Part shown: positions 1 through 64,000 of the stretch, in pieces
How the letters are laid out: every line of letters starts with the position of its first letter
How positions within the stretch are numbered: the first letter of the stretch is position 1
Assembly: GCA_003022365.1 (NCBI GenBank)
Contig: PXOU01000018.1
Span: 11,900-75,899 of the forward strand
Direction: 5' to 3'
Length of the DNA stretch: 64,000 nucleotides
Origin: Candidatus Saccharibacteria bacterium QS_5_54_17
Lineage (GTDB): Bacteria > Patescibacteriota > Saccharimonadia > QS-5-54-17
Position numbers and translations under genes: made by a program
The notes under the pieces: model-generated
The model's input: the letters and a program-made list of their open reading frames with translations, nothing else
What the model was told of the DNA's origin: nothing
Databases searched by the model: none

Positions 1-599
1 CCCACACCACCGGCGTGGCCGTGTTCGACGACGGGGAGCTGCTCCATATGGCCATCCTGCCCGTGGGCTCAGCCCATATCAGTAATGACATCGCCATCGG
101 TTTGCGGACCGAGATAGAAACTGCTGACAAAATTAAGCTGGAGCACGTGGACGCCGATCCCGGCAATCCGCATAAGAACGAGGCATTCTCCGTGCCGGAA
201 CTCAACGGCGAGTTACTCCAGGTCAACACGGCTGACGTCAACTCCATCGCCCGGGCGCGGCTGGAAGAGTTGTGCCAGTTGATTAACAGCGAATTACAGA
301 AAGCCAAGCGGGACGGTATGTTGCCCGGCGGCGCCATTTTCAGCGGCGGCGGCGCCAATCTGCACGGGCTGACCGAGTTCGCCAAACAGTATCTCCGCCT
401 TCCGGCGCACTTGAAAATGCCCCAAGGTTTCTCCGGCATCGTGGATACCATCGAAAACCCCGAGTTCGCCACGGCCGTCGGGCTGATGCTGGAAGATATG
501 CGGGCGGAGGACGCCGGTTCCAGCAAAAAGGAACTGCAAACCTTGATTTCCGGTCTGAGAGACGCCGTAGGCGGCGTGATGGACCGTTTCCGGGGCTGA
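1..599 (+). CDS. ftsA: Cell division protein FtsA, C-terminal ~199 aa; the 5' end lies outside the window
   Basis: In-frame from position 3. Actin-like ATPase C-terminal half (…FSGGGANLHGL…). Directly upstream of ftsZ. Confidence 0.85.
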   Translation, partial: HTTGVAVFDDGELLHMAILPVGSAHISNDIAIGLRTEIETADKIKLEHVDADPGNPHKNEAFSVPELNGELLQVNTADVNSIARARLEELCQLINSELQKAKRDGMLPGGAIFSGGGANLHGLTEFAKQYLRLPAHLKMPQGFSGIVDTIENPEFATAVGLMLEDMRAEDAGSSKKELQTLISGLRDAVGGVMDRFRG

Positions 600-1330
600 T
601 AGGCCGCGTAGGAACAGGGAGCAGGAAGCAAGTAGCAAGTAAAAAAATGCAAATCCTCTCTTGTCATTCCGGCCGCCGAGCCGGAATCCATTAATCCGAC
701 ATGATCTAAAAAGCACTTTTTATACAAAATTCACGATCGTGAACTATACATAAAAGATAAGCGCAATTGCAAGGAACGTCCTTGCAAGATTAAAATCGCT
801 ACTAAAAGCGCTACTTGGCGCAAAATTGCAAGGACGTTCCTTGCAAAAATAGATCCTGAAATAAATTCAGGATGACAAAAAGTGTGTCATTCCGAACTTG
901 GTTCGGAATCGAGTCTGAAACAGATCCTGAAATAAATTCAGGATGACAATAGGGGAAGATCCTGAAACAAGCCTGCCTACCGGCAAGGTAGGTTCAGGAT
1001 GACATTTCTTTTTTGTCACCCGCTTTGTCATTCCGCCCCCGAGCCGGAATCCATTAAGCCGATACGGTATATCTTAAAAACCTGACTGCCGCACACAGAT
1101 TATACTCGAGGCTCAAAACCGTGCGCATAGCAGCACGCAGACAGCAGACAGTAAACGGCAGACAGGGAGCAGGGAGCGGGCAGCAGGAAGCAGGGAGTAA
1201 GAAGTAAGCAGATCTTAAGAGGGGTGGCGAAAAATTGTCATCCTGAACTTGTTTCAGGATCGGTTTCAGGATCTATTTCAGACTCGATTCCGAACCAAGT
1301 TCGGAATGACAAAGAGGGGAGGTCGCTGGC
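600..1330. repeat. Mosaic intergenic repeat array (hairpin modules GTCATYC…GRATGAC, twin-palindrome element 764-848, AG-rich trailer 600-650)
   Basis: Direct sequence comparison with 17 other arrays in the window. Confidence 0.8.
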
Positions 1331-1403
1331 AACCGAATACATTATTTGCCAACGCGAGTACATCAGTTATACTGACATAAGAATCAATGGGAGAGCAGAT
1401 GTT

Positions 1404-2648
1404 ATGCCCGAAGTAGTGCCAAGCGTGGAAACCTTCGCCCGGATTAAAGTGCTAGGCCTCGGCGGCGGCGGTGGCGAGGCGCTCAATCGCATGATTGACA
1501 TGGGCGTGGAAAACGTCGAGTTCGTGGCCGTCAATACCGATGCCCAAGCCCTGGACAATGCCAAAGCGACTACTAAGCTCCATATCGGCAAGGAAACCAC
1601 CCGGGGGCTGGGTGCCGGCGCCGACCCCCAGATCGGCCAACAAGCGGCCGAAGAGTCCATGGAAGACATCAAACAGTCGCTGGAAGGGACGGATATGGCA
1701 TTTATTATGATGTGCGCCGGCGGCGGTACGGCCAGCGGCGCCGCGCCCCTGGTAGCCGAAGCGGCCCGCCAGCAAGGCATCCTGACGGTAGGATTTGCCA
1801 CCCGGCCGTTCGCCTTCGAAGGGGAAACCCGCCGGGCGAATGCCGACAGTGCCATCGAACGGATGCGCAAAAGCGTCGATACTTTGATCACCATCCCCAA
1901 CGACCGCCTATTACAAACCATTGACCGCAAAACCCCGCTTTTGGAGGCCTTTTCGGTGGTGGATGACGTGCTGCGCCAGGGCGTGCAGGGCATTTCCAAC
2001 CTGATCACCGTCCACGGGTTGATCAACCTGGACTTCGCCGACGTCCGCTCGGTTATGGATAATGCCGGTTCGGCGCTGATGGGGATCGGCAGCGCCAGCG
2101 GCGAAGACCGGGCAGTTACCGCCGCCCGGGAAGCCATCGAGTCGCCGCTGCTGGAAGTCTCCATCGACGGCGCCCGCGGCGTGCTGTTTAACGTCACCGG
2201 CGGCCGCGACATGGGGATGCACGAGATCAACGAAGCCGCCGAAACCATCACCTCGGCCATTGATCCCGACGCCAACATCATCTTCGGGGCGACCATTGAT
2301 GAGAATCTGGAAGACGAGCTGCGTCTGACAGTGGTAGCCACCGGTTTCGATGCCGCCGTGGCCGATCGAGAGCCGGCCGGCGGCCTGGCTTACTTCAATA
2401 AACCCAACGACGGGGAAACCGTCACCGACGAGGATCTCCCCGAGCAAAGCCTGAACCTGGATGAGGAAACCCCGGCCGGCGCCGCCTCCCAGGAAACCGA
2501 CGCCTGGTCATTCTCCGGTGATGACGATGACTTCGATGTGCCGGCCTTCGTCCGCAATCGCGACCGCGGGGAGCAGCAAAATAAAGACGAAAAAGCCGAT
2601 CAAGACGGCCAATCCCCGGGCAAAAAACGGAAGAAGAAACGGAAATAA
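1404..2648 (+). CDS. ftsZ: Cell division GTPase FtsZ
   Basis: GGGTGSG tubulin signature. Conserved C-terminal peptide DFDVPAFVR. ATG at 1404 with GGGAG 10 nt upstream. The ORF-track start at 1224 is read from a repeat module. Confidence 0.95.
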   Translation: MPEVVPSVETFARIKVLGLGGGGGEALNRMIDMGVENVEFVAVNTDAQALDNAKATTKLHIGKETTRGLGAGADPQIGQQAAEESMEDIKQSLEGTDMAFIMMCAGGGTASGAAPLVAEAARQQGILTVGFATRPFAFEGETRRANADSAIERMRKSVDTLITIPNDRLLQTIDRKTPLLEAFSVVDDVLRQGVQGISNLITVHGLINLDFADVRSVMDNAGSALMGIGSASGEDRAVTAAREAIESPLLEVSIDGARGVLFNVTGGRDMGMHEINEAAETITSAIDPDANIIFGATIDENLEDELRLTVVATGFDAAVADREPAGGLAYFNKPNDGETVTDEDLPEQSLNLDEETPAGAASQETDAWSFSGDDDDFDVPAFVRNRDRGEQQNKDEKADQDGQSPGKKRKKKRK

Positions 2649-3170
2649 CCCACAGGAATAAGAAGTAAGCAGTAAGAAGCAAGAAGTAAGTTTCGGAATC
2701 GGTTCTGAAATAGATCCTGAAACTGATCCCGGATCGGGGTCCGGGATGACATCTTCAGGATGATGGTTATTTTTCGTCACCTTCTTTGTCATTCCGGCCA
2801 CCGAGCCGGAATCCATGAACCCGATATGATCCAGAAACAGATTCTGAAACAAGCCTGCCTACCGGCAAGGCAGGTTCAGGATGACATTTCTTTTTCGCCA
2901 CCCTCTCTGTCATTCCGAACTTGGTTCGGAATCTCATTCTGCAACAGAGAAACAGATCCCGGATCGGAGTCCGGGATGACATCTTCAGGTTCAGGATGAC
3001 GCCTTTAGAGCCCGTCCTGAACTTGTTTCAGGGATGACAATTCAGGAATGATGTTCAGCCCGGTTTTTGTTGCCGGGTTTTGATAATGATTCCGGGTGCT
3101 CGCGCACAAACACCTCCTTGTTGTTTACTGCATCCGAGGTGTTCGATATGTCGTGTCACTATACGCAAGT
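2649..3170. repeat. Mosaic intergenic repeat array; the last ~110 bp (3055-3166) is a module also found at 22040-22164
   Basis: Sequence identity to other arrays. Confidence 0.8.
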
Positions 3171-3207
3171 TTTGAAGAGTATACCTTGGTGTGCCATTAT
3201 TATTGCA

Positions 3208-3987
3208 ATGACCAATGTTTTTGATCTCAAACAATTTGCAAACGAAAAAGGTTTAGAATTGCCTCACCAGAGTGCAATTCTTGAAGAAGCAACAGAAAAC
3301 ATAGTTTCCAAATATTCACATGATAAAGAACAGATAAAAGACAACTTCGATTCTATGATTTTTGAAACGGAAAAAGAGGCGTACAACGTATATCTTAAGC
3401 ACGAGCAACAGTACGGCGAAAGAGTATTCAACGCTTTCTTCGAATACCTGCAAGAAAATAAAGAAATTAATGCTATCAATGAAGCCGGATCTGTTCTCGG
3501 AAGTTATTTTTACTCACTCGATAGGTTTTTTCTCTCACTAAAGCAGTCACGAACTGTGAGGGCAGGGAAAACATTCGAAGGCATCACGAGGAATCTCTTC
3601 AAAATTCTCGATTATCCTTTCGAAGAACAAGTTACGATTGATGGAGGCAATACCCCGGATTTTCTCATGCCTTCAGCTGAGCATTATGAAGCCAATGCAC
3701 CAGATTGCATCATTTTTACATCGAAACGTACTTTACGCGAACGATGGCGCCAGATTGTGACAGAAGGAACAAGGGGTCTTGGTTTCTATCTCGCGACCAT
3801 GGACGAAGGAATATCCAAGGCTCAATTGAATGAAATGCAGCATAACAGGATATTCGTTGTGGTACCCGAACAAATAAAAACAAAAAAATATTCAGAAACC
3901 GTCAATGTTCTCAGCTTCACCCGATTTTTTAATGACTATCTCGATCCTGCAGTTGAAAGATGGCGACGGAACGGAGTTATCAGTTGA
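3208..3987 (+). CDS. Putative type II restriction endonuclease (family not recognised)
   Basis: AT-rich ORF directly upstream of a C5-MTase and vsr. No recognisable conserved domain by eye. An alternative start is ATG 3148 (GAGGT SD, inside the repeat module). Confidence 0.45.
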   Translation: MTNVFDLKQFANEKGLELPHQSAILEEATENIVSKYSHDKEQIKDNFDSMIFETEKEAYNVYLKHEQQYGERVFNAFFEYLQENKEINAINEAGSVLGSYFYSLDRFFLSLKQSRTVRAGKTFEGITRNLFKILDYPFEEQVTIDGGNTPDFLMPSAEHYEANAPDCIIFTSKRTLRERWRQIVTEGTRGLGFYLATMDEGISKAQLNEMQHNRIFVVVPEQIKTKKYSETVNVLSFTRFFNDYLDPAVERWRRNGVIS

Positions 3988-4073
3988 ATGACCGTTGTTA
4001 CTTCCGAGAAGTTGCAATACGAACAAAAAACGAATATCATAAAAGCATAAGCATATAAATAAGGAGAGCTTTT

Positions 4074-5228
4074 GTGGTTATGGATAATAGGCTAAGATTA
4101 AATCAGCTAAGTTTTTGGGAGAAAAGGGAGGTGCGGTCAGTGATTCCAGCAAAGAATAGTGTAAAAGGATATCGATTTATAGATTTATTCGCAGGAATCG
4201 GTGGAATCAGGTCCGCTTTCGAGAATTCTGGTAATACATGTGTTTTTTCTTCCGAGTGGGACAAGCACTGCCAAGCTACTTACAAGGCAAATTTCGGAGA
4301 AAAGCCCTATGGGGACATAACAAAAATCAATGAGAAGGATATTCCGGATCATGACATACTATTAGCCGGTTTTCCGTGCCAACCTTTTTCAGTGGCCGGT
4401 GTGTCCAAAAAACTCAGCTTGAAGCGCCAACATGGCTTTGCGGACGAAGAGCAGGGAAATCTGTTTTTTGATATAGCTCGTATAATTGCAGAGAAAAGAC
4501 CAACTGCTTTCATGCTTGAAAATGTTAAAAATCTTAAAAGCCATGATGGCGGCAAAACGTTTGAAGTTATTCGCAATACTCTGGAAGATCTGGGATACAG
4601 CGTGCACGAAAAAGTCATTGATGCGATTGATTATGTCCCCCAGCACAGGGAAAGAATTTTCATAGTAGGGTTCGATAAAAAGAAAGCCGGAGATATCAAT
4701 TTCAATTTTCCCCAACCGCCGCGCACAAAAAATGCGATTGCCGATATACTCGAAAAAGATGCTGATGAAAAACACACACTTTCAGATAAGCTTTGGAATT
4801 ATCTGCAGGGTTATGCTGATATTCATAAAGAAAAAGGTAACGGTTTTGGGTTCGGTCTTATTGATCCCGAAACTGATACAGCAACACGCACACTCAGTGC
4901 ACGATATTACAAGGATGGATCAGAAATTCTCATAAAACAGGCTGATAATAACCCTCGAAAACTTACGCCACGGGAGTGCGCCAGACTGATGGGGTTTGAT
5001 GATTCATTTCAAATTCCTGTTTCAGATACACAAGCTTACAAACAGTTCGGTAATTCAGTAGTGGTTCCTGTAGTTGGCGCAGTTGCCTCGCAGCTGGTTC
5101 ATGCGCTAGATTCAGTATATGGACGGACTGTCGAGAGAAGCCCGAAGCAGAAACATGTCAAAAATCGGGGCAAAAAACACAAAACCCGAGTTACTGGTAC
5201 GGAAATTCCTGCACAACAAGGGTTATAG
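4074..5228 (+). CDS. DNA (cytosine-5)-methyltransferase, HpaII/MspI-like
   Basis: C5-MTase motifs: FAGIGG (I), PCQPFS (IV), ENV (VI), QFGNSV (VIII). FSSEWD, RERIFIVGF and KGNGFGF resemble M.HpaII from memory. AGGAG SD before GTG 4074. Confidence 0.9.
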   Translation: MVMDNRLRLNQLSFWEKREVRSVIPAKNSVKGYRFIDLFAGIGGIRSAFENSGNTCVFSSEWDKHCQATYKANFGEKPYGDITKINEKDIPDHDILLAGFPCQPFSVAGVSKKLSLKRQHGFADEEQGNLFFDIARIIAEKRPTAFMLENVKNLKSHDGGKTFEVIRNTLEDLGYSVHEKVIDAIDYVPQHRERIFIVGFDKKKAGDINFNFPQPPRTKNAIADILEKDADEKHTLSDKLWNYLQGYADIHKEKGNGFGFGLIDPETDTATRTLSARYYKDGSEILIKQADNNPRKLTPRECARLMGFDDSFQIPVSDTQAYKQFGNSVVVPVVGAVASQLVHALDSVYGRTVERSPKQKHVKNRGKKHKTRVTGTEIPAQQGL

Positions 5229-5541
5229 GTACAGGTTATATAGCAATCTTCCGGGAAAGCCGGACATTGTTTTTGGAAGTAAAAAAGTGGCCGTTTTTAT
5301 TCATGGTTGCTTCTGGCACCAGCATGGATGCCATATGTCATACATCCCAAAAAACAATCGTAAATTCTGGCTGGACAAACTGAAACAGAATGTTGCCAGG
5401 GATGAAAAGGTTTCGAACGAATTGCACGAATCGGGATGGTTCGTTGTAACAGTATGGGAATGTGAAGTGTACAGGGATATTGATGAAACAGTAGAAAAAA
5501 TAAAAGAGACGTTACAAGCTACTACTCATACTGCAAGTTAA
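5119..5541 (+). CDS. vsr: Very-short-patch repair endonuclease Vsr
   Basis: SRSRNMS…KNTKPE N-terminus and FIHGCFWHQH motif. Overlaps the MTase 3' end by 110 nt in another frame. Confidence 0.9.
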   Translation: MDGLSREARSRNMSKIGAKNTKPELLVRKFLHNKGYRYRLYSNLPGKPDIVFGSKKVAVFIHGCFWHQHGCHMSYIPKNNRKFWLDKLKQNVARDEKVSNELHESGWFVVTVWECEVYRDIDETVEKIKETLQATTHTAS

Positions 5542-5592
5542 CACTGAATCAAATTATTCAGGGTCACCCGCTTTGTCATTCCCGCTGCCGGG

Positions 5593-5627
5593 GTGTTTTT
5601 CCCTGCGGCGGATCTATCCGCTATAAT
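5593..5627 (+). promoter_or_regulatory. Candidate secA promoter (perfect -10 TATAAT at 5622-5627, weak -35)
   Basis: Seen in sequence 50 nt upstream of the secA GTG. Confidence 0.35.
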
Positions 5628-5676
5628 GCATAGGTGTCCACTCAGAGGCGTAACAAGATTGGAAGTTGAGCTTTAA

Positions 5677-8343
5677 GTGAACGTACAGCAATTTTTAACC
5701 CGGATTTTCGGCGACGCGGCCCAGCAGCAACTGAAGAAACTGTGGCCGTTGGTCCATGCCATCAACGACCACGAGGCGTCAGTCGCCCAATTAAGTGACG
5801 AGGAGCTGGCCGCCAAAACCGACCAATTCAAAACGGCGTTGGCGGAAGAATCCCAGACCCTGGACGGTTTATTACCCGAAGCCTTCGCGGTGGTGCGGGA
5901 GACCGCCAAGCGCACGCTGAGGCAACGGCATTTCGACGTGCAGCTGCTGGGCGGGATCGTCATGCACCAGGGCAACATCGCCGAGATGAAAACCGGTGAA
6001 GGTAAAACCCTGGTGGCCACCCTCCCGCTGTATCTGAACGCTCTGGAGGGCAAGGGTGCCCACATCGTGACGGTCAACGATTACCTGGCCCGCCGTGACG
6101 CCGGCTGGATGGGGCAGGTGTATCATTTCCTGGGGCTGTCGGTGGGGTCGATCGTCCACGGCAACCAGGCCTACATCTATGACCCCGACGTTACCGATGA
6201 AACCCACTCCGACCCGCGCCTGCAGCATTTCCGCAGCGCTACCAAGGCCGAAGTCTATAATTGCGACATCGTCTACGGCACCAACAACGAATTCGGTTTC
6301 GATTACCTGCGGGACAACATGGCCAACACTAAAGACGACATCGTCCAGCAAGAGCTGAATTTCGCCATCGTCGACGAAGTGGACTCCATCCTCATCGACG
6401 AAGCCCGGACGCCGTTGATCATCTCCGCTCCGGGCGATAAACAGGTCACCACTTACCAGCAGTTCGCCCGGCTGGCGGGCCAACTCTCCCGTGAGGAAGA
6501 TTACACGGTGGATGAAAAACAACGGGCCGTATCCTTAACCGAAGACGGCGTCAACAAGGTCGAGCAGACGTTAGGCATCGACAACCTCTACGACTCCGAG
6601 CACGTCCAGTCCATATTCCACCTGGAGCAAGCACTGAAAGCCAAGGCGCTCTTCATTAATAACAAGAATTACGTGGTCCGGGATGGGGAAGTTATCATCG
6701 TCGACGAATTCACCGGCCGACTGATGCCCGGCCGGCGCTTCAGCGAAGGCATCCACCAGGCCATCGAAGCCAAGGAGGGCGTCCCGGTATTGCAGGAGTC
6801 AACCACCCTGGCGACCATTAGCTTCCAGAACTATTTCCGTTTGTACGACAAACTGGCCGGCATGACCGGTACCGCCAAGACCGAGGAAGAGGAATTCCAG
6901 AACATCTACAATTTGGACGTGGCCATTATTCCCACCAACGAGCCAATTATCCGCCAGGATCTCTCGGACCGGATTTACAAGACTGAGCACGGCAAATTCG
7001 AGTCCGTGGCTGATGACGTGGCGGAGCGGTATGAGAAGGGGCAGCCGGTGTTGCTGGGCACGGTATCGATTGAGAAAAACGAGCAACTCAGCAGCATGCT
7101 GGAGGACCGCGGTATTCCCCATGAAGTGCTGAATGCCAAAAACAACGAACGGGAAGCCGAGATCATTGCCCGGGCCGGTCGGGAAGGGGCAGTAACCCTG
7201 GCCACCAACATCGCCGGGCGGGGGACCGACATCGTCCTGGGCGGCGACCCCGATGACGCCGCCACTCGTGAGGAGTGGCAGCGGGCCCATGATCGGGTGG
7301 TGGAGCTGGGCGGGCTGCACGTGCTCGGCAGCGAACGCCACGAAGCCCGCCGGATCGACAATCAGCTCCGCGGCCGTTCCGGGCGGCAGGGCGACCCGGG
7401 AAGCACCCAGTTCTACGTCAGCCTGGAAGATGATCTGATGCGCGTGTTCGGCGGTGAACGGATGAGCGGCTTGATGAATTCGGTCGGCGTGGACGAGAAG
7501 ACGCCCATCGAGAGCAAAATGGTGTCCCGGAGTCTGGAGAGTGCCCAGAAGCGGGTGGAATCCCATAACTACGACCAGCGCAAAAACGTACTCCAATACG
7601 ACGACGTCATGAACCGCCACCGGGAAGCCATTTATGCCCGGCGGCGGGAAATTTTGGAAGAAAAACCGCTCAAAGAGGAAATTCTGGGAATGGTGGAAAC
7701 CCAGATCCAACATTTGATTTACTCCCACACTTCCGATGAGACCAACCGACTGGACCGGGCTGAGCTGTGGGAAGGGCTGGAAAGCTTCCTCTCGCTTGAT
7801 TATGAACGCCTGGAGCATGTCGCCGACGCCGAGTTACCCGGGGAGCTGATGGAACAGGCCCGGGAACTGTATGCGCAGCGGGAGCAGGAGTTTGGCTCGG
7901 AGGTCACCCGCCAGCTGGAGCGGCAGGTGTATCTGCAGGCGCTGGACCGGTTATGGATGGAGCATTTAGAAAGCATGGACCATTTGCGCGAGGGCATCCA
8001 CCTGAGGAGCGTGGGCCAGAAAGACCCGCTGGTGGAGTACAAAAAGGAAGCCCACACCATGTTTAATCAGCTGATGAGCAGCATCGACCGGGAAGTCGCC
8101 ACCACTATTTTCCGGCTGGTTCCTACCGAACAGATGACCGAAACCGAAACCGAGCTGACCCGGGCGGCCGAAAATGCCCAAGCGGAAGGCGGCAACACCT
8201 CAGATCAGTCCCAAGGCACGGTCCGCAAATCGCCAGCCGAGAAAATCGGCCGGAACAGCTTATGCCCCTGTGGTTCCGGGTTGAAATACAAGAAATGTGG
8301 CTTGATTGACGCGCCCCAACACCAAGCGGCTGCCGCTGAGTAA
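5677..8343 (+). CDS. secA: Preprotein translocase ATPase SecA
   Basis: DEAD-like motor motifs. C-terminal Zn finger CPCGSGLKYKKCG. GTG start with GGAAG SD. Confidence 0.95.
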   Translation: MNVQQFLTRIFGDAAQQQLKKLWPLVHAINDHEASVAQLSDEELAAKTDQFKTALAEESQTLDGLLPEAFAVVRETAKRTLRQRHFDVQLLGGIVMHQGNIAEMKTGEGKTLVATLPLYLNALEGKGAHIVTVNDYLARRDAGWMGQVYHFLGLSVGSIVHGNQAYIYDPDVTDETHSDPRLQHFRSATKAEVYNCDIVYGTNNEFGFDYLRDNMANTKDDIVQQELNFAIVDEVDSILIDEARTPLIISAPGDKQVTTYQQFARLAGQLSREEDYTVDEKQRAVSLTEDGVNKVEQTLGIDNLYDSEHVQSIFHLEQALKAKALFINNKNYVVRDGEVIIVDEFTGRLMPGRRFSEGIHQAIEAKEGVPVLQESTTLATISFQNYFRLYDKLAGMTGTAKTEEEEFQNIYNLDVAIIPTNEPIIRQDLSDRIYKTEHGKFESVADDVAERYEKGQPVLLGTVSIEKNEQLSSMLEDRGIPHEVLNAKNNEREAEIIARAGREGAVTLATNIAGRGTDIVLGGDPDDAATREEWQRAHDRVVELGGLHVLGSERHEARRIDNQLRGRSGRQGDPGSTQFYVSLEDDLMRVFGGERMSGLMNSVGVDEKTPIESKMVSRSLESAQKRVESHNYDQRKNVLQYDDVMNRHREAIYARRREILEEKPLKEEILGMVETQIQHLIYSHTSDETNRLDRAELWEGLESFLSLDYERLEHVADAELPGELMEQARELYAQREQEFGSEVTRQLERQVYLQALDRLWMEHLESMDHLREGIHLRSVGQKDPLVEYKKEAHTMFNQLMSSIDREVATTIFRLVPTEQMTETETELTRAAENAQAEGGNTSDQSQGTVRKSPAEKIGRNSLCPCGSGLKYKKCGLIDAPQHQAAAAE

Positions 8344-8345
8344 AT

Positions 8346-9722
8346 ATGCAGATTGCCATCGCCGGTTATGGGCAGGAAGGGCGGGCGGTGCACCGGTATC
8401 TGCGGCGGCAGGAGGAAGAGACTGGGGTAAAATGCGACATTACCGTCTGTGATCAGAATCCGGAGTTGGAAGTGCCGGAAGACGTTTGGGCGCAGCTGGG
8501 AGAGGGGTATCTGGAGGGGCTGGACTCATGTGATCTGGTGTACCGTTCGCCCGGTATCCGGCCGGATACCCTCCAGTACCTGAATCCCGGGCTTGACGGG
8601 AATCGAATCACCACTGCCACTAACCAATTTTTTACGGCCTGCCCCAGCGGCAATATCATCGGAGTGACCGGCACCAAAGGCAAGGGGACCACCACCACCC
8701 TGATCGCCCGGATACTCACGACTGCCGGCCAGCAAGCTCACGTGGGCGGCAATATCGGCACGCCGGCGCTGGATTTGCTGGGCGACATCGGCCCGGAGGA
8801 CTGGGTGGTACTGGAGCTGTCCAGTTTCCAGTTGTTCGATATTGACCGCAGTCCTCATATCGGGGTGTGTCTGATGATCGCGCCCGATCACCTGGATTGG
8901 CATACCGATATGGAGGAGTATGTCGATGCCAAGTCCCACATATTCGCTCTCCAGGAGACCTGTGATATAGCCGTCTACAACGCCGACAATGCCTACGCCT
9001 CCCGTCTGGCGGAGAAGAGTCCCGGGCGGAAGATTGCCTTCGGGGCCAGTGGCGAGGCTGATGTCCGGGGAACAGATGAGGGGATTTACACCGACGATCA
9101 AAAGGTAATTGCGGCGGCCGACATCGGGCTCCGCGGCCCCCACAACCGGGAAAACGTCTGCGCGGCGACCGGCGCCGCCATCGCCGCCCTCCGGGAATCC
9201 CTTCCCGTCGGTGATTGCGCCGGGGTGCATCCGCCACCGGGCACTCAAGGCTCCGTGGCAGCTGCCATCCGGGATTTTCACGGACTGGAGCACCGGCTGG
9301 AGTACGTGGGTAACGCGAATGGGGTATCCTTTTATAACGATTCCTTTTCCACCAATCCAGCTCCCACCATCGCCGCCATCCGGAGCTTCAGCGAGGGGCA
9401 AGTCCTCATCCTGGGCGGTTCTCCCAAGGGAGCCGATTTTGAGGAATTAGCCCGGGAGATCGCCGGCTCGCCGGTCAAGCACGCCGTATTGACCGGTGAG
9501 GAGGCTGAGCGCCTCCAGGCGGCGCTGGAGCAGGCCGGCTTTACGGCCCATTCCTGGGGCGGGGACCGCATGCCTGGCTTGGTGGCGGAAGCGGTAAGCC
9601 GGGCGGAAACCGGTGATGTCGTTCTTCTCAGCCCCGCCTGTGCCAGCTTCGACATGTTTGCGGATTACAAAGACCGGGGCCAGCAGTTCAAGCAGGCAGT
9701 AGCGGCCCTCAATAATCAGTAG
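8346..9722 (+). CDS. murD: UDP-N-acetylmuramoylalanine--D-glutamate ligase MurD
   Basis: GVTGTKGKGTT P-loop and Mur ligase fold. Starts 3 nt after the secA stop. Confidence 0.9.
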   Translation: MQIAIAGYGQEGRAVHRYLRRQEEETGVKCDITVCDQNPELEVPEDVWAQLGEGYLEGLDSCDLVYRSPGIRPDTLQYLNPGLDGNRITTATNQFFTACPSGNIIGVTGTKGKGTTTTLIARILTTAGQQAHVGGNIGTPALDLLGDIGPEDWVVLELSSFQLFDIDRSPHIGVCLMIAPDHLDWHTDMEEYVDAKSHIFALQETCDIAVYNADNAYASRLAEKSPGRKIAFGASGEADVRGTDEGIYTDDQKVIAAADIGLRGPHNRENVCAATGAAIAALRESLPVGDCAGVHPPPGTQGSVAAAIRDFHGLEHRLEYVGNANGVSFYNDSFSTNPAPTIAAIRSFSEGQVLILGGSPKGADFEELAREIAGSPVKHAVLTGEEAERLQAALEQAGFTAHSWGGDRMPGLVAEAVSRAETGDVVLLSPACASFDMFADYKDRGQQFKQAVAALNNQ

Positions 9723-10150
9723 AGGGGTAGACGGAGAACGGGGAGTAAGAAGCAAGCAGTAAGGAGTAAGTGGGAGAGGTGACACGCAATTGCAAGGACC
9801 GTCCTTGCAATGGGAGAGTTTTCTCTCTCTTTGTCATTCCGAATTTAGTTCGGAATCGTTGCTGCAATAGATCCTGAAATAAATTCAGGATGACAATAGG
9901 GGAATATCCTGAAACAAGCCTGCCTGCCGGCAGGCAGGTTCAGGATGACATCTTTTTTTGCCACCCCCTCTGTCATTCCGAAGACGTCATCCCGGACCCC
10001 GCCCGCACTGAGCAAGGTCGAAGTGATCCGGGATCAGTTCGGAATCGGCTCTGAGCCTGCAACAGATCCTGAAACAAGTTCAGGATGACATCCTTAGGAG
10101 GACATGATGTTCAATAGCCCCGAGACTATACGCTTCTTGTGAGATCTTTT
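9723..10150. repeat. Mosaic intergenic repeat array
   Basis: AG-rich trailer 9723-9775, TTGCAAGGACCGTCCTTGCAA palindrome 9787-9815, hairpin modules, and a partial TGTTCAATA…GACTATACG module 10096-10133. Confidence 0.8.
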
Positions 10151-10207
10151 CCGGCGTGATGTAATAGGCAGGATTACTAGTTAAATAAGAAACCGGGAGA
10201 ATAGCCG

Positions 10208-11470
10208 ATGCAACACACAGTCAGGGAAATTACATTAGATAACGGTGCTAAGGGGCTGTTGCTGCACGTCCCCGGGGTAGATGTGGTCCGGATGCTGGTC
10301 GAATTCCGGGCCGGATTTGACCTGGGCGATTGGGGCAAGTACGAGCTACCCCACGTCACCGAGCATTTGATGTTTACCAATCAATCCTACCCGGAACCGA
10401 ACCAGTTTTCCCGGGAAGTCGAGAAAAACGGGGCCTTTTGTAACGCCACCACCTCGGATACCAGCCTGGCCTACGAATATGAATGCGCCACCTTCGAAGC
10501 CGAGCGAATCGCCGGGCTGATCGGCATCCAGATCACCGAGCCGACATTTCCCGCCCGTGAACTGACCAGTGAGTTAAACAACGTGGCCGATGAACTGGAT
10601 AACGATATATCGGATCCCGGCCCGGCGGTCAACAACAATTTACAGGCCGCCGCCTATGACATGCCCGACTTCCGCCGCCGGCGTGATCAACTCTCGGCCA
10701 TTACGGAAGACGATGTGCGGGAGTGGTACCGGCAAACCCACACCTCGGATAATATGCGGTTTTTGGTAGCCGGCGATGTCGATTTTGACACGGAGGTTTT
10801 ACCGGGTTTGAACGTCGATTTACCCCGGGACGAGCGGTTGGCGGTGCCCTACGTGGCGAGCACCAAACTGGAGGAGCCGGTGGTGGAGTATCGTGACATG
10901 CCCCAGATCTATTACCGGTTTACCTCGCGTTTATCCCAGTCCTATTCCTACCGGGAGCTGATAGCCGCCCGCCTCATGAGCGACGCCCTGTCAGCCGGAT
11001 TTTCCGCCACCCTGTTCGGCGAAGCCCGCGACCGGGGCTTAGTCTACGACCTGGCTATGCGGGTGGGCCGGGATACACACACTACTGAATGGAACTTCGG
11101 GGGACCGGTGTCGCCCGCCCACGCCGACACCTATTTCCAGCTGGCCGCCGATAAGATACGCCAAGCCCAGAACGGTGACATATCCGGGGAGCAGTTCGAC
11201 CGGATGAAACGCTTGTTGCGCGGAAACCGGGCCCGTAAGTACCAGACGCCGGGGAGTTTATTGAGCTACTACGATATGTTTTTGGAGGACGACCACTACG
11301 AAGCGTTTGAGGAATTCTACCGGTTGCTGGATGACATAACCCTCGATGAAGCCGCCCGGGCGTTCGCCGGATTATTCCAGGAAAATGTCTGGGGCGCGAG
11401 TTTCCTGGGCAACGTGGACGAGACGGCCGCGGCGCGGTACCGGGATATTGTCTCGCCCCTGTGGGATTGA
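10208..11470 (+). CDS. M16-family (pitrilysin/insulinase-like) zinc peptidase
   Basis: Inverted zinc motif HVTEH. GGGAGA SD. Confidence 0.8.
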   Translation: MQHTVREITLDNGAKGLLLHVPGVDVVRMLVEFRAGFDLGDWGKYELPHVTEHLMFTNQSYPEPNQFSREVEKNGAFCNATTSDTSLAYEYECATFEAERIAGLIGIQITEPTFPARELTSELNNVADELDNDISDPGPAVNNNLQAAAYDMPDFRRRRDQLSAITEDDVREWYRQTHTSDNMRFLVAGDVDFDTEVLPGLNVDLPRDERLAVPYVASTKLEEPVVEYRDMPQIYYRFTSRLSQSYSYRELIAARLMSDALSAGFSATLFGEARDRGLVYDLAMRVGRDTHTTEWNFGGPVSPAHADTYFQLAADKIRQAQNGDISGEQFDRMKRLLRGNRARKYQTPGSLLSYYDMFLEDDHYEAFEEFYRLLDDITLDEAARAFAGLFQENVWGASFLGNVDETAAARYRDIVSPLWD

Positions 11471-11497
11471 GGTTCGGTTAAGTGAGCGGAGGTTAGC

Positions 11498-12304
11498 GTG
11501 CGGTTCAATGTAGGCTCCCTTTCCACGGCCAAAGACGGGTCCCGGACCAACGAAGACACCGTATTGGTCTGGGAAGAGGCGGGGCTGTTCGGGGTGTTCG
11601 ACGGCATCGGCGGCGGTGGTGACGGCGACGTGGCCAGCTCGGTGGCTGCCCAGGCGGTGACGTCCTTTTACGCCCGTGAGTCGGGCGAGGTGGCGGCGGA
11701 CTCCTCCCAAGCTGACGGCCTGGCTCGCCAGGCGCTGGTGGAAGCCGGGCGGGCGCTGGCTCGGCGAGCAGCCCAAGCGCCATCGGTGAGTGCCGAGATG
11801 GGTACCACCGCCACCATCGGCTGTGTGCATCACGAAGAAGACGGTTTTGGCTTAACCTACGCGCATGTGGGGGATTCCGGGCTACTCGTCTACCGGCGCG
11901 ACCAGGATCACCTGACTTTCCTTACCGAAGATGAAGCCCAGGAGAATGTACTGGACAACGCCCTGACTGCCCGGGAGGAGGTGCTCCACGGTGTGCGCCA
12001 ATACGCTCGCGTAACGCTCCAGCCGGGCGACCGGCTGGTCTTTTTCACTGACGGCATCAGCGGCGACACTCCTGACCAACGGCTCAGCCGGGCGGAATAC
12101 CGGCAGGCGATCGTCGGGGTGTCGCCGCAGCAGGCGGCCCGGGCGTTGTCGGAGACCAGCCGCAAATCTGACGACACCTCGGTTGTGGTGGTGGATCCGC
12201 TGGTGGATGAGGCGAACAGGAAGCAGGAAGTAAGAAGCAAGCGGGAGACGGGGAGTAGACAGCAGACGGTAGACAGTAGACAGGGAACGGGGAACAGGGA
12301 GTAA
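11498..12304 (+). CDS. PP2C-family Ser/Thr protein phosphatase
   Basis: FDGIGGGGDGD metal-binding motif. GTG start with GGAGG SD. The last ~25 codons are translated from the AG-rich repeat module. Confidence 0.85.
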   Translation: MRFNVGSLSTAKDGSRTNEDTVLVWEEAGLFGVFDGIGGGGDGDVASSVAAQAVTSFYARESGEVAADSSQADGLARQALVEAGRALARRAAQAPSVSAEMGTTATIGCVHHEEDGFGLTYAHVGDSGLLVYRRDQDHLTFLTEDEAQENVLDNALTAREEVLHGVRQYARVTLQPGDRLVFFTDGISGDTPDQRLSRAEYRQAIVGVSPQQAARALSETSRKSDDTSVVVVDPLVDEANRKQEVRSKRETGSRQQTVDSRQGTGNRE

Positions 12305-12500
12305 GGAGTAAGAAGCAAGAAGCAAGTGAAAAAATGCAAAACCTCTATGTCATTCCGAGCCTCCTCCGTCATTCTGAACTTGTTTCAGAATCAGCATTGA
12401 AATAGATCCTGAAATAAATTCAGGATGACAATAGGGGAGGATCCTGAAATAAATTCAGGATGACATCTTCAGGAATGACATCTTTAGGAATGATACTTCG
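12305..12500. repeat. Mosaic intergenic repeat array
   Basis: AAAATGCAAAACCTCT-TGTCATTCC module plus TCCTGAA hairpins. Confidence 0.8.
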
Positions 12501-12539
12501 TCCGCGCATTGACACATCCTCATCAACATGCGTATTTAA

Positions 12540-12568
12540 TTGACAAATCATAAAAATTTTGCTAGAGT
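12540..12568 (+). promoter_or_regulatory. Sigma70-type promoter TTGACA-N17-TAGAGT
   Basis: Exact 17-nt spacing. About 90 nt upstream of ATG 12657. Confidence 0.55.
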
Positions 12569-12656
12569 ATTTTTAGCCTAGTCCCGGTATTCCCCGGGCC
12601 TATGCGCCCACATCAGCCTTTATTAATTTTATACAAACTCCCAAGAGGTATATCAG

Positions 12657-14309
12657 ATGGCACAAGAAACACCCGAATTCGATCCCAATCAGGAAGCGGT
12701 CCAGGACCCGGCGTCCGGGGAGCCAGCGGAAACGGAATCGAATAATGAGGGAAAACCGGATGAGAACCGGCAACCGGAGGACGCCCGGGACTCGAATGAC
12801 GAAAAGGAATCGGCAGAGTCGGAAGTAGAAACGCCGGAATCCGGCAATGAGCACTTTCGGGGTTTGCGGGGTTCGCTCCAGCGCGGCAGGCGCGCCAGGC
12901 GCGGCAAATCCCATGCATCAGCGGAAAACCAAGACGGGGAAGCCGGAGCGGAAGCTTCCGGAAACGAACCGGAGGAACCGGATGATGCGGGAGAACCGGA
13001 TGAGGACCCACAACCGGAGGATGAGCAGGATTCAGATGACAAGGAGGGATCGGAACCAAATCAAGATCCGTACGTAATCAGTGCAGTAGCGGGAGCGCCC
13101 GGCGACGGTGAAGCGGTCCAGCAACCGGACGCTACCGGGGCGGAAGTGAATGATGCCGCCGGCGAAGCACAGCAGAATCAAGATCAGCAGGAACAGAATC
13201 AAAATCAGGCGGAACTGAGCCAAGCGGACCGCAATCGCCGCGACTTCCTCCGCCAGATGAAGGACACATCCAAGGAAGCCGTCCTGGGGGCAACGACGAA
13301 AGCCCAGATGTGGTGGCAGCGAGACCCGGAAAAACCTGGTAAGGCCAAATACGGTGTCGTCCTCGGGGCGATCGCCGTCACCGCCACCTCCAAGTACCTT
13401 CCTGAGGCAATCGACTCTATACAAGGCGGGGAGGCAACCGCCGGTTCGCCGGTAGGAGAGAGCGGCGGCACCCCGGTGAACCCCGCCGAGTCCGCGCCCG
13501 AGGCGGCTCCCTATGCCGCTGGCGGCCAAGTCGAGGGGACGCTCGAAAAAGTAGCCCCAGAGGCCCAGGCTCGTTTCGGCGAACTGGCCGGTGATCGGGT
13601 GGACATTACTATACCCAAGGGCAGTAACGTCTGGGATCAACTGGAACTGGCGGTTGACCAGCGGGCCGATGTGAGCTTTGAACGCAAGCAGGAGATAGTC
13701 GATGCCATGGTTGATCAGATGCGAGTCGAGTACCCGGGGCAGGATCTGAGCCACGTACACCCCGGTGATTCTTTCAGTGTCGAGCTGCCGGGTGGGGAGG
13801 CAACGGCCGACTCGTCATCGGTAGGAGAGAGCAGTAGCGCGCCGGTGGACTCTGCCGAATCCGCGTCTGATGCGGCTTCCGAAACTGCTGGGGGTCAAGC
13901 TAGCGAAACGGCCTCGATCGAGACCACTCCCGGCACTGCTGGAGGCCAAGCTGGCGAAACGGCCTCGCTGGATACTGCTCCCGACGCCGCAGAAGGCCAA
14001 GCCGGCCACACGACCGCGTCCGAAGCCATTGGAAGCCAGGTCGCCCAAACGGCCGGGGAAGTATCCCCGGAAGCTCAGGCTCGCTTCGGTGAACTGGCCG
14101 GTGAACGGGTGGATATCACCATCCCCGAGGACAGTAATCTGCGGGATCAACTGGAAATGGCGGTCGACCAGCGCACCGGCGTGGTGGACTTTGCCCGCAA
14201 GCAGGAAATAGTGGACGCCATGGTCGATCAGCTTCGAACCGAATACCCCAGCCAGAATCTGGACTACGCCCACACCGGCGATTCCTTCAGCATCCACCTG
14301 CCCGCCTAA
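12657..14309 (+). CDS. Hypothetical acidic low-complexity protein with two ~85-aa C-terminal repeats (AQARFGELAG…VDAMVDQ…)
   Basis: AAGAGG SD. Long ORF with an internal duplicated domain and one hydrophobic segment. Confidence 0.6.
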   Translation: MAQETPEFDPNQEAVQDPASGEPAETESNNEGKPDENRQPEDARDSNDEKESAESEVETPESGNEHFRGLRGSLQRGRRARRGKSHASAENQDGEAGAEASGNEPEEPDDAGEPDEDPQPEDEQDSDDKEGSEPNQDPYVISAVAGAPGDGEAVQQPDATGAEVNDAAGEAQQNQDQQEQNQNQAELSQADRNRRDFLRQMKDTSKEAVLGATTKAQMWWQRDPEKPGKAKYGVVLGAIAVTATSKYLPEAIDSIQGGEATAGSPVGESGGTPVNPAESAPEAAPYAAGGQVEGTLEKVAPEAQARFGELAGDRVDITIPKGSNVWDQLELAVDQRADVSFERKQEIVDAMVDQMRVEYPGQDLSHVHPGDSFSVELPGGEATADSSSVGESSSAPVDSAESASDAASETAGGQASETASIETTPGTAGGQAGETASLDTAPDAAEGQAGHTTASEAIGSQVAQTAGEVSPEAQARFGELAGERVDITIPEDSNLRDQLEMAVDQRTGVVDFARKQEIVDAMVDQLRTEYPSQNLDYAHTGDSFSIHLPA

Positions 14310-14560
14310 TGCAGGAGACAAGGAACAAGGAACAGGGAGCAAGGAGCAAGGAGCAAGGAACAAGGAGTAAATGGAGAAATACAAACCCTCTCTGTCATTC
14401 CGAGCCCCCTCCGTCATTCTGAACTTGTTTCAGAATCAGCATTGAAATAGATCCTGAAATAAATTCAGGATGACATCTTCAGAGCCTGTCCTGAACTTGT
14501 TTCAGGAATGACATCTTCAGAGTCTGTTGCCCTTCACTCCCTGTCTCCTGTCTACTGATT
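14310..14560. repeat. Mosaic intergenic repeat array
   Basis: The (CAAGGAG)n trailer directly follows the stop codon. Confidence 0.8.
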
Positions 14561-14608
14561 CAATAGCCACAACTGCTTTGACACAATCTATAGTATATTT
14601 CTAAATGA

Positions 14609-14637
14609 TTGACACTAGAACAAAAAAATGGTAGTGT
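14609..14637 (+). promoter_or_regulatory. Sigma70-type promoter TTGACA-N17-TAGTGT
   Basis: Same architecture as the promoter at 12540. Confidence 0.45.
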
Positions 14638-14643
14638 AAAAAC

Positions 14644-14795
14644 ATCTGATTGGTGTGGGGTGGAAATCACGCCGATGGCCGGTCCGGAACCGGGCCATCT
14701 GAGGTGAGGGACCCGGGCCAATACGGGGTGCCTTGACAAGCCGCGTACGTGCATTCGAGATGCACGCCGCGTCTTTGCCCGCCCGGGCAAGGACG
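14644..14795 (+). promoter_or_regulatory. Structured GC-rich leader RNA; candidate riboswitch (ydaO/c-di-AMP-like motifs GGGGTGGAAATC, CCGGAACCG, GGGACCCG, ACGGGGTGCC)
   Basis: Nested hairpins GATGGCC…GGCCATC. Sits between the promoter and the terminator, 170 nt upstream of the CDS. Confidence 0.4.
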
Positions 14796-14802
14796 TTTTT
14801 TT
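14770..14802 (+). terminator. Intrinsic terminator (12-bp stem CGTCTTTGCCCG/CGGGCAAGGACG plus T7)
   Basis: Perfect GC-rich hairpin followed by TTTTTTT. Confidence 0.7.
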
Positions 14803-14968
14803 ATGTGTTCGAAATACCAGAGAGATCGATTACCAACCACGCTTGTCACGTGCTCGCCCTGACCCAAGGGAAAACTCACCGGCGGGGAGCATGGTGCTCC
14901 GCACTCGAGCGGGGCAGCCTGCTCCCTGCCCGGGGAGTGCAGCTAGCCTCTAAAGGAGGTGAAAGCGG

Positions 14969-17041
14969 ATGGACTATGTTATTTGGTTCATCCTGCTGCT
15001 GGCTTTACTCCTCTTCGCTGGGAAGGACTACGTCCTTCCCTGGTGGAGGCGCCGGCAGCAGAGCTCGGACTCCTCAGCGAGTCCGAGCAGCTCGGCGGAG
15101 ACGCCGTCGAGCCCAGAACCCGACTCGGACCCCGAATCCGAGTCGGAATCGGAGTCCGAGCCCGAGCAGGACTCGGAGTCGGAGCCCGAAAACGGGCCCG
15201 ACCCGGAGTCGGCGTCTGAAACCGAGCCAGTTCCGGCCCCTGAGCCGGAACCTGAGCTCGATTCCGATTCGGAACCCGAGTCCAAATCGGAGTCCGAGTC
15301 CGAGCAGGACTCGGGGTCCAGCGCCGCCACGGCCAAACGGCCACGGCGACTTACGCGACAGCAGGTCGGAGCCGGCCTGCTGATTGTCGTCCTTGTTCTG
15401 TCATTGGGCGGCAATGTCGTGCTGTATTGGATGGTAGAGGGCCTGAACGATACGGTCGCCTCCATGCAAGAACAGCTCGACGAGCTCCGCGATCAAAATG
15501 ATCGCGGAGGGGAGGTCGCAGATGGCCACGGAAGGCCAGGAGGCGCCGTCGCCACCCAGGACGAGGCGGAAGCCCAAGCGGCATCCGCCGAGCAAGTGGA
15601 GGCCTGCGCCGCGCAAAAGCCGGTGCAGTTCGACGTCCAGCCGAGCGGTCGGTGGGGAGAGCCCGTCGAGGCGGAAACCCACCAGGCCGCCCTTGCGGAG
15701 CTAGAGAAAACGCTCTGTGAGCGTCCAGATATTTTGGCCGCTCTCAGTACCGAGTTCGGACTTACCGATGCCGGCTTCGCGGTCGATGAGCAGGTGGCAT
15801 TGGCCACCTCATACATCGACAATCGTGAAAAGTGGCGTCAGGCTGTGGATGAGCTGATGGCTCATATTCACAGCCAGGATGTACGGCTCGGTGTCGAAGA
15901 AGGTCGCTACAAGACCTTCTTCATGGAGGCCACGGAGGGCGTTCCCTGGTTATTCCAGGATGTTCGCACATCCGGGCCTCGAAAGGTCCTCCGCGTGGGT
16001 GATACGGACCTGCAGCTTATTTGCAGGTTCCAACCACGCGAGGCAGCGCCAGCGCCCGCGCCACAGCCGGCTCCCGAGCAGTCGGAGTCGGATCATGTAC
16101 ACCAGCCGTCCGGCGGCGGCCAGGAACGCGTCGTCGAACAGCCAGACGACGTGTCATCTCCTGATGACAACCAGTCATCAGGAGATTCCCCCGACCGTTC
16201 TTCGGATGACGGCCGGTCATCCGACGGCGACGCGGATGAGTTGGTCATCCGCGTCTGCGACATTCGGTTGAAGGAGAAACGGGTTGTGCCGCAAAGTGCG
16301 GCCAACCAGTTTGACCACTTTACCCTCGACTTTTCGAAGTGCGAGGGTGACGACAGCTCCGACGAGTCCTCCGACAGTGAGGACTCCGAGGACTCTTCGG
16401 AGTCCTCCGATGATTCGTCTGACGCGCAAAAGGACCCCAGTGAGGGTCCGATGCGCAACGACGACATCTCCGAGTCCGTCAAAGGACCGGGGACGACCGC
16501 ACCCGGTGGCGATCCGGGGGAGGCCGACGCTCCCGAGGACCATGACCGGTCCCGGGAGGACGTGGCCGACGACGGGTGCGAGGGCGACTGCCCCGCCCCG
16601 GAGTCCAGCCCACAACCGGATTCGGAGCGCACTCCGGAATCCGGCGACCAGCCGCCAGCGGCGGACGAGCCCAGCGGCGGCAACGACCCGGAGGGGAACG
16701 ACCCCGGGTCGTGTGGTGACGGCGCTCGTAGCTGCGGCTATGAGCAGCCTGGCTCGTCGGATGGCACACCCCCTGAGGACGACCAGTCCTCTGGAGGTGG
16801 CCAAAGCGGAGTCGTCGAGCAGCCCGCCGACGACTCTTCCGGAGAGTCTTCCGCTGATGACAGCGGGAACTCGTCCTCCGGCGGCGACTCTGATGACAGC
16901 CAGTCATCCGAGTCGTCCGACAGCGACTCGTCCTCTGACAATGAGGCGTCTAGCGGTTCCTCGGAGGACTCCTCCGAGGTTGGTACCGACTCGAAGGCTG
17001 AGGACGACGACACGAGTCAGCACGTGGATAACTCGTTCTGA
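14969..17041 (+). CDS. Hypothetical membrane protein, extremely Ser/Asp/Glu/Pro-rich and disordered, with 2 TM segments
   Basis: AAAGGAGG SD. N-terminal TM helix and a possible ~130-aa globular core. Confidence 0.55.
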   Translation: MDYVIWFILLLALLLFAGKDYVLPWWRRRQQSSDSSASPSSSAETPSSPEPDSDPESESESESEPEQDSESEPENGPDPESASETEPVPAPEPEPELDSDSEPESKSESESEQDSGSSAATAKRPRRLTRQQVGAGLLIVVLVLSLGGNVVLYWMVEGLNDTVASMQEQLDELRDQNDRGGEVADGHGRPGGAVATQDEAEAQAASAEQVEACAAQKPVQFDVQPSGRWGEPVEAETHQAALAELEKTLCERPDILAALSTEFGLTDAGFAVDEQVALATSYIDNREKWRQAVDELMAHIHSQDVRLGVEEGRYKTFFMEATEGVPWLFQDVRTSGPRKVLRVGDTDLQLICRFQPREAAPAPAPQPAPEQSESDHVHQPSGGGQERVVEQPDDVSSPDDNQSSGDSPDRSSDDGRSSDGDADELVIRVCDIRLKEKRVVPQSAANQFDHFTLDFSKCEGDDSSDESSDSEDSEDSSESSDDSSDAQKDPSEGPMRNDDISESVKGPGTTAPGGDPGEADAPEDHDRSREDVADDGCEGDCPAPESSPQPDSERTPESGDQPPAADEPSGGNDPEGNDPGSCGDGARSCGYEQPGSSDGTPPEDDQSSGGGQSGVVEQPADDSSGESSADDSGNSSSGGDSDDSQSSESSDSDSSSDNEASSGSSEDSSEVGTDSKAEDDDTSQHVDNSF

Positions 17042-17456
17042 CTCGTTCGCTTAAGAGGGGCACTACCATGTAACCGTTTTGCCTCTCTCGAGGCCCCCAT
17101 CCCGGGTACGGGGCGGCGCCGAGGCAAGCGGTTATTGGTAATGCTCTCCCTTTTTGTCGTCTACCTCAGGGTAGACGAATGAGTGTTCGAGCACTAGGAG
17201 GCGCAGAAGCGCGACGTATCGAATGGCTCAGCCATTCCGATTCATTCCGCGGCACGCTGCCCCTCCACTCCTCTCGAATACAGGTACGCGGCTTGAGAGG
17301 CGCCTCCCCAGGCGCACGTTGACAAAACAACCCTCGAGCGCTCCTCAAACACCAGCTCGAGGCTCTTTCGAGCACCAGAAGACGCATACGCATTTGCAAT
17401 TGATGGTAATCCAAACGGTAATCCCATGTAATCCAATAGAAGGAAAGGAGAGATAT

Positions 17457-19136
17457 ATGCGGAATTTAAAAAATTACGCCTCATACATACCCAAGCAGTT
17501 CGTGGTCATGTTGGCGATTATGGCGCTGGTAGCGGCGCCGCTTGGGACCTACGCCAACTGGTCCCCGGAACGGGAGACCTACACCATGGACAACCCGGCC
17601 GAGAAAGTCACCTTCAACTCGATGACCGACAACTCCAACTACGGAGACGAGCGGACCTTTTTCGACGCCAAACCGGCCTCCAACAACAGCGAGGGAGGCT
17701 TTCAGGATGAAATCCAGGTCGGCGATCTGGAAGACGGCCAGGAAGTTACGCTCCGGATGTACGTCCACAACAACGCCAAAGAGGAGTTAAACGAAAGCTC
17801 CAGCGATGACGACAACGTCGGATTCGACGGGGAAGGCATCGCCAAAAATACCCGCGTCAGCGTTATGCTGCCGGAGGACACCACTCGGAGTATGCGATCG
17901 ATCGGCTACGTATCCGCCGATAACGCCGAGCCCGGCCAGGTCAGCGATACGCTGGATCTGAAGTCCAGCGACCGGCCGTTTAACGTGGAATACGTGGACG
18001 GTTCGGCGACGCTGTACAACAACGTCCACGAGAGTGGCATCCAGCTCAGCGACAAGATCGTGACTGATGAGGGTGCCCAAGTCGGCTATGAGCGGATGAA
18101 CGGTAATTATCCCGGTTGCTTCCAGTACGCTTCCATCGTGACCTTAAAAGTCAAGGTCAATAAAGCCGACGTCGGCGTCACCAAACAGGTACGCCAGGCC
18201 GGTGACGAGGACTGGCACAGCGAAATCGAGGCCCAACCCGGCGACAAGCTGGAGTACTTGATCAGCCTGGAGAACACCGGCGATTCCAAGCTGAAAAACG
18301 TGGCCGTGGCTGACAACCTGCCCAAGTACATGTCCTACGTGGAAGGCAGCACCAAGTACGCCAATGGCGCAACCGACGGTGAAAAGACCAATCTGGATAG
18401 CGACAACCTCACCAGAGGCGGGGTCGACCTGGGCAACTACGGCCCCGGCGCCAATGCCTTCGTTAAGTTCCAAGCCCAACTGGATTCGGCCGACAAGTTC
18501 GACAAATGCGGTGAGTACCGACTACGCAACGTCGGCATCGTGCGGCCGTTCCACGAGAGCGACCAGATGAACCAGTTCCTCAATACCGCCGATGTGGTGG
18601 TCAACGTGGAGTGTGAACCCGAACCGGAAGAGCCGGAAGTTTCCTTTAGTTGTCAGGACCTGGAAGCCAGCGACCGGCAGGGGACCGAAAGCCTGGAAAC
18701 TACCTTTACGGCCAAGGCGCAGGTGAACAACACAAGCATCACCGAGTACCAGTGGGACTTCGACGGCGACGGTGAAGTTGACGCCACCACCGACAACAAC
18801 CAGATTACCTACACCTACAACCAGCCGGGTGACTACACCGCCCAGGTAAAGGTGGTTACCGAAGACGGGGAGACCGACTTCATCCAGGATTGCCGGGAAG
18901 CCATCACCGTGCAACCGGCCGAGTCTCAAGAGGACGAAGAGCAAGAGCAGGAAGAACAGCAGCAGCAACAGCAACAACAACAGCAGCAGCAACAACAGCA
19001 AACCTCGGAAGAGCTTCCCAACACCGGCATCGGCAGCACGCTGGCCGGTATCTTCGGCAGCGGCGCCTTGGGCGTCAGCGTCCGGAGCTGGTGGCAGAGC
19101 CGGCGCGGATACTTAGCCAGCTTACTGGGCGAGTAA
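17457..19136 (+). CDS. Cell-surface protein: signal peptide, DUF11-like repeat domain, PKD domain, poly-Gln linker, LPNTG sortase anchor
   Basis: AAGGAGAG SD. PKD motif WDFDGDG. C-terminal LPNTG followed by a hydrophobic stretch and RSWWQSRRG. Confidence 0.8.
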   Translation: MRNLKNYASYIPKQFVVMLAIMALVAAPLGTYANWSPERETYTMDNPAEKVTFNSMTDNSNYGDERTFFDAKPASNNSEGGFQDEIQVGDLEDGQEVTLRMYVHNNAKEELNESSSDDDNVGFDGEGIAKNTRVSVMLPEDTTRSMRSIGYVSADNAEPGQVSDTLDLKSSDRPFNVEYVDGSATLYNNVHESGIQLSDKIVTDEGAQVGYERMNGNYPGCFQYASIVTLKVKVNKADVGVTKQVRQAGDEDWHSEIEAQPGDKLEYLISLENTGDSKLKNVAVADNLPKYMSYVEGSTKYANGATDGEKTNLDSDNLTRGGVDLGNYGPGANAFVKFQAQLDSADKFDKCGEYRLRNVGIVRPFHESDQMNQFLNTADVVVNVECEPEPEEPEVSFSCQDLEASDRQGTESLETTFTAKAQVNNTSITEYQWDFDGDGEVDATTDNNQITYTYNQPGDYTAQVKVVTEDGETDFIQDCREAITVQPAESQEDEEQEQEEQQQQQQQQQQQQQQQTSEELPNTGIGSTLAGIFGSGALGVSVRSWWQSRRGYLASLLGE

Positions 19137-19139
19137 CGC

Positions 19140-19745
19140 GCACCTAACCCGGGGGGTGAGCTTCATCTCTCACCCCTCCGCGCTCCCTGGGGGTACCACA
19201 GGAGTACCCCCAGGTGCCAACCAAGAGGAAGCAAGTGGGGGTCAGTAGACAGCAGACAGTAGACAGGGGAAAAACAACGGGAAGCAAGGAGTAAGAAGTA
19301 AGAAGCAAGTGGCAGTCAGTAGACAGGAGACAGCAGACAGGGGAAAAAGAACGGGAAGTAAGCAGTAAGTAAGAGGCGCGACACACAATTACAAGGAACG
19401 TCCTTGCAATATTAAAAATCACTACCAAAAGCGCTACTTGGCGCAAAATTGCAAGGACGTTCCTTGCAAAAGGAGGGTTTTTTCTCTTTTTGTCACTGGG
19501 AATTTAGTTCGGAATCGTTTCTACAGCAGATCCTGGAATAGATCCTGAAATAAATTCAGGATGACAGTAGGAATAGATCCTGAAACAAGCCTGCCTGCCG
19601 GCAGGCAGGTTCAGGATGACATTTTCCGTTACCCCCCCTCTGTCATTCCGAAGACGTCATCCCGGACCCCGCCTGCACTGAGTAAGGTCGAAGTGATCCG
19701 GGATCAGTTCGGAATCTGATTCCGCAACAGGGGAACGATCACGGA
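19140..19745. repeat. Mosaic intergenic repeat array (two tandem AG-rich trailers, twin-palindrome element 19385-19471)
   Basis: Sequence identity to other arrays. Confidence 0.8.
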
Positions 19746-19788
19746 TCTGGGCGGGGCGACCCCTGTCAATCGCTCTACCTTCAATCAC

Positions 19789-19820
19789 TTGACATTAATC
19801 ATATAAAATGCTACTATAAT
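19789..19820 (+). promoter_or_regulatory. Sigma70-type promoter TTGACA-N17-TACTATAAT
   Basis: Near-consensus promoter about 125 nt upstream of ATG 19945. Confidence 0.55.
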
Positions 19821-19944
19821 GGCACCATATGCATTCCGGGGTGGAGTTTTGCCAAATTGGCAATTCCATACCAAAACAGTTGCCTCATGAGGGCAAAGGA
19901 TTGTATACTAGGGATTGTTAATAAGGAGATTTGGAGGTTTGAGG

Positions 19945-21639
19945 ATGTTATTAAGTGCCTTGCAGCGAAAGAATGTTTTCTTAATCATCGGGGTATTCCT
20001 GCTGAGTATTACCGGTATATTCCAGATGAATTCCGGCCCGACCCATGCCATCCATGGCAACGACGTCATCGACGGCGGGGTCAGCAGCGAACAGGAACTG
20101 CAGCAGATTGTCAGAGACGACAGCAGCGACCCGCATGCCCACCACATATTTAACCAAGCCTTCGGCGGCTATACGACACCTGAGGATATGACCGGCATGC
20201 AAAGGGGTACCCTGCACCGTGACGGCCGGGTGACGGTCAACGGCGAAACGGTGGCCCGGAATGCCGCTACTTCCGGACGAAAACATTTCAGCCAACATGA
20301 CCAGGTCCTGGCCAGGGATAACAACGGAGATCCGATTGCCTATTACGCCCCAGCACCGCACCGTTTCGACGAGGACGCCCAGAGTCCGGAGGTGTTGGTC
20401 AAGCTGGACGAGAACGGCCAGTACCAGCACGCCGTGCTTACCAGCTGCGGCAACCCGGTCATCGCTGACGCCGTCCAACAAGAACCGGAACCTGAGCCGG
20501 AACCGGAAGTTTCCTTTAGCTGTCAGGATCTGGATGCCAACGACAGCTCGGCCGTGGGCACGCTGACCACCACCTTCACCGCCGACGTTGAGGTGAAAAA
20601 CACGGAAGTCACCGAGTACCAATGGGACTTCGACAGCGACGGCAACGTTGACGCCACCAGCCGGGACAACAAGGTGAAACATACCTACCGGGAGCCGGGC
20701 GAATACATCGCCCAGGTGAATGTGGTCACCCAAGACGGGGAAACCGGCTTTACCCCGCGCTGCAAGACGCGGATCACCGTCCAGGAAGAATCCGAACCAG
20801 AACCAGAACCCGAGCCGGAACCGGTAGTTTCCTTTAGCTGTGAAGACCTGGACGCCAGCGACAGCTACGGCCGGGGGAACCTGACCACCACCTTTACCGC
20901 CGACGCCCAGGCCGAAAACACGAACATCACCGAGTACCAATGGGACTTCGACGGCGACCAAAATGTTGATAAAACTACCCAGGACAATCAGGTTACCCAC
21001 ACCTATGAGGAAGTCGGTGAGCACACCGCCGCGGTCAAGGTCGTAACCCAGGACGGGAAGACCGGCTTCAGCAGCCAGTGCCAAACCTCAGTGACCGTCG
21101 ATGAAGCGTCTGAGCCGGAACCCGAAGAAGCTGCCTTCGAATGTGATGGTCTCAGCGTCAGCGACCGCCAGGGGACTGAAAGCCTGGAAACCACCTTCAC
21201 CGCCGACGCCGATACCCAAAACACATCAGTCACCGAGTACCAATGGGACTTCGACGGCGACCAGAATGTCGATGAAACCACCCAGGAAAACCAGATCACC
21301 CACACCTACACCCAGCCGGGCGAGTACACCGCCCAGGTGAACGTGGTCACCGAAGACGGGGAAACCGGCTTCACCGCAGATTGCCGGGAAGCCATCACCG
21401 TCGAAGAAAAACCCGAACCTCAAGAGGACCAACAACAGCAGCAACAGCAACAGCAACAGCAACAACAGCAACAACAACAGCAGCAGCAACAGCAAACTAG
21501 CAAACAACAGCCCGATCAGTTGGCCAATACCGGTCTCGGCAGCGCGGCCATGGGATTGATGGGCAGCGCTTCCCTGGGCGTCGGCCTCCGCAGCTGGTGG
21601 CGCACCAAACGCAACCTGCGCCAGAGCCTGCGCGGATAA
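19945..21639 (+). CDS. Cell-surface protein with 4 tandem PKD domains, (EP)n linkers, a poly-Gln tract and a LANTG sortase-type anchor
   Basis: GGAGG SD before ATG 19945. Signal peptide. Four WDFD(G/S)DG PKD repeats. C-terminal LANTG, hydrophobic stretch and RSWWRTKRN. Confidence 0.8.
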   Translation: MLLSALQRKNVFLIIGVFLLSITGIFQMNSGPTHAIHGNDVIDGGVSSEQELQQIVRDDSSDPHAHHIFNQAFGGYTTPEDMTGMQRGTLHRDGRVTVNGETVARNAATSGRKHFSQHDQVLARDNNGDPIAYYAPAPHRFDEDAQSPEVLVKLDENGQYQHAVLTSCGNPVIADAVQQEPEPEPEPEVSFSCQDLDANDSSAVGTLTTTFTADVEVKNTEVTEYQWDFDSDGNVDATSRDNKVKHTYREPGEYIAQVNVVTQDGETGFTPRCKTRITVQEESEPEPEPEPEPVVSFSCEDLDASDSYGRGNLTTTFTADAQAENTNITEYQWDFDGDQNVDKTTQDNQVTHTYEEVGEHTAAVKVVTQDGKTGFSSQCQTSVTVDEASEPEPEEAAFECDGLSVSDRQGTESLETTFTADADTQNTSVTEYQWDFDGDQNVDETTQENQITHTYTQPGEYTAQVNVVTEDGETGFTADCREAITVEEKPEPQEDQQQQQQQQQQQQQQQQQQQQQQTSKQQPDQLANTGLGSAAMGLMGSASLGVGLRSWWRTKRNLRQSLRG

Positions 21640-21769
21640 GCCGGGCAACTCGAGAAAACAAGACACAGACACCCGGGCCCCATGGGGCCCGGGTAAAAAA
21701 ATTACCAACTTCCGCCGGGCCACGCGGGGTAGAACACGTGAATGAATCCTGCCGCCCCGCTCCCGTGTA

Positions 21770-22170
21770 CCCTCTTTGTCACTGTGAACCTCCTCTGTCA
21801 CTGCGAATTTAGTTCGGAATCGTTTCTGCAACAGTTCCTGAAATAGATCCTGAAACAAGCCTGCCTGCCGGCAGGCAGGTTCAGGATGACACTTCTTTTT
21901 CGTTACCCCCCCCTCTGTCATTCCGAAGACGTCATCCCGGACCCCGATCCGGGATCAGGTTCGGAATCCAATCCTGACACTGGGCCTAAAACTGATCCTG
22001 AAATAAATTCAGGATGACAATTCAGGGGTGACATATTCAGGAATGACATTTAGTCCGGTTTTTGTTGCAGGGTTTTTGATAATAGTTCCGGGTTTTACGC
22101 CCGTGAACACCTCCTTGTTGTTTACTGCATCCGAGGTGTTCAATAAGCCGGGCGACTATACGCCATACTT
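21770..22170. repeat. Mosaic intergenic repeat array ending in a 110-bp module shared with 3055-3166
   Basis: Sequence identity. Confidence 0.8.
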
Positions 22171-22206
22171 AACCGGGTAGCAGTAATCCTTTATACTGCC
22201 CGTGTA

Positions 22207-23301
22207 ATGCATGAGATAACCAAAGAACTCCACGCGCTGCTCGGGCGCATCGAAGAAGCCAGCCGCCAGCTGGGCATCGAAACCAAGCAACGCCGGATCT
22301 CGGAAATGGAGCGTTCCATGCAGTCGCCGGAATTCTGGCAGGATCCCGAGACGGCGGCGGCGACCTCCAAGCAACACGCCCATTTGAAAAAACAGGTGGA
22401 CTCCTGGCAACAGTTGCGCCAAGACGCCCGGGCGGCGCTGGATCTGGCCCGGATGGAAGATCACCAGTTGCTGGAGGAGCTAAAGGAGCAATATACCGAC
22501 ATTAAATCCCGGTTCGAGGAAAAGGAATTGGAAGTCAAACTCTCCGGAGTCTACGACGGCCATGACGCCATCCTCCACATCCATAGCGGCACCGGCGGAA
22601 CCGACGCCCAGGACTGGGCGCGGATGCTGGAACGGATGTACCTGCGATTCGCCGACCGGAGCCAGCTGCAGGCGGAAATTTTGAGCCGGTCCCAAGGCGA
22701 GGAAGCCGGTATTAAGAGCGCCATTGTCCGACTGGAAGGCTCCTATGCCTACGGGCGGCTGAAAGGTGAGCACGGCGTGCACCGGCTGGTGAGAAAAAGC
22801 CCCTTTAATTCCGATAATTTGCGCCAGACCAGTTTCGCCCTGGTGGAGGTGACCCCCGACATCCCCGAACCGGAAACTGATGACATTAATGAAAATGATG
22901 TAACCATCGATACCTATCGGGCCAGCGGCAAAGGTGGCCAGGGGGTAAACACCACCGACTCGGCCGTCCGGATCACCCACCAACCCACCGGCATCATGGT
23001 GGCTATTCAGAACGAACGTTCCCAACTGCACAACAAGCAAACCGCCTGGAAGATCCTCCGCGCCCGCCTGGCCCGGCTCCGGGAGGAACAGCGGGCGGAA
23101 ACCATCGACGAACTCCGAGGGTCCCATTTAACCGAGCAGTGGGGGAGCCAGATCCGCAATTACGTACTCCATCCCTATACCTTAGTCAAGGATACCCGGA
23201 CCGGAGTGGAAACTGCCCAAGCCGAAGCAGTCCTGGAAGGCGAGCTGGATGATTTCATCGACGCCTACTTAACCCAGCAGATCGGAGTCAGTAGGCAGTA
23301 G
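22207..23301 (+). CDS. prfB: Peptide chain release factor 2
   Basis: SPF and GGQ motifs. Uninterrupted ORF with no +1 frameshift site. Confidence 0.9.
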   Translation: MHEITKELHALLGRIEEASRQLGIETKQRRISEMERSMQSPEFWQDPETAAATSKQHAHLKKQVDSWQQLRQDARAALDLARMEDHQLLEELKEQYTDIKSRFEEKELEVKLSGVYDGHDAILHIHSGTGGTDAQDWARMLERMYLRFADRSQLQAEILSRSQGEEAGIKSAIVRLEGSYAYGRLKGEHGVHRLVRKSPFNSDNLRQTSFALVEVTPDIPEPETDDINENDVTIDTYRASGKGGQGVNTTDSAVRITHQPTGIMVAIQNERSQLHNKQTAWKILRARLARLREEQRAETIDELRGSHLTEQWGSQIRNYVLHPYTLVKDTRTGVETAQAEAVLEGELDDFIDAYLTQQIGVSRQ

Positions 23302-23640
23302 ACAGGGAACAAGGAACAGGGAACAAGGAGCAGGGAGCAAGAAGTAAGTGACACGCAATTGCAAGGAACGTCCTTGCAATATTAAAAATCGTTACCAAAA
23401 GCGCTACTTGGCGCGAAATTGCAAGGACGTTCCTTGCAAAAGGAGGGCCTCCTCTCTTTTTGTCACTGCGAACTTGGTTCGGAATCGTTTCTGCAAAAAA
23501 TCCCGGCATAGATCCTGAAACAAGCCTGCCTGCCGGCAGGCAGGTTCAGGATGACAATAGGGGAAGATCCTGAAACAAGTTCAGGATGACACTTTTCCCC
23601 TCTCTGTCATTCCGGCCGGCGAGCCGGAATCCTTTAACGT
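23302..23640. repeat. Mosaic intergenic repeat array (twin-palindrome element 23355-23441)
   Basis: Sequence identity. Confidence 0.8.
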
Positions 23641-23656
23641 GTGTTAAGATAAACCC

Positions 23657-24334
23657 GTGATACTACTTGATCGGCTGGGAAAGCAATACGGATCCAACGA
23701 GGCACTGTCCCACGTTAATTTACACATTCACCCCAAGGAGTTCGTTACGGTGGTGGGGGAATCCGGCGCCGGCAAATCGACGCTGATCCGCTTATTAATC
23801 CGGGAAGAGAAGCCCTCGTCGGGGAAAATCATCGTCGGTGGCATCGACTATGAAGGCGTCAAACGCCGGGACATTCCCCGGCTGCGCCGCCGCATCGGGG
23901 TGGTGTTCCAGGACTTCAAGTTGCTGCCCAACCGGAACGTACGTGAAAACGTGGCCTTTGCCCTGGAGATTACCGGAGCCCGGCCCAGTGTCATCAAACA
24001 CACTGTGCCCAAAGTCTTGCAATTGGTGGGGTTGGCGGGGAAAGAACATAATTTCCCCCGGGAACTTTCCGGCGGTGAACAGCAGCGGGTGGCCATCGCC
24101 CGGGCGGTGGTGCGCCAGCCCAAGATTCTGATCGCCGACGAGCCGACCGGCAACCTGGACCCCAAACACTCCTGGGACATCATCGAATTACTGCTGAAAA
24201 TTAACCGCTACGGAACCACTGTGATTTTGGCCACCCATAACCGGGATATCGTTAACGCCCTGCAGCGCCGGGTGGTCACCCTCCGCGGCGGCCGCGTCAT
24301 CGATGATCAGGAACAGGGAGCCTACAATGTATAG
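23657..24334 (+). CDS. ftsE: Cell division ABC ATPase FtsE
   Basis: Walker [18 protein letters not shown] signature and Walker B. Confidence 0.9.
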
Positions 24335-24418
24335 CCGGGCAGCAGCCTACAGGCGATTGTATAATCCGTTCCGGCTCGGGGCTTGCTGCTGGCGCCCCGC
24401 TCTGGGTAGGAGGGGCCC

Positions 24419-25345
24419 GTGCTAGTCCGCAAGCTCTTCATGCTGACTCGGGTCATGGAGGCGGGGACGCGGAATTTCTTCCGGAACGCCTGGCTGAGCG
24501 TGGCTGCTATCACCGTCATGGCGGTGACGCTGACCATCATGTTGTCAGCGGTGGTGTTCAATATGGCGCTGGGCAACACGCTGGATAAGGTGACGGAGAA
24601 GATCGACGTGGCGGTTTACTTCAACGATGAGGCCTCGCGGTCGCAAATTGACCAGTTTCAAGAGGCGCTTCTGGCTCGTGGCAACGTGACTGCGGTCGAT
24701 TTCATTTCCAAATCCGAGGCGCGGGAGCGGTACCGGGAGGAACGCAGCTCTCAGCAAGGAGAACAGCCCATCGACCCGGTTACCCCAGGCGACAACCCCT
24801 TGCCCCGCTCGGTCGAGATCACGGTGGCCGATCTTACCCGGGTGGGGCAAATCTCGGATCTGGCCCAAAGCCAACAATACGCGCCCATTGTCGAGGAAAC
24901 CTCCTTAGGCGGGGACCAACGGGATACCATCCAGCGGATCGCCACGGTGCGTGAATCTTTACTGACGGCCGGTTTGGTGGCTAGCTTGATTTTTGCCGGC
25001 ATTTCGGTATTGATTATCTTTAATACCATCCGGATGGCCATATTCGCCCGGGGAGAAGAGATCAGCATCATGCGGCTCATAGGGGCGACTAACGCCTTCA
25101 TACGGGGGCCGTTCCTGTTCGAGGCCATCCTGGACGGGATTATCGCAGCCTTGATCGCGCTGGGACTGGTGTACGCCCTGTTGTTCCGGAGCGGGGCCTC
25201 GCTAATCGATTACGTGGATTTCGAAAGTACCGTTACCTTCTTCGCCGAGGCGTGGCCGCTGGTGGCAGGGGGGACGATTCTGGCCGGTATCCTGCTGGGC
25301 GCCTTTTCCAGCACCCTGGCCATGGCCCGGTATTTGCGGCTGTAA
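24419..25345 (+). CDS. ftsX: Cell division permease FtsX
   Basis: 4-TM FtsX topology with a large extracellular loop. GTAGGAGG SD. Follows ftsE. Confidence 0.85.
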   Translation: MLVRKLFMLTRVMEAGTRNFFRNAWLSVAAITVMAVTLTIMLSAVVFNMALGNTLDKVTEKIDVAVYFNDEASRSQIDQFQEALLARGNVTAVDFISKSEARERYREERSSQQGEQPIDPVTPGDNPLPRSVEITVADLTRVGQISDLAQSQQYAPIVEETSLGGDQRDTIQRIATVRESLLTAGLVASLIFAGISVLIIFNTIRMAIFARGEEISIMRLIGATNAFIRGPFLFEAILDGIIAALIALGLVYALLFRSGASLIDYVDFESTVTFFAEAWPLVAGGTILAGILLGAFSSTLAMARYLRL

Positions 25346-25569
25346 CAGGGCGGCGGGGAAGAGCAATATAAAGATCGATATAGCCCCTATACCACACCCG
25401 CCTCCTCGATAATTAAGGTCATAAATCAGATTTGAGCCAGTTACACGGGCGTGCTAGTCTGCCAAATGCTTGCTTGGCGCGAGCTTACATCATTTTCCCG
25501 TTACTCCCGGCGCCAGTAAGCATTGACATTTTGTACTTCATTTTGTACAATAAGGAGTGGTCAGCAGCA

Positions 25570-26748
25570 ATGCGACACGTTCACAGTATGCGAAAAACAA
25601 AAACGACCCCCAAAATAACTATAGTTGTAGTGATCACCGTGGTAGCGGTGGCCGGGTTGCTGGCGCAGCGGATCGCCTCCACCTCCGCCCAGTCGCTGCA
25701 GCAGCTGGAGGGAGAGATTAGCCAGCTGGAAGAGCGGATCCAGGATTCCCGTAATCGGTTGCAGGAGTTACGCGACAAAAAAGATACCCTGAAGAACAAG
25801 CTGGAGATCATCCGAACCGACATTAATAAAAAAGAGGCCGAGTTACGCCAGACCCGCCAGGAAATCGCCTCCACTGAAGCGGAGATCCGGGAGACGAAGC
25901 AGAAACTCCGTCGGCAGAAAAAGCTGATGCAGGAAAACGCCGCCACCTTATACAAAGAAGGCGACCCGACTACGCTGGAAATGCTGTTTTCCAGCGACAG
26001 CTTCAGTGATTTCATCGACCGGAAGCAGTACCTGGACAGCGTCAAGGAGAGCCTGGATGAAGCGGCTGCCAAAGTGAAGCAGCTGCAAGGTGAACTGGAA
26101 GACAAAAAAGCCAAACTGGAAGATAAACGCCGGCAGCAGAAAAGCGAAAAGCGGGCCTTGCAAGCCCGCCGCAATGAGCAACAGCGACTGCTGGAGAAAA
26201 CTCGGGGAAGAGAAGAGCGGTATCAGCAACTTCTCAGCCAGCAACAGGAAGAATTACAGCGAAAACGCCAGCAAAAACGCCAAGCCTACCAACGCTACTT
26301 AAGCCGTAACGATGTAGAATTGGTGGCGGGCGATCCTAACAAAGGCGGTTATCCTGACAGATGGGCGAATCCGCCCCGGAACGACAGAGTGGATGAGTGG
26401 GGTATGTATAACCGCCAGTGCACCAGCTACGCCGCTTGGAGAGTCCATGATGACGGCAAACATATGCCCGAGTGGGGTCGGACTGACAATGCGGATGCCA
26501 AATATTGGTACAATTTAGCACGGAGAGATGATATTCCCACCGGCGGGTCACCAAGAGAGGGGGCCATCGCGGTGTGGCGCGAAGGAGATGGTATGGGGGA
26601 TACATATGGACACGTTGCCTATGTCGAAAATGTCAATGATGATGGTTCGATTTGGGTAAGCCAGTACAATGTAACACCCGGCGAATACAATGAAATGGGG
26701 GTAAGTAAGGACAAAGCCGCTCAATTAGATTACGTCTATTTCCAGTAA
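25570..26748 (+). CDS. Coiled-coil plus CHAP-domain peptidoglycan hydrolase (PcsB-like)
   Basis: Signal anchor, long coiled coil, C-terminal CHAP domain (NRQCTSYAAWRV…GHVAYVE). AAGGAG SD before ATG 25570. Confidence 0.8.
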   Translation: MRHVHSMRKTKTTPKITIVVVITVVAVAGLLAQRIASTSAQSLQQLEGEISQLEERIQDSRNRLQELRDKKDTLKNKLEIIRTDINKKEAELRQTRQEIASTEAEIRETKQKLRRQKKLMQENAATLYKEGDPTTLEMLFSSDSFSDFIDRKQYLDSVKESLDEAAAKVKQLQGELEDKKAKLEDKRRQQKSEKRALQARRNEQQRLLEKTRGREERYQQLLSQQQEELQRKRQQKRQAYQRYLSRNDVELVAGDPNKGGYPDRWANPPRNDRVDEWGMYNRQCTSYAAWRVHDDGKHMPEWGRTDNADAKYWYNLARRDDIPTGGSPREGAIAVWREGDGMGDTYGHVAYVENVNDDGSIWVSQYNVTPGEYNEMGVSKDKAAQLDYVYFQ

Positions 26749-26769
26749 TCATTCGACGATCCCGCCTGC

Positions 26770-27250
26770 GTTAAACGGATACTCCCGGGGCCAAAACAGG
26801 AAGCAGGAAGTAAGTGGGAGACATATACGTAATTGCAAGGACGGTCCTTGCAAAAGGAGGGTTCTCTCTCTTTGTCATTCCGAATTTAATTCGGAATCGT
26901 TTCTGTAACAGATCCTGAAACAAGTTCAGGATGACACTTCTTTTTCGTTACCCCTCTCCGTCATTCCGAAGACGTCATCCCGGACCCCGATCCAAGATCA
27001 GTTCGGAATCGGGTTTGAAACTGATCCTGAAACCGATCCTGAAACAAGTTCAGGATGACAATAGGGGAAGATCCTGAAATAAATTCAGGATGACACTCCT
27101 TTTTCGTTACCCCTCTCCGTCATTCCGAAGACGTCATCCCGGACCCCGATCCGGGATCAGGTTCGGAATCGGCTCTGATTTTAAAACCTCCTTGTTGTTT
27201 ACTGCATCCGAGATGTTCAATATGTCCCGAGACTATACGGGCCTACATTC
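26770..27250. repeat. Mosaic intergenic repeat array
   Basis: Sequence identity, including the TGTTCAATA…GACTATACG module 27186-27240. Confidence 0.8.
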
Positions 27251-28200
27251 GACTTTCGATCCGAACACTTGCCTTGGTTAACTCTTCCGAGAATACCTCG
27301 TTGGGCGTGGCGTAGTCCAGGCATTTTCTGGGCCGGTTTTATGGTATTCGTTGGTGCCCCGCTGCCAGGAGGAATAGGGATCGGCGAAGTACACATTCGT
27401 ACCAAGACCGTTGGTCAGTTGCTCGTGTCGGGAGTGCTCCTTGCCATTATCCAGCGTTGTGCTCAGTCGGCTCCCGGGAGGCAGGGTGGCAAAGATAGCC
27501 AGCTGGGCGGAGAGGGTTTCCGCCGAGGCAATCCGATCAACTTTACGAGCAAACGTCTTACGGCTCTTTCTTTCTACCTCGGTGTGAATACCATCTTTGT
27601 GGACACGCCGGCCTTCGATACTGTCACCCTCGAAATGCCCGAACTCCGCCCGCTCTTCAACCGTCACCGGCCGCTGATGAATGGATACCCGATTTGGTAT
27701 ACGGCTGCGACAGGTTTTGCGGCCGCCCTGTTTGCGCCGCTTCTTCTGTTTCCGGGGCAGATACTCCCAGAGCCGTTTACCCTTGTTCTCCTCGGCATAG
27801 ATGAACCGGTAGATGGTTTCGTGGTTGATGTGCCGGGTCTTCTCCCGTGGATAGTCTCGCTTCAGCCGGCCGCTGATCTGCTCTGGACTCCAACCATCCC
27901 CCAATCTGGCGTGGACGTAGGCGTAGAGCCAGGGATTCTTGAGGGGGTGTCGTTGATAACTCCGCGCCCTGCGCTGCTCTGACAGATGCTGGGCCCGTAT
28001 AGCTACATATTCGCCGCCCACTGGACCGCCTTGTCGGATTTCAGCAGCGATAGTGGTATGAGACCGGCCGAGACGACGACCGATCTCCCTGTTTGACAAC
28101 CCTTGGGCGTGCCAGAGGGCCAGTTTGTCCCGTTCCACGGGAGTAAGTTTGGTGTGATGTTGCTTCATAATCCGAGTCTACCCTTCCCGGAAGGGTGGTC
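27250..28200 (-). mobile_element. IS30-family insertion sequence relic (3' end missing)
   Basis: IS30-like transposase ORF. No intact terminal inverted repeats are discernible. Confidence 0.55.
27278..28168 (-). CDS. IS30-family transposase, C-terminally truncated after the catalytic E
   Basis: N-terminal HTH and a DDE region (GHFEGD…TLDNGKE…RGTNE). The sequence diverges immediately after NE. Confidence 0.75.
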   Translation of the reverse strand: MKQHHTKLTPVERDKLALWHAQGLSNREIGRRLGRSHTTIAAEIRQGGPVGGEYVAIRAQHLSEQRRARSYQRHPLKNPWLYAYVHARLGDGWSPEQISGRLKRDYPREKTRHINHETIYRFIYAEENKGKRLWEYLPRKQKKRRKQGGRKTCRSRIPNRVSIHQRPVTVEERAEFGHFEGDSIEGRRVHKDGIHTEVERKSRKTFARKVDRIASAETLSAQLAIFATLPPGSRLSTTLDNGKEHSRHEQLTNGLGTNVYFADPYSSWQRGTNEYHKTGPENAWTTPRPTRYSRKS

Positions 28201-28261
28201 GGATCACAAATAGAACTTAGGGGGCGCCCGGGGTTTTTGCTGGTGTGCTACAATAGCGTGA

Positions 28262-29491
28262 GTGGAACAAAACCAAAGCGACGAGCAGAAAAACAACAAA
28301 CGGTTCCAGGGAGGTTTTGGGCTGCCCACGGTGTTGGCCGTCGGCGCGGTGGTGGGTATCTTGGGCTTCGGATTGGGCAAACAGACCGGTCCCCTCAACC
28401 TGAACCAATACGCCTCCACCAATCAGGAGCTTCCCCAGGACCTCAGCTACCAATCGGTGGAGGAAGTCTACGACAAACTCCGGGAAAGATACGCCGGTGA
28501 CCTGGAGCGGGAGGCGCTCATCAACGGCATGAAAAGCGGGTTGGTCAAGGCAGCCGACGACCCGTTTACCCAGTACTTGGACGCCGAAGCGGCCACCAGA
28601 TTAGAGCAAAACCTGGAAGGCGAATTCGGCGGCATCGGTGCTGAAATCGGCAGACGTGACGGGCAACTGGTGATCGTGGCCCCGCTTGAGGGCACTCCGG
28701 CCGATGAAGCCGGCTTACAACCCCAGGATGCCATCGTGGCGGTGGACGGGGATAACGCCTCCGAGTGGACCATTCAGAAAGCCGTCAAGCGGATCCGGGG
28801 TGAAGAAGGGACCGATGTCACCCTGACCATCGTCCGTGATAACCAGAGCCGTGACGTTACCATCACCCGCGGGCAGATCGATACCCCCAGCGTCAAATCC
28901 GAGATGAAAAAGGGAGACATTGGCTACATCGAACTGACCCAGTTCAGCCAGGACTCCGCCCAGGAATTCCACCGGGCCGCCTCCCAGCTGCAGCAGCAAG
29001 GCGCCGAATCCATCATCGTCGACGTGCGCAATAACACCGGCGGTTATCTGGAGGCGGGCATTAACATCACCAGTGAATTCCTGGAGTCGGGGACGGTGAT
29101 CACCGAGCAACGCCGGGACGGGGAAGTCTTGAGCACGGAACGAGCCAGTAGCGGCGGTGAGTTGATGGGTGTGCCAGCGGTAGTCTTAATCAACGGCGGT
29201 TCGGCCAGCGCCAGCGAGATCATGGCCGGGGCGCTGCGGGACCACGACGCGGCCACCCTGGTGGGCCAGCAAACCTTCGGCAAGGGCAGCGTACAGGACT
29301 TAGCCGAATTCAGCGACGGCAGCGTCTTGAAAGTTACCATCGCCCGATGGTACACACCGGATGGCTCCAACATCGCCGAGGAAGGCATTACGCCGGACAA
29401 AGAGGTCAAAGCCAGCCGGGAAGAGATCCAAAACGGCAATGACCCGCAATTGCAACGGGCGCTGGACATACTCACCCAGCAGCGGGAATAG
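28262..29491 (+). CDS. Carboxyl-terminal processing protease (S41, PDZ-containing), CtpA-like
   Basis: PDZ domain and S41 motif GGSASASE. N-terminal membrane anchor. GTG start. Confidence 0.85.
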   Translation: MEQNQSDEQKNNKRFQGGFGLPTVLAVGAVVGILGFGLGKQTGPLNLNQYASTNQELPQDLSYQSVEEVYDKLRERYAGDLEREALINGMKSGLVKAADDPFTQYLDAEAATRLEQNLEGEFGGIGAEIGRRDGQLVIVAPLEGTPADEAGLQPQDAIVAVDGDNASEWTIQKAVKRIRGEEGTDVTLTIVRDNQSRDVTITRGQIDTPSVKSEMKKGDIGYIELTQFSQDSAQEFHRAASQLQQQGAESIIVDVRNNTGGYLEAGINITSEFLESGTVITEQRRDGEVLSTERASSGGELMGVPAVVLINGGSASASEIMAGALRDHDAATLVGQQTFGKGSVQDLAEFSDGSVLKVTIARWYTPDGSNIAEEGITPDKEVKASREEIQNGNDPQLQRALDILTQQRE

Positions 29492-29866
29492 GAAGCAAGT
29501 AGCAAGAAGCAGGGAGCAGCAAGAAGTAAGTGGAAAGAAGCAAGTTTCGGAATCAGCTTTGAAACAGATCCTGAAACAAGTTCAGGATGACATCTCTTTT
29601 TCGTTACCCCCTCTGTCATTCCGAACTTGGTTCGGAATCTAATTCTGTAATACGGAAACTTATCCCGGATCACTTCGACCTTGTCCGCCCCAGGCGGACA
29701 GGCTCAGTGCGGGCGGGGTCCATAGCCTGTCCTGAATTCATTTCAGGAATGACATCTTCAGAGCCTGTCCTGAACTTGTTTCAGGAATGACAGGTTCAGA
29801 GCCTGTTGCTTCTCACCCCCTGTCTACCGTCTACTGTCTGCTGATTACTGTCTTTTGTTCCCCGCG
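29492..29866. repeat. Mosaic intergenic repeat array; 29800-29866 is a reverse-oriented trailer that supplies the last ~15 codons of pyrG
   Basis: Sequence identity. Confidence 0.8.
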
Positions 29867-31451
29867 CGGCTGCTTGGATGAATCCGCAGAACAAGGGATT
29901 GGGCCGCTGGGGTCGGGAGGTGAATTCGGGGTGGAACTGGCTGCCCACGAAGAAGGGGTGGTCCGCTAACTCCACCATCTCTACCAGTTCGTTATCCGGG
30001 GAAACCCCGGACAAGACCAAGCCGGCTTGTTGCAACGGTTCCCGGTAGTCGTTGTTGAACTCGTACCGGTGCCGGTGCCGCTCCCGGATGCGGTCCGTGC
30101 CATATAACCCGCGGGCCAGGCTGTCCTCGGAGATCAAGCATTGGTAGTCGCCCAGCCGCATGGTGCCGCCCATATCCTCGGTTTCTTGTTGGCTGCTCAT
30201 CAGGCTGATGACCGGGTGTGGGGTGTGGGGGTCAAATTCGGTGGAATTAACGTCCCCGTTCAGCGTCTTCCGGCCGAGGGCGATGACACCGACTTGCATG
30301 CCTAGACACAGGCCCAGATAGGGGAGCTGGTTATCCATGGCATACCGGGCCGCTTTAATCTTGCCTTCGATGCCGCGGGCGCCGAATCCGCCCGGGATAA
30401 TGATGCCATCGATATGCCGCAGGCTCCGCTTATCCAGGCGCCGCCCCAAACGTTCGGCGTCCAGCCAGGTGATGTCGGCTTTGACACCGTGATGCCAGCA
30501 GGCGGCTTTTATAGCTTCGAATACGCTTTTGTAGGTATCTTCGTGGGCCATGTACTTGGCGACCACCCCGATGCAAACAGTCGGTACGTCGTCCCGGGCG
30601 GCCCGCTCGACTAATTGATGCCAGGACCCCAGATCTGTTTTGCCAGGTTTCAGGTTGAGTTTTTCGGTCAGGGTGTCGGCGACAGTCTGGAGTCTCAAGG
30701 GAATCTGGTAGACGCTGTCAACCGTGGGTACGACGCTGATGGCTTCGGCGTCGATGTCGGTGTACATCCGGAGTTTGTGCCGGACGGCGTGGTTGGCTTC
30801 CTGTTCGGAGCGGGCGATCAGGATGTCGGGCGTGACCCCAAAACTGCGTAGATTGCGGACCGCGTTCTGGGCCGGTTTGGTCTTGATCTCTTTGCTGGCT
30901 TCGATATAGGGCAGATAGACCACGTGTATATACCGGACGTTTTCCGGTCCGACCCGTTGCTTGAACTCCCGGATGGCTTCCAGGGAACTTAAGCTCTCAT
31001 AATCACCGACCGTACCGCCGATCTCCACGAAATGTACGTCCTGTCCCTCGCCGGCGGCGGCGATCTCGTCCTGGATGGCGTCGGTGATGTGGGGAATGAT
31101 CTGGACGGTTTTGCCCAGGTACTCGCCGGCCCGCTCGTCGTTGATGACCCGGGAGAGCACCCGGCCGATCATCAGCGAGCTTTTCTGGTCCAGCTCCTGG
31201 TCCAGGAATCGTTCGTAATGTCCCAAGTCCAGATCGGTTTCGGCGCCGTCGGCGGTAACGAATACCTCGCCGTGTTCGGCCGGGTTCAAAGTGCCGGCAT
31301 CGGTGTTCAGGTACGGATCGCATTTTTGTATGTTTACGTTCATCCCGCGGGATTTGAGAATTTTAGCCAGACTGGCGGCGGTGATGCCTTTGCCGACGCC
31401 GGACAGCACGCCGCCGGTTACAAATACGTATTTCGTTTGCCGCCGCGCCAC
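29796..31451 (-). CDS. pyrG: CTP synthase
   Basis: KYVFVTGG N-terminus and GATase GLCLGMQ. GTG start with AGGAGG SD. The ORF-track start at 31508 is over-extended. Confidence 0.95.
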   Translation of the reverse strand: MARRQTKYVFVTGGVLSGVGKGITAASLAKILKSRGMNVNIQKCDPYLNTDAGTLNPAEHGEVFVTADGAETDLDLGHYERFLDQELDQKSSLMIGRVLSRVINDERAGEYLGKTVQIIPHITDAIQDEIAAAGEGQDVHFVEIGGTVGDYESLSSLEAIREFKQRVGPENVRYIHVVYLPYIEASKEIKTKPAQNAVRNLRSFGVTPDILIARSEQEANHAVRHKLRMYTDIDAEAISVVPTVDSVYQIPLRLQTVADTLTEKLNLKPGKTDLGSWHQLVERAARDDVPTVCIGVVAKYMAHEDTYKSVFEAIKAACWHHGVKADITWLDAERLGRRLDKRSLRHIDGIIIPGGFGARGIEGKIKAARYAMDNQLPYLGLCLGMQVGVIALGRKTLNGDVNSTEFDPHTPHPVISLMSSQQETEDMGGTMRLGDYQCLISEDSLARGLYGTDRIRERHRHRYEFNNDYREPLQQAGLVLSGVSPDNELVEMVELADHPFFVGSQFHPEFTSRPQRPNPLFCGFIQAAARGTKDSNQQTVDGRQGVRSNRL

Positions 31452-31627
31452 CGGCCGCCTCCTGATAAACTGCCCGCATCGTACCATGGCCCAACCGTCC
31501 TGGCGCAAATCGTGATGGGTGGGGTATAATGGGAGTGACGAGTCACCATGTATACGTTCGCTGCTATGATAACCACGCCCATCTATTCCTTGGCTTCATC
31601 GAGCAGTAAACCCGGTAGACTGCTGCT

Positions 31628-32779
31628 GTGCATTTAGCGGTGCTGGGCGGGCTTCCGCGCTTGTCCCGGGCCGAACTGGAACGGATGCATTCCGGTGTGT
31701 CCGCCCACAGTGACGTTACGGCCGTGTTCGAAGAGGCCAGCTCGACCGGACCGGGCGGAAGCAGCAAAATCGCCCGGGTCATTGACCAACTGCCCACCAC
31801 TGATCCCAAAGCCATAGAATCCCAAATCCTCGACCACATTCCCGCCTATATGGGGGAAGCGGCGGGGAAGCTGTCGTTCGGCATCAGTCTGTATGGGGCT
31901 AGGTGGGGTGGGTACAAAAGCTTCTGTCTGAACGCCAAAAAACGCCTCAAATCGGCCGGTTTCCGGCCGCGGGTGGTATTAGGTCGTGAGCAGGCGCTCA
32001 GCTCCGCCCAAGTACTCCACAACGGGTTGGACCAAAGCAGGAGCGAACTCATCATCAGCATCGGCTCACAAGAGACCTACATTGCCCAAACGTACTGGGT
32101 GCAAGATGTGGACGCGCTGAGCAAGCGGGATATCCAGCGCCCCTGTCGGGACATGGAGACAGGGATGTTGCCGCCCAAACTGGCCCGAATGATGATTAAC
32201 CTGGCCGGCGGTTCACACCTATTTGATCCGTTCTGCGGCAGCGGGGTGGTGCTGGGGGAAGCGGTGTTGATGGGCAAGGAAGCAGTCGGAAGCGACATCA
32301 ATCCCGAGGCAGTGGAGTGCGCCCGGGCCAATTTGGAGTGGCTGGAGCAGGTGTTCGCCACCGGCTCCGCTCCGTCTTTGCAGGTTGCCGACGCACGAGG
32401 GGTGGCCATCCCGTCCGGCGTGGACGCGGTGGTGGGGGAAATGGATTTGGGGCCCATCATGACCCGGCAGGCGCCGCGAAGCAGATTGAACCAATTGGCG
32501 GATGAGGCCAATTCACTTCTGGCTGACACCTTGGGCGGACTGCAACCACAACTCTCCCATGGCACCCCCCTGTGCTTGGCCGCACCCGTCTGGCCAAGCG
32601 GGGAAGGCTTCATACGGCCGGCGCTGGCTGCTGTTGGCGACAACGACGGAGCAATTGACGAGGTGGGCGCCCTGGGGTACAATCAGATTGATATACCCGG
32701 CGTCAGATATAGGGATCTGCATTACCGCAGACGTGGTCAGTACGTAGGCCGGCAATTAATGCTGTTGGAGCGAATCTAA
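31628..32779 (+). CDS. Class I SAM-dependent RNA methyltransferase (UPF0020/Trm14/RlmL-like, DPFCGSG motif)
   Basis: GTG start. Motif PPKLARMMINLA…DPFCGSG. Confidence 0.6.
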   Translation: MHLAVLGGLPRLSRAELERMHSGVSAHSDVTAVFEEASSTGPGGSSKIARVIDQLPTTDPKAIESQILDHIPAYMGEAAGKLSFGISLYGARWGGYKSFCLNAKKRLKSAGFRPRVVLGREQALSSAQVLHNGLDQSRSELIISIGSQETYIAQTYWVQDVDALSKRDIQRPCRDMETGMLPPKLARMMINLAGGSHLFDPFCGSGVVLGEAVLMGKEAVGSDINPEAVECARANLEWLEQVFATGSAPSLQVADARGVAIPSGVDAVVGEMDLGPIMTRQAPRSRLNQLADEANSLLADTLGGLQPQLSHGTPLCLAAPVWPSGEGFIRPALAAVGDNDGAIDEVGALGYNQIDIPGVRYRDLHYRRRGQYVGRQLMLLERI

Positions 32780-33052
32780 ATGTCGAAGGTTAAAAAGGGC
32801 GGTACAGTCAAAAATCTGCACGACTCACCCGGTCAGCGGCTGGGAGTTAAGCGATTCAGCGGCGAAGCCGTCAAAGCCGGCAACGTGCTGGTGCGGCAAC
32901 GGGGCATGACCAAGCGCCCGGGCGAAGGCGCCCGCGTGGGCCGGGATTACACCATCTACGCGGTCCGGGACGGGGAAGTCGAGTTTCATCAGACCCGGGT
33001 CCGGCGTTTCAGCGGCCACCGGGTTCGCCGGACGGTGGTTTCGGTTCGCTAA
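32780..33052 (+). CDS. rpmA: 50S ribosomal protein L27
   Basis: KKGGTVKN…RLGVKRFSGE…VRQRG motifs. Starts at the stop codon of the upstream gene. Confidence 0.9.
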   Translation: MSKVKKGGTVKNLHDSPGQRLGVKRFSGEAVKAGNVLVRQRGMTKRPGEGARVGRDYTIYAVRDGEVEFHQTRVRRFSGHRVRRTVVSVR

Positions 33053-33059
33053 GGCGCGA

Positions 33060-33523
33060 GAAAGCGTGGCGAGTAGCGCATATAGTCTCCCGGCGGCGGG
33101 ATTAGGAAGCAAGCAAAAAACAGAAAGTAGACGGCGAGTGAGAAACAGCAGGCTCTGAATATGTCATTCCTGAAACAAGTTCAGGACAGGCTCTGAATTT
33201 ATTTCAGGATCGGTTTCAGAATCATCCTTTCTTGTCATCCTGAACTTGGTTCAGGATCTGTTTTAAAACCATATCGGGTTAATGGATTCCGGCTCGACGG
33301 CCGGAATGACAAAGGGGCTGTGCAACTTTTGCAAGGACCGTCCTTGCAATTTTGCGCCGAGCAGCGCTTTTGGTAGCGATTTTTAATTTTGCAAGGACGG
33401 TCCTTGCAATTGTCGGTCCGGGATCGTTTTTCTGTTGCAGAATGAGATTCCGAAACAAGTTCGGAATGACAAAGAGGAAAAACAAGGAGGTGTTCAATAA
33501 GCAGGGAGACTATACGCCCGTAT
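33060..33523. repeat. Mosaic intergenic repeat array (inverted twin-palindrome element 33326-33412)
   Basis: Sequence identity. Confidence 0.8.
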
Positions 33524-33910
33524 TTATTCTTCCAGGCCTAAGTGGTATTTGATCCGGGAAATCACGTCGGCAATGACGACCTGGGATTTGACCAGATAGT
33601 CGTCCACGCCCAGATCCTTGGCTTTCTGCTGGTCGGATTCCTGGTTCAGGGCGGTCAGCATGACGATTTTGGCATCGGCGACTTCGGGGGTGTTGCGGAT
33701 GATGTCCAACACGTCGAATCCGCTGATCTTGGGCATCATGACATCCAGGAGAATCAAATCCGGTCGTTGCTCCAGGGCGTCACTGAGCGCTTGTTCGCCG
33801 TCATCACAGTGGCCTACTTGAAACCCTTCCGCTTCCAGGCGGGCTTGGTAGACGTTCGCCAACCCTTCATCATCTTCCACCAGAAGTATCTTTTTGCCGG
33901 TATCGTCCAT
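33524..33910 (-). CDS. Single-domain response regulator (CheY-like receiver)
   Basis: KKILLVEDD…LDVMMP…K receiver motifs. Start chosen at MDDTGKK. Confidence 0.75.
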   Translation of the reverse strand: MDDTGKKILLVEDDEGLANVYQARLEAEGFQVGHCDDGEQALSDALEQRPDLILLDVMMPKISGFDVLDIIRNTPEVADAKIVMLTALNQESDQQKAKDLGVDDYLVKSQVVIADVISRIKYHLGLEE

Positions 33911-33949
33911 TAACCATAAGCATACCGCGCCTGCCCGCACATGTACAGC

Positions 33950-34345
33950 CCTCCAGCAGTAGGCAGACAGCAGACAGGGAAAAGGGAACAAGAAGCAAGA
34001 AGCAGGGAGCAGGGAGCAAGCAGTAAGAAGTAAGAAGCAAGAAGTAAAAGTCTGGTAAATCCACCTTCGGCGCCGCGATTCACACTCTTGTCATCCTGAA
34101 TTTATTTCAGGATCAGATTCCGAACCAAGTTCGGAATGACAAATAGGGTAACCTCGTAATAACAAACTTTCTCTATGTCATCCTGAAGACGTCATCCCGG
34201 ACCCCGCCGGCACTGAGCAAGGTCGAAGTGATCCGGGATCGTTTCCTTGTTGCAGAATGAGATTCCGAAACAGGTTCGGAATGACGGAGGAGGCTCGGAA
34301 TGACAAAGAGGGTTTGCATTTTCTCGCTTACTCCCTACTTCTTAC
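33950..34345. repeat. Mosaic intergenic repeat array
   Basis: AG-rich trailer 33950-34070, hairpin modules, and a reverse-oriented trailer 34300-34345. Confidence 0.8.
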
Positions 34346-34400
34346 TGCTTACTTCTGGTTCTATGCCCGGTGTGCTGAGGTGTACTACAATGCGTAGGTA

Positions 34401-35429
34401 ATGCACATGAATCTGCAGCGGTGGCTGATTCTGGCCGGTTTGTTGATAGGCGGGCTGCTGGTATACCTGGCCCGGGCCGATATACTGGAAGCCTATCAAC
34501 TGTTACGGGAGACCGAGTGGTGGATCCTGCTGCTGGTGGTACCCATCCAGTTTGTCAATTACATAATCAAGGCCCAGTTTCATCGGAGTATGCTCAGCCA
34601 TTTCGGGTACGCGGTGTCACTGTGGCGATTATTCGGGCTTAACTGGGCGATATTTTTCATGAACATCACCCTGCCCACGGTGGGCCTGTCTTCGGTGCCG
34701 TTGATGGGGACGGTCCTCCGTAATGACGACGTACCCCCCGGCAAAAGTACCCTGGTGTATTTTTCCAAATACGCCATTACCTACGCCTCTTATATTTTCA
34801 TCCTGCTCTTCGGCGTGTTGACGTTATACTTCGCCGGGGATATCGCCGCCATCACCATCCGGTTCACCGTCTTGCTGGGGGTGGCCATCATCGGCGTCAG
34901 CGTCTTCGGCCTATTCGCGCTGTATGACCAGCGGGCCTTCGACTGGGTCGTCTACCGGATCCAGCGCGTGGTGGATTGGATCAGCCGGAAGTTCCGACGA
35001 GGGAAAGAATTGATCGGTGCCGCCCGGATCAAAACCATGTTGGTTGATTTTTATGACGGATTTCACCAGGTCATGCGGAACCGGGCTTATCTGAAGCAGC
35101 CGTTCTGGTGGGGATTGGCCGGCAACGTGGCCGAGTTAGCGATCTTGTTCGTGGTCTTCTGGGCGCTGGGAGTGATTCCCAATCCCGGGGTGGTAGTCAT
35201 TGCCTACGCCTTTGCCAACGGGGCAGGTTTTCTCAGCGTCATTCCCGGCGACTTCGGCGTCTATGAAATCGTCATGGTGGCGGTCCTGTCGGCGGCCGGC
35301 GTGCCGCTGTCGGTGGGGGTTTCGGCCACCCTTTTGTACCGGGTGGTGGTCAAGTTCGCCTTTCTGCCGATCGGATTTTACTTCTATACTACCTACATCC
35401 GGGAGGTTCCCAGTGGCCAGCGACATTAG
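34401..35429 (+). CDS. Polytopic membrane protein, LPG-synthase-TM / flippase-like (UPF0104) family
   Basis: About 8 TM helices and family-like motifs. Confidence 0.65.
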   Translation: MHMNLQRWLILAGLLIGGLLVYLARADILEAYQLLRETEWWILLLVVPIQFVNYIIKAQFHRSMLSHFGYAVSLWRLFGLNWAIFFMNITLPTVGLSSVPLMGTVLRNDDVPPGKSTLVYFSKYAITYASYIFILLFGVLTLYFAGDIAAITIRFTVLLGVAIIGVSVFGLFALYDQRAFDWVVYRIQRVVDWISRKFRRGKELIGAARIKTMLVDFYDGFHQVMRNRAYLKQPFWWGLAGNVAELAILFVVFWALGVIPNPGVVVIAYAFANGAGFLSVIPGDFGVYEIVMVAVLSAAGVPLSVGVSATLLYRVVVKFAFLPIGFYFYTTYIREVPSGQRH

Positions 35430-36606
35430 CGTCAGCCAATTTATTCAGGCTATGAACGACACCCTGGCTGCCACCCATGCCATGGTGACGGTGGTGGGCG
35501 AGGTGTCCGGTTATAAAGAGTGGAACGGGCGGTTAGTCTTTTTCGATCTGAAAGACGAGGAGGCGGTGGTCAATTGTATGATCCCGCTGGGGATGCTGCG
35601 GGCGCCGGTGGAAGACGGCATGCGGATCCGGGTGCACGCGGCGGTTAAATTAACCCAGAAGGGCAGGTTTACCCTGAACGTCAAGCGCGTGGAACCGGTG
35701 GGGGAAGGCCATCTGCAACGACAGTTTGAGCTGTTAAAGGCTAAACTGGAGCGGGAAGGGCTGTTCGCCCCGGAGCGGAAACGGCCGGCTCCGGCGTTCC
35801 CGCGCCGGATCGCGGTGGTGACGTCGCTGGAATCGGCGGCCTATCGGGATTTCCGGAAAACTGTGGACGCCCGGTGGGGCGGGGTGGAGATCATCGCCGC
35901 CCATACCCAGGTGCAAGGCGAAACGGCGCCGGAAACCGTAGCTGCCGCGATTGCCTATATCGACCAACTATCCCCGGACGTAGACGTGCTGGTGGTCACC
36001 CGCGGCGGCGGCGGGCTGGAAGATCTGGCCGCCTTTAACAGTGAAAAGGTGGTCCGGGCGGTGGCCGGGAGCCGGGCGCCGACCGTGGTCGGGGTGGGCC
36101 ATGAGACTGATGTTTCCTTGAGCGATATGGCGGCCGATGTCCGGGCGGCGACGCCGAGCGATATCGCCCGGCACATCGTGCCCGACCGCGAAGAATTGCG
36201 GGCGTCACTGGCTCGAGATCGGCGGGTCATGGCCGGCTCGATGACTGGCTATATTGCTCAACAGCGCACCTGGCTCAACCAGCGGGTGGCGGCCATGGAA
36301 CGGGCCATAGATATTCCCCGTTATATGGAGCGGGTCACCCGGTCGAAAACTATGCTGGTTCGGCAGCAGCAACAACTATTGGCCCGGCAGCGGGAGCATC
36401 TGACGGGTTTACAGCGTACCTTAGGCAGCTATGATCCCGATGCCGTATTGCGGCGGGGCTACGCACTGGTGCGCCGCCAACAGGCCCTGATCAGGGAAGC
36501 AGCCAGAGTCTCGGTGGGGGAGCAGGTCGTGATACAATTAGCCCAAGGACAATTAGAGGCGGAAGTAACCGATGTCAGAGCAGAAGAAGACCACACCAGC
36601 CAATGA
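35413..36606 (+). CDS. xseA: Exodeoxyribonuclease VII large subunit
   Basis: N-terminal OB fold (ISVSQFIQAMNDTL…). GTG 35413 after a GGGAGG SD. The track ORF at 35200 overlaps the upstream gene. Confidence 0.85.
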   Translation: MASDISVSQFIQAMNDTLAATHAMVTVVGEVSGYKEWNGRLVFFDLKDEEAVVNCMIPLGMLRAPVEDGMRIRVHAAVKLTQKGRFTLNVKRVEPVGEGHLQRQFELLKAKLEREGLFAPERKRPAPAFPRRIAVVTSLESAAYRDFRKTVDARWGGVEIIAAHTQVQGETAPETVAAAIAYIDQLSPDVDVLVVTRGGGGLEDLAAFNSEKVVRAVAGSRAPTVVGVGHETDVSLSDMAADVRAATPSDIARHIVPDREELRASLARDRRVMAGSMTGYIAQQRTWLNQRVAAMERAIDIPRYMERVTRSKTMLVRQQQQLLARQREHLTGLQRTLGSYDPDAVLRRGYALVRRQQALIREAARVSVGEQVVIQLAQGQLEAEVTDVRAEEDHTSQ

Positions 36607-36853
36607 CTCCTCCGGATTCCAGCAACAACTCGGGGAGTTGGAACGGATCGTCGATTGGTTCGAGTCCGGAGAGATGGAAGATGTCGAGGAGGCGCTGGAA
36701 ACCTTCAAACGCGGCATGGAGCTGGCTCGGGAACTGGAAAAACGGCTGCAAGAGGCGGAGAATACAGTCCAGGAAATTACCCAAGGATTCGACCAGGATT
36801 CATTCGGCGAGGCGGATACAGACGAGGCGGATACAGACGAGGAATCGGCCTAG
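36572..36853 (+). CDS. xseB: Exodeoxyribonuclease VII small subunit
   Basis: Follows xseA. Helical, acidic C-terminus. Confidence 0.85.
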   Translation: MSEQKKTTPANDSSGFQQQLGELERIVDWFESGEMEDVEEALETFKRGMELARELEKRLQEAENTVQEITQGFDQDSFGEADTDEADTDEESA

Positions 36854-36856
36854 CTA

Positions 36857-37339
36857 ATGGTGTATTGGTGGATAGCCGCGGCCGTGGTGACGGCCTTTGG
36901 CATGGGGGCGCTGGTGGGAGCGCCGTGGTTGCCGACCTTCCGGCGGGAAACCGAAACCGCGCTCGATTTGCTGGATCTTGGCCCTGGGCAGACCGTAATT
37001 GATCTGGGTTCGGGTACGGGGACGTTTCTGCTGGTGGCCGCACGACGGGGCATCTACGGCGTCGGGTATGAAGTCAATCCGTTTTTGTACCTGTGGTCAT
37101 TGGCCCGAACCTGGCCGCAGCGGCGCTACATCCGCCTTTATTGGCGGAATTACTGGCGGGTGGAGCTTCCGCCGGCCGACGGGGTGTATGCCTTTTTAAT
37201 CAAGCGCTTCATGGGTAAACTGGACGCCAAACTCGGGCGGGAACTGCCGCCCGGTACGCCGGTGGCTACCTACACCTTCCAGATCCCCGGCCGGCGGCCC
37301 GAAAACCAGCGCGGCGGCGTATTCCTGTACCGTTACTGA
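36857..37339 (+). CDS. Small membrane-anchored class I SAM-dependent methyltransferase
   Basis: Motif I VIDLGSGTG and an N-terminal TM segment. Confidence 0.55.
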   Translation: MVYWWIAAAVVTAFGMGALVGAPWLPTFRRETETALDLLDLGPGQTVIDLGSGTGTFLLVAARRGIYGVGYEVNPFLYLWSLARTWPQRRYIRLYWRNYWRVELPPADGVYAFLIKRFMGKLDAKLGRELPPGTPVATYTFQIPGRRPENQRGGVFLYRY

Positions 37340-37379
37340 AGGCTAGCTGGCGAGTTTTCGCCCTTCATTCGTGCCTTTC

Positions 37380-37815
37380 GACAGAAACTTATTGAACAGC
37401 TTCTCGCTGTCCCTCTTTGTCATTCCGAATTTAGTTCGGAATCGTTTCTGCAACAGGGAAACGATCCCGGACCGGTAATTGCAAGGACCGTCCTTGCAAA
37501 ATTAAAAATCGCTACCAAAAGCGCTACTCGGCGCAAAATTGCAAGGACGGTCCTTGCAAGAGTTGCACAGTACCTCCGTCATTCCGGCCCCCGAGCCCCG
37601 AATCCATTAACCGATATGTTCCTGAAATCAAGCCTGCAATAGATCCTGAAACAAGTTCAGGACAGGCTATGACCCCGATCCGGGATCAGTTTCAGAATCT
37701 GTTTTATAACTGATTCCGAAACAAGTTCGGAATGACAGAGAGGCTTTGCATTTTTTTACTTGCTTCTTGCTTCTTACTGCTTACTTCCTATTCCCGCTGC
37801 CGGGAGACTATACGG
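37380..37815. repeat. Mosaic intergenic repeat array (twin-palindrome element 37476-37560)
   Basis: Sequence identity. Confidence 0.8.
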
Positions 37816-37857
37816 TCTTATTGCGCTTACTAACCACATGCGCTACGATGGGCGTCA

Positions 37858-38490
37858 ATGGCGGGAACCAAAAAGAACATTATCATAGGTGTGCTGGTGT
37901 TTTTGGTAGTAGTGCTGGGCTCGTTATCGGGCTGGGCGCTGCATCAATACCAGCAGGAGCGGACGGCCGTGCAACAGCGGATCGATGAGGAAGTCCAGAA
38001 GGCGCGGCAAGAACAGCGGCGAGCCGACGAAGCCCGGTTCGAACAGGAACGCAAAACACCCTATAAGGTGTATACGGCGCCGTCCGTTTACGGGTCTATC
38101 GCCATTTCCTACCCCAAGTCGTGGAGCGTCTACGTGGAAGACGACACCAGCGGCAACACCAACATAGATTTGTTTATACACCCGGACATTATCCGCCGGC
38201 AGGGTGGGCGTGACCGCCCGTTAGCTTTCCGCATGCAACTGGAAAATGGTCTGTTCGCTGATGTCACCGATGAGTACCGCAACGACGTGGAAAACGGTGA
38301 TTTAAAAGCCAGTGATGTCACCATTTCCGGCATAAAAGGGGTTCGATATGAAGGAAATATCCAAGATGACCACCAAGGCAGCCTGGTAGCCTTACCTTAT
38401 CGGGATCGGACCATATTGATGTGGATGGAAAGCCGGGATTTCTCCGAGGAGTTTAATACCATTCTGGAGCGGGTCGACATCACCCCCTAA
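37858..38490 (+). CDS. Hypothetical membrane-anchored protein
   Basis: N-terminal TM segment. No recognisable domain. Confidence 0.5.
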   Translation: MAGTKKNIIIGVLVFLVVVLGSLSGWALHQYQQERTAVQQRIDEEVQKARQEQRRADEARFEQERKTPYKVYTAPSVYGSIAISYPKSWSVYVEDDTSGNTNIDLFIHPDIIRRQGGRDRPLAFRMQLENGLFADVTDEYRNDVENGDLKASDVTISGIKGVRYEGNIQDDHQGSLVALPYRDRTILMWMESRDFSEEFNTILERVDITP

Positions 38491-38582
38491 AAGCTCTGCT
38501 GTTTGCGAATACCCCAGGGGAGTCTCATCGAAGCGGCGAGCGCGCGCCGCGTTGGAGGCGGGTTTACTGCTACAATGCCGGT

Positions 38583-39287
38583 ATGGGCAATCGGAATAGG
38601 CGAGGTGAGTTGGAGCTGATCGCGGCCGCCGCGCATGAGCTAAAAACCCCGTTGACGATCGTCCACGGGGTGAGCGCCATGCTAGCATCTGAGGCGTTTG
38701 GCGCCCTCAACGACCGGCAACAGGAGCAGATCGAGCATATCCGCCGGGCTGGCAACCGGATGAACGCCCTGGTGGAGAGTCTGTTGCATGTGGAGAACTT
38801 GCCCTATACCCAGGACATCCGACCGGTCCAGCTCCATAGCGAGTTGCAGGCGGTGATCGATGAGTTGAGCTCAACCGCCCAACAGCGAGATGTGTCCGTT
38901 CGCTGGCAGACGCGGCGGACGTTACCCCCTGTGCTGATCGACGCAAGCAGCAGCTATCAGCTCCTGAGCCACGCCCTGGCGGCGGTGATCAAACAGGTAC
39001 CCTCCGGCTCAGAGGTAGTGGTGCGAACCCGCCGCCGTGGTGATATGGTGGTCGTGCGCATCGACGCCCCCGGGGAGCCGATTACGCCCAAAGAGCTGAA
39101 CCGTATTGAGCACACCGTCGGCAAACAGATGCAACCGGTCGGGGCTTATGGATCAACGGGACTGAGTTGGTATATCGTCAAATCGATCATCAGCTTTTAT
39201 GAAGGGAAGCTGGGGGTGTCGCCACGGTCGGATTACACGGTCATATCGCTGCGGATCCCGATAAGTAATCAATTAAGCCTGTTTTGA
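38583..39287 (+). CDS. Soluble sensor histidine kinase (HisKA plus HATPase_c, no TM)
   Basis: H-box AAHELKTPL and G-box GSTGLSWYIV. Confidence 0.8.
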   Translation: MGNRNRRGELELIAAAAHELKTPLTIVHGVSAMLASEAFGALNDRQQEQIEHIRRAGNRMNALVESLLHVENLPYTQDIRPVQLHSELQAVIDELSSTAQQRDVSVRWQTRRTLPPVLIDASSSYQLLSHALAAVIKQVPSGSEVVVRTRRRGDMVVVRIDAPGEPITPKELNRIEHTVGKQMQPVGAYGSTGLSWYIVKSIISFYEGKLGVSPRSDYTVISLRIPISNQLSLF

Positions 39288-39600
39288 CGAAATAGGCGGC
39301 AGACAGGAAGAAGAAGCAAGGAGTAAGAAGTAGGGAGTAAGTGAGAAAATGCGAAGCCTCTTTGCCATTCCGAGCCCCCTCTGTCATTCCGAACTTGGTT
39401 CGGAATCGGCTGATACTGAAACAGATCCTGAAATAAATTCAGGATGACAAGGGAGGAGGATCCTGAAACAAGTTCAGGATGACAGTTCGGACCCACCTCT
39501 GAACCTGAAACGGATCCTGAAATTCAGGATGACACTCCTCTTTGTCATTCCGGCCCCCGTCCGCACTGAGCCATGTCGAAGTGAGCCCCGAATCCAGGGG
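39288..39600. repeat. Mosaic intergenic repeat array
   Basis: Sequence identity. Confidence 0.8.
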
Positions 39601-39682
39601 TAGGTGGCATAGGCAGGCTGGGTTTGTGTACAATAATGACTACCTTGAATGTAGCTTAGATATAAAAGATGAGGATACTCCG

Positions 39683-40051
39683 GTGAAAGTACTACTGGTG
39701 GAAGACGACGTCGATGTCAGTCTGATGTACGGGTCGCAACTGGAATTGGACCAACATGGGGTTACCTACGCCCGAACCGCTCAAGAAGCTCTGGACCTCA
39801 TGGAAGAGGCGGGCTTTGACGTGGTGGTGCTGGACATTCTGCTGCCGGGCAGTAACGGCATCGCGGTGTTGCAGGAATTGCAGGGATACGAAGATTGGCG
39901 CGGGACCCCGGTCGTGGTCTTGAGCAATCTGGACATCAAGGACTTGGGAGTAAGCGAGAACCACCTCCACGACTTGGGGGTGAAACAGTATTTGGTCAAA
40001 ATGCGAACCACGCCCGGCGATCTATCCTCAGCGGTAACATCGGCCGTTTAA
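39683..40051 (+). CDS. Single-domain response regulator
   Basis: VLLVEDD…LDILLPG receiver motifs. GTG start chosen; the track start at 39542 lies in a repeat. Confidence 0.7.
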   Translation: MKVLLVEDDVDVSLMYGSQLELDQHGVTYARTAQEALDLMEEAGFDVVVLDILLPGSNGIAVLQELQGYEDWRGTPVVVLSNLDIKDLGVSENHLHDLGVKQYLVKMRTTPGDLSSAVTSAV

Positions 40052-40070
40052 CGGGTATTATCAGGCGAAC

Positions 40071-40778
40071 ATGGCGACTTACAAAACGACCGGCATTATC
40101 CTGCGGCGCCACAACTACGGCGAGGCCGACCGCATATACACCATTCTGACTCCGGACGGCAAAATATCGGCCATTGCCAAAAGTGTGCGCCGGATCCGAG
40201 CCAAATTAGCCAGCCATTTGGAGGTGTTTACGACCATCGATTTGATGCTGGCTGAGGGTAAAAATTTGGATGTCATTACCGGTGCCCGCATCCGTGACCA
40301 GTACCCGCTTTCGGCGGATTACCAGCGGTTGCGGACCGGGTTTTTGTTCCTGGAAATGGCGGATAAACTGAGCCAGCAACAAGAAACGGGGGAAATATAT
40401 GCCTGTCTCCGGGAAGGGCTGGACGCCTTAGCCATCCATCCGCCACCGGCCGTGGAGCTGGCCTTCAAGTTGCGACTTTTGTATGCGCTGGGCCAGCAAC
40501 CGGATGTGGAAGTGAGCTGTGATAGCCGTAAACCGTTGCAGCCGGGTGCGACCTATTATTTCGATGTCACCCAGGGCGGGGTGGTGGAAGGTGCCATCCG
40601 GGACGGGGCTGCCCTTTCACCGGCGGCCGTTAAGCTGTGGCGGGTGTGTCTGCGAAGTAGCATCCACCAATCGGCCGGAATCACCGGTGCCCAAGCAGCA
40701 GCCGAGGAGAGCCTCCGGATCTGCGACCAATTTTACGACTATATGTACGGCATTCACTGCTATGCTTCGGACATATAA
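40071..40778 (+). CDS. recO: DNA repair protein RecO
   Basis: N-terminal OB fold GIILRRHNYGEADRI. Confidence 0.85.
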   Translation: MATYKTTGIILRRHNYGEADRIYTILTPDGKISAIAKSVRRIRAKLASHLEVFTTIDLMLAEGKNLDVITGARIRDQYPLSADYQRLRTGFLFLEMADKLSQQQETGEIYACLREGLDALAIHPPPAVELAFKLRLLYALGQQPDVEVSCDSRKPLQPGATYYFDVTQGGVVEGAIRDGAALSPAAVKLWRVCLRSSIHQSAGITGAQAAAEESLRICDQFYDYMYGIHCYASDI

Positions 40779-40893
40779 TCTGATAAATAGAACCGGTAAA
40801 TAAACCGGTAATAATTACCGGTTTAGTTCGTTGCAGGGGAACGACTAGACATGGTGATGCCGGTATGGTATATACATACAAATCAAGGATAAT

Positions 40894-41178
40894 ATGAAAA
40901 GGAATTTCCTGATGTATAATAGTAAGTTTAACCAAGTAACCGGACATAACCCGGGCACGGAAACGGGCGGCCAGGCAGCCACCAAGAACACGGAAGATGA
41001 TGTTGAAAAGGTGGTCCGGTTGGGTGATGTACAAAGTTCGGAGCAGGATAAAACCCGATTTGAAGAACCCCGATTTTTAGGGGAAGTGGCCGTTGCCGCT
41101 GCCCACCAAGAAACATCCGCCATAGTGGGTAGGTACGCGGACAAGTATGAAACAGCGGTAAGCGGTTCGGGGGACTAA
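40894..41178 (+). CDS. Small hypothetical protein (94 aa)
   Basis: AAGGA SD-like. No homology recognised. Confidence 0.3.
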   Translation: MKRNFLMYNSKFNQVTGHNPGTETGGQAATKNTEDDVEKVVRLGDVQSSEQDKTRFEEPRFLGEVAVAAAHQETSAIVGRYADKYETAVSGSGD

Positions 41179-41264
41179 CCCGCCTGGCTCATTGCCCGGA
41201 TTGGGCGGGGTAATTCACGCTGGCAACTTTATATCTACCCCTCTCATCAGCTATACTAACCCGC

Positions 41265-42638
41265 ATGAGTCAAAACAACCCCGATTTGGAAACATTGGTC
41301 AGCTTGGCCAAGCGGCGCGGCTTTATCTACCAGGGCAGCGGTATCTACGGCGGTCTGGCCGGTACCTGGGATTACGGACCTATGGGAGTGGAGCTGAAGC
41401 GGAATCTTCGTGACTTATGGTGGCGAATGTTCATGAGGGAACGTGATGATGTCTATGGCCTGGACACGGCCATTCTTATGAACCAGAAGGTATGGCAGGC
41501 CAGCGGGCATACCGGAGCCGGGTTTGCCGACCCCATGGTGGAAGACGTGGTGACCGGTGAACGCTACCGGGCCGATCACTTACTCGAGGAACATGGCGTG
41601 GAAAACGGGGAATCGCTGTCGCTTGCCGAGATCGATCAGATTATCAGCCAACGCGGGATTCTTAGTCCCAGTGGCAATTCGCTCAGCCAGTCCCGGGAAT
41701 ACAACATGATGTTCGAAACCTACGCCGGAGCCGTCCAGGATGAGACAAGCAAAACCTATCTCCGTCCCGAAACCGCCCAGGGTATGTTCGTCAATTTCCG
41801 GAATGTGGTGGATAGCTTGTACCCGGACTTGCCGTTCGGATTGGCACAAACGGGCCGGTGTTTCCGGAACGAGATCAGCCCGCGCGAGTTTTTGTTCCGG
41901 GTGCGCGAATTCGAGATCATGGAGCTGGAGTATTTCATAGAGCAACACGACTGGCAAAAGGTGTTCGAGGATTGGCGCCAGCAGTTTTACCGCTGGTGTG
42001 AAGCCGCCGGGCTGGACACCGAAAAGGTGCACGAACTGGACGTACCACAGGAGGAACGGGCCCATTATTCGGACAAAACGGTTGACTTCGAGTATGAATT
42101 CTCGTTCGGCACCAAGGAGATCGCGGCCGTAGCCTACCGGACGGACTTTGATCTGGGCAACCATACCGAGGAGTCCGGGGTCAGCCTCCAATACCCCAAA
42201 AAGGATCGCCAGGAACGCATCATCCCTCACGTTATCGAACCCACCTGGGGGTTAGACCGTAACCTATTGGCGGTGCTCTCCGAAGCCTATAGGGAGGAAG
42301 ATGTCGAGGGTGAAACCCGGGTGGTATTGGGGTTACCGTTTCGTCTGGCACCGGTGAAAGTAGCCGTCTTCCCGCTCTTGCAGAATAAACCCGAATTAGT
42401 CGAAAAAGCCCGTCAGGTATACCAGCAGCTGAAAAAAGAGTTCCCTGAGGTGATGTGGGACGGCAGCGGCAACGTCGGCAAACGCTACCGCCGTCAGGAC
42501 GAGATCGGCACTCCATACTGCGTGACGGTCGATTTCGATTCGCTGGAGGACGAATCGGTTACCGTCCGCGATCGTGACACCATGGAGCAGGAGCGGGTGA
42601 CTATCCAAGCTTTAAACAACTATATTGCTTCCCAGTAG
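41265..42638 (+). CDS. glyQS: Glycine--tRNA ligase (alpha2 dimeric type)
   Basis: Class II aaRS motifs and N-terminus LVSLAKRRGFIYQGSGIYGGL. Confidence 0.9.
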   Translation: MSQNNPDLETLVSLAKRRGFIYQGSGIYGGLAGTWDYGPMGVELKRNLRDLWWRMFMRERDDVYGLDTAILMNQKVWQASGHTGAGFADPMVEDVVTGERYRADHLLEEHGVENGESLSLAEIDQIISQRGILSPSGNSLSQSREYNMMFETYAGAVQDETSKTYLRPETAQGMFVNFRNVVDSLYPDLPFGLAQTGRCFRNEISPREFLFRVREFEIMELEYFIEQHDWQKVFEDWRQQFYRWCEAAGLDTEKVHELDVPQEERAHYSDKTVDFEYEFSFGTKEIAAVAYRTDFDLGNHTEESGVSLQYPKKDRQERIIPHVIEPTWGLDRNLLAVLSEAYREEDVEGETRVVLGLPFRLAPVKVAVFPLLQNKPELVEKARQVYQQLKKEFPEVMWDGSGNVGKRYRRQDEIGTPYCVTVDFDSLEDESVTVRDRDTMEQERVTIQALNNYIASQ

Positions 42639-42792
42639 TAGAGGAGTGGGGTTTAAAACGTGGCCGGATGTAATTACTCCCCAAGCCGATAGGCAAAAGA
42701 AGCCGGGACAGCCAAGATACTCGCCGGCCGCTGGGTCGTATTGGGTGGGTACGGCGGAAAGATCGACCCACTGCCTATGTGGCTGACCCTCC

Positions 42793-42822
42793 TTGCAAAA
42801 ACGGTAAAGTATGCCATAAAAT
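42793..42822 (+). promoter_or_regulatory. Candidate promoter TTGCAA-N18-TAAAAT
   Basis: 32 nt upstream of ATG 42854. Confidence 0.4.
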
Positions 42823-42853
42823 GCCGACGTCATAACACACGGAGCCAATACTC

Positions 42854-45058
42854 ATGAGTAACAACCCGGAAGCCCCACCAGGACAGACAACCCCACCGGG
42901 ACTACTTCCCGAGACTTATCAGGACTTACAAAAGTCAGGTGAAGTGGAGTGGGCTGTCCAACGAGAATCCGAGAAAGTCCCCAACGATCCCCACCAACGA
43001 GTAGCCACCTATCTGGGCTCACTAGTGGGCCGGCACGGTTTGCTGGGTGGATCGGAAGAGCGCCGCCAGTCCCAAGTCGCCCATCACGTCATGGACCCCG
43101 AAGACATTCCCGAAAGTTATTTCGAGCGGCAACGGGAAATCGCCCGCCAGCAGGGACACGGCGACATAGAGATTAACAATGAGATGCGCCGGCAGCACAC
43201 CGAAGCCCTCATCGCCGACCAAACGGCCAGCCTCAATGCCTGGGCTGAATACCTCAACGACCCCGATGCCGACTACCCAGCCTGGTTCCGCTACTACACC
43301 ATGCGCAACGTCCTTAAATTGGCTGATTACGACAAGGAAAAGGGGAGGTTCAGGAAACGCAGCAACAAAACCACCGCACCCTACCCGGAACTCAACCGCG
43401 AAGCCCTGGCCTACGTCTACGAGCGGCTCAACCGAAGGCTAAAGGGTGAGGAACAGAACGATGAACAACTCCAAGAACTCGTCCAACAAGCCAACTTCAA
43501 CAAACTCTACTCCCATGCCCTGGCCGAGTGCGTCCCCTCAGATCAGGAACAACTGCAAAGCACAGCCGGGGAATGGACCACCTATCAGCAGCTCGACCCT
43601 GAAGAAAACACAGAACGGGCTCGTCAACTGGCCCAGTCATTGCAAGGGTATGGCACCGGCTGGTGTACCGCCGGCGAAAGTACGGCCGAGCGGCACCTAA
43701 GACAAGGCGACTTCCATGTTTACTACTCCTATGACGAGGACGGGCAAGCGACCGTCCCCCGCGTGGCAGTGCGGATGGAGAACGGCCAGGTGGCCGAAGT
43801 CCGGGGTATCGCGCCCGACCAGAACCTGGAGCCGGCCATCACCGACATCGCTATGGAACGCCTCCAGGAACTACCCGGTGGCGAGGAATACCTCCAAGCC
43901 GCTGAGGGCATGAACCGGGTCACCGACATCGAAGCCCGGGCCCGCCAGGGACAGGAACTGACCGCCCGGGATATCTACTTCCTACGTGAGTACGGCGGCC
44001 AAATCCAAAATTTCGGCTACGGTAGAGACCCCCGAATAGATGAACTACTCCAAGACCGGGATCCGGAAGCGGACATGGACAGAATGATGGAAGAATTCGA
44101 CCACCCTCAACTAGCCCGGGATATGCTCAAATCCGGTGAAAGCGGGCGAAGCGATCTTGCCGACAACTTGGACAAGTTCCCACCCGAGGCCGTCGACCAG
44201 GTTCAACTGGCCCGGGAGCTTAGGGACAGTGGGCGCCCGGGAGATATGGAAATTCTCGCCCAAAACCTGGACAAGTTCCAACCTGATGCTCTCGACCACG
44301 CTGAATTTGCTCGAGATCTAATGAACGGGGGCTTGGAGTATATCCTCGCCGCCAACCTGGATAAGTTCCCAGAAGGCGCTGTCGATCATGCCAAATTTGC
44401 TCGGGATCTGATGGAGAGGAATAAGGAAATCCTCGCCAACAACCTGGATAAGTTCCCAGAAGGCGCTGTCGATCATGCCCAACTGGCCCGTCGTCTGGTG
44501 GACGGGGGCAGGGGGCATATTGTCGCCCAAAACCTGGATAAGTTCCCAGAAGGCGCTGTCGATCATGCCAAATTTGCTCGGGATCTGCTCGAATCCGGTC
44601 TATCCGGCCAAAAAATCCTCGCCCAAAACCTAAACAAATTCCGACTCGAGGCCGTCGACCAGGCCCAACTAGCATGCCGTCTGATGAACAATGGCGGGGT
44701 GGCCATCCTCGTCGACAACCTGCACAAGTTCCAACCCGAGTCCGTCAATTATACCGAATTGGCTCAATATCTGATGAACAATGGCGTGTATGGTATAGAA
44801 ACTCTCACTGACAACTTGGACAAGTTCCCATATGGTGCTGTCGACCACGCTGAATTGGTTCGCCGTATGATGAATAATGGCTCGAACGCTATCCTCGCCT
44901 GCAACCTGGACAAGTTCCAACCCGAGGCTGTTAACCAGCTCCAACTGGCCCGCAATCTGCTCGAATCCGGTGAAGAAGGCCGACACATCCTCGCCGACAA
45001 CCTACACAAGTTTCAGGAGCTACCCGATGATGTCCGGGAAAAATTGCCGGCAATATAG
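42854..45058 (+). CDS. Hypothetical cytoplasmic protein: ~420-aa N-terminal region plus ~12 tandem 29-30-aa repeats (NLDKFPEGAVDHAKFARDL…)
   Basis: GGAG SD. Clear periodic repeats at the protein and DNA level. Confidence 0.7.
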   Translation: MSNNPEAPPGQTTPPGLLPETYQDLQKSGEVEWAVQRESEKVPNDPHQRVATYLGSLVGRHGLLGGSEERRQSQVAHHVMDPEDIPESYFERQREIARQQGHGDIEINNEMRRQHTEALIADQTASLNAWAEYLNDPDADYPAWFRYYTMRNVLKLADYDKEKGRFRKRSNKTTAPYPELNREALAYVYERLNRRLKGEEQNDEQLQELVQQANFNKLYSHALAECVPSDQEQLQSTAGEWTTYQQLDPEENTERARQLAQSLQGYGTGWCTAGESTAERHLRQGDFHVYYSYDEDGQATVPRVAVRMENGQVAEVRGIAPDQNLEPAITDIAMERLQELPGGEEYLQAAEGMNRVTDIEARARQGQELTARDIYFLREYGGQIQNFGYGRDPRIDELLQDRDPEADMDRMMEEFDHPQLARDMLKSGESGRSDLADNLDKFPPEAVDQVQLARELRDSGRPGDMEILAQNLDKFQPDALDHAEFARDLMNGGLEYILAANLDKFPEGAVDHAKFARDLMERNKEILANNLDKFPEGAVDHAQLARRLVDGGRGHIVAQNLDKFPEGAVDHAKFARDLLESGLSGQKILAQNLNKFRLEAVDQAQLACRLMNNGGVAILVDNLHKFQPESVNYTELAQYLMNNGVYGIETLTDNLDKFPYGAVDHAELVRRMMNNGSNAILACNLDKFQPEAVNQLQLARNLLESGEEGRHILADNLHKFQELPDDVREKLPAI

Positions 45059-45250
45059 TTTCCCGGGTGCGGTAACCTCCAGGGGTGAATAACCCCGGAT
45101 ATCCGCTTTCTGGACGGCCTGGCTGGAAAAGGTAAGACGGCGGCAAGCGCTATAAACTGCCCGACACTTGGTTGTGACGTGGAAGGTGTAATATCGGAAT
45201 ATTTTGCGTTGTAGACAGTTTATTGTACAATAGGGAAAAGGAGAAACCCC

Positions 45251-46108
45251 ATGCATTCCGAGCAGAGAGGCGAAGGGGGAGCAGCAGATAATTATTCCGA
45301 TATGGCATCGACTGCCGAATACGCACCTGACTCGGCCGTTTTTTTCGAGCGCATTGCCGATCAGTCCTGGATGAGTGGGGAGGTTACCGAGAAATCCACG
45401 GCCCGCTTGAAGAGTGAACTCGACCAACAAGCCCGCCCGGCATTGGATGAATGGAGCTGGTTGTGGACACACCATTTGTTGCAATTGACCGATTATATGC
45501 GGCAGGCGGCTCGTCAAGAACCGAATATCGAAAACCTGGGAGTGTCAGATCCGGATACCCACCCGGAGATGCATCAGGAAATATCGGAAACCTCGCATAT
45601 GCCGGAAGGTATGAACGTCGATCATGAGTTGTTGCAACAGATTTTTGCAGTGGTGAGCGGGCACGTAATGGGGGAAGCGGCCCATTCACCCCGGACCACT
45701 GAGCCTGAGCAAGTGAGGGATAGGTGGTCGGAGGTGATGGGCGTTAACGGGGATAACCAAGCACCAAATCAAGCACATGCGAGCTCAGATCAGCTGGATA
45801 TGTACGCCCATCTTGAGACCACCTTCGATTCCATGCAGGTGATGCTGAATGCCCGGAACTTGATTATTGATCGGATCAGCGACATGAAAGCCCAGCTGGA
45901 CATGCAACCCGTCCAACAGGCCCGGCGGGACGAACTGTTCGACAAGGCGGAACGTCTGGCCCGGCACATCACCACGTCGTCAGAAGGTGAATCGCCTGCC
46001 AACGATGTCGACGAGACGTTTGTTGCCATCGCCCGGGACACCATCCGGCTTATACACGACAACAGTGTGGCGCGCCAGCACCGGCTCCGGCAAACCAACC
46101 CTGCCTGA
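45251..46108 (+). CDS. Hypothetical acidic protein
   Basis: AAAAGGAG SD. Follows the repeat protein on the same strand. Confidence 0.55.
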   Translation: MHSEQRGEGGAADNYSDMASTAEYAPDSAVFFERIADQSWMSGEVTEKSTARLKSELDQQARPALDEWSWLWTHHLLQLTDYMRQAARQEPNIENLGVSDPDTHPEMHQEISETSHMPEGMNVDHELLQQIFAVVSGHVMGEAAHSPRTTEPEQVRDRWSEVMGVNGDNQAPNQAHASSDQLDMYAHLETTFDSMQVMLNARNLIIDRISDMKAQLDMQPVQQARRDELFDKAERLARHITTSSEGESPANDVDETFVAIARDTIRLIHDNSVARQHRLRQTNPA

Positions 46109-46555
46109 GGAACAAGAAGCAAGCAGTAAGAAGCAAGAAGTAAGGAGCAAGCGGGGGTCAGTAGACAGGAGACGGTAGACAGTAGACAGGGAACAAAAAA
46201 CAAGAAGCAGGAAGTAAGGAGGAAGAAGTAAGTAGGAAATGCAAAGCCTCTTTGTCATTCCGGCCCCCGCCCGCACTGAGCAAGGTCGAAGTGAGCCCCG
46301 AATCCATGAAGCCGATATGGTTTAGAAACTGATCCTGAAACAAGTTCAGGATGACAAGAGAGGAAGATCCTGAAATAAATTCAGGATGACAATTTAGGGG
46401 TGACACTCCTCTCCGTCATTCCGAACTTGGTTCGGAATCGTTTCTACAACTGATCCTGAAACCGATCCTGAAATAAATTCAGAGCCTGTCCTGAACTTGT
46501 TTCAGGAATGACATCTTCAGAGCCTGTTGTTTCTCACCCCCTGTCGGACGAGGAT
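46109..46555. repeat. Mosaic intergenic repeat array
   Basis: Sequence identity. Confidence 0.8.
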
Positions 46556-47685
46556 TACTGGGGCGAAATACGCAGAATCCGGTCGTCGTTTTCTCCCGGG
46601 TCGCCGCGGCCGTCGCCATTGTTAGTTAATAGGTAGAGCTCCTCATCTGGGCCTTGGTGAACCGTGCGCAATCTGCCGTGGGTGTTGTGGAGTAAGCGCT
46701 CCAGCCGGCCTGAGGCGGGGTCATACCGCCAAAGACTTTGGCTCCGGAGGCCGGCGAAAAGCAATCTATCCTGCCACCTGGTGGGCAGCGCCTCACCGGT
46801 GTAGAATGCCGCTCCCGACGGCGCCCAGGTAATGTTGCCGCTGCTCTTGATGGGATCCTGATAATTTTCTACCGGCGCTCGCCCTGGCGAGTTATCAGCA
46901 TTACCCTCCACCTCCGGCCAACCATAATTGGCGCTCGGCTTGATGAGATTGATTTCGTCACGGGCTTTTGATCCGTGCTCGGTGGCGTACAGTTGACCGT
47001 CACCGTCCCAGGCCAATCCTTGGACGTTCCGGTGGCCGTGGGAATATACATAGGAATTGGGGTCCGGGTTGTCGACCGGGATACTGCCATCGGGAGTTAT
47101 GCGGAGGATTTTACCGGCCCGTGACTCCATGTCTTGCGCCGACGCCGGTGTCCGGGCGTCGCCGGTGCCCGCGTACAACATACCGTTGGGGCCGAACTCG
47201 ATCCGTCCGCCATTGTGGAAGGCAGCGCCGGGAATATTGTCGACCAGGATTTTCTCTTCCACCAGTTCATCGCCATTAAACCGGAACCGGGAGACGCGGT
47301 TGGTCTGCTCAGCACCCGTGTAGTAGATATATACGTATTGGTTGCTGGCGAAATCAGGGTCGAGTGCCAACCCCATCGTGCCGCCTTCGCTTTCGGCCCG
47401 GGGTAATTCCAGAATGGCCGGCTCCTGGAGTTCGCCGCCGCGGATGCGCTTTACCGTGCCGGGACGTTGGGTAAAAAATATGTCGCCGTCCTGGGTAAAG
47501 TCCAGGTCCCACGGGACGTTCAGATTGCTGGCCACGGTTTCGATGGTGACTCCCGCAGCGTCGCCGCGCTCGACCTGGCTGCCGGGCGGTTCCGCTATGG
47601 GAGCCGCCGGCAACCGGGTATAAACCAGCCACCCGACCCCGGCGACAAGGATGATAACTCCACTGATTATGAGCTTTCGGCGCAT
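46555..47685 (-). CDS. PQQ-dependent soluble sugar (glucose/sorbosone) dehydrogenase-like beta-propeller
   Basis: Family-like blades (GWPEVEG, LYATEHG). Signal anchor. Start chosen at MRRKLII; upstream residues in the track ORF come from a repeat. Confidence 0.8.
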   Translation of the reverse strand: MRRKLIISGVIILVAGVGWLVYTRLPAAPIAEPPGSQVERGDAAGVTIETVASNLNVPWDLDFTQDGDIFFTQRPGTVKRIRGGELQEPAILELPRAESEGGTMGLALDPDFASNQYVYIYYTGAEQTNRVSRFRFNGDELVEEKILVDNIPGAAFHNGGRIEFGPNGMLYAGTGDARTPASAQDMESRAGKILRITPDGSIPVDNPDPNSYVYSHGHRNVQGLAWDGDGQLYATEHGSKARDEINLIKPSANYGWPEVEGNADNSPGRAPVENYQDPIKSSGNITWAPSGAAFYTGEALPTRWQDRLLFAGLRSQSLWRYDPASGRLERLLHNTHGRLRTVHQGPDEELYLLTNNGDGRGDPGENDDRILRISPQ

Positions 47686-47689
47686 ACGA

Positions 47690-48060
47690 ACGATTATAGC
47701 AGGCGGGAACAGGGAACAGGGAACAGGGAGCAAGGAGCAAGGAGCAAGGAGCAAGAAGTAAGCAGTAAGCAGGAAAATACAAACCTCCTCTGTCATTCTG
47801 AACTTGGTTCAGAATCTAATTATGCAATCCGGAAACGGATCCCGAATCGACAATTGCAAGGACCGTCCCTGCAATACATAAATGCCGCATAAGCTTTTGT
47901 TTAGCAAATCTTGCAAGGACGGTCCTTGCAATTGCGTGTCACCTCTCACGCTTGCTTCTTACTGCTTACTCCTTGCTTCTTGTTCCTGTTATCCTGAAGA
48001 CGTCATCCCGGACTCCGATCCGGGATCCGTTTCAGGATCCTTTATAAGAACCACGGAAAA
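47690..48060. repeat. Mosaic intergenic repeat array (variant twin-palindrome element 47861-47933)
   Basis: Sequence identity. Confidence 0.8.
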
Positions 48061-48162
48061 AGGAAGCGGGTGCTGTTACTCCGCGTACATGTAGCGTCGT
48101 AGGTACTATGCTCGGCCCCATATACACTTTTGGGCCTGTGTTCGGAAAAATTTCGGTCCCGG

Positions 48163-48221
48163 GTGGGTAGACGTGGGTAGTTACATATACTAAATTGGAA
48201 TTAGTGGGTAGCAGTGGGTAA
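48163..48221 (+). promoter_or_regulatory. Four direct repeats GTGGGTA(G/A) in two pairs (48163, 48173, 48204, 48214): candidate MraZ operator
   Basis: Seen in sequence ~100 nt upstream of mraZ, with 10-bp periodicity. Confidence 0.5.
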
Positions 48222-48325
48222 ACGCCCAGCACCTTTTCCACCTATACACAGCCAGGACGCGCTCCGCTGAACCCAGGATGGGAAAAGGGAAGGCAAACGC
48301 CCACCTAAATCCAAGGGTAATTAAC

Positions 48326-48712
48326 ATGCCGCAACTCGATTACTTCGAACGCAAACTGGATTCCAAAAACCGGTTAACCATACCGACCGAAGTCCGGGAT
48401 GAGTTCGAAAACGGGGAAATGGTCATTACCCAAGGCTTTGGCAACTACTTGCACCTTTATAGTAAGCAGGTATGGGATGCGGACATGGAATCCGCCCTTT
48501 CAGGTGACATCCTGGATGAACGGATCGCCGATTTGAACGTCAAATTCCGGCTGGGAAAACAAACCACCCATCTGGACAAAAAACAGGGCCGCATTACCAT
48601 CGAACAGCGCTTGCTGGATTACGCCGGCATCGATACCGATATCGTGGCCGTCCGGGTGGGCAAATACTGGCGGCTGATGAGCCCGGACCGGACGCGGGTA
48701 GCGACTGAGTAA
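48326..48712 (+). CDS. mraZ: Transcriptional regulator MraZ
   Basis: Two tandem AbrB/SpoVT-like halves with DxKxR motifs (LDSKNRLTIP; LDKKQGRITI). Confidence 0.75.
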   Translation: MPQLDYFERKLDSKNRLTIPTEVRDEFENGEMVITQGFGNYLHLYSKQVWDADMESALSGDILDERIADLNVKFRLGKQTTHLDKKQGRITIEQRLLDYAGIDTDIVAVRVGKYWRLMSPDRTRVATE

Positions 48713-49079
48713 TACCGACATTCCCGCTGCGCTTGCCGTAGTTGATCAATCACTGATTTGCACATTCAAAAAACAAAAACAAAAACACCACAAAATAACT
48801 TGTCTGCGGACATTAATAGGTATTTTCCTACATTAATTCGCGCGAGATCAGCTATGTGGTAGCCAGCGGGTGGTTCCAGGGTTGGATACACCCATAAAAA
48901 ACAACCCTCGCACCTCAAATCTCCAAAACAACAACTCCACCTCACACGTCTCTCTTTTACGAAGGAATTATTATAATTCCTTACCACAACAACCCTCCCG
49001 CCGCTGGCGGGACGGGGCTCATAAAAACAAAAACCCCTCATAAAAACAAAAAGCTGGCTACTACATAGGTGGTCTTGAC

Positions 49080-49976
49080 ATGCCAAAACACACACCGGAA
49101 ACAAAATCCAACCAGGCGCCGCACCAACCGGTATTAGGCGAAGCGGTTTTAGACATGCTCACGCCCCGCCCGGGAGAGCGATATCTGGACTTGACGGCCG
49201 GCTACGGCGGCCATACCCGCCCCATTCTGGAGCGGACCGGATATCAGCCGGACCATGTACTGGTTGACCGTGACGAGGAAGCAGTCTCCTATCTTGCTTG
49301 CCAATTCGCCGATGATTTGGTCCGGATCATCCACAGCGATTATGAGGCGGCCTTGGCAGGATTCCACCCCGAAGATGTGTTCGATCTGATATGTTTGGAT
49401 CTGGGCGTGTCATCACCGCAACTTGACAGTGCAGAACGCGGATTCAGTTTTTCGGCCGATGGGCCATTGGATATGCGAATGGACCAAACCAGAGGTATAA
49501 CCGCGGCCGAATTACTCGATCGTTTGTCCGAGGCTGATATCGCCGACATATTGGCCCGATACGGCGAGGAGCGGCAATCGGGGCGTATCGCTCGTGCCAT
49601 CGCCCGAGCACGTCCCATCGAACGGACCACGCAGCTGTCGGAAATTGTGGCGGGTGCCTATACGGGCAAAAGCCGATTGCATCCGGCCACCCGGACGTTC
49701 CAAGCCCTCCGTATTGCCGTCAACGATGAAATCGGGCAATTGGAGCGGTCGCTGCCGATGATCGAATCCGTGTTGTCTTCCGGTGGGCGGATGGCGGTCA
49801 TTAGTTTTCACAGTCTGGAAGACCGCGCCGTCAAGCAATTCATCACCGGAAGCAGCCTGGAACCGCTTAACCGCGGGGTAATCCAGGGGAAAATTAACGA
49901 TGTTTCCAACCCGCGCGCCCGGAGCGCCAAGCTCCGGGCGGCGATCAAAAATACAAACGGCCCGGCCGGGGCCTAA
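49080..49976 (+). CDS. rsmH: 16S rRNA (cytosine1402-N4)-methyltransferase RsmH
   Basis: DLGVSSPQLD motif and SAM-binding motifs. Confidence 0.9.
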   Translation: MPKHTPETKSNQAPHQPVLGEAVLDMLTPRPGERYLDLTAGYGGHTRPILERTGYQPDHVLVDRDEEAVSYLACQFADDLVRIIHSDYEAALAGFHPEDVFDLICLDLGVSSPQLDSAERGFSFSADGPLDMRMDQTRGITAAELLDRLSEADIADILARYGEERQSGRIARAIARARPIERTTQLSEIVAGAYTGKSRLHPATRTFQALRIAVNDEIGQLERSLPMIESVLSSGGRMAVISFHSLEDRAVKQFITGSSLEPLNRGVIQGKINDVSNPRARSAKLRAAIKNTNGPAGA

Positions 49977-50013
49977 CCCGGTCGCAAAACAAACACCAGG
50001 GAGGAGGTAAGCT

Positions 50014-50094
50014 GTGGCTATCAAAGTACAAACGGCCGGAAGCAACCAAAAAGCCCAAGCCGTGAACGTCAAAGTTCTCGAGCCCGCCGCTTAA
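50014..50094 (+). CDS. Candidate 26-codon small ORF (MAIKVQTAGSNQKAQAVNVKVLEPAA) with a GGGAGGAGG SD
   Basis: Strongest SD in this region; GTG start 6 nt downstream of it. No homology recognised. Confidence 0.2.
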   Translation: MAIKVQTAGSNQKAQAVNVKVLEPAA

Positions 50095-50252
50095 GCGGCA
50101 GTTATGGGTATGGGCGCCGCGCCTTTCGCCTAAGTAGCGGCGCCCCCCCTTCAAGAAAAACAAGAAAGACAATAAAGACAACAGAAAACACAAACCAAAA
50201 CACCCGTTGCTGGGGCGAAGTTGCCCGAGCAACCAAGGAAAACAAAAACACT

Positions 50253-50597
50253 ATGTATCAACAACAAGCAATTCTGCGCCAACAACGCGCCCGGCGGGCC
50301 CGCCGGAATCGGGATGTGGGGACGCCCGGGGCCAGCAAGACACTGGGGCCGGTAACGACTACTTTATTTCTGGTGGTCATCGTCGGCGTACTCTCGCTTC
50401 TGTACCTGACGCAAGTTACCAAAACCAGCAGCCTGGATTATCAAATCAGCGATCTGAATCAAAAGCAGGAAAAGCTCCTCCAAGAGCAACAAAAGCTGCA
50501 AGTAGAAGCCGCCCGGCTGCGGTCGGTGGGACGGGTGGAAAACTCCGGGGTCGCGGCCGAACTTGAACCGGAAACCAATGTAACTTATGGACAGTAG
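50253..50597 (+). CDS. ftsL: FtsL/DivIC-like cell division protein (basic N-terminus, 1 TM, coiled coil)
   Basis: Position between rsmH and ftsI. Matching topology. Confidence 0.55.
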   Translation: MYQQQAILRQQRARRARRNRDVGTPGASKTLGPVTTTLFLVVIVGVLSLLYLTQVTKTSSLDYQISDLNQKQEKLLQEQQKLQVEAARLRSVGRVENSGVAAELEPETNVTYGQ

Positions 50598-52311
50598 CCG
50601 TTCCCGGATCACGACGTTAGGGGTGGTTTTTCTGCTGCTGGCCGGGGCAGTGGTGGTGCGTTTGGGGTATTTGCAGATACTCCGGGCTGATCACTTTTCG
50701 GTGTTGGCTACCCAATCCCAGTCCCGCAAATTCGAGATTCCCGCCCAAAGGGGTGAGATATTTATGCAGGATCGCGGGGAAGCAACGGCCGTGGCCATGA
50801 ATCGGAACCTGAAAACCTTATACGCCGACACCCGGTATATATATGATCAAACCCGGGTGGTACGGAAACTCAAAGACATCCTTGGAACCGATTTCACCCG
50901 AAAATTATCCGGTGCTGACGGATACACGCTGCTGAAGGAAGAAGTACCGTATGAGACGGCCCAAAAAATCAAGCAACTCGGGCTTTCGGGCATCGGATTA
51001 AGCGATAATTACACCCGGGTCTACCCCGAAGGCACGCTGGGAGCGCGGCTGCTGGGGTTCGTCAATCAGGACGGAGAAGGCCAGTACGGCGTGGAAGGCG
51101 GGCTGGACGAGGCACTGTCGGGCACCACCGGGTTTTTGGCTGCCGAAACCGATGCGGGCGGAATTCCCATTCCTTCCGAGGAGAACGTAGAGAAACAGGC
51201 CCGGGACGGGAAGGATGTGGTATTAACCATCGATCGGAACATCCAGGATTTCGCCGAATCGGCGCTCAAACGGGGTGCCCAAGAGACCGGAGCCCGATCC
51301 GGCCACGTGGTCATTATGGATCCGAACTCGGGTCGCGTCTTAGCTATGGCCAACTATCCCACCTATAATCCCAACACCTACCAAGAGGTGACTGATTATC
51401 AGCGCTTCCGGAACGTGACGGTCAGCCAAAAGTTCGAAGCCGGTTCGGTGTTCAAGCCCTTTACCATGGCGGCCGGGCTGGATTCGGGAAGCGTGACACC
51501 TGAGGAATCCTATTACGACCGCGGCTTCGTCCAGGTGGGCGAGCACAAAATTACCAATGCCCTGGGCGGCAGCGAACCCCGCAGCATGAGGGAAGTTATT
51601 ACCAATTCCGTCAACACCGGCGCCATATACGTACTCAAACAGTTGGGTGAGCAGTCGGGATCGGCGGGTATTTCCAAGGCCAATAAACAAACTTTGCATA
51701 ACTACTTTACCGATCGGTTTCATTTAACCGACGGCACCGGTGTAAAGCTGCCCGGTGAACCGTCGCTGAGCATGGACGCGCCGGGAGAAGTCAGCAACGT
51801 CAATTATGCCAATATGGCTTTCGGACAGGGCATAACCACCACCATGTTGCGGATGACCAGCTCCATGAGCGCGGTTATTAACGGCGGCACGCTGTATAAA
51901 CCGCAGGTGGTTGATTTCTACCGGACACCCGATCAAGAGGCGGGGCGGGACGTCAGCACCCAAGTGACGGATGATTCCGTAGTCTCCGAGAAAACCTCCC
52001 AGCAGATCCGGGCGATGATGGAAACGGTGGTCGAGCGCGGCGGGGGTTTCGGCGCCCGCATAGACGGCTACCGGGTGGGCGGGAAGACCGGTACGGCCCA
52101 GCTGCCTCACCCAGACGGGGGATATTATGAAGACAAGGAGATCGGTACTTTCATCGGTTTCGCCCCGGTTGAAGACCCCCAATACATTATGATGGTCCGG
52201 ATGGATCAACCGACGACCCCCGGTTTTGCCGGTTCGGTGGCGGCCGGCCCCGTTTTCGGTGACATCATGGAACAATTACTACGATATAAAGGTGTTCCGC
52301 CCGCCCAATAG
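50587..52311 (+). CDS. ftsI: Penicillin-binding protein (FtsI-type transpeptidase)
   Basis: N-terminal TM. SxxK (SVFK), SVN and KTG motifs. Confidence 0.9.
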   Translation: MDSSRSRITTLGVVFLLLAGAVVVRLGYLQILRADHFSVLATQSQSRKFEIPAQRGEIFMQDRGEATAVAMNRNLKTLYADTRYIYDQTRVVRKLKDILGTDFTRKLSGADGYTLLKEEVPYETAQKIKQLGLSGIGLSDNYTRVYPEGTLGARLLGFVNQDGEGQYGVEGGLDEALSGTTGFLAAETDAGGIPIPSEENVEKQARDGKDVVLTIDRNIQDFAESALKRGAQETGARSGHVVIMDPNSGRVLAMANYPTYNPNTYQEVTDYQRFRNVTVSQKFEAGSVFKPFTMAAGLDSGSVTPEESYYDRGFVQVGEHKITNALGGSEPRSMREVITNSVNTGAIYVLKQLGEQSGSAGISKANKQTLHNYFTDRFHLTDGTGVKLPGEPSLSMDAPGEVSNVNYANMAFGQGITTTMLRMTSSMSAVINGGTLYKPQVVDFYRTPDQEAGRDVSTQVTDDSVVSEKTSQQIRAMMETVVERGGGFGARIDGYRVGGKTGTAQLPHPDGGYYEDKEIGTFIGFAPVEDPQYIMMVRMDQPTTPGFAGSVAAGPVFGDIMEQLLRYKGVPPAQ

Positions 52312-52348
52312 ATGCTATATTGGACAATAGAAGGATTTAAAAAGCAAT

Positions 52349-53404
52349 ATGAACTCGATATTCAATCAACTACCCCCGCCCATTACCATCGAACCGCAGA
52401 TGCTATCCTGGCTGGTGCTGGCCGCCTTGGCAGGTTTTGTCCTGGCTATGGCCTTAACTCCCGTCTATACCTATTTCGCCTTTACCTATGAAGCCTGGAA
52501 ACGGGTGCGCCAATCGACGACGTCGGGAGAAAAAGCGCCGGTGTTCCATAAACTGCACCAGGAGAAACACCAACGTAATATCCCCACTATGGCGGGTGTC
52601 GTCATCGTGGTGTCCGTGGCCGTGGTGACTTTATTGTTTAACTATGACCAAGCCCAGACCTTGTTGCCGCTGCTGGCCTTGGTGGCGGCCGGCAGTGTCG
52701 GATTGGTGGACGATTTGATCAATATCCGGGGAGAGGGGACCGGGGTGGCCGGACTCCGGTCGCGGTTGAAATTTTGGTTGATACTATCTATCGCTGCCGG
52801 AGTTAGCGTCTACGCTTTCGTCAAATTGGGATACGTCAGCCTGGCCGTGCCGTTTTTGGGGCAAGTGCCGCTGGGATGGGGGTTGGTGCCGCTGTTTATC
52901 CTGGTGATTCTGGCCTCGGCCAACGCCGTCAACATTACTGACGGACTGGATGGACTGGCCGGCGGCTTGTCGACCATTGTCTTCGGCGTCTACTCCATAA
53001 TCGCGCTTCTGCAAGGGAATATGGGGATCGCGGTATTTTGCGCCACGGTGGTGGGCGTCATGCTCTCCTACACCTGGTTTAACATTTATCCGGCCCGCTT
53101 CTTCATGGGTGACAGCGGATCCTTCGCCTTGGGGACCACTTTGGGGGTCATCGCTTTGCTGACAGATACGGTACTCTTATTGCCGATTATCGGGGCCGTA
53201 TTCGTGCTGGAAGCCGGCTCCAGCAGCATCCAGTTGCTGTCCAAGCGGCTTCGGGGGCGGAAGATTTTCCACTCGGCGCCGCTGCACCATCATTTCGAAG
53301 CGATGGGATGGCCGGAAACCAAAGTCACCATGCGGTTCTGGGTACTGGGGTCGGTGTCGGGGACCATCGGTTTGATGATTGCCATATGGGGCGGACAATT
53401 GTAA
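52349..53404 (+). CDS. mraY: Phospho-N-acetylmuramoyl-pentapeptide transferase
   Basis: NITDGLDGLA motif. Polytopic membrane protein. Confidence 0.9.
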   Translation: MNSIFNQLPPPITIEPQMLSWLVLAALAGFVLAMALTPVYTYFAFTYEAWKRVRQSTTSGEKAPVFHKLHQEKHQRNIPTMAGVVIVVSVAVVTLLFNYDQAQTLLPLLALVAAGSVGLVDDLINIRGEGTGVAGLRSRLKFWLILSIAAGVSVYAFVKLGYVSLAVPFLGQVPLGWGLVPLFILVILASANAVNITDGLDGLAGGLSTIVFGVYSIIALLQGNMGIAVFCATVVGVMLSYTWFNIYPARFFMGDSGSFALGTTLGVIALLTDTVLLLPIIGAVFVLEAGSSSIQLLSKRLRGRKIFHSAPLHHHFEAMGWPETKVTMRFWVLGSVSGTIGLMIAIWGGQL

Positions 53405-53446
53405 TCGTTTTACGTTGAAAAATAAAAAAATACACAAGAGACACCG

Positions 53447-54691
53447 GTGAAAACATTAACCCGTATTCGAAACCAAAACCAAAATTACGCTCGCCAATCG
53501 ACTCGTCTTCGGGCCCATCGGCCGGATACCGGCCTGATCTTACTGGTCGGGATTTTGCTGGTCATCGGGGTGGTGGTGATTTATTCCATCAGCCCCACCT
53601 TGAGCCGGGAATTACTGGATGGGGGCAGTGAAAACTATTTCGCCTACGCCCAGTTAGGGCACATCGGTTTGGGAATCCTTGTCTTCGCGGTGGCCGCCAA
53701 AATCCCGCTCACTTGGTGGCGGAAATTATTGCCGTGGCTGGTGCTGGCGACATTGGCCAGCTTCCTGTTGATGCTGACGCCGCTTGGGGTGACTTCGGGC
53801 GGGGCGACCCGGTGGTTGGGTACCGCCTCGCTTAGCTTCCAGCCGGTGGAATTGGCCAAATTTACGCTGGTAATCGGGGCCGCCGCTTGGTTCAGCGGAC
53901 TGAAAGACGGGGAGATCAAGCGGTTTTCATTTGCTTTGGCGCCGCTGTTAATCGCCTTAGGGGTGTTGTCGGTATTCGTCGTCTTACACCAGTCGGATCT
54001 GGGATCAATGCTGGTTTTGGCCGCCATTGCCGCCTCGATTTTCTTTGTCGCCGGCGCGCCGTTGCGGCATATCGGCTACCTGTTGGGTATCGGGCTGGCC
54101 GGTATTATCCTGAGTATCGTCTTGGCGCCCCACCGTATGGAAAGGTTGCGGACATTTTTCAATCCCGAACAAGGAATAGCTGAGACGGGTTATCATCTCC
54201 ACCAAGCCTTGATCGCGGTCGGTTCGGGCGGCCTGTTCGGGCTGGGGCTGGGCGAAAGCGTCCAAGTCTATGGATATCTCCCCGAGGCGGCCAATGATTC
54301 GATTTTTGCCATTATCGGCGAAACCTTTGGATTGCTGGGCGGATTAGTCATCGTCGCCCTGTTTGTGCTATTGGTGTCCCGGTGTTTGGTCATTGCCCGC
54401 TGGGCCCACGACCGGTTTGCCGGTTATATCGCGCTGGGTATCGGGACATGGATCGCCGTCCAGGCCTTGATCAACATCACCGCTATGATCGGCATGATAC
54501 CTTTGAGCGGCATTACCTTGCCGCTGGTCAGCTACGGCGGATCCAGCTTATTGTTTGTTATGCTGGCGATGGGAGTCGTCACCCATATTTCTATGTATAC
54601 AGTAAGGAACCGGAATGAAAATCGTACTCACCGGGGGCGGAACGGGCGGGCACATCGCCCCGCTTTCGGCGGTAGCCCGGGCGCTGTCTAA
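53447..54691 (+). CDS. ftsW: SEDS-family peptidoglycan glycosyltransferase FtsW
   Basis: 10-TM SEDS architecture. Position between mraY and murG. Confidence 0.85.
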   Translation: MKTLTRIRNQNQNYARQSTRLRAHRPDTGLILLVGILLVIGVVVIYSISPTLSRELLDGGSENYFAYAQLGHIGLGILVFAVAAKIPLTWWRKLLPWLVLATLASFLLMLTPLGVTSGGATRWLGTASLSFQPVELAKFTLVIGAAAWFSGLKDGEIKRFSFALAPLLIALGVLSVFVVLHQSDLGSMLVLAAIAASIFFVAGAPLRHIGYLLGIGLAGIILSIVLAPHRMERLRTFFNPEQGIAETGYHLHQALIAVGSGGLFGLGLGESVQVYGYLPEAANDSIFAIIGETFGLLGGLVIVALFVLLVSRCLVIARWAHDRFAGYIALGIGTWIAVQALINITAMIGMIPLSGITLPLVSYGGSSLLFVMLAMGVVTHISMYTVRNRNENRTHRGRNGRAHRPAFGGSPGAV

Positions 54692-55694
54692 TCAGCAAAC
54701 CCCGCCTCACCTGCATTATATCGGCGAAGGGTCCCACTTGGAGCACCGGATGCTCTCCTGTGGCGACCGGTTATTATGCCATTCGGTGATGTCGGGCAAA
54801 TTCCGCCGCTATCACGGCGATTCCCTGTGGGCGCACCTGGCGGACGTACCAACGCTTACCCGGAACGCTCGCGACGCCGTTAAAGTAATGATCGGATTTT
54901 TCCAGAGTCTTTGGCTGCTGTTGGAAATCCGTCCCCAAGTGGTGTTTTCCAAGGGCGGGTATACCGCGCTGCCGGTCGGGTTGGCGGCGGCAGTTTTGCG
55001 CATTCGCCTGATAACCCATGATTCGGACGTGGTCCCGGGTCTGACCAATCGCGTGCTGGGTCGATTCGCCGCCGAGACCGCCTGTGGATTTCCCCGTGAA
55101 GGGAGCACATTTACCGGTAATCCGGTCAATCCGGATTTGCGGTCCGCTCCCGCCGCCGGGTGGGGATCCGACAAACCGGTGGTGATGTTTATGGGCGGCA
55201 GCTCGGGAGCCAATGTTATAAATCGATTGGTGTTCGGGAATGTGGACCGGCTGCGGGAGCGTTACACCATAGTGCACATTACCGGGCAAGCCGATCTCCC
55301 CAAGGCGCCGGAGCCGGCTTCCGACTATCGACCCTATGATTTTGTGGACCCGGCGACGATGGGCGGGTTGCTGAAGTCAGCCGACGTAGTACTATCCCGG
55401 GCCGGCGCCAACGCCATTGCCGATTTGGCCGCCTGCGGGGCGGCCGCCATTCTCATCCCCGGCCGTCATATGACGGGCGGGCAACAACTCCGCAACGCCA
55501 CCACCGTCACCGACTGCGGCGCTGCCTATTTGCTCCGTGAAGAGCACTTAGATATTGATTCGGTTACCGAAGCTATTGATTATGTTTATGCCCATCAGCA
55601 GCAGTATCGACGGGGCATGGAGGCGTTGGATCGGCCCCAAGCAGCCGCTGAATTGGCCACCATGATTACCGGCGGGAGTAACCATGCCTCGTAA
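54615..55694 (+). CDS. murG: UDP-GlcNAc:undecaprenyl-PP-MurNAc-pentapeptide GlcNAc transferase MurG
   Basis: N-terminal GGGTGGH loop. Overlaps the ftsW 3' end by 77 nt. Confidence 0.9.
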   Translation: MKIVLTGGGTGGHIAPLSAVARALSNQQTPPHLHYIGEGSHLEHRMLSCGDRLLCHSVMSGKFRRYHGDSLWAHLADVPTLTRNARDAVKVMIGFFQSLWLLLEIRPQVVFSKGGYTALPVGLAAAVLRIRLITHDSDVVPGLTNRVLGRFAAETACGFPREGSTFTGNPVNPDLRSAPAAGWGSDKPVVMFMGGSSGANVINRLVFGNVDRLRERYTIVHITGQADLPKAPEPASDYRPYDFVDPATMGGLLKSADVVLSRAGANAIADLAACGAAAILIPGRHMTGGQQLRNATTVTDCGAAYLLREEHLDIDSVTEAIDYVYAHQQQYRRGMEALDRPQAAAELATMITGGSNHAS

Positions 55695-56502
55695 ACAACG
55701 CCCAAACCATCGTTCCCGCCGCCCGGCAGCAGACGCTAACGGAGGGCGCCGGGAATCGCCGTCTCCGTTCCAAGCCCAGTATTACCGCGGCAGCCCGTCC
55801 AAGCAGTCAAACGCGCTGCCCGGGTGGAAGGTGGGGGTGGCGTTGGTTTGTCTGCTCGGGGCGGCCATCGCGGTCTTTGTATGGGGCCGGGTGGAAACGG
55901 TGGCCGTAACCGGCACCGATGACGGTGATGTCAAAACGGCCATCAGGGAACAGGTGCAGTCCCGATACGGGTTTCTGTGGCAGGCCTACACCCGTTCTCC
56001 GCCGCAGCATGGGCAGTATCCAGACACGGTGGCCACGGTGACCGTGACTCCGCAGTGGCGGAAACAACAACTCAACGCCTCAGTTACCATGAAAAAACCG
56101 CAATTACGGTGGCAGACGGGAGATTCGGTATATGCGGTGGGGGAGAACGGGAAGGTGCTTCACGCGGTGGAGGAGGCGAGCCAAAGCGGGGCGCCGCTGA
56201 TCCGCGACCAATCCGATTTGCCGGTGGAAGTCGCCGGAAAGGTGGTGTCCGGGCGCTTCGTGGCCTTTGCCCGCCAAATTGCCTATTCGGATCTGTCCAT
56301 CACTGGCCTGCGGATCATCAACACCACCAGCGAGCTGTACGCTGATCTCGAGCAGGGGTATTACGTCCGATTCGACACCACCGGTTCCGCCCAAGTCCAA
56401 CTGGATAATGTAAAGCGCATCCAAAAGATCGCCAAGCGCCAGAACGACGCCATCAACCAATACATTGACGTCCGCCTGCCGTACAAAGCCTACTATAAGT
56501 AG
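55684..56502 (+). CDS. ftsQ: FtsQ/DivIB-like cell division protein
   Basis: Basic N-terminus, 1 TM, POTRA-like region. Position after murG. Confidence 0.65.
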   Translation: MPRKQRPNHRSRRPAADANGGRRESPSPFQAQYYRGSPSKQSNALPGWKVGVALVCLLGAAIAVFVWGRVETVAVTGTDDGDVKTAIREQVQSRYGFLWQAYTRSPPQHGQYPDTVATVTVTPQWRKQQLNASVTMKKPQLRWQTGDSVYAVGENGKVLHAVEEASQSGAPLIRDQSDLPVEVAGKVVSGRFVAFARQIAYSDLSITGLRIINTTSELYADLEQGYYVRFDTTGSAQVQLDNVKRIQKIAKRQNDAINQYIDVRLPYKAYYK

Positions 56503-56880
56503 CCCGGTAGAGGGGGGTAAGCAGGTAACAGTAGGCGGTAGACAGCAGACAGCAGACAGGGAAAAAGGAACAAGTAGCAGGGAGCAAGGAGTAAGGAGTA
56601 AGCGGATCTTAAGAGGAGTGGCGAAAAAATGTCATCCTGAATTTATTTCAGGATCTGTTTTAGACTCAGAGCGATTCCGAAACTGATCCCGGATCGGAGT
56701 CCGGGATGACGTCTTCGGAATGACAAAGAGGGTAACAAAAAAAAGAAGTGCCCTCCTAAAGATGTCATCCTGAACTTGTTTCAGGATCTATTTAAAACCA
56801 TATCGGCTTAATGGATGCCGGCTCGGCGGCCGGAATGACAAAGAGGGGAGACAGGGAGTAAGGAGCAAGCAGCAGGGAGT
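56503..56880. repeat. Mosaic intergenic repeat array
   Basis: The trailer module directly follows the ftsQ stop. Confidence 0.8.
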
Positions 56881-57510
56881 AAAAAGCAAGTAAACGAATT
56901 CCAAATTCCAATAGAAATGTTCAGATTGCAAATAGGAGATTGCCCGACCCTGCTCTGTTTCTGTTCGTTTTTTGTTCAAACATGTTGGCGACAGCGACCA
57001 GGCGCAAAAAATATATGAAAATACTAGCGGCAAACATGTCAAATATACACAAAAATATAATAGGAAAGAGAAGAGGGGAAAGTGTCAATAGTCCCAAATC
57101 AAGCAATTCAATAAATAACCCCCGTAACTAATATGTTGTGGAAAACGTGACGTGCCTCACATCAACCGTAACGTATGTAATGCAGCTGCGGGAAGGTCTT
57201 TTAAAAGGTAGTCACCACAAGTAACACCACAGGCGAGATCACCGGAATAACCGGATTCGTTGGTGTAACTTGACGCGTTACACACCATCAGCTGCTCCAC
57301 TATCCCGGCCAAGGGACCCTGATACCACAAATAAGACGTACGATACGCCATATATTAGCTTACTGCGGGAACGTCGCAAAATATGCATTGTGCGACGTTG
57401 CATTTATTTCGGTTGTTTCGGTGCAATCGTCCGGCTCGATTGAGTTTGCTTTGCGGGTTACGCCCATGTATTCCTCCCTACCCGGCATTACCCTGTTTTG
57501 GTGTTATGGC

Positions 57511-60228
57511 TTATCGCCGTTTTCGGAGTTTGACCGTTTGTTCCGGCTGGATTCCGGCATCTTTAGTTGGCTTATCCTGAGCCTGATTATTTCCCGAATC
57601 CGAATTTGATGGCTGCTGCTGCGGCTGTTGCTGCCGCTTTTGATTGCCGCCGCGGCGTGTGCCGGTTTGTTTGTCTTTTCGCTGGTCTTTTTGCGGGGCT
57701 TGTTGCCGGGCTTTTTGGCCGTTTTGCTGCTTTTGCTGGCCGTTATAGTTGTTATTATTGTTATTTTGCGCCTGCGCGTTGTTTGCTTGATTGTTCGGTT
57801 TCTGTTCATCCACGTTGGTCCAGGAGCGAATCATGGCCTCCACGTTACTCCGGGCTGAGGCGAAATGAGTCCGGGAGTGTTCGATGATGCTGGGTATATA
57901 ATCGGTCTCAATATCGGGCACCCGGAGCGAATGGGCGGTAAATGGCGGCGCCTTTTCCCCATCGATGTTCATGTTAATGATGAAATGCTGGTTATGGAGC
58001 CGGATTAGATCATCATCCTCGAAGGTCGGCGAGAAATAGCGCGCCAGGTAGGGCGCGTCGTCAGCGCTCACCCGGAAGGAAACAATAGAACCCACGTTGC
58101 CGAATACCGCGTCTCTGACTTCCTGGGACATTTGTGAGATGTATTGATTGGCTATGGTGAGGTTCAGGCCGTATTTGCGGGCTTCGGACAGTATGACGGC
58201 AAATGAGTCGGTGGCGAAATTCTGGAATTCGTCCACGTATAAGTTGAAGGGCCGGCGGTTTTCCAGGTGCGTAATGTTGGCCCGGCTCATGGCGGCCAGT
58301 TGCACCTTGGTCACCAGCAGCGCGCCTAGGGTGGCGGCGTTGTCTTCCCCCACCTGCCCCCGGCTGAGATTGATAATCATAATCTTTCCCTCATCCATAA
58401 TGGCCCGGATGCTGAAGGCGCTTTGAGGCTGGCCGATGATATTCCGTACCAATGGGTTAGCCGTAAAGGCGCCGATCTTATTCAGAATCGGGGCGACCGC
58501 TTCGGAAGCGAATTTCTCGTTCCAGGAAGCGAATTCATTCACCCAGAAGTTTTTGACCACCGGATCCTGGATGTGGGCAATCACGTCGTCGCGGAACGGC
58601 TTTTCCGTCAGCATCCGGGTGATGCCCAGCAGCGTGGCGTTGGGGTAATCCAGCAGGGCCAGAATCGTGTAGCGGAGAATATACTCCAGTCGTGGACCCC
58701 AGGAATAGCCGAACATGCGTTTCAGAGCACCCACCACTTCGGAGGAAATGTGGCTTTTCAGGCTGGGATCGGTAACTTCCAGCGGATTAAAGGCAATGGG
58801 ATATTCCGTGTCGGCGGGATTAAAGTAGACCACGTCCTGGACCCGGTTCTGGGGTATGTAACGGAGGACGTCAGCGGAAAAGTCGCCGTGGGGGTCAATG
58901 ACGGCAAACCCGCTTCCCTGGTAGATGTCTGAGAGCGTCAACAGCAGCATTAAATAGGTTTTACCGGTGCCGGTTTGGCCGACCACGTAGACGTGCCGGC
59001 CGCGGTCGCTGCGTTTAATGCCGAATTGGTGATTATGTCCGCGGAAATCGGTAACCCCGACCGGGCTCAGCTCTTGCTGGGGGACGGATTCCACCGAGGG
59101 CAGATTGGACGGCGGTTCGGCTGTCTTGTTGTTGGCCCAGACCATGTTGGGCGTTTCCACGTTGGTGTGCGGCAGATGGTACAGACTGGCCAGCTCTTCG
59201 ATGTTGAGAATCGAACCCCGCTTAAGGAACAGCCGCGCCCGGTAGTGTTTGACGGCCTCTTCCCCGCTGGCCCGGTCGCCGACTTTAAAGCTGTTGGTGA
59301 CGTCGTTGAACTGTTTGAAGGCGCCGAACAGTGCCTGCATCCGGAGCCGGGTCAGATTCCGGTCAGTGCCGATGTGCACGAACCGGATTTTGACTTCATA
59401 GCCGAGCTTGGCGATTTTGTCGTTGGCGGACTGGATCATGGCTTTTTGCTGGTCAGAGAGTTCCGGTTGGCTGCTGCCCTCCGATGAACCGGCCGGCGGC
59501 CGCCACAGGGCGACGAAAAAATCCCCCAGCAGTTTCTGAATTTTATTGCCGGCTCCGCCGCCTCCGCTCCTGAGCCGGGCGATGAAAGCTTCCCCCTTGC
59601 GGTGCCAACTGTCGTCGATGGGCCGGGCCAGAATCTGGATCCAGGCCTGTTCGCCCGGCTCTTCCAGCTTGGCCAGCACGGCGGTGATGCCGCCCAATGG
59701 GTCGACTTCAAAACTGTTGAACGTCTGGATCGGCAAATAATCGGCGTTGGCCAGTTTCAGTTCCATTGATTGGGCGATGTGATCTTCGGGTAATTCCTGT
59801 CGGGCGTAATCCTCGGGGACTTCGACAATGTTGACACTGGGGTACTGGGCGTATACCTGGCCCTCTATAAAGTTGCGCAAGTGGCGCGGCGCCCAGATAT
59901 AAAACCGGATTTGCTGGTTGACGGCCGCGATTTCGAAACTGATGTGCTCCTGGATCCCTCCTTCCTTTATCAGCTCCTGCTTGGGCCGGAGGATGCCGTG
60001 CAGGCTGGCGAATAGTTGTTCGGCCGAGAGTTCGCGTTTGTCGTTGTTGCGGGGTACCTCCAGCATCAGCAGCGTCGACTCGGATCCGGTTACCCACCGC
60101 TGTTTGCGGACGTTTTGCCATATGAAAAATCCCAGCACGGCGACCACGATGATCCAGCCGTACCAATCGAACAGCAGTTTACCCAAGAATTTGAGTATCG
60201 CAAACAGTATCGTTAAGAGAAGATCCAT
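57511..60228 (-). CDS. Membrane-anchored P-loop ATPase of the FtsK/HerA-TraD/TraG/VirD4 (coupling-protein/DUF87-like) superfamily; Q/N-rich C-terminal tail
   Basis: 2 N-terminal TM helices. Walker A GQTGTGKT and Walker B LYVDEFQNF. VIDPHGDF segment. Confidence 0.75.
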   Translation of the reverse strand: MDLLLTILFAILKFLGKLLFDWYGWIIVVAVLGFFIWQNVRKQRWVTGSESTLLMLEVPRNNDKRELSAEQLFASLHGILRPKQELIKEGGIQEHISFEIAAVNQQIRFYIWAPRHLRNFIEGQVYAQYPSVNIVEVPEDYARQELPEDHIAQSMELKLANADYLPIQTFNSFEVDPLGGITAVLAKLEEPGEQAWIQILARPIDDSWHRKGEAFIARLRSGGGGAGNKIQKLLGDFFVALWRPPAGSSEGSSQPELSDQQKAMIQSANDKIAKLGYEVKIRFVHIGTDRNLTRLRMQALFGAFKQFNDVTNSFKVGDRASGEEAVKHYRARLFLKRGSILNIEELASLYHLPHTNVETPNMVWANNKTAEPPSNLPSVESVPQQELSPVGVTDFRGHNHQFGIKRSDRGRHVYVVGQTGTGKTYLMLLLTLSDIYQGSGFAVIDPHGDFSADVLRYIPQNRVQDVVYFNPADTEYPIAFNPLEVTDPSLKSHISSEVVGALKRMFGYSWGPRLEYILRYTILALLDYPNATLLGITRMLTEKPFRDDVIAHIQDPVVKNFWVNEFASWNEKFASEAVAPILNKIGAFTANPLVRNIIGQPQSAFSIRAIMDEGKIMIINLSRGQVGEDNAATLGALLVTKVQLAAMSRANITHLENRRPFNLYVDEFQNFATDSFAVILSEARKYGLNLTIANQYISQMSQEVRDAVFGNVGSIVSFRVSADDAPYLARYFSPTFEDDDLIRLHNQHFIINMNIDGEKAPPFTAHSLRVPDIETDYIPSIIEHSRTHFASARSNVEAMIRSWTNVDEQKPNNQANNAQAQNNNNNNYNGQQKQQNGQKARQQAPQKDQRKDKQTGTRRGGNQKRQQQPQQQPSNSDSGNNQAQDKPTKDAGIQPEQTVKLRKRR

Positions 60229-60240
60229 CTACCCGTGGTT

Positions 60241-61260
60241 TTATTCGTTCAGGGCGTAGGTTGCTTTCGCTACGCGCTTAAATTGATCCTTCCCTTGTAA
60301 GTTTAATATAATTGTCGTCGGTTTTACATGGCGTTGCGTTAACACCCGTTTTATGATCTCGTCACGGTGTAGTGGCGACTCCTGTCTGAGAATGCCGGCG
60401 ATCACGTCCGCCACCGTACCGGCGCTAAAGCCCCACTCGTTCAGTGCGTAAATGCCCCGCCCGACTAATACAAACCGGTCATCTTTGATGAGTTCATTGT
60501 GAATCGCCTGGGTGGTCACGTTTTTCCGCTTAAAGTCGGATTGTTTAATTTCTTCGGCAATTTCATTGAAGTGCATCGGCGTTTGGTTGCGCTGGAGGAT
60601 GACGAAAATTTTGTCCCGGATGCTCTTGGGGTTAACTTGCGACCAGGTTTCCAGTCCCCATTTGCCGTCCAGATGCGTTAATCCTTTCACCGAACGGGCT
60701 AAGCCGTGGAGATGGTGTGCTTCCCAGGCGGAAAAATGGTTATGGAGGGTGGTCAGGTCGATGGGCTCGTTGAGCTTGTGGACGGTCTTGAGTAGATCAT
60801 CCCGGTGCTGGGCGAGGGTTTTGTGATCGTGGTGGGCGTGTAAAAACATGCTGTGATGGAAAAAATCGTTTTCGGGGATGACGGTAATGTCGGGTACCAG
60901 GTGGGCTAAGAAGTTGACGTGGGCGTGCTGGTCGGTTTCCAGGTGCCGGGATATTTCATGCAAGGGCGCGATCCGTCCCAACTCTTCCAGCCCGTTGACC
61001 AAATGCTCACGCAGCGCTTGCAACTGATCCTGCTCCATCTGCTGCAGGCGCAACAAGGTATGTTTCTCGATCTGCCTGACCCGCTCCCGGGTAATACCCA
61101 GTATACTGCCGATCTCTTCCAGCGTCTCCCGGCGCCCTTCCAAACCGAACCGGCGCCGAATGATCTCTCGTTCGCGATCCTTATCCACCGTATCCAGTAT
61201 GTCGGTTGCGAGTTGTTGGATATCGGGTTTTGCTACATCAGCCGTGGCCGTTGTTTCCAT
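60241..61260 (-). CDS. DNA-binding protein: N-terminal sigma-70 region-4 HTH plus two HARE-HTH-like winged helices
   Basis: Region-4 signature RRRFGLEGRRETLEEIGSILGITRERVRQIE. Two C-terminal …DDRFVLVGRGIYALNEW / …FKRVAKATYALNE segments resembling the RpoE-delta N-terminal domain. Confidence 0.65.
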   Translation of the reverse strand: METTATADVAKPDIQQLATDILDTVDKDREREIIRRRFGLEGRRETLEEIGSILGITRERVRQIEKHTLLRLQQMEQDQLQALREHLVNGLEELGRIAPLHEISRHLETDQHAHVNFLAHLVPDITVIPENDFFHHSMFLHAHHDHKTLAQHRDDLLKTVHKLNEPIDLTTLHNHFSAWEAHHLHGLARSVKGLTHLDGKWGLETWSQVNPKSIRDKIFVILQRNQTPMHFNEIAEEIKQSDFKRKNVTTQAIHNELIKDDRFVLVGRGIYALNEWGFSAGTVADVIAGILRQESPLHRDEIIKRVLTQRHVKPTTIILNLQGKDQFKRVAKATYALNE

Positions 61261-61292
61261 GGGGTGACTCTTTTCAGATTTTCCTATATATG

Positions 61293-61321
61293 ATTATAAA
61301 ACAACCGTTGCGGGGTGTCAA
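61293..61321 (-). promoter_or_regulatory. Consensus sigma70 promoter on the minus strand: TTGACA-N17-TATAAT
   Basis: Perfect hexamers with 17-nt spacing, ~30 nt upstream of ATG 61260. Confidence 0.6.
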
Positions 61322-61329
61322 TTGAGGAT

Positions 61330-61725
61330 TACATAAGGGCTTTCGCTTCTATGAAAACCGGACGAAATGTCATTCCTGAAATAGATTAAGAGTAGGCTTT
61401 GAATCTGTCATCCTGAACTTGGTTCAGGATCTGTTTCAAAATTATCCTCTCTTGTCATCCTGAACCTGCCTGCCGGCAGGCAGGCCGGAATGACAACGAG
61501 AGTGACGAAAAAGAAGTGTCATCCTGAACTTGTTTCAGGATCTATTTCAATGCTGATTCTGAAACAAGTTCAGAATGACGGAGGAGGCTAAGAATAACAA
61601 AGAGGTTTTGCGTTTTTTATCACTTACTTCCTGCTTCTTACTTCTTGCTTCCTGTTCCCTCTTCCCTGTCTACCGTCTACCGTCTCCTGTCTACTGACTC
61701 CCACTTGCTGCTTACTTCTTACTTC
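61330..61725. repeat. Mosaic intergenic repeat array; a reverse-oriented trailer 61600-61725 follows the topA stop
   Basis: Sequence identity. Confidence 0.8.
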
Positions 61726-64000
61726 TTACTGCTTGCTTTTTGTTCCTTGGTTGGGTCCCGAACGCGAAGCGCTCCCCGACTTCTTGGATGTCTTGGATTT
61801 CTTTTTGACGTTGTCCAGGATTTCTTGTGCCTGCGCCCGGTCCAGATCTTGGGGAGTGATGTTCTTGGGTATTTTGGCGTTTTTGGAGCCGTTGGTTACG
61901 TAGGGTCCGAACCGGCCGTTGAGCACTTTGATGCCGCCCAGATCAGCGATGGTGCGTTTAGCTTTTTGCTCCCGCTGCTGGGTCAAGGCGGTTCGGGCGG
62001 TGGTTTGGGAGACACTGAACGGGTCGTCGCCTTCGGGGATGGCCGCGAAAGTATCCCCGCTTTTGACATACGGTCCGTAACGGCCGTAGTTGGCATAAAT
62101 CTCCGATCCGTCTTCCTCGGTTCCCACATAGCGGGGAAGTTGCAATAGGCGCAACGCCTCCTCAAAGGTAACGGAATGGATCTTTTCCCCGTTTGGGATG
62201 GGGGCGAATTTCGGTTTCTGCTCGTCTTCGGGGCGCCCCAGCTGCAACATGGGTCCGTACTTGCCCATCCGGGCGATGACGGGCCGGCCGGTATCCGGGT
62301 CGGTCCCTAGCTCCCGGGCGCCGCTGGCTTGCTCGCGGGAAAGCGATCCCGCTGCTTCGACTTTTTCATGGAAGGGGCCATAAAAGTCGGCAATCATGCG
62401 GTTCCAGGCTTCCTTGCCGCGGGCGACGCGGTCGAATGCCTCTTCCACTTCTTTGGTAAAGTCGTAATCCACGATGTCATCGAACTGCTTGGTCAAAAAG
62501 TCGTTTACCAGCAAGGCGATCTGGGTCGGGAATAGTTTATTCTTATCCTGCCCGTACATGATGGTTTCCTCGGCTTCGGTGACATCACTTCCGCCGCTCT
62601 CTAGTGACAGCGTGACGACGTCGCGTTTGCTTCCCGGGGTATTCCCCTTTTCGACATATCCCCGGTCCTGGATGGTCGAAATCGTCGGGGCGTAGGTGGA
62701 GGGCCGGCCGATGCCCATGGCTTCCAGTTTCCGTACCAAGGCCGCTTCACTGTAGCGGGTGGGCGGGCGTTTGAAGGTTTGCCGTGCCTGGACGGCATTC
62801 CGGGTTAGCGCCTCGCCGGCCTCGACCGTCGGCAGCACGATGTCGGTGATGGCCGTATCCTGGTGCGCTTTTAGCCAGCCCGGGAAGGTAATGACTTCTC
62901 CTTTAGCTTTGAACGGACTGCTAAGGCTCGGGGACTGAATGGTGATGGCGGTTTTATTGAGGGTGGCGGCGGCCATCTGGCTGGCCAGGGTTCGGCCGCG
63001 GATGAGTTCGTACAAGCGTTGCTCGCCCTTATCATCGGAGACTGACTGGGCGGCGACATCGGTGGGCCGGATAGCTTCATGGGCTTCCTGGGCGTCGGAG
63101 CGGCTCTTATAGCTACGGTATTGATGATATTCGGCCCCGAAGGTTTGCTCGACCACGCGCTTGATCTGTCCCAGCGCGTTACCCGAAAGCGTTACCGAGT
63201 CAGTCCGCATATAAGTGATGTGCCCGGCTTCATAGAGGCGCTGTGCCAACGTCATGGTTTGCTTGACGCTGTATCCCAGTTTCCGGGAGGCGACTTGTTG
63301 TAAGGTGGACGTCGTAAACGGCGCGGCCGGGTTGCGCGTGCCGGGTTTTTCCGTCACGTCTCCGACCGTGAATTGCGCATCCGCCATGGACTCCAGTAAC
63401 TGGCGCGCCGTGGATGCATCCCGGACGGTTTCGGCCAGTTCCGCCGGCAGTTCTTCCCCGCTCTGGGTACTGAATGTTGCCGATATTTTGAAGGTGCTCT
63501 CAGGCTCGAAATCCTCGATCTCCCGTTCGCGCTCCACAATCAACCGGACGGCTACCGATTGCACCCTTCCGGCGCTTAACCCCGGCTGTACTTTCCTCCA
63601 TAAGAGCGGTGATATTTCATATCCCACCAACCGGTCCAGCACCCGCCGGGCTTGTTGGGTGTCGACCAGGTTCTGGTCAATGCTGCGGGGGTTCCGCATG
63701 GCTTCGGTTATGGCCTGGGGGGTAATTTCGTGGAAGGTGATGCGTTTGGTCGATTGTTGACTGAGTTCCAGCACTTGCATTAAGTGCCAGGCGATGGCTT
63801 CCCCTTCCCGGTCCTCATCGGTTGCCAGCCAGACCGTGTCCGCCTTTTGGGCCGCTTGCTTGAGTTTGCGTATCTGGGGCTGTTTGTTGTCGGGGACGAT
63901 GTATTGGGGTTCGAATTGGTTCTGGGTGTCGATGGCCATTTCCTTGGAGGGTAGATCCCGTACGTGGCCGTAACTGGAGAGTACGGTATACTCCTCGCCC
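61726..64000 (-). CDS. topA: DNA topoisomerase I (N-terminus beyond the window end)
   Basis: Toprim DREGEAI. Active-site region RLYEAGHITYMRTDS. GHVRDLP is visible at 63940-64000. Lys-rich C-terminal tail. Confidence 0.9.
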   Translation of the reverse strand, partial: GEEYTVLSSYGHVRDLPSKEMAIDTQNQFEPQYIVPDNKQPQIRKLKQAAQKADTVWLATDEDREGEAIAWHLMQVLELSQQSTKRITFHEITPQAITEAMRNPRSIDQNLVDTQQARRVLDRLVGYEISPLLWRKVQPGLSAGRVQSVAVRLIVEREREIEDFEPESTFKISATFSTQSGEELPAELAETVRDASTARQLLESMADAQFTVGDVTEKPGTRNPAAPFTTSTLQQVASRKLGYSVKQTMTLAQRLYEAGHITYMRTDSVTLSGNALGQIKRVVEQTFGAEYHQYRSYKSRSDAQEAHEAIRPTDVAAQSVSDDKGEQRLYELIRGRTLASQMAAATLNKTAITIQSPSLSSPFKAKGEVITFPGWLKAHQDTAITDIVLPTVEAGEALTRNAVQARQTFKRPPTRYSEAALVRKLEAMGIGRPSTYAPTISTIQDRGYVEKGNTPGSKRDVVTLSLESGGSDVTEAEETIMYGQDKNKLFPTQIALLVNDFLTKQFDDIVDYDFTKEVEEAFDRVARGKEAWNRMIADFYGPFHEKVEAAGSLSREQASGARELGTDPDTGRPVIARMGKYGPMLQLGRPEDEQKPKFAPIPNGEKIHSVTFEEALRLLQLPRYVGTEEDGSEIYANYGRYGPYVKSGDTFAAIPEGDDPFSVSQTTARTALTQQREQKAKRTIADLGGIKVLNGRFGPYVTNGSKNAKIPKNITPQDLDRAQAQEILDNVKKKSKTSKKSGSASRSGPNQGTKSKQ

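Follow-up and report, generated by a model that had tools for sequence, protein, structure and literature searches.

Locus and conservation of the leader

The DNA analysed here (the window) is a 64-kb stretch from Candidatus Saccharibacteria bacterium QS_5_54_17, which belongs to the ultra-small, host-dependent bacteria of the CPR/Patescibacteria. It carries a leader of ~325 nt, of which the conserved 5' core is the interval examined here, ahead of the following gene.

14969..17041, + strand: first gene after the leader, encoding a 690-aa acidic low-complexity protein

An earlier note on this DNA had called the product a membrane protein, and the 690-aa protein does have an N-terminal hydrophobic (TM) helix, together with a second TM helix, a coiled coil, and a Cys-flanked globular domain. 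It matched no Pfam family, and Pfam was uninformative on the downstream proteins. A database search with the protein returned only itself, with no homologue outside its own clade, and the only relatives of the gene are the syntenic first genes of the homologous loci L001 and L005. Because of this search result, homologues of the leader were traced via the conserved M16 peptidase neighbour and not via the downstream gene.

The leader family comprised 12 distinct copies, and an M16 peptidase gene was found upstream of every one. The copies lie in a clade-specific insertion that mainstream Saccharimonadales do not have, and the leader is kept at the syntenic position in all related genomes that reach this position. 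Pattern scans of genome representatives detected two Saccharibacteria species (one Lejia isolate and one from CSSed sediment) and one chance match, and those of JGI metagenomes detected one new member and two chance matches. The first gene downstream of the leader varies between subgroups; these genes encode fast-evolving envelope proteins, not transporters or enzymes.

The ~160-nt core was 96% and 75% identical to that of two relatives, which is comparable to the conservation of secA, whereas the intergenic DNA flanking the core was ~50% identical in the same two relatives, that is, near random. On alignment, this difference confirmed that the segment is conserved beyond chance. The gene downstream of the leader showed 57-59% identity, against 96%/75% for the core. 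Within the leader, identity from the transcription start to the terminator was 96/75%, versus 78/61% for the rest. The minimum free energy (MFE) of 14643-14803 was -74.6 kcal/mol, with a z-score of -2.68 against shuffled sequences. Promoter, folded leader, and terminator are thus strongly conserved within a small group of salt-loving Saccharibacteria, and the data support an element that is conserved, structured, and under selection. Only one copy of the RNA was seen, and the window contained no tRNA or tmRNA.

Promoter

The earlier note had placed a promoter, TTGACA-N17-TAGTGT, at 14609-14637, and it is there, with a further TTGACA box in front of it.

14578..14583, + strand: further TTGACA box, lying 31 nt upstream of the main -35, seen in the sequence
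14609..14637, + strand: main promoter, with -35 TTGACA (14609-14614), 17-nt spacer, and -10 TAGTGT (14632-14637), in the extended -10 form TGgTAGTGT

The pattern TTGACA-N17-TGnTA(A/G)TGT was found in 12 of 12 homologous loci, with promoter identities of 100% to L001 and 90% to L005, and it is over-represented in the window (four matches versus 0.37 expected). A generic promoter scanner missed this promoter because TAGTGT fits TATAAT at only three of six positions. A second TTGACA ~30-35 nt upstream of the main -35 was also present in the homologous loci that were read; the upstream box may represent a tandem promoter or an UP-type element. Transcription is predicted to start at ~14643-14645. 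Between 14640 and 14969, a scan for two promoter types detected neither TTGACA-N17-TAnnnT (with at most one mismatch) nor an extended -10 promoter. Since the stretch between terminator and gene lacks a promoter of the organism's type, the gene probably depends on the upstream promoter.

The P1 helix and its apical domain

The 5' part of the RNA folds into a domain closed by a long-range helix, P1.

14646..14659, + strand: P1 helix, 5' strand (CUGAUUGGU-G-UGGG), ~3 nt after the predicted transcription start, pairing with 14712-14726
14657..14667, + strand: GGGGUGGAAAU, a Shine-Dalgarno-like stretch in the apical P1 region, containing the motif G(A/G)GGUGG, which is invariant in the family
14674..14699, + strand: HP2 hairpin GAUGGCC...GGCCAUC, inside a ~46-nt insertion present in long-form members only
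14712..14726, + strand: P1 helix, 3' strand (CCCG-G-GCCAAU-A-CGG), with a conserved bulge, supported by covariation

A MAFFT alignment of all forms failed to register the 3' strands of P1, and curated and model-based alignments were used instead. In the curated alignment, 84 of 90 cells were paired and 5-6 of 9 positions carried compensatory changes; in the model-based one, 93.8% of the cells were paired and both sides had changed in 8 of 13 pairs. This covariation is drawn from only 9-12 sequences. None of 500 shuffles was as good, and slid registers reached at most 53%. The G-U pairs of P1 fix the RNA strand as +. When a covariance model was made from three short forms, the window copy was its sole match in 64 kb (26.5 bits, E ~6e-5), and the model selected the long-range strand 14712-14726 as the partner in P1.

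The apical region within P1 measures 62-64 nt in long forms versus 15-26 nt in short forms, some of which keep only 15-16 nt. The GGTGG sequence was present in 12 of 12 members, and all folds placed it in a loop or internal loop; by inspection of the sequence, GAGGUGG is complementary to the anti-SD. HP2, one of the nested hairpins that the earlier note had recognised (as GATGGCC...GGCCATC at 14674-14699), shows a compensatory change from G-C to A-U in L001, the closest relative, while in L005 and L003 its sequence is replaced but the hairpin is retained.

Other arrangements of this region were rejected. A local 5' hairpin (14649-14658 with 14667-14676) is part of the MFE structure of the window copy, but it is broken in L005 and L003 and was chosen by neither RNAalifold nor the covariance model; it is possibly an alternative conformer. 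A pseudoknot of the GGUGG loop with the linker or the anti-SD appeared inconsistent across members when judged by eye. Tiny ORFs in the long-form insertion (MAGPEPGHLR* in the window, MPYRPS* in L005, MPHQPV* in L003), which share a UGA end, were considered as a leader peptide and judged to be chance occurrences: neither their starts nor their distances from the SD-like motif are consistent, and they are absent from the short forms.

The boxA-like block

P1 is followed, with no gap, by a single-stranded block that resembles boxA of rRNA operons.

14727..14741, + strand: boxA-like block GGUGCCUUGACAAGC, directly abutting P1, near-invariant N-G-N-K-C-Y-U-U-G-A-C-A-A-G-C

The last pair of P1 is C14646-G14726, and the block begins at 14727. 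The boxA consensus was taken from PMC3177189, PMC5725501, and PMC2724277, and the E. coli rrnH leader was read directly. Among the 12 members, G2, U7, U8, A10, C11, and A12 are invariant, as is the purine at position 9, and Y6 and C5 are kept in 11 and 10, respectively. The nucleotides recognised by NusB-NusE (G2, C5, pyrimidine 6, U7, U8, purine 9; criteria of PMC3177189) are thereby present, and of these, G2, C5, Y6, and U8 were marked as critical by structural and genetic work (PMC3177189). The block showed 8-10 identities in 13 positions with the E. coli boxA UGCUCUUUAACAA and fitted only 7-8 of the 10 specified positions of GYTCTTTAANA, the gamma-proteobacterial consensus (PMC5725501); the consensus of this phylum may differ from both. 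Positions 3-4, which deviate in most members, are CU in E. coli and UG, CG, GU, or AC in the leader members. Position 9 is G, as in Aquifex (PMC3177189). The boxA-like pattern has a single match in the window, with 0.3 expected per 128 kb.

A hairpin followed by boxA, with a double-stranded RNA site adjoining the 5' end of boxA, is the order described previously (PMC8632103, PMC3177189). Here too a boxB-type hairpin lies immediately 5' of the block in a promoter-proximal position, in the same order as in the E. coli rrnH leader (PMC8632103). No conserved GU-rich block corresponding to boxC was found within ~30 nt 3' of the boxA-like block; a GU-rich run, GGUGUGGGG, sits upstream, in P1. The 64-kb window contains no Nus factor genes.

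The block contains TTGACA, and an internal promoter at TTGACAAGC was considered and rejected: in 11 of 11 members, no TAnnnT follows this TTGACA at N16-18. Because no -10 lies at promoter distance, the boxA-like block is not a -35 box. The likeness to boxA was recognised post hoc and could be partly coincidental, given the TTGACA within the block. TTGACAA in the next intergenic region of L009 and L016, a candidate second boxA, is a normal -35 with TATAAT and was not counted.

Terminator and overlapping P4 hairpin

Downstream of the block, two hairpins share sequence, and a conserved block follows them.

14738..14776, + strand: P4 hairpin (core 14748-14766; GTGCATTCGAGATGCAC at 14749-14765), -16.7 kcal/mol
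14769..14802, + strand: intrinsic terminator with a 12-bp stem, loop GCCC, and seven U, -20.6 kcal/mol
14805..14813, + strand: GUGUUCGAA, conserved block just 3' of the terminator, half of the palindrome GTGTTCGAACAC

Both hairpins had been pointed out in the earlier note, the P4 core as GTGCATTCGAGATGCAC and the terminator as a 12-bp stem with T7 ending 165 nt before the ATG at 14969, and both are present. The terminator hairpin spans 14769-14796 and the T-run 14796-14802. An equivalent hairpin was found in all members (-13 to -31 kcal/mol), followed by U6 in L001, U4-5 in the short forms, and no U-tract in L005.

In the extended form of P4, AAG-CCGCG of the boxA-like block pairs with GCGUCUU of the 5' arm of the terminator. 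The 3' half of the block is thus the 5' strand of extended P4, and in the long forms 7 nt belong both to extended P4 and to the terminator 5' arm. Extended P4 appeared when folds were cut off ahead of the terminator 3' arm (window, L001, L005); at equilibrium, the terminator is favoured over it by ~10 kcal/mol. The candidate antiterminator pairing is not uniform: L027, L009, and L006 use another upstream segment, and the partner varies among the short forms. A four-segment attenuator chain for the short forms (boxA:a, a:b, b:a', a':b') was rejected: a:b and boxA:a are weak and inconsistent, while the b:a' and a':b' pairings are conserved. The palindrome GTGTTCGAACAC recurs in the next intergenic region, and GUGUUCGAA may be part of an operator-type DNA site or a terminator tail.

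Distal leader

From the end of the T-run, ~165 nt remain to the ATG at 14969, which is preceded by AAAGGAGGTGA. This part contains two further hairpins.

14881..14930, + strand: long imperfect hairpin with 22-nt arms, 82% complementary
14947..14959, + strand: Shine-Dalgarno-sequestering hairpin CCUCU-AAA-GGAGG, from folding

Analogous long hairpins occupy the same place in the other leaders. In 9 of the 10 full-length leaders, a pyrimidine stretch upstream of the SD base-pairs with it, the sequences involved differing between leaders.

Comparison with known RNA families

The earlier note had proposed a ydaO/c-di-AMP riboswitch. This assignment failed: no Rfam family, ydaO-yuaA included, reached its gathering score, whether in the window or in any of six homologous loci, and Rfam 15 gave nothing even at E<=10 on the 601-nt stretch 14400-15000 or on 491 nt of L011 (11340-11830). 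The motifs that the earlier note had likened to ydaO blocks belong elsewhere: GGGGTGGAAATC to the family-specific GGUGG motif, GGGGTGCC to the boxA-like block, and GGGACCCG and ACGGGG to the pairing strands of P1. The ydaO fold is large (well over 100 nt) and pseudo-two-fold symmetric, and the structure supported here is one P1-closed domain. The short forms have only ~45 nt from the transcription start to the boxA-like block and are therefore too small for a ydaO aptamer. We also considered a T-box leader, because GGGUGGAAC resembles a T-box sequence by eye. There was no Rfam match and no Stem I, and GGGUGGAAC sits at the 5' end inside P1, not in an antiterminator bulge.

Our literature searches turned up no native leader or riboswitch in Saccharibacteria, and no description of a native cis-regulatory RNA from them or from other Patescibacteria. 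The leader RNA is an undescribed one, with a hairpin and a boxA-like antitermination motif before a cell-surface protein gene.

Discussion

The promoter, the structured leader, and the intrinsic terminator support the general proposal of the earlier note, that this is the architecture of a cis-regulatory attenuator or an sRNA. Our leading reading, to which we give somewhat less than an even chance, is a cis-acting attenuation/antitermination leader with a nut-like site. A ~325-nt leader RNA would be transcribed from the strong extended -10 promoter ahead of the cell-envelope gene and would present, in order, P1 with GGUGG, the boxA-like block, P4, and the intrinsic terminator. P1 and the block would together form a nut-like site, as in rRNA leaders, to which a NusB/S10-type factor may bind on the nascent RNA, perhaps aided by a partner that recognises the GGUGG loop. 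The bound factor would then decide between two outcomes, a stop at the terminator, which yields a ~155-nt RNA, and read-through to the distal leader and the gene. Such a switch fits the leader because the 3' half of the block pairs in extended P4, which overlaps the terminator 5' arm. The SD is locked in a small hairpin, so translation would be a second checkpoint. Against the model stand the deviation at boxA positions 3-4, the missing boxC, the ~10 kcal/mol advantage of the terminator over extended P4, the uneven antiterminator pairing, the lack of a U-tract in L005, and the small number of sequences behind the covariation. In addition, Nus complexes of the rrn type act more effectively on Rho-dependent than on intrinsic terminators.

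A stand-alone, trans-acting ~155-nt sRNA that has a promoter and a terminator of its own, and in which GGUGG and UUGACAAGC would serve as seed or protein-binding sites, would account for the strong conserved promoter, the strong U7 terminator, the higher conservation up to the terminator than beyond it, and the different first genes among subgroups. We regard it as improbable: it would leave the gene promoterless, in all members the conserved blocks and hairpins extend beyond the terminator as far as the SD, the L005 hairpin has no U-tract, and a single copy was seen. The P1-closed domain followed by an intrinsic terminator is also the classical architecture of a metabolite- or ion-sensing riboswitch, and no known family matches, so that a new class could be envisaged, with P1 closing the aptamer, GGUGG and the adjoining block as the pocket, and the terminator as the expression platform. 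In the window, the 3' strand of P1 is 79% identical to the 3' arm of the terminator and could pair with its 5' arm, but neither L005 nor the short forms retain this complementarity. The 15-16 nt that short forms keep inside P1 would make a very small aptamer, the apical domain is plastic (15 to 64 nt, with differing hairpins), and the downstream genes encode fast-evolving envelope proteins rather than transporters or enzymes; we thus hold a new riboswitch class to be quite improbable.

The start of P1 ~3 nt from the predicted 5' end, the complementarity of GAGGUGG to the anti-SD, the tandem strong promoter boxes, and the many hairpins would also suit a constitutive 5' UTR that stabilises the mRNA of a highly expressed envelope gene and tunes its translation, as S-layer leaders do, with a leaky terminator and no switch. 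A U7 terminator in the middle of the UTR would be costly for a purely stabilising element, and both the SD-sequestering hairpin and the invariant 15-nt block point to control beyond stability, which makes this explanation very improbable. For a divergent ydaO-yuaA (c-di-AMP) riboswitch, only the short sequence resemblances named in the earlier note and the envelope-related neighbouring genes speak. It was absent even at E<=10 in local stretches of the window and homologues, covariation supports a single P1 domain rather than a pseudo-symmetric fold, and the short forms are far too small; computation has already refuted it, and we attach practically no probability to it. The broader proposition, that this is an undescribed RNA family which either brings rRNA-style boxA/Nus-dependent transcription control, with a lineage-specific GGUGG hairpin and a partner that reads it, to a cell-surface gene cluster in this CPR/Patescibacteria lineage or constitutes a new riboswitch aptamer of halophilic Saccharibacteria, is one that we hold tentatively and consider rather unlikely.

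Several known systems come closest to the leader. In the nut-like site of rRNA operons (boxB hairpin, boxA, boxC; NusB-NusE(S10), NusA, NusG, SuhB), as here, the element is promoter-proximal behind strong tandem promoter boxes and the 3' strand of a hairpin ends at the 5' edge of the single-stranded block; positions shared with rRNA boxA are G2, C5, Y6, U7, U8, R9, A10, C11, A12, and A13 (PMC3177189, PMC2724277, PMC8632103). Unlike the rRNA leader, the Saccharibacteria leader precedes an envelope-protein gene, differs at positions 3-4, has no recognisable boxC, and adds an intrinsic terminator, an SD-sequestering hairpin, and the invariant GGUGG motif, and its Nus binding is putative. A boxA-type element in a protein-coding leader is likewise known from the mRNA 5' UTRs of suhB and other genes in E. 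coli/Salmonella (Baniulyte et al., 2017, PMC5725501), where it serves gene-specific control rather than rRNA synthesis (PMC5725501). The suhB boxA lies near the start codon and exerts its effect via translation and Rho (PMC5725501), whereas the Saccharibacteria block precedes the start codon by ~230 nt and an intrinsic terminator by ~30 nt. Terminator/antiterminator leaders (riboswitch platforms; RAT/LicT and LoaP-dependent leaders) have the same order of promoter, structured RNA, intrinsic terminator, and gene, and share a conserved sequence in a helix overlapping the terminator 5' arm; unlike in the described families, there is no sequence or structure match (Rfam 15) and the competing helix is weaker than the terminator. 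The ydaO-yuaA leaders are also GC-rich and structured, end in a terminator, and precede envelope-related genes, but they differ in the absence of a covariance-model match, in the fold supported by covariation, and in size, the short forms being much smaller.

Little is known of how Saccharibacteria and other Patescibacteria regulate their genes, or of how they control the surface proteins behind their epibiotic lifestyle. If the boxA interpretation holds, the leader would represent directly testable Nus-factor control outside rRNA in a deep-branching lineage, and a natural promoter-leader cassette that may be useful for the genetic tools being built for Saccharibacteria. Should it prove wrong, the family would still make a clean candidate for a new class of structured RNA, having a defined consensus and a covariance model. 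The leader is conserved like secA while the proteins evolve very fast, and this suggests that the control element matters more than the particular protein sequence.

The leader and its promoter

The leader ahead of the 14969-17041 gene contains the following features.

14609-14614, + strand: -35 element TTGACA (from the sequence)
14632-14637, + strand: TAGTGT, after a 17-nt spacer ending in TG (from the sequence)
14646-14659 with 14712-14726: helix P1
14674-14699, + strand: hairpin HP2, GAUGGCC...GGCCAUC (from the sequence)
14727-14741, + strand: invariant block with six upstream bases, N-G-N-K-C-Y-U-U-G-A-C-A-A-G-C (as in the window)
14749-14765, + strand: hairpin GUGCAU-UCGAG-AUGCAC (from the sequence)
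14769-14796, + strand: terminator of 12 pairs, with its U-run at 14796-14802 (from a scan)

Inspection of the sequence found the promoter, hairpins, terminator and ATG 14969 in the places where the earlier note had put them, and its description of the leader as structured was borne out by a fold better than that of shuffled sequences (-74.6 kcal/mol, z = -2.68). A generic promoter scanner missed this promoter, as TAGTGT resembles TATAAT only poorly. The organism's own promoter type is the extended -10 form TTGACA-N14-TGnTAnnnT, which has four matches in the window versus 0.37 expected. Two of these lie ~90-100 nt 5' of genes 12657 and 19915; the ~325-nt leader of the 14969 gene is therefore unusually long. 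TGnTARTGT at N17 is present in 12/12 family members, as the true leader promoter, and there is no promoter of the organism's type between 14640 and 14969.

Distribution and selection

Relatives (loci labelled L001, L003 and so on) were reached through the M16 peptidase, since homologues of the downstream gene are confined to its clade. M16 homologues show a graded identity from 93% to 44%, followed by a drop to ~32% in mainstream Saccharimonadales, and the relatives' contigs keep the synteny SecA-(MurD)-M16-(PP2C)-acidic protein. The RNA is at the same position in every clade member whose contig reaches that far, except L024. There, at 5980-6230, a tandem TTGACA promoter arrangement follows the acidic protein gene without the RNA of P1 and the boxA-like block, and the leader ahead of the next gene is short and AT-rich. 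In the mainstream genome L015 (11293-11297), RF-FtsE-FtsX comes directly after M16, and the whole PP2C-to-PKD block with the leader inside it (window ~11500-22200) is absent; the leader-bearing block is therefore a clade-specific insertion.

Matches came from nhmmer (L001, at 95% identity, L005 and L003) and from intergenic reading and a regex scan (L009, L006, L011, L013, L016, L023 and L027). Among 185,579 species-representative genomes, a pattern scan hit only the species of L011 (Lejia isolate), that of L009 (CSSed sediment MAG) and one chance match, and a JGI metagenome scan added L022 and two further chance matches. Thus, the RNA family is real but narrow. It is a structured regulatory leader absent from Rfam 15, and literature searches found no description of a native leader or riboswitch in Saccharibacteria.

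Between the window and two relatives, the identity of the leader core was on par with that of secA, and intergenic DNA upstream was at the level of unrelated sequence.

Identity of the window to L001 and to L005
Region: L001; L005
Transcription start to terminator: 96%; 75%
secA: 94%; 74%
Intergenic DNA just 5' of the -35: 50%; 49%
Terminator to start codon: 78%; 61%
Downstream gene: 57%; 59%

P1 helix and apical domain

Long forms (among them the window, L001, L005 and L003) carry an apical insertion with a hairpin, HP2 in the window, that short forms lack. RNAalifold of the long forms paired the 5' end (CUGAUUGGU-G-UGGG) with CCCG-G-GCCAAU-A-CGG, enclosing a GGUGG motif and HP2; applied to the short forms, it yielded a 5' hairpin whose bulge lies at the corresponding position. 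A curated table covering nine P1 pairs in ten members had 84/90 cells paired, with double compensatory changes at five to six positions. A covariance model built from three short forms only had the window copy, 14643-14746, as its sole match in the window (26.5 bits, E ~6e-5), aligning the long-range strand as the P1 partner and leaving a 48-50-nt insertion in the apical loop. In the model-based alignment, 93.8% of P1 cells were paired and both sides had changed in 8/13 pairs, values reached in 0/500 shuffles; sliding the partner by 1-3 columns lowered pairing to 25-53%. This support is good, not overwhelming, because the alignment was fitted to the model and comprises only nine sequences. That the RNA is encoded on the + strand follows from the G-U pairs in P1. 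In HP2, a compensatory change from G-C to A-U separates the window from the relative that is 95% identical to it. The local alternative hairpin of the window's own MFE structure is broken in L005 and L003 and is at most an alternative conformer.

The long-form insertion also contains tiny ORFs (window 14675-14707 and the equivalents in L005 and L003: MAGPEPGHLR*, MPYRPS*, MPHQPV*), which share a UGA stop in the conserved context UGA(G/U)GGACCC. They are probably due to chance.

The invariant block resembles boxA

Directly after the last P1 pair comes UUGACAAGC, the stretch with the highest conservation in the family. In rrn leaders, a hairpin is followed by boxA and then boxC, of which boxA is the essential part (PMC8632103). 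The E. coli rrn boxA is UGCUCUUUA(ACAA) (PMC2724277), which we confirmed in the rrnH leader, and the gamma-proteobacterial consensus is GYTCTTTAANA (PMC5725501). G2, C5 and pyrimidine 6 of boxA are critical, U8 stacks on NusB F122, and the Aquifex boxA deviates at positions 1, 6 and 9 (PMC3177189). In the block, G2, U7, U8, A10, C11 and A12 are invariant in 12/12 members, with a purine at 9 in 12/12, Y6 and A13 each in 11/12, and C5 in 10/12. Identity to the E. coli 13-mer is 8-10 positions across the 12 members. The block matches the critical positions of rRNA-leader boxA, whereas positions 3-4, which drift among members, do not fit. A relaxed boxA-like pattern matched once in the window, at the block (0.3 expected per 128 kb of shuffled sequence); in 340 kb of Saccharibacteria DNA it matched once per leader, plus one coding match and one other site. 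A boxA-like identity is our leading hypothesis from sequence comparison and not an established membership, because the recognition was post hoc and positions 3-4 misfit.

Because the block contains a -35 hexamer, we also looked for a -10 after it. TAnnnT at N16-18 was found in none of 11/11 members, which rules the block out as a promoter -35.

Terminator, competing helices and proposed mechanism

A strong hairpin lies 25-110 nt 3' of the block in every member. The terminator hairpin has -20.6 kcal/mol and U7 in the window and U6 in L001; short-form hairpins have -21 to -31 kcal/mol and U4-5, and no U-tract follows the hairpin in L005. When long forms were folded to the end of the terminator 5' arm, its first seven bases, GCGUCUU, paired with AAG-CCGC of the block, extending hairpin P4 to P4-extended (14738-14776, -16.7 kcal/mol). 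As GCGUCUU is common to both helices, P4-extended and the terminator are mutually exclusive in these folds; at equilibrium, the terminator is favoured by ~10 kcal/mol. In L023 and L011, the terminator arm pairs through AAAG with the block's CUUU, and in L027, L009 and L006 with a different segment (CUGYUUUU). Short forms have a second AAAGCAG copy 3' of the terminator that can pair with the terminator 3' arm (-12 to -17 kcal/mol); in L023 and L009, this AAAGCAG hairpin and a conserved GUGUUCG tail were scored as terminator-like by the scanner. A switch between competing helices is thus plausible from in silico folding, but the wiring varies among members.

Toward the start codon follow GUGUUCGAA, a long hairpin, GGGGAGU and a small SD hairpin as conserved features; AAAGGAGGUGA and ATG 14969 are ~165 nt beyond the terminator U-run. 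The SD is paired with an upstream pyrimidine run in 9/10 leaders, each time by different sequences.

The element is a cis-acting leader, of which the earlier note had seen the conserved 5' core. Of the attenuator or sRNA proposed there, attenuation in cis is the better supported, and we tentatively favour a transcription attenuation/antitermination leader with a nut-like site. The decision would be set at this site, formed by the P1 hairpin and the boxA-like block, and translation would be gated by SD sequestration; the scheme builds on the observed conservation, P1 structure, motif match at critical positions, terminator, in silico helix competition and lack of an internal promoter of the organism's type, and for it we infer the transcription start, factor binding and the direction of control. 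A stand-alone sRNA, retained only as a rival, seems unlikely. The suggested ydaO-yuaA (c-di-AMP) riboswitch is essentially excluded: Rfam 15 (4227 families) had zero matches at gathering score across the window and likewise none in six homologous loci (111 kb). A permissive scan (E<=10) of 14400-15000 gave only meaningless microRNA/lncRNA hairpin matches, ydaO was not among these, nor did it turn up when a local stretch of one short-form homologue was scanned permissively, and ARAGORN found nothing. A new riboswitch class is somewhat less probable than the sRNA, and a constitutive stabilising UTR slightly less so again. The antitermination reading remains the one that we prefer.

Genomic setting and intergenic elements

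The window covers ordinary chromosomal DNA. FtsA, FtsZ, a restriction-modification pair, SecA, MurD, M16 peptidase, PP2C phosphatase and a 550-aa acidic protein are encoded 5' of the leader, and a 690-aa acidic membrane protein, DUF11/PKD surface proteins, release factor, FtsE/FtsX and division/cell-wall genes 3' of it. For the 690-aa protein (14969-17041), the database search found an identical entry, hypothetical protein BRC19_02620 of QS_5_54_17, and no other homologue. Across loci, the first gene after the leader encodes a TM and coiled-coil protein from one of two sequence families, on which Pfam was uninformative, except in L006 and L016, where a small acidic protein takes the first position. 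The second gene codes for a DUF11/PKD surface protein with homologues at every locus; at L009 and L016, at least, a promoter of its own precedes it. For this LPXTG-type protein, the listed ORF (17223-19136) probably starts too early; judging from L009/L016 homology and the SD AAGGAAAGGAGAG, the start is most likely ATG 17458 (MRNLKNYASYIPKQ).

The spacer before the DUF11 gene (window 17042-17460 and equivalents in L001, L009 and L023) is conserved and structured, for example CUCGAGGCCCCCAUCCCGGGUACGGGGC in the window and L001, with related versions in L009 and L023. Its TTGACAA has no -10 in the window, L001 and L013, but L009 and L016 have a normal promoter there. The same spacer, which separates the first gene from the DUF11 gene, also holds a palindrome, GTGTTCGAACAC (GTGTTCGAGCAC in the window, 17183-17194; L001 17434, L009 14691, L023 7298), again a few bases after a strong hairpin; its half-site GTGTTCGAA follows the leader terminator. 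The palindrome resembles an operator-type site shared within the gene cluster. Another intergenic palindrome, CCTGCCTGCCGGCAGGCAGG then CTTGTTTCAG, occurs three times (19590-19609, 21860-21879 and 23525-23544, - strand), with related copies at 14419-14433, 14452-14470 and 14489-14507; the CTGAACTTGTTTCAG(GA) hairpins just 5' of the leader promoter share its CTTGTTTCAG part. This repeat may be a REP- or MITE-like element.

The upstream acidic protein (12657-14309) has two copies of an ~85-aa C-terminal domain that is conserved C-terminally in its counterparts from L001, L003, L005, L006 and L009, and an arginine-rich patch (RGLRGSLQRGRRARRGK) amid a sequence that is otherwise very acidic; the counterparts from L005 and L003 additionally have a PP2C domain. 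An EcoRII-C-type endonuclease and a C-5 cytosine methylase (3067-5228) are probably an acquired restriction-modification system, because their GC content is low (0.45-0.49 vs ~0.57) and relatives have no such genes between ftsZ and secA. At 57511-61260 (- strand), a type IV secretion coupling-protein-like ATPase adjoins a protein combining sigma-70 region 4 and a HARE-HTH domain.
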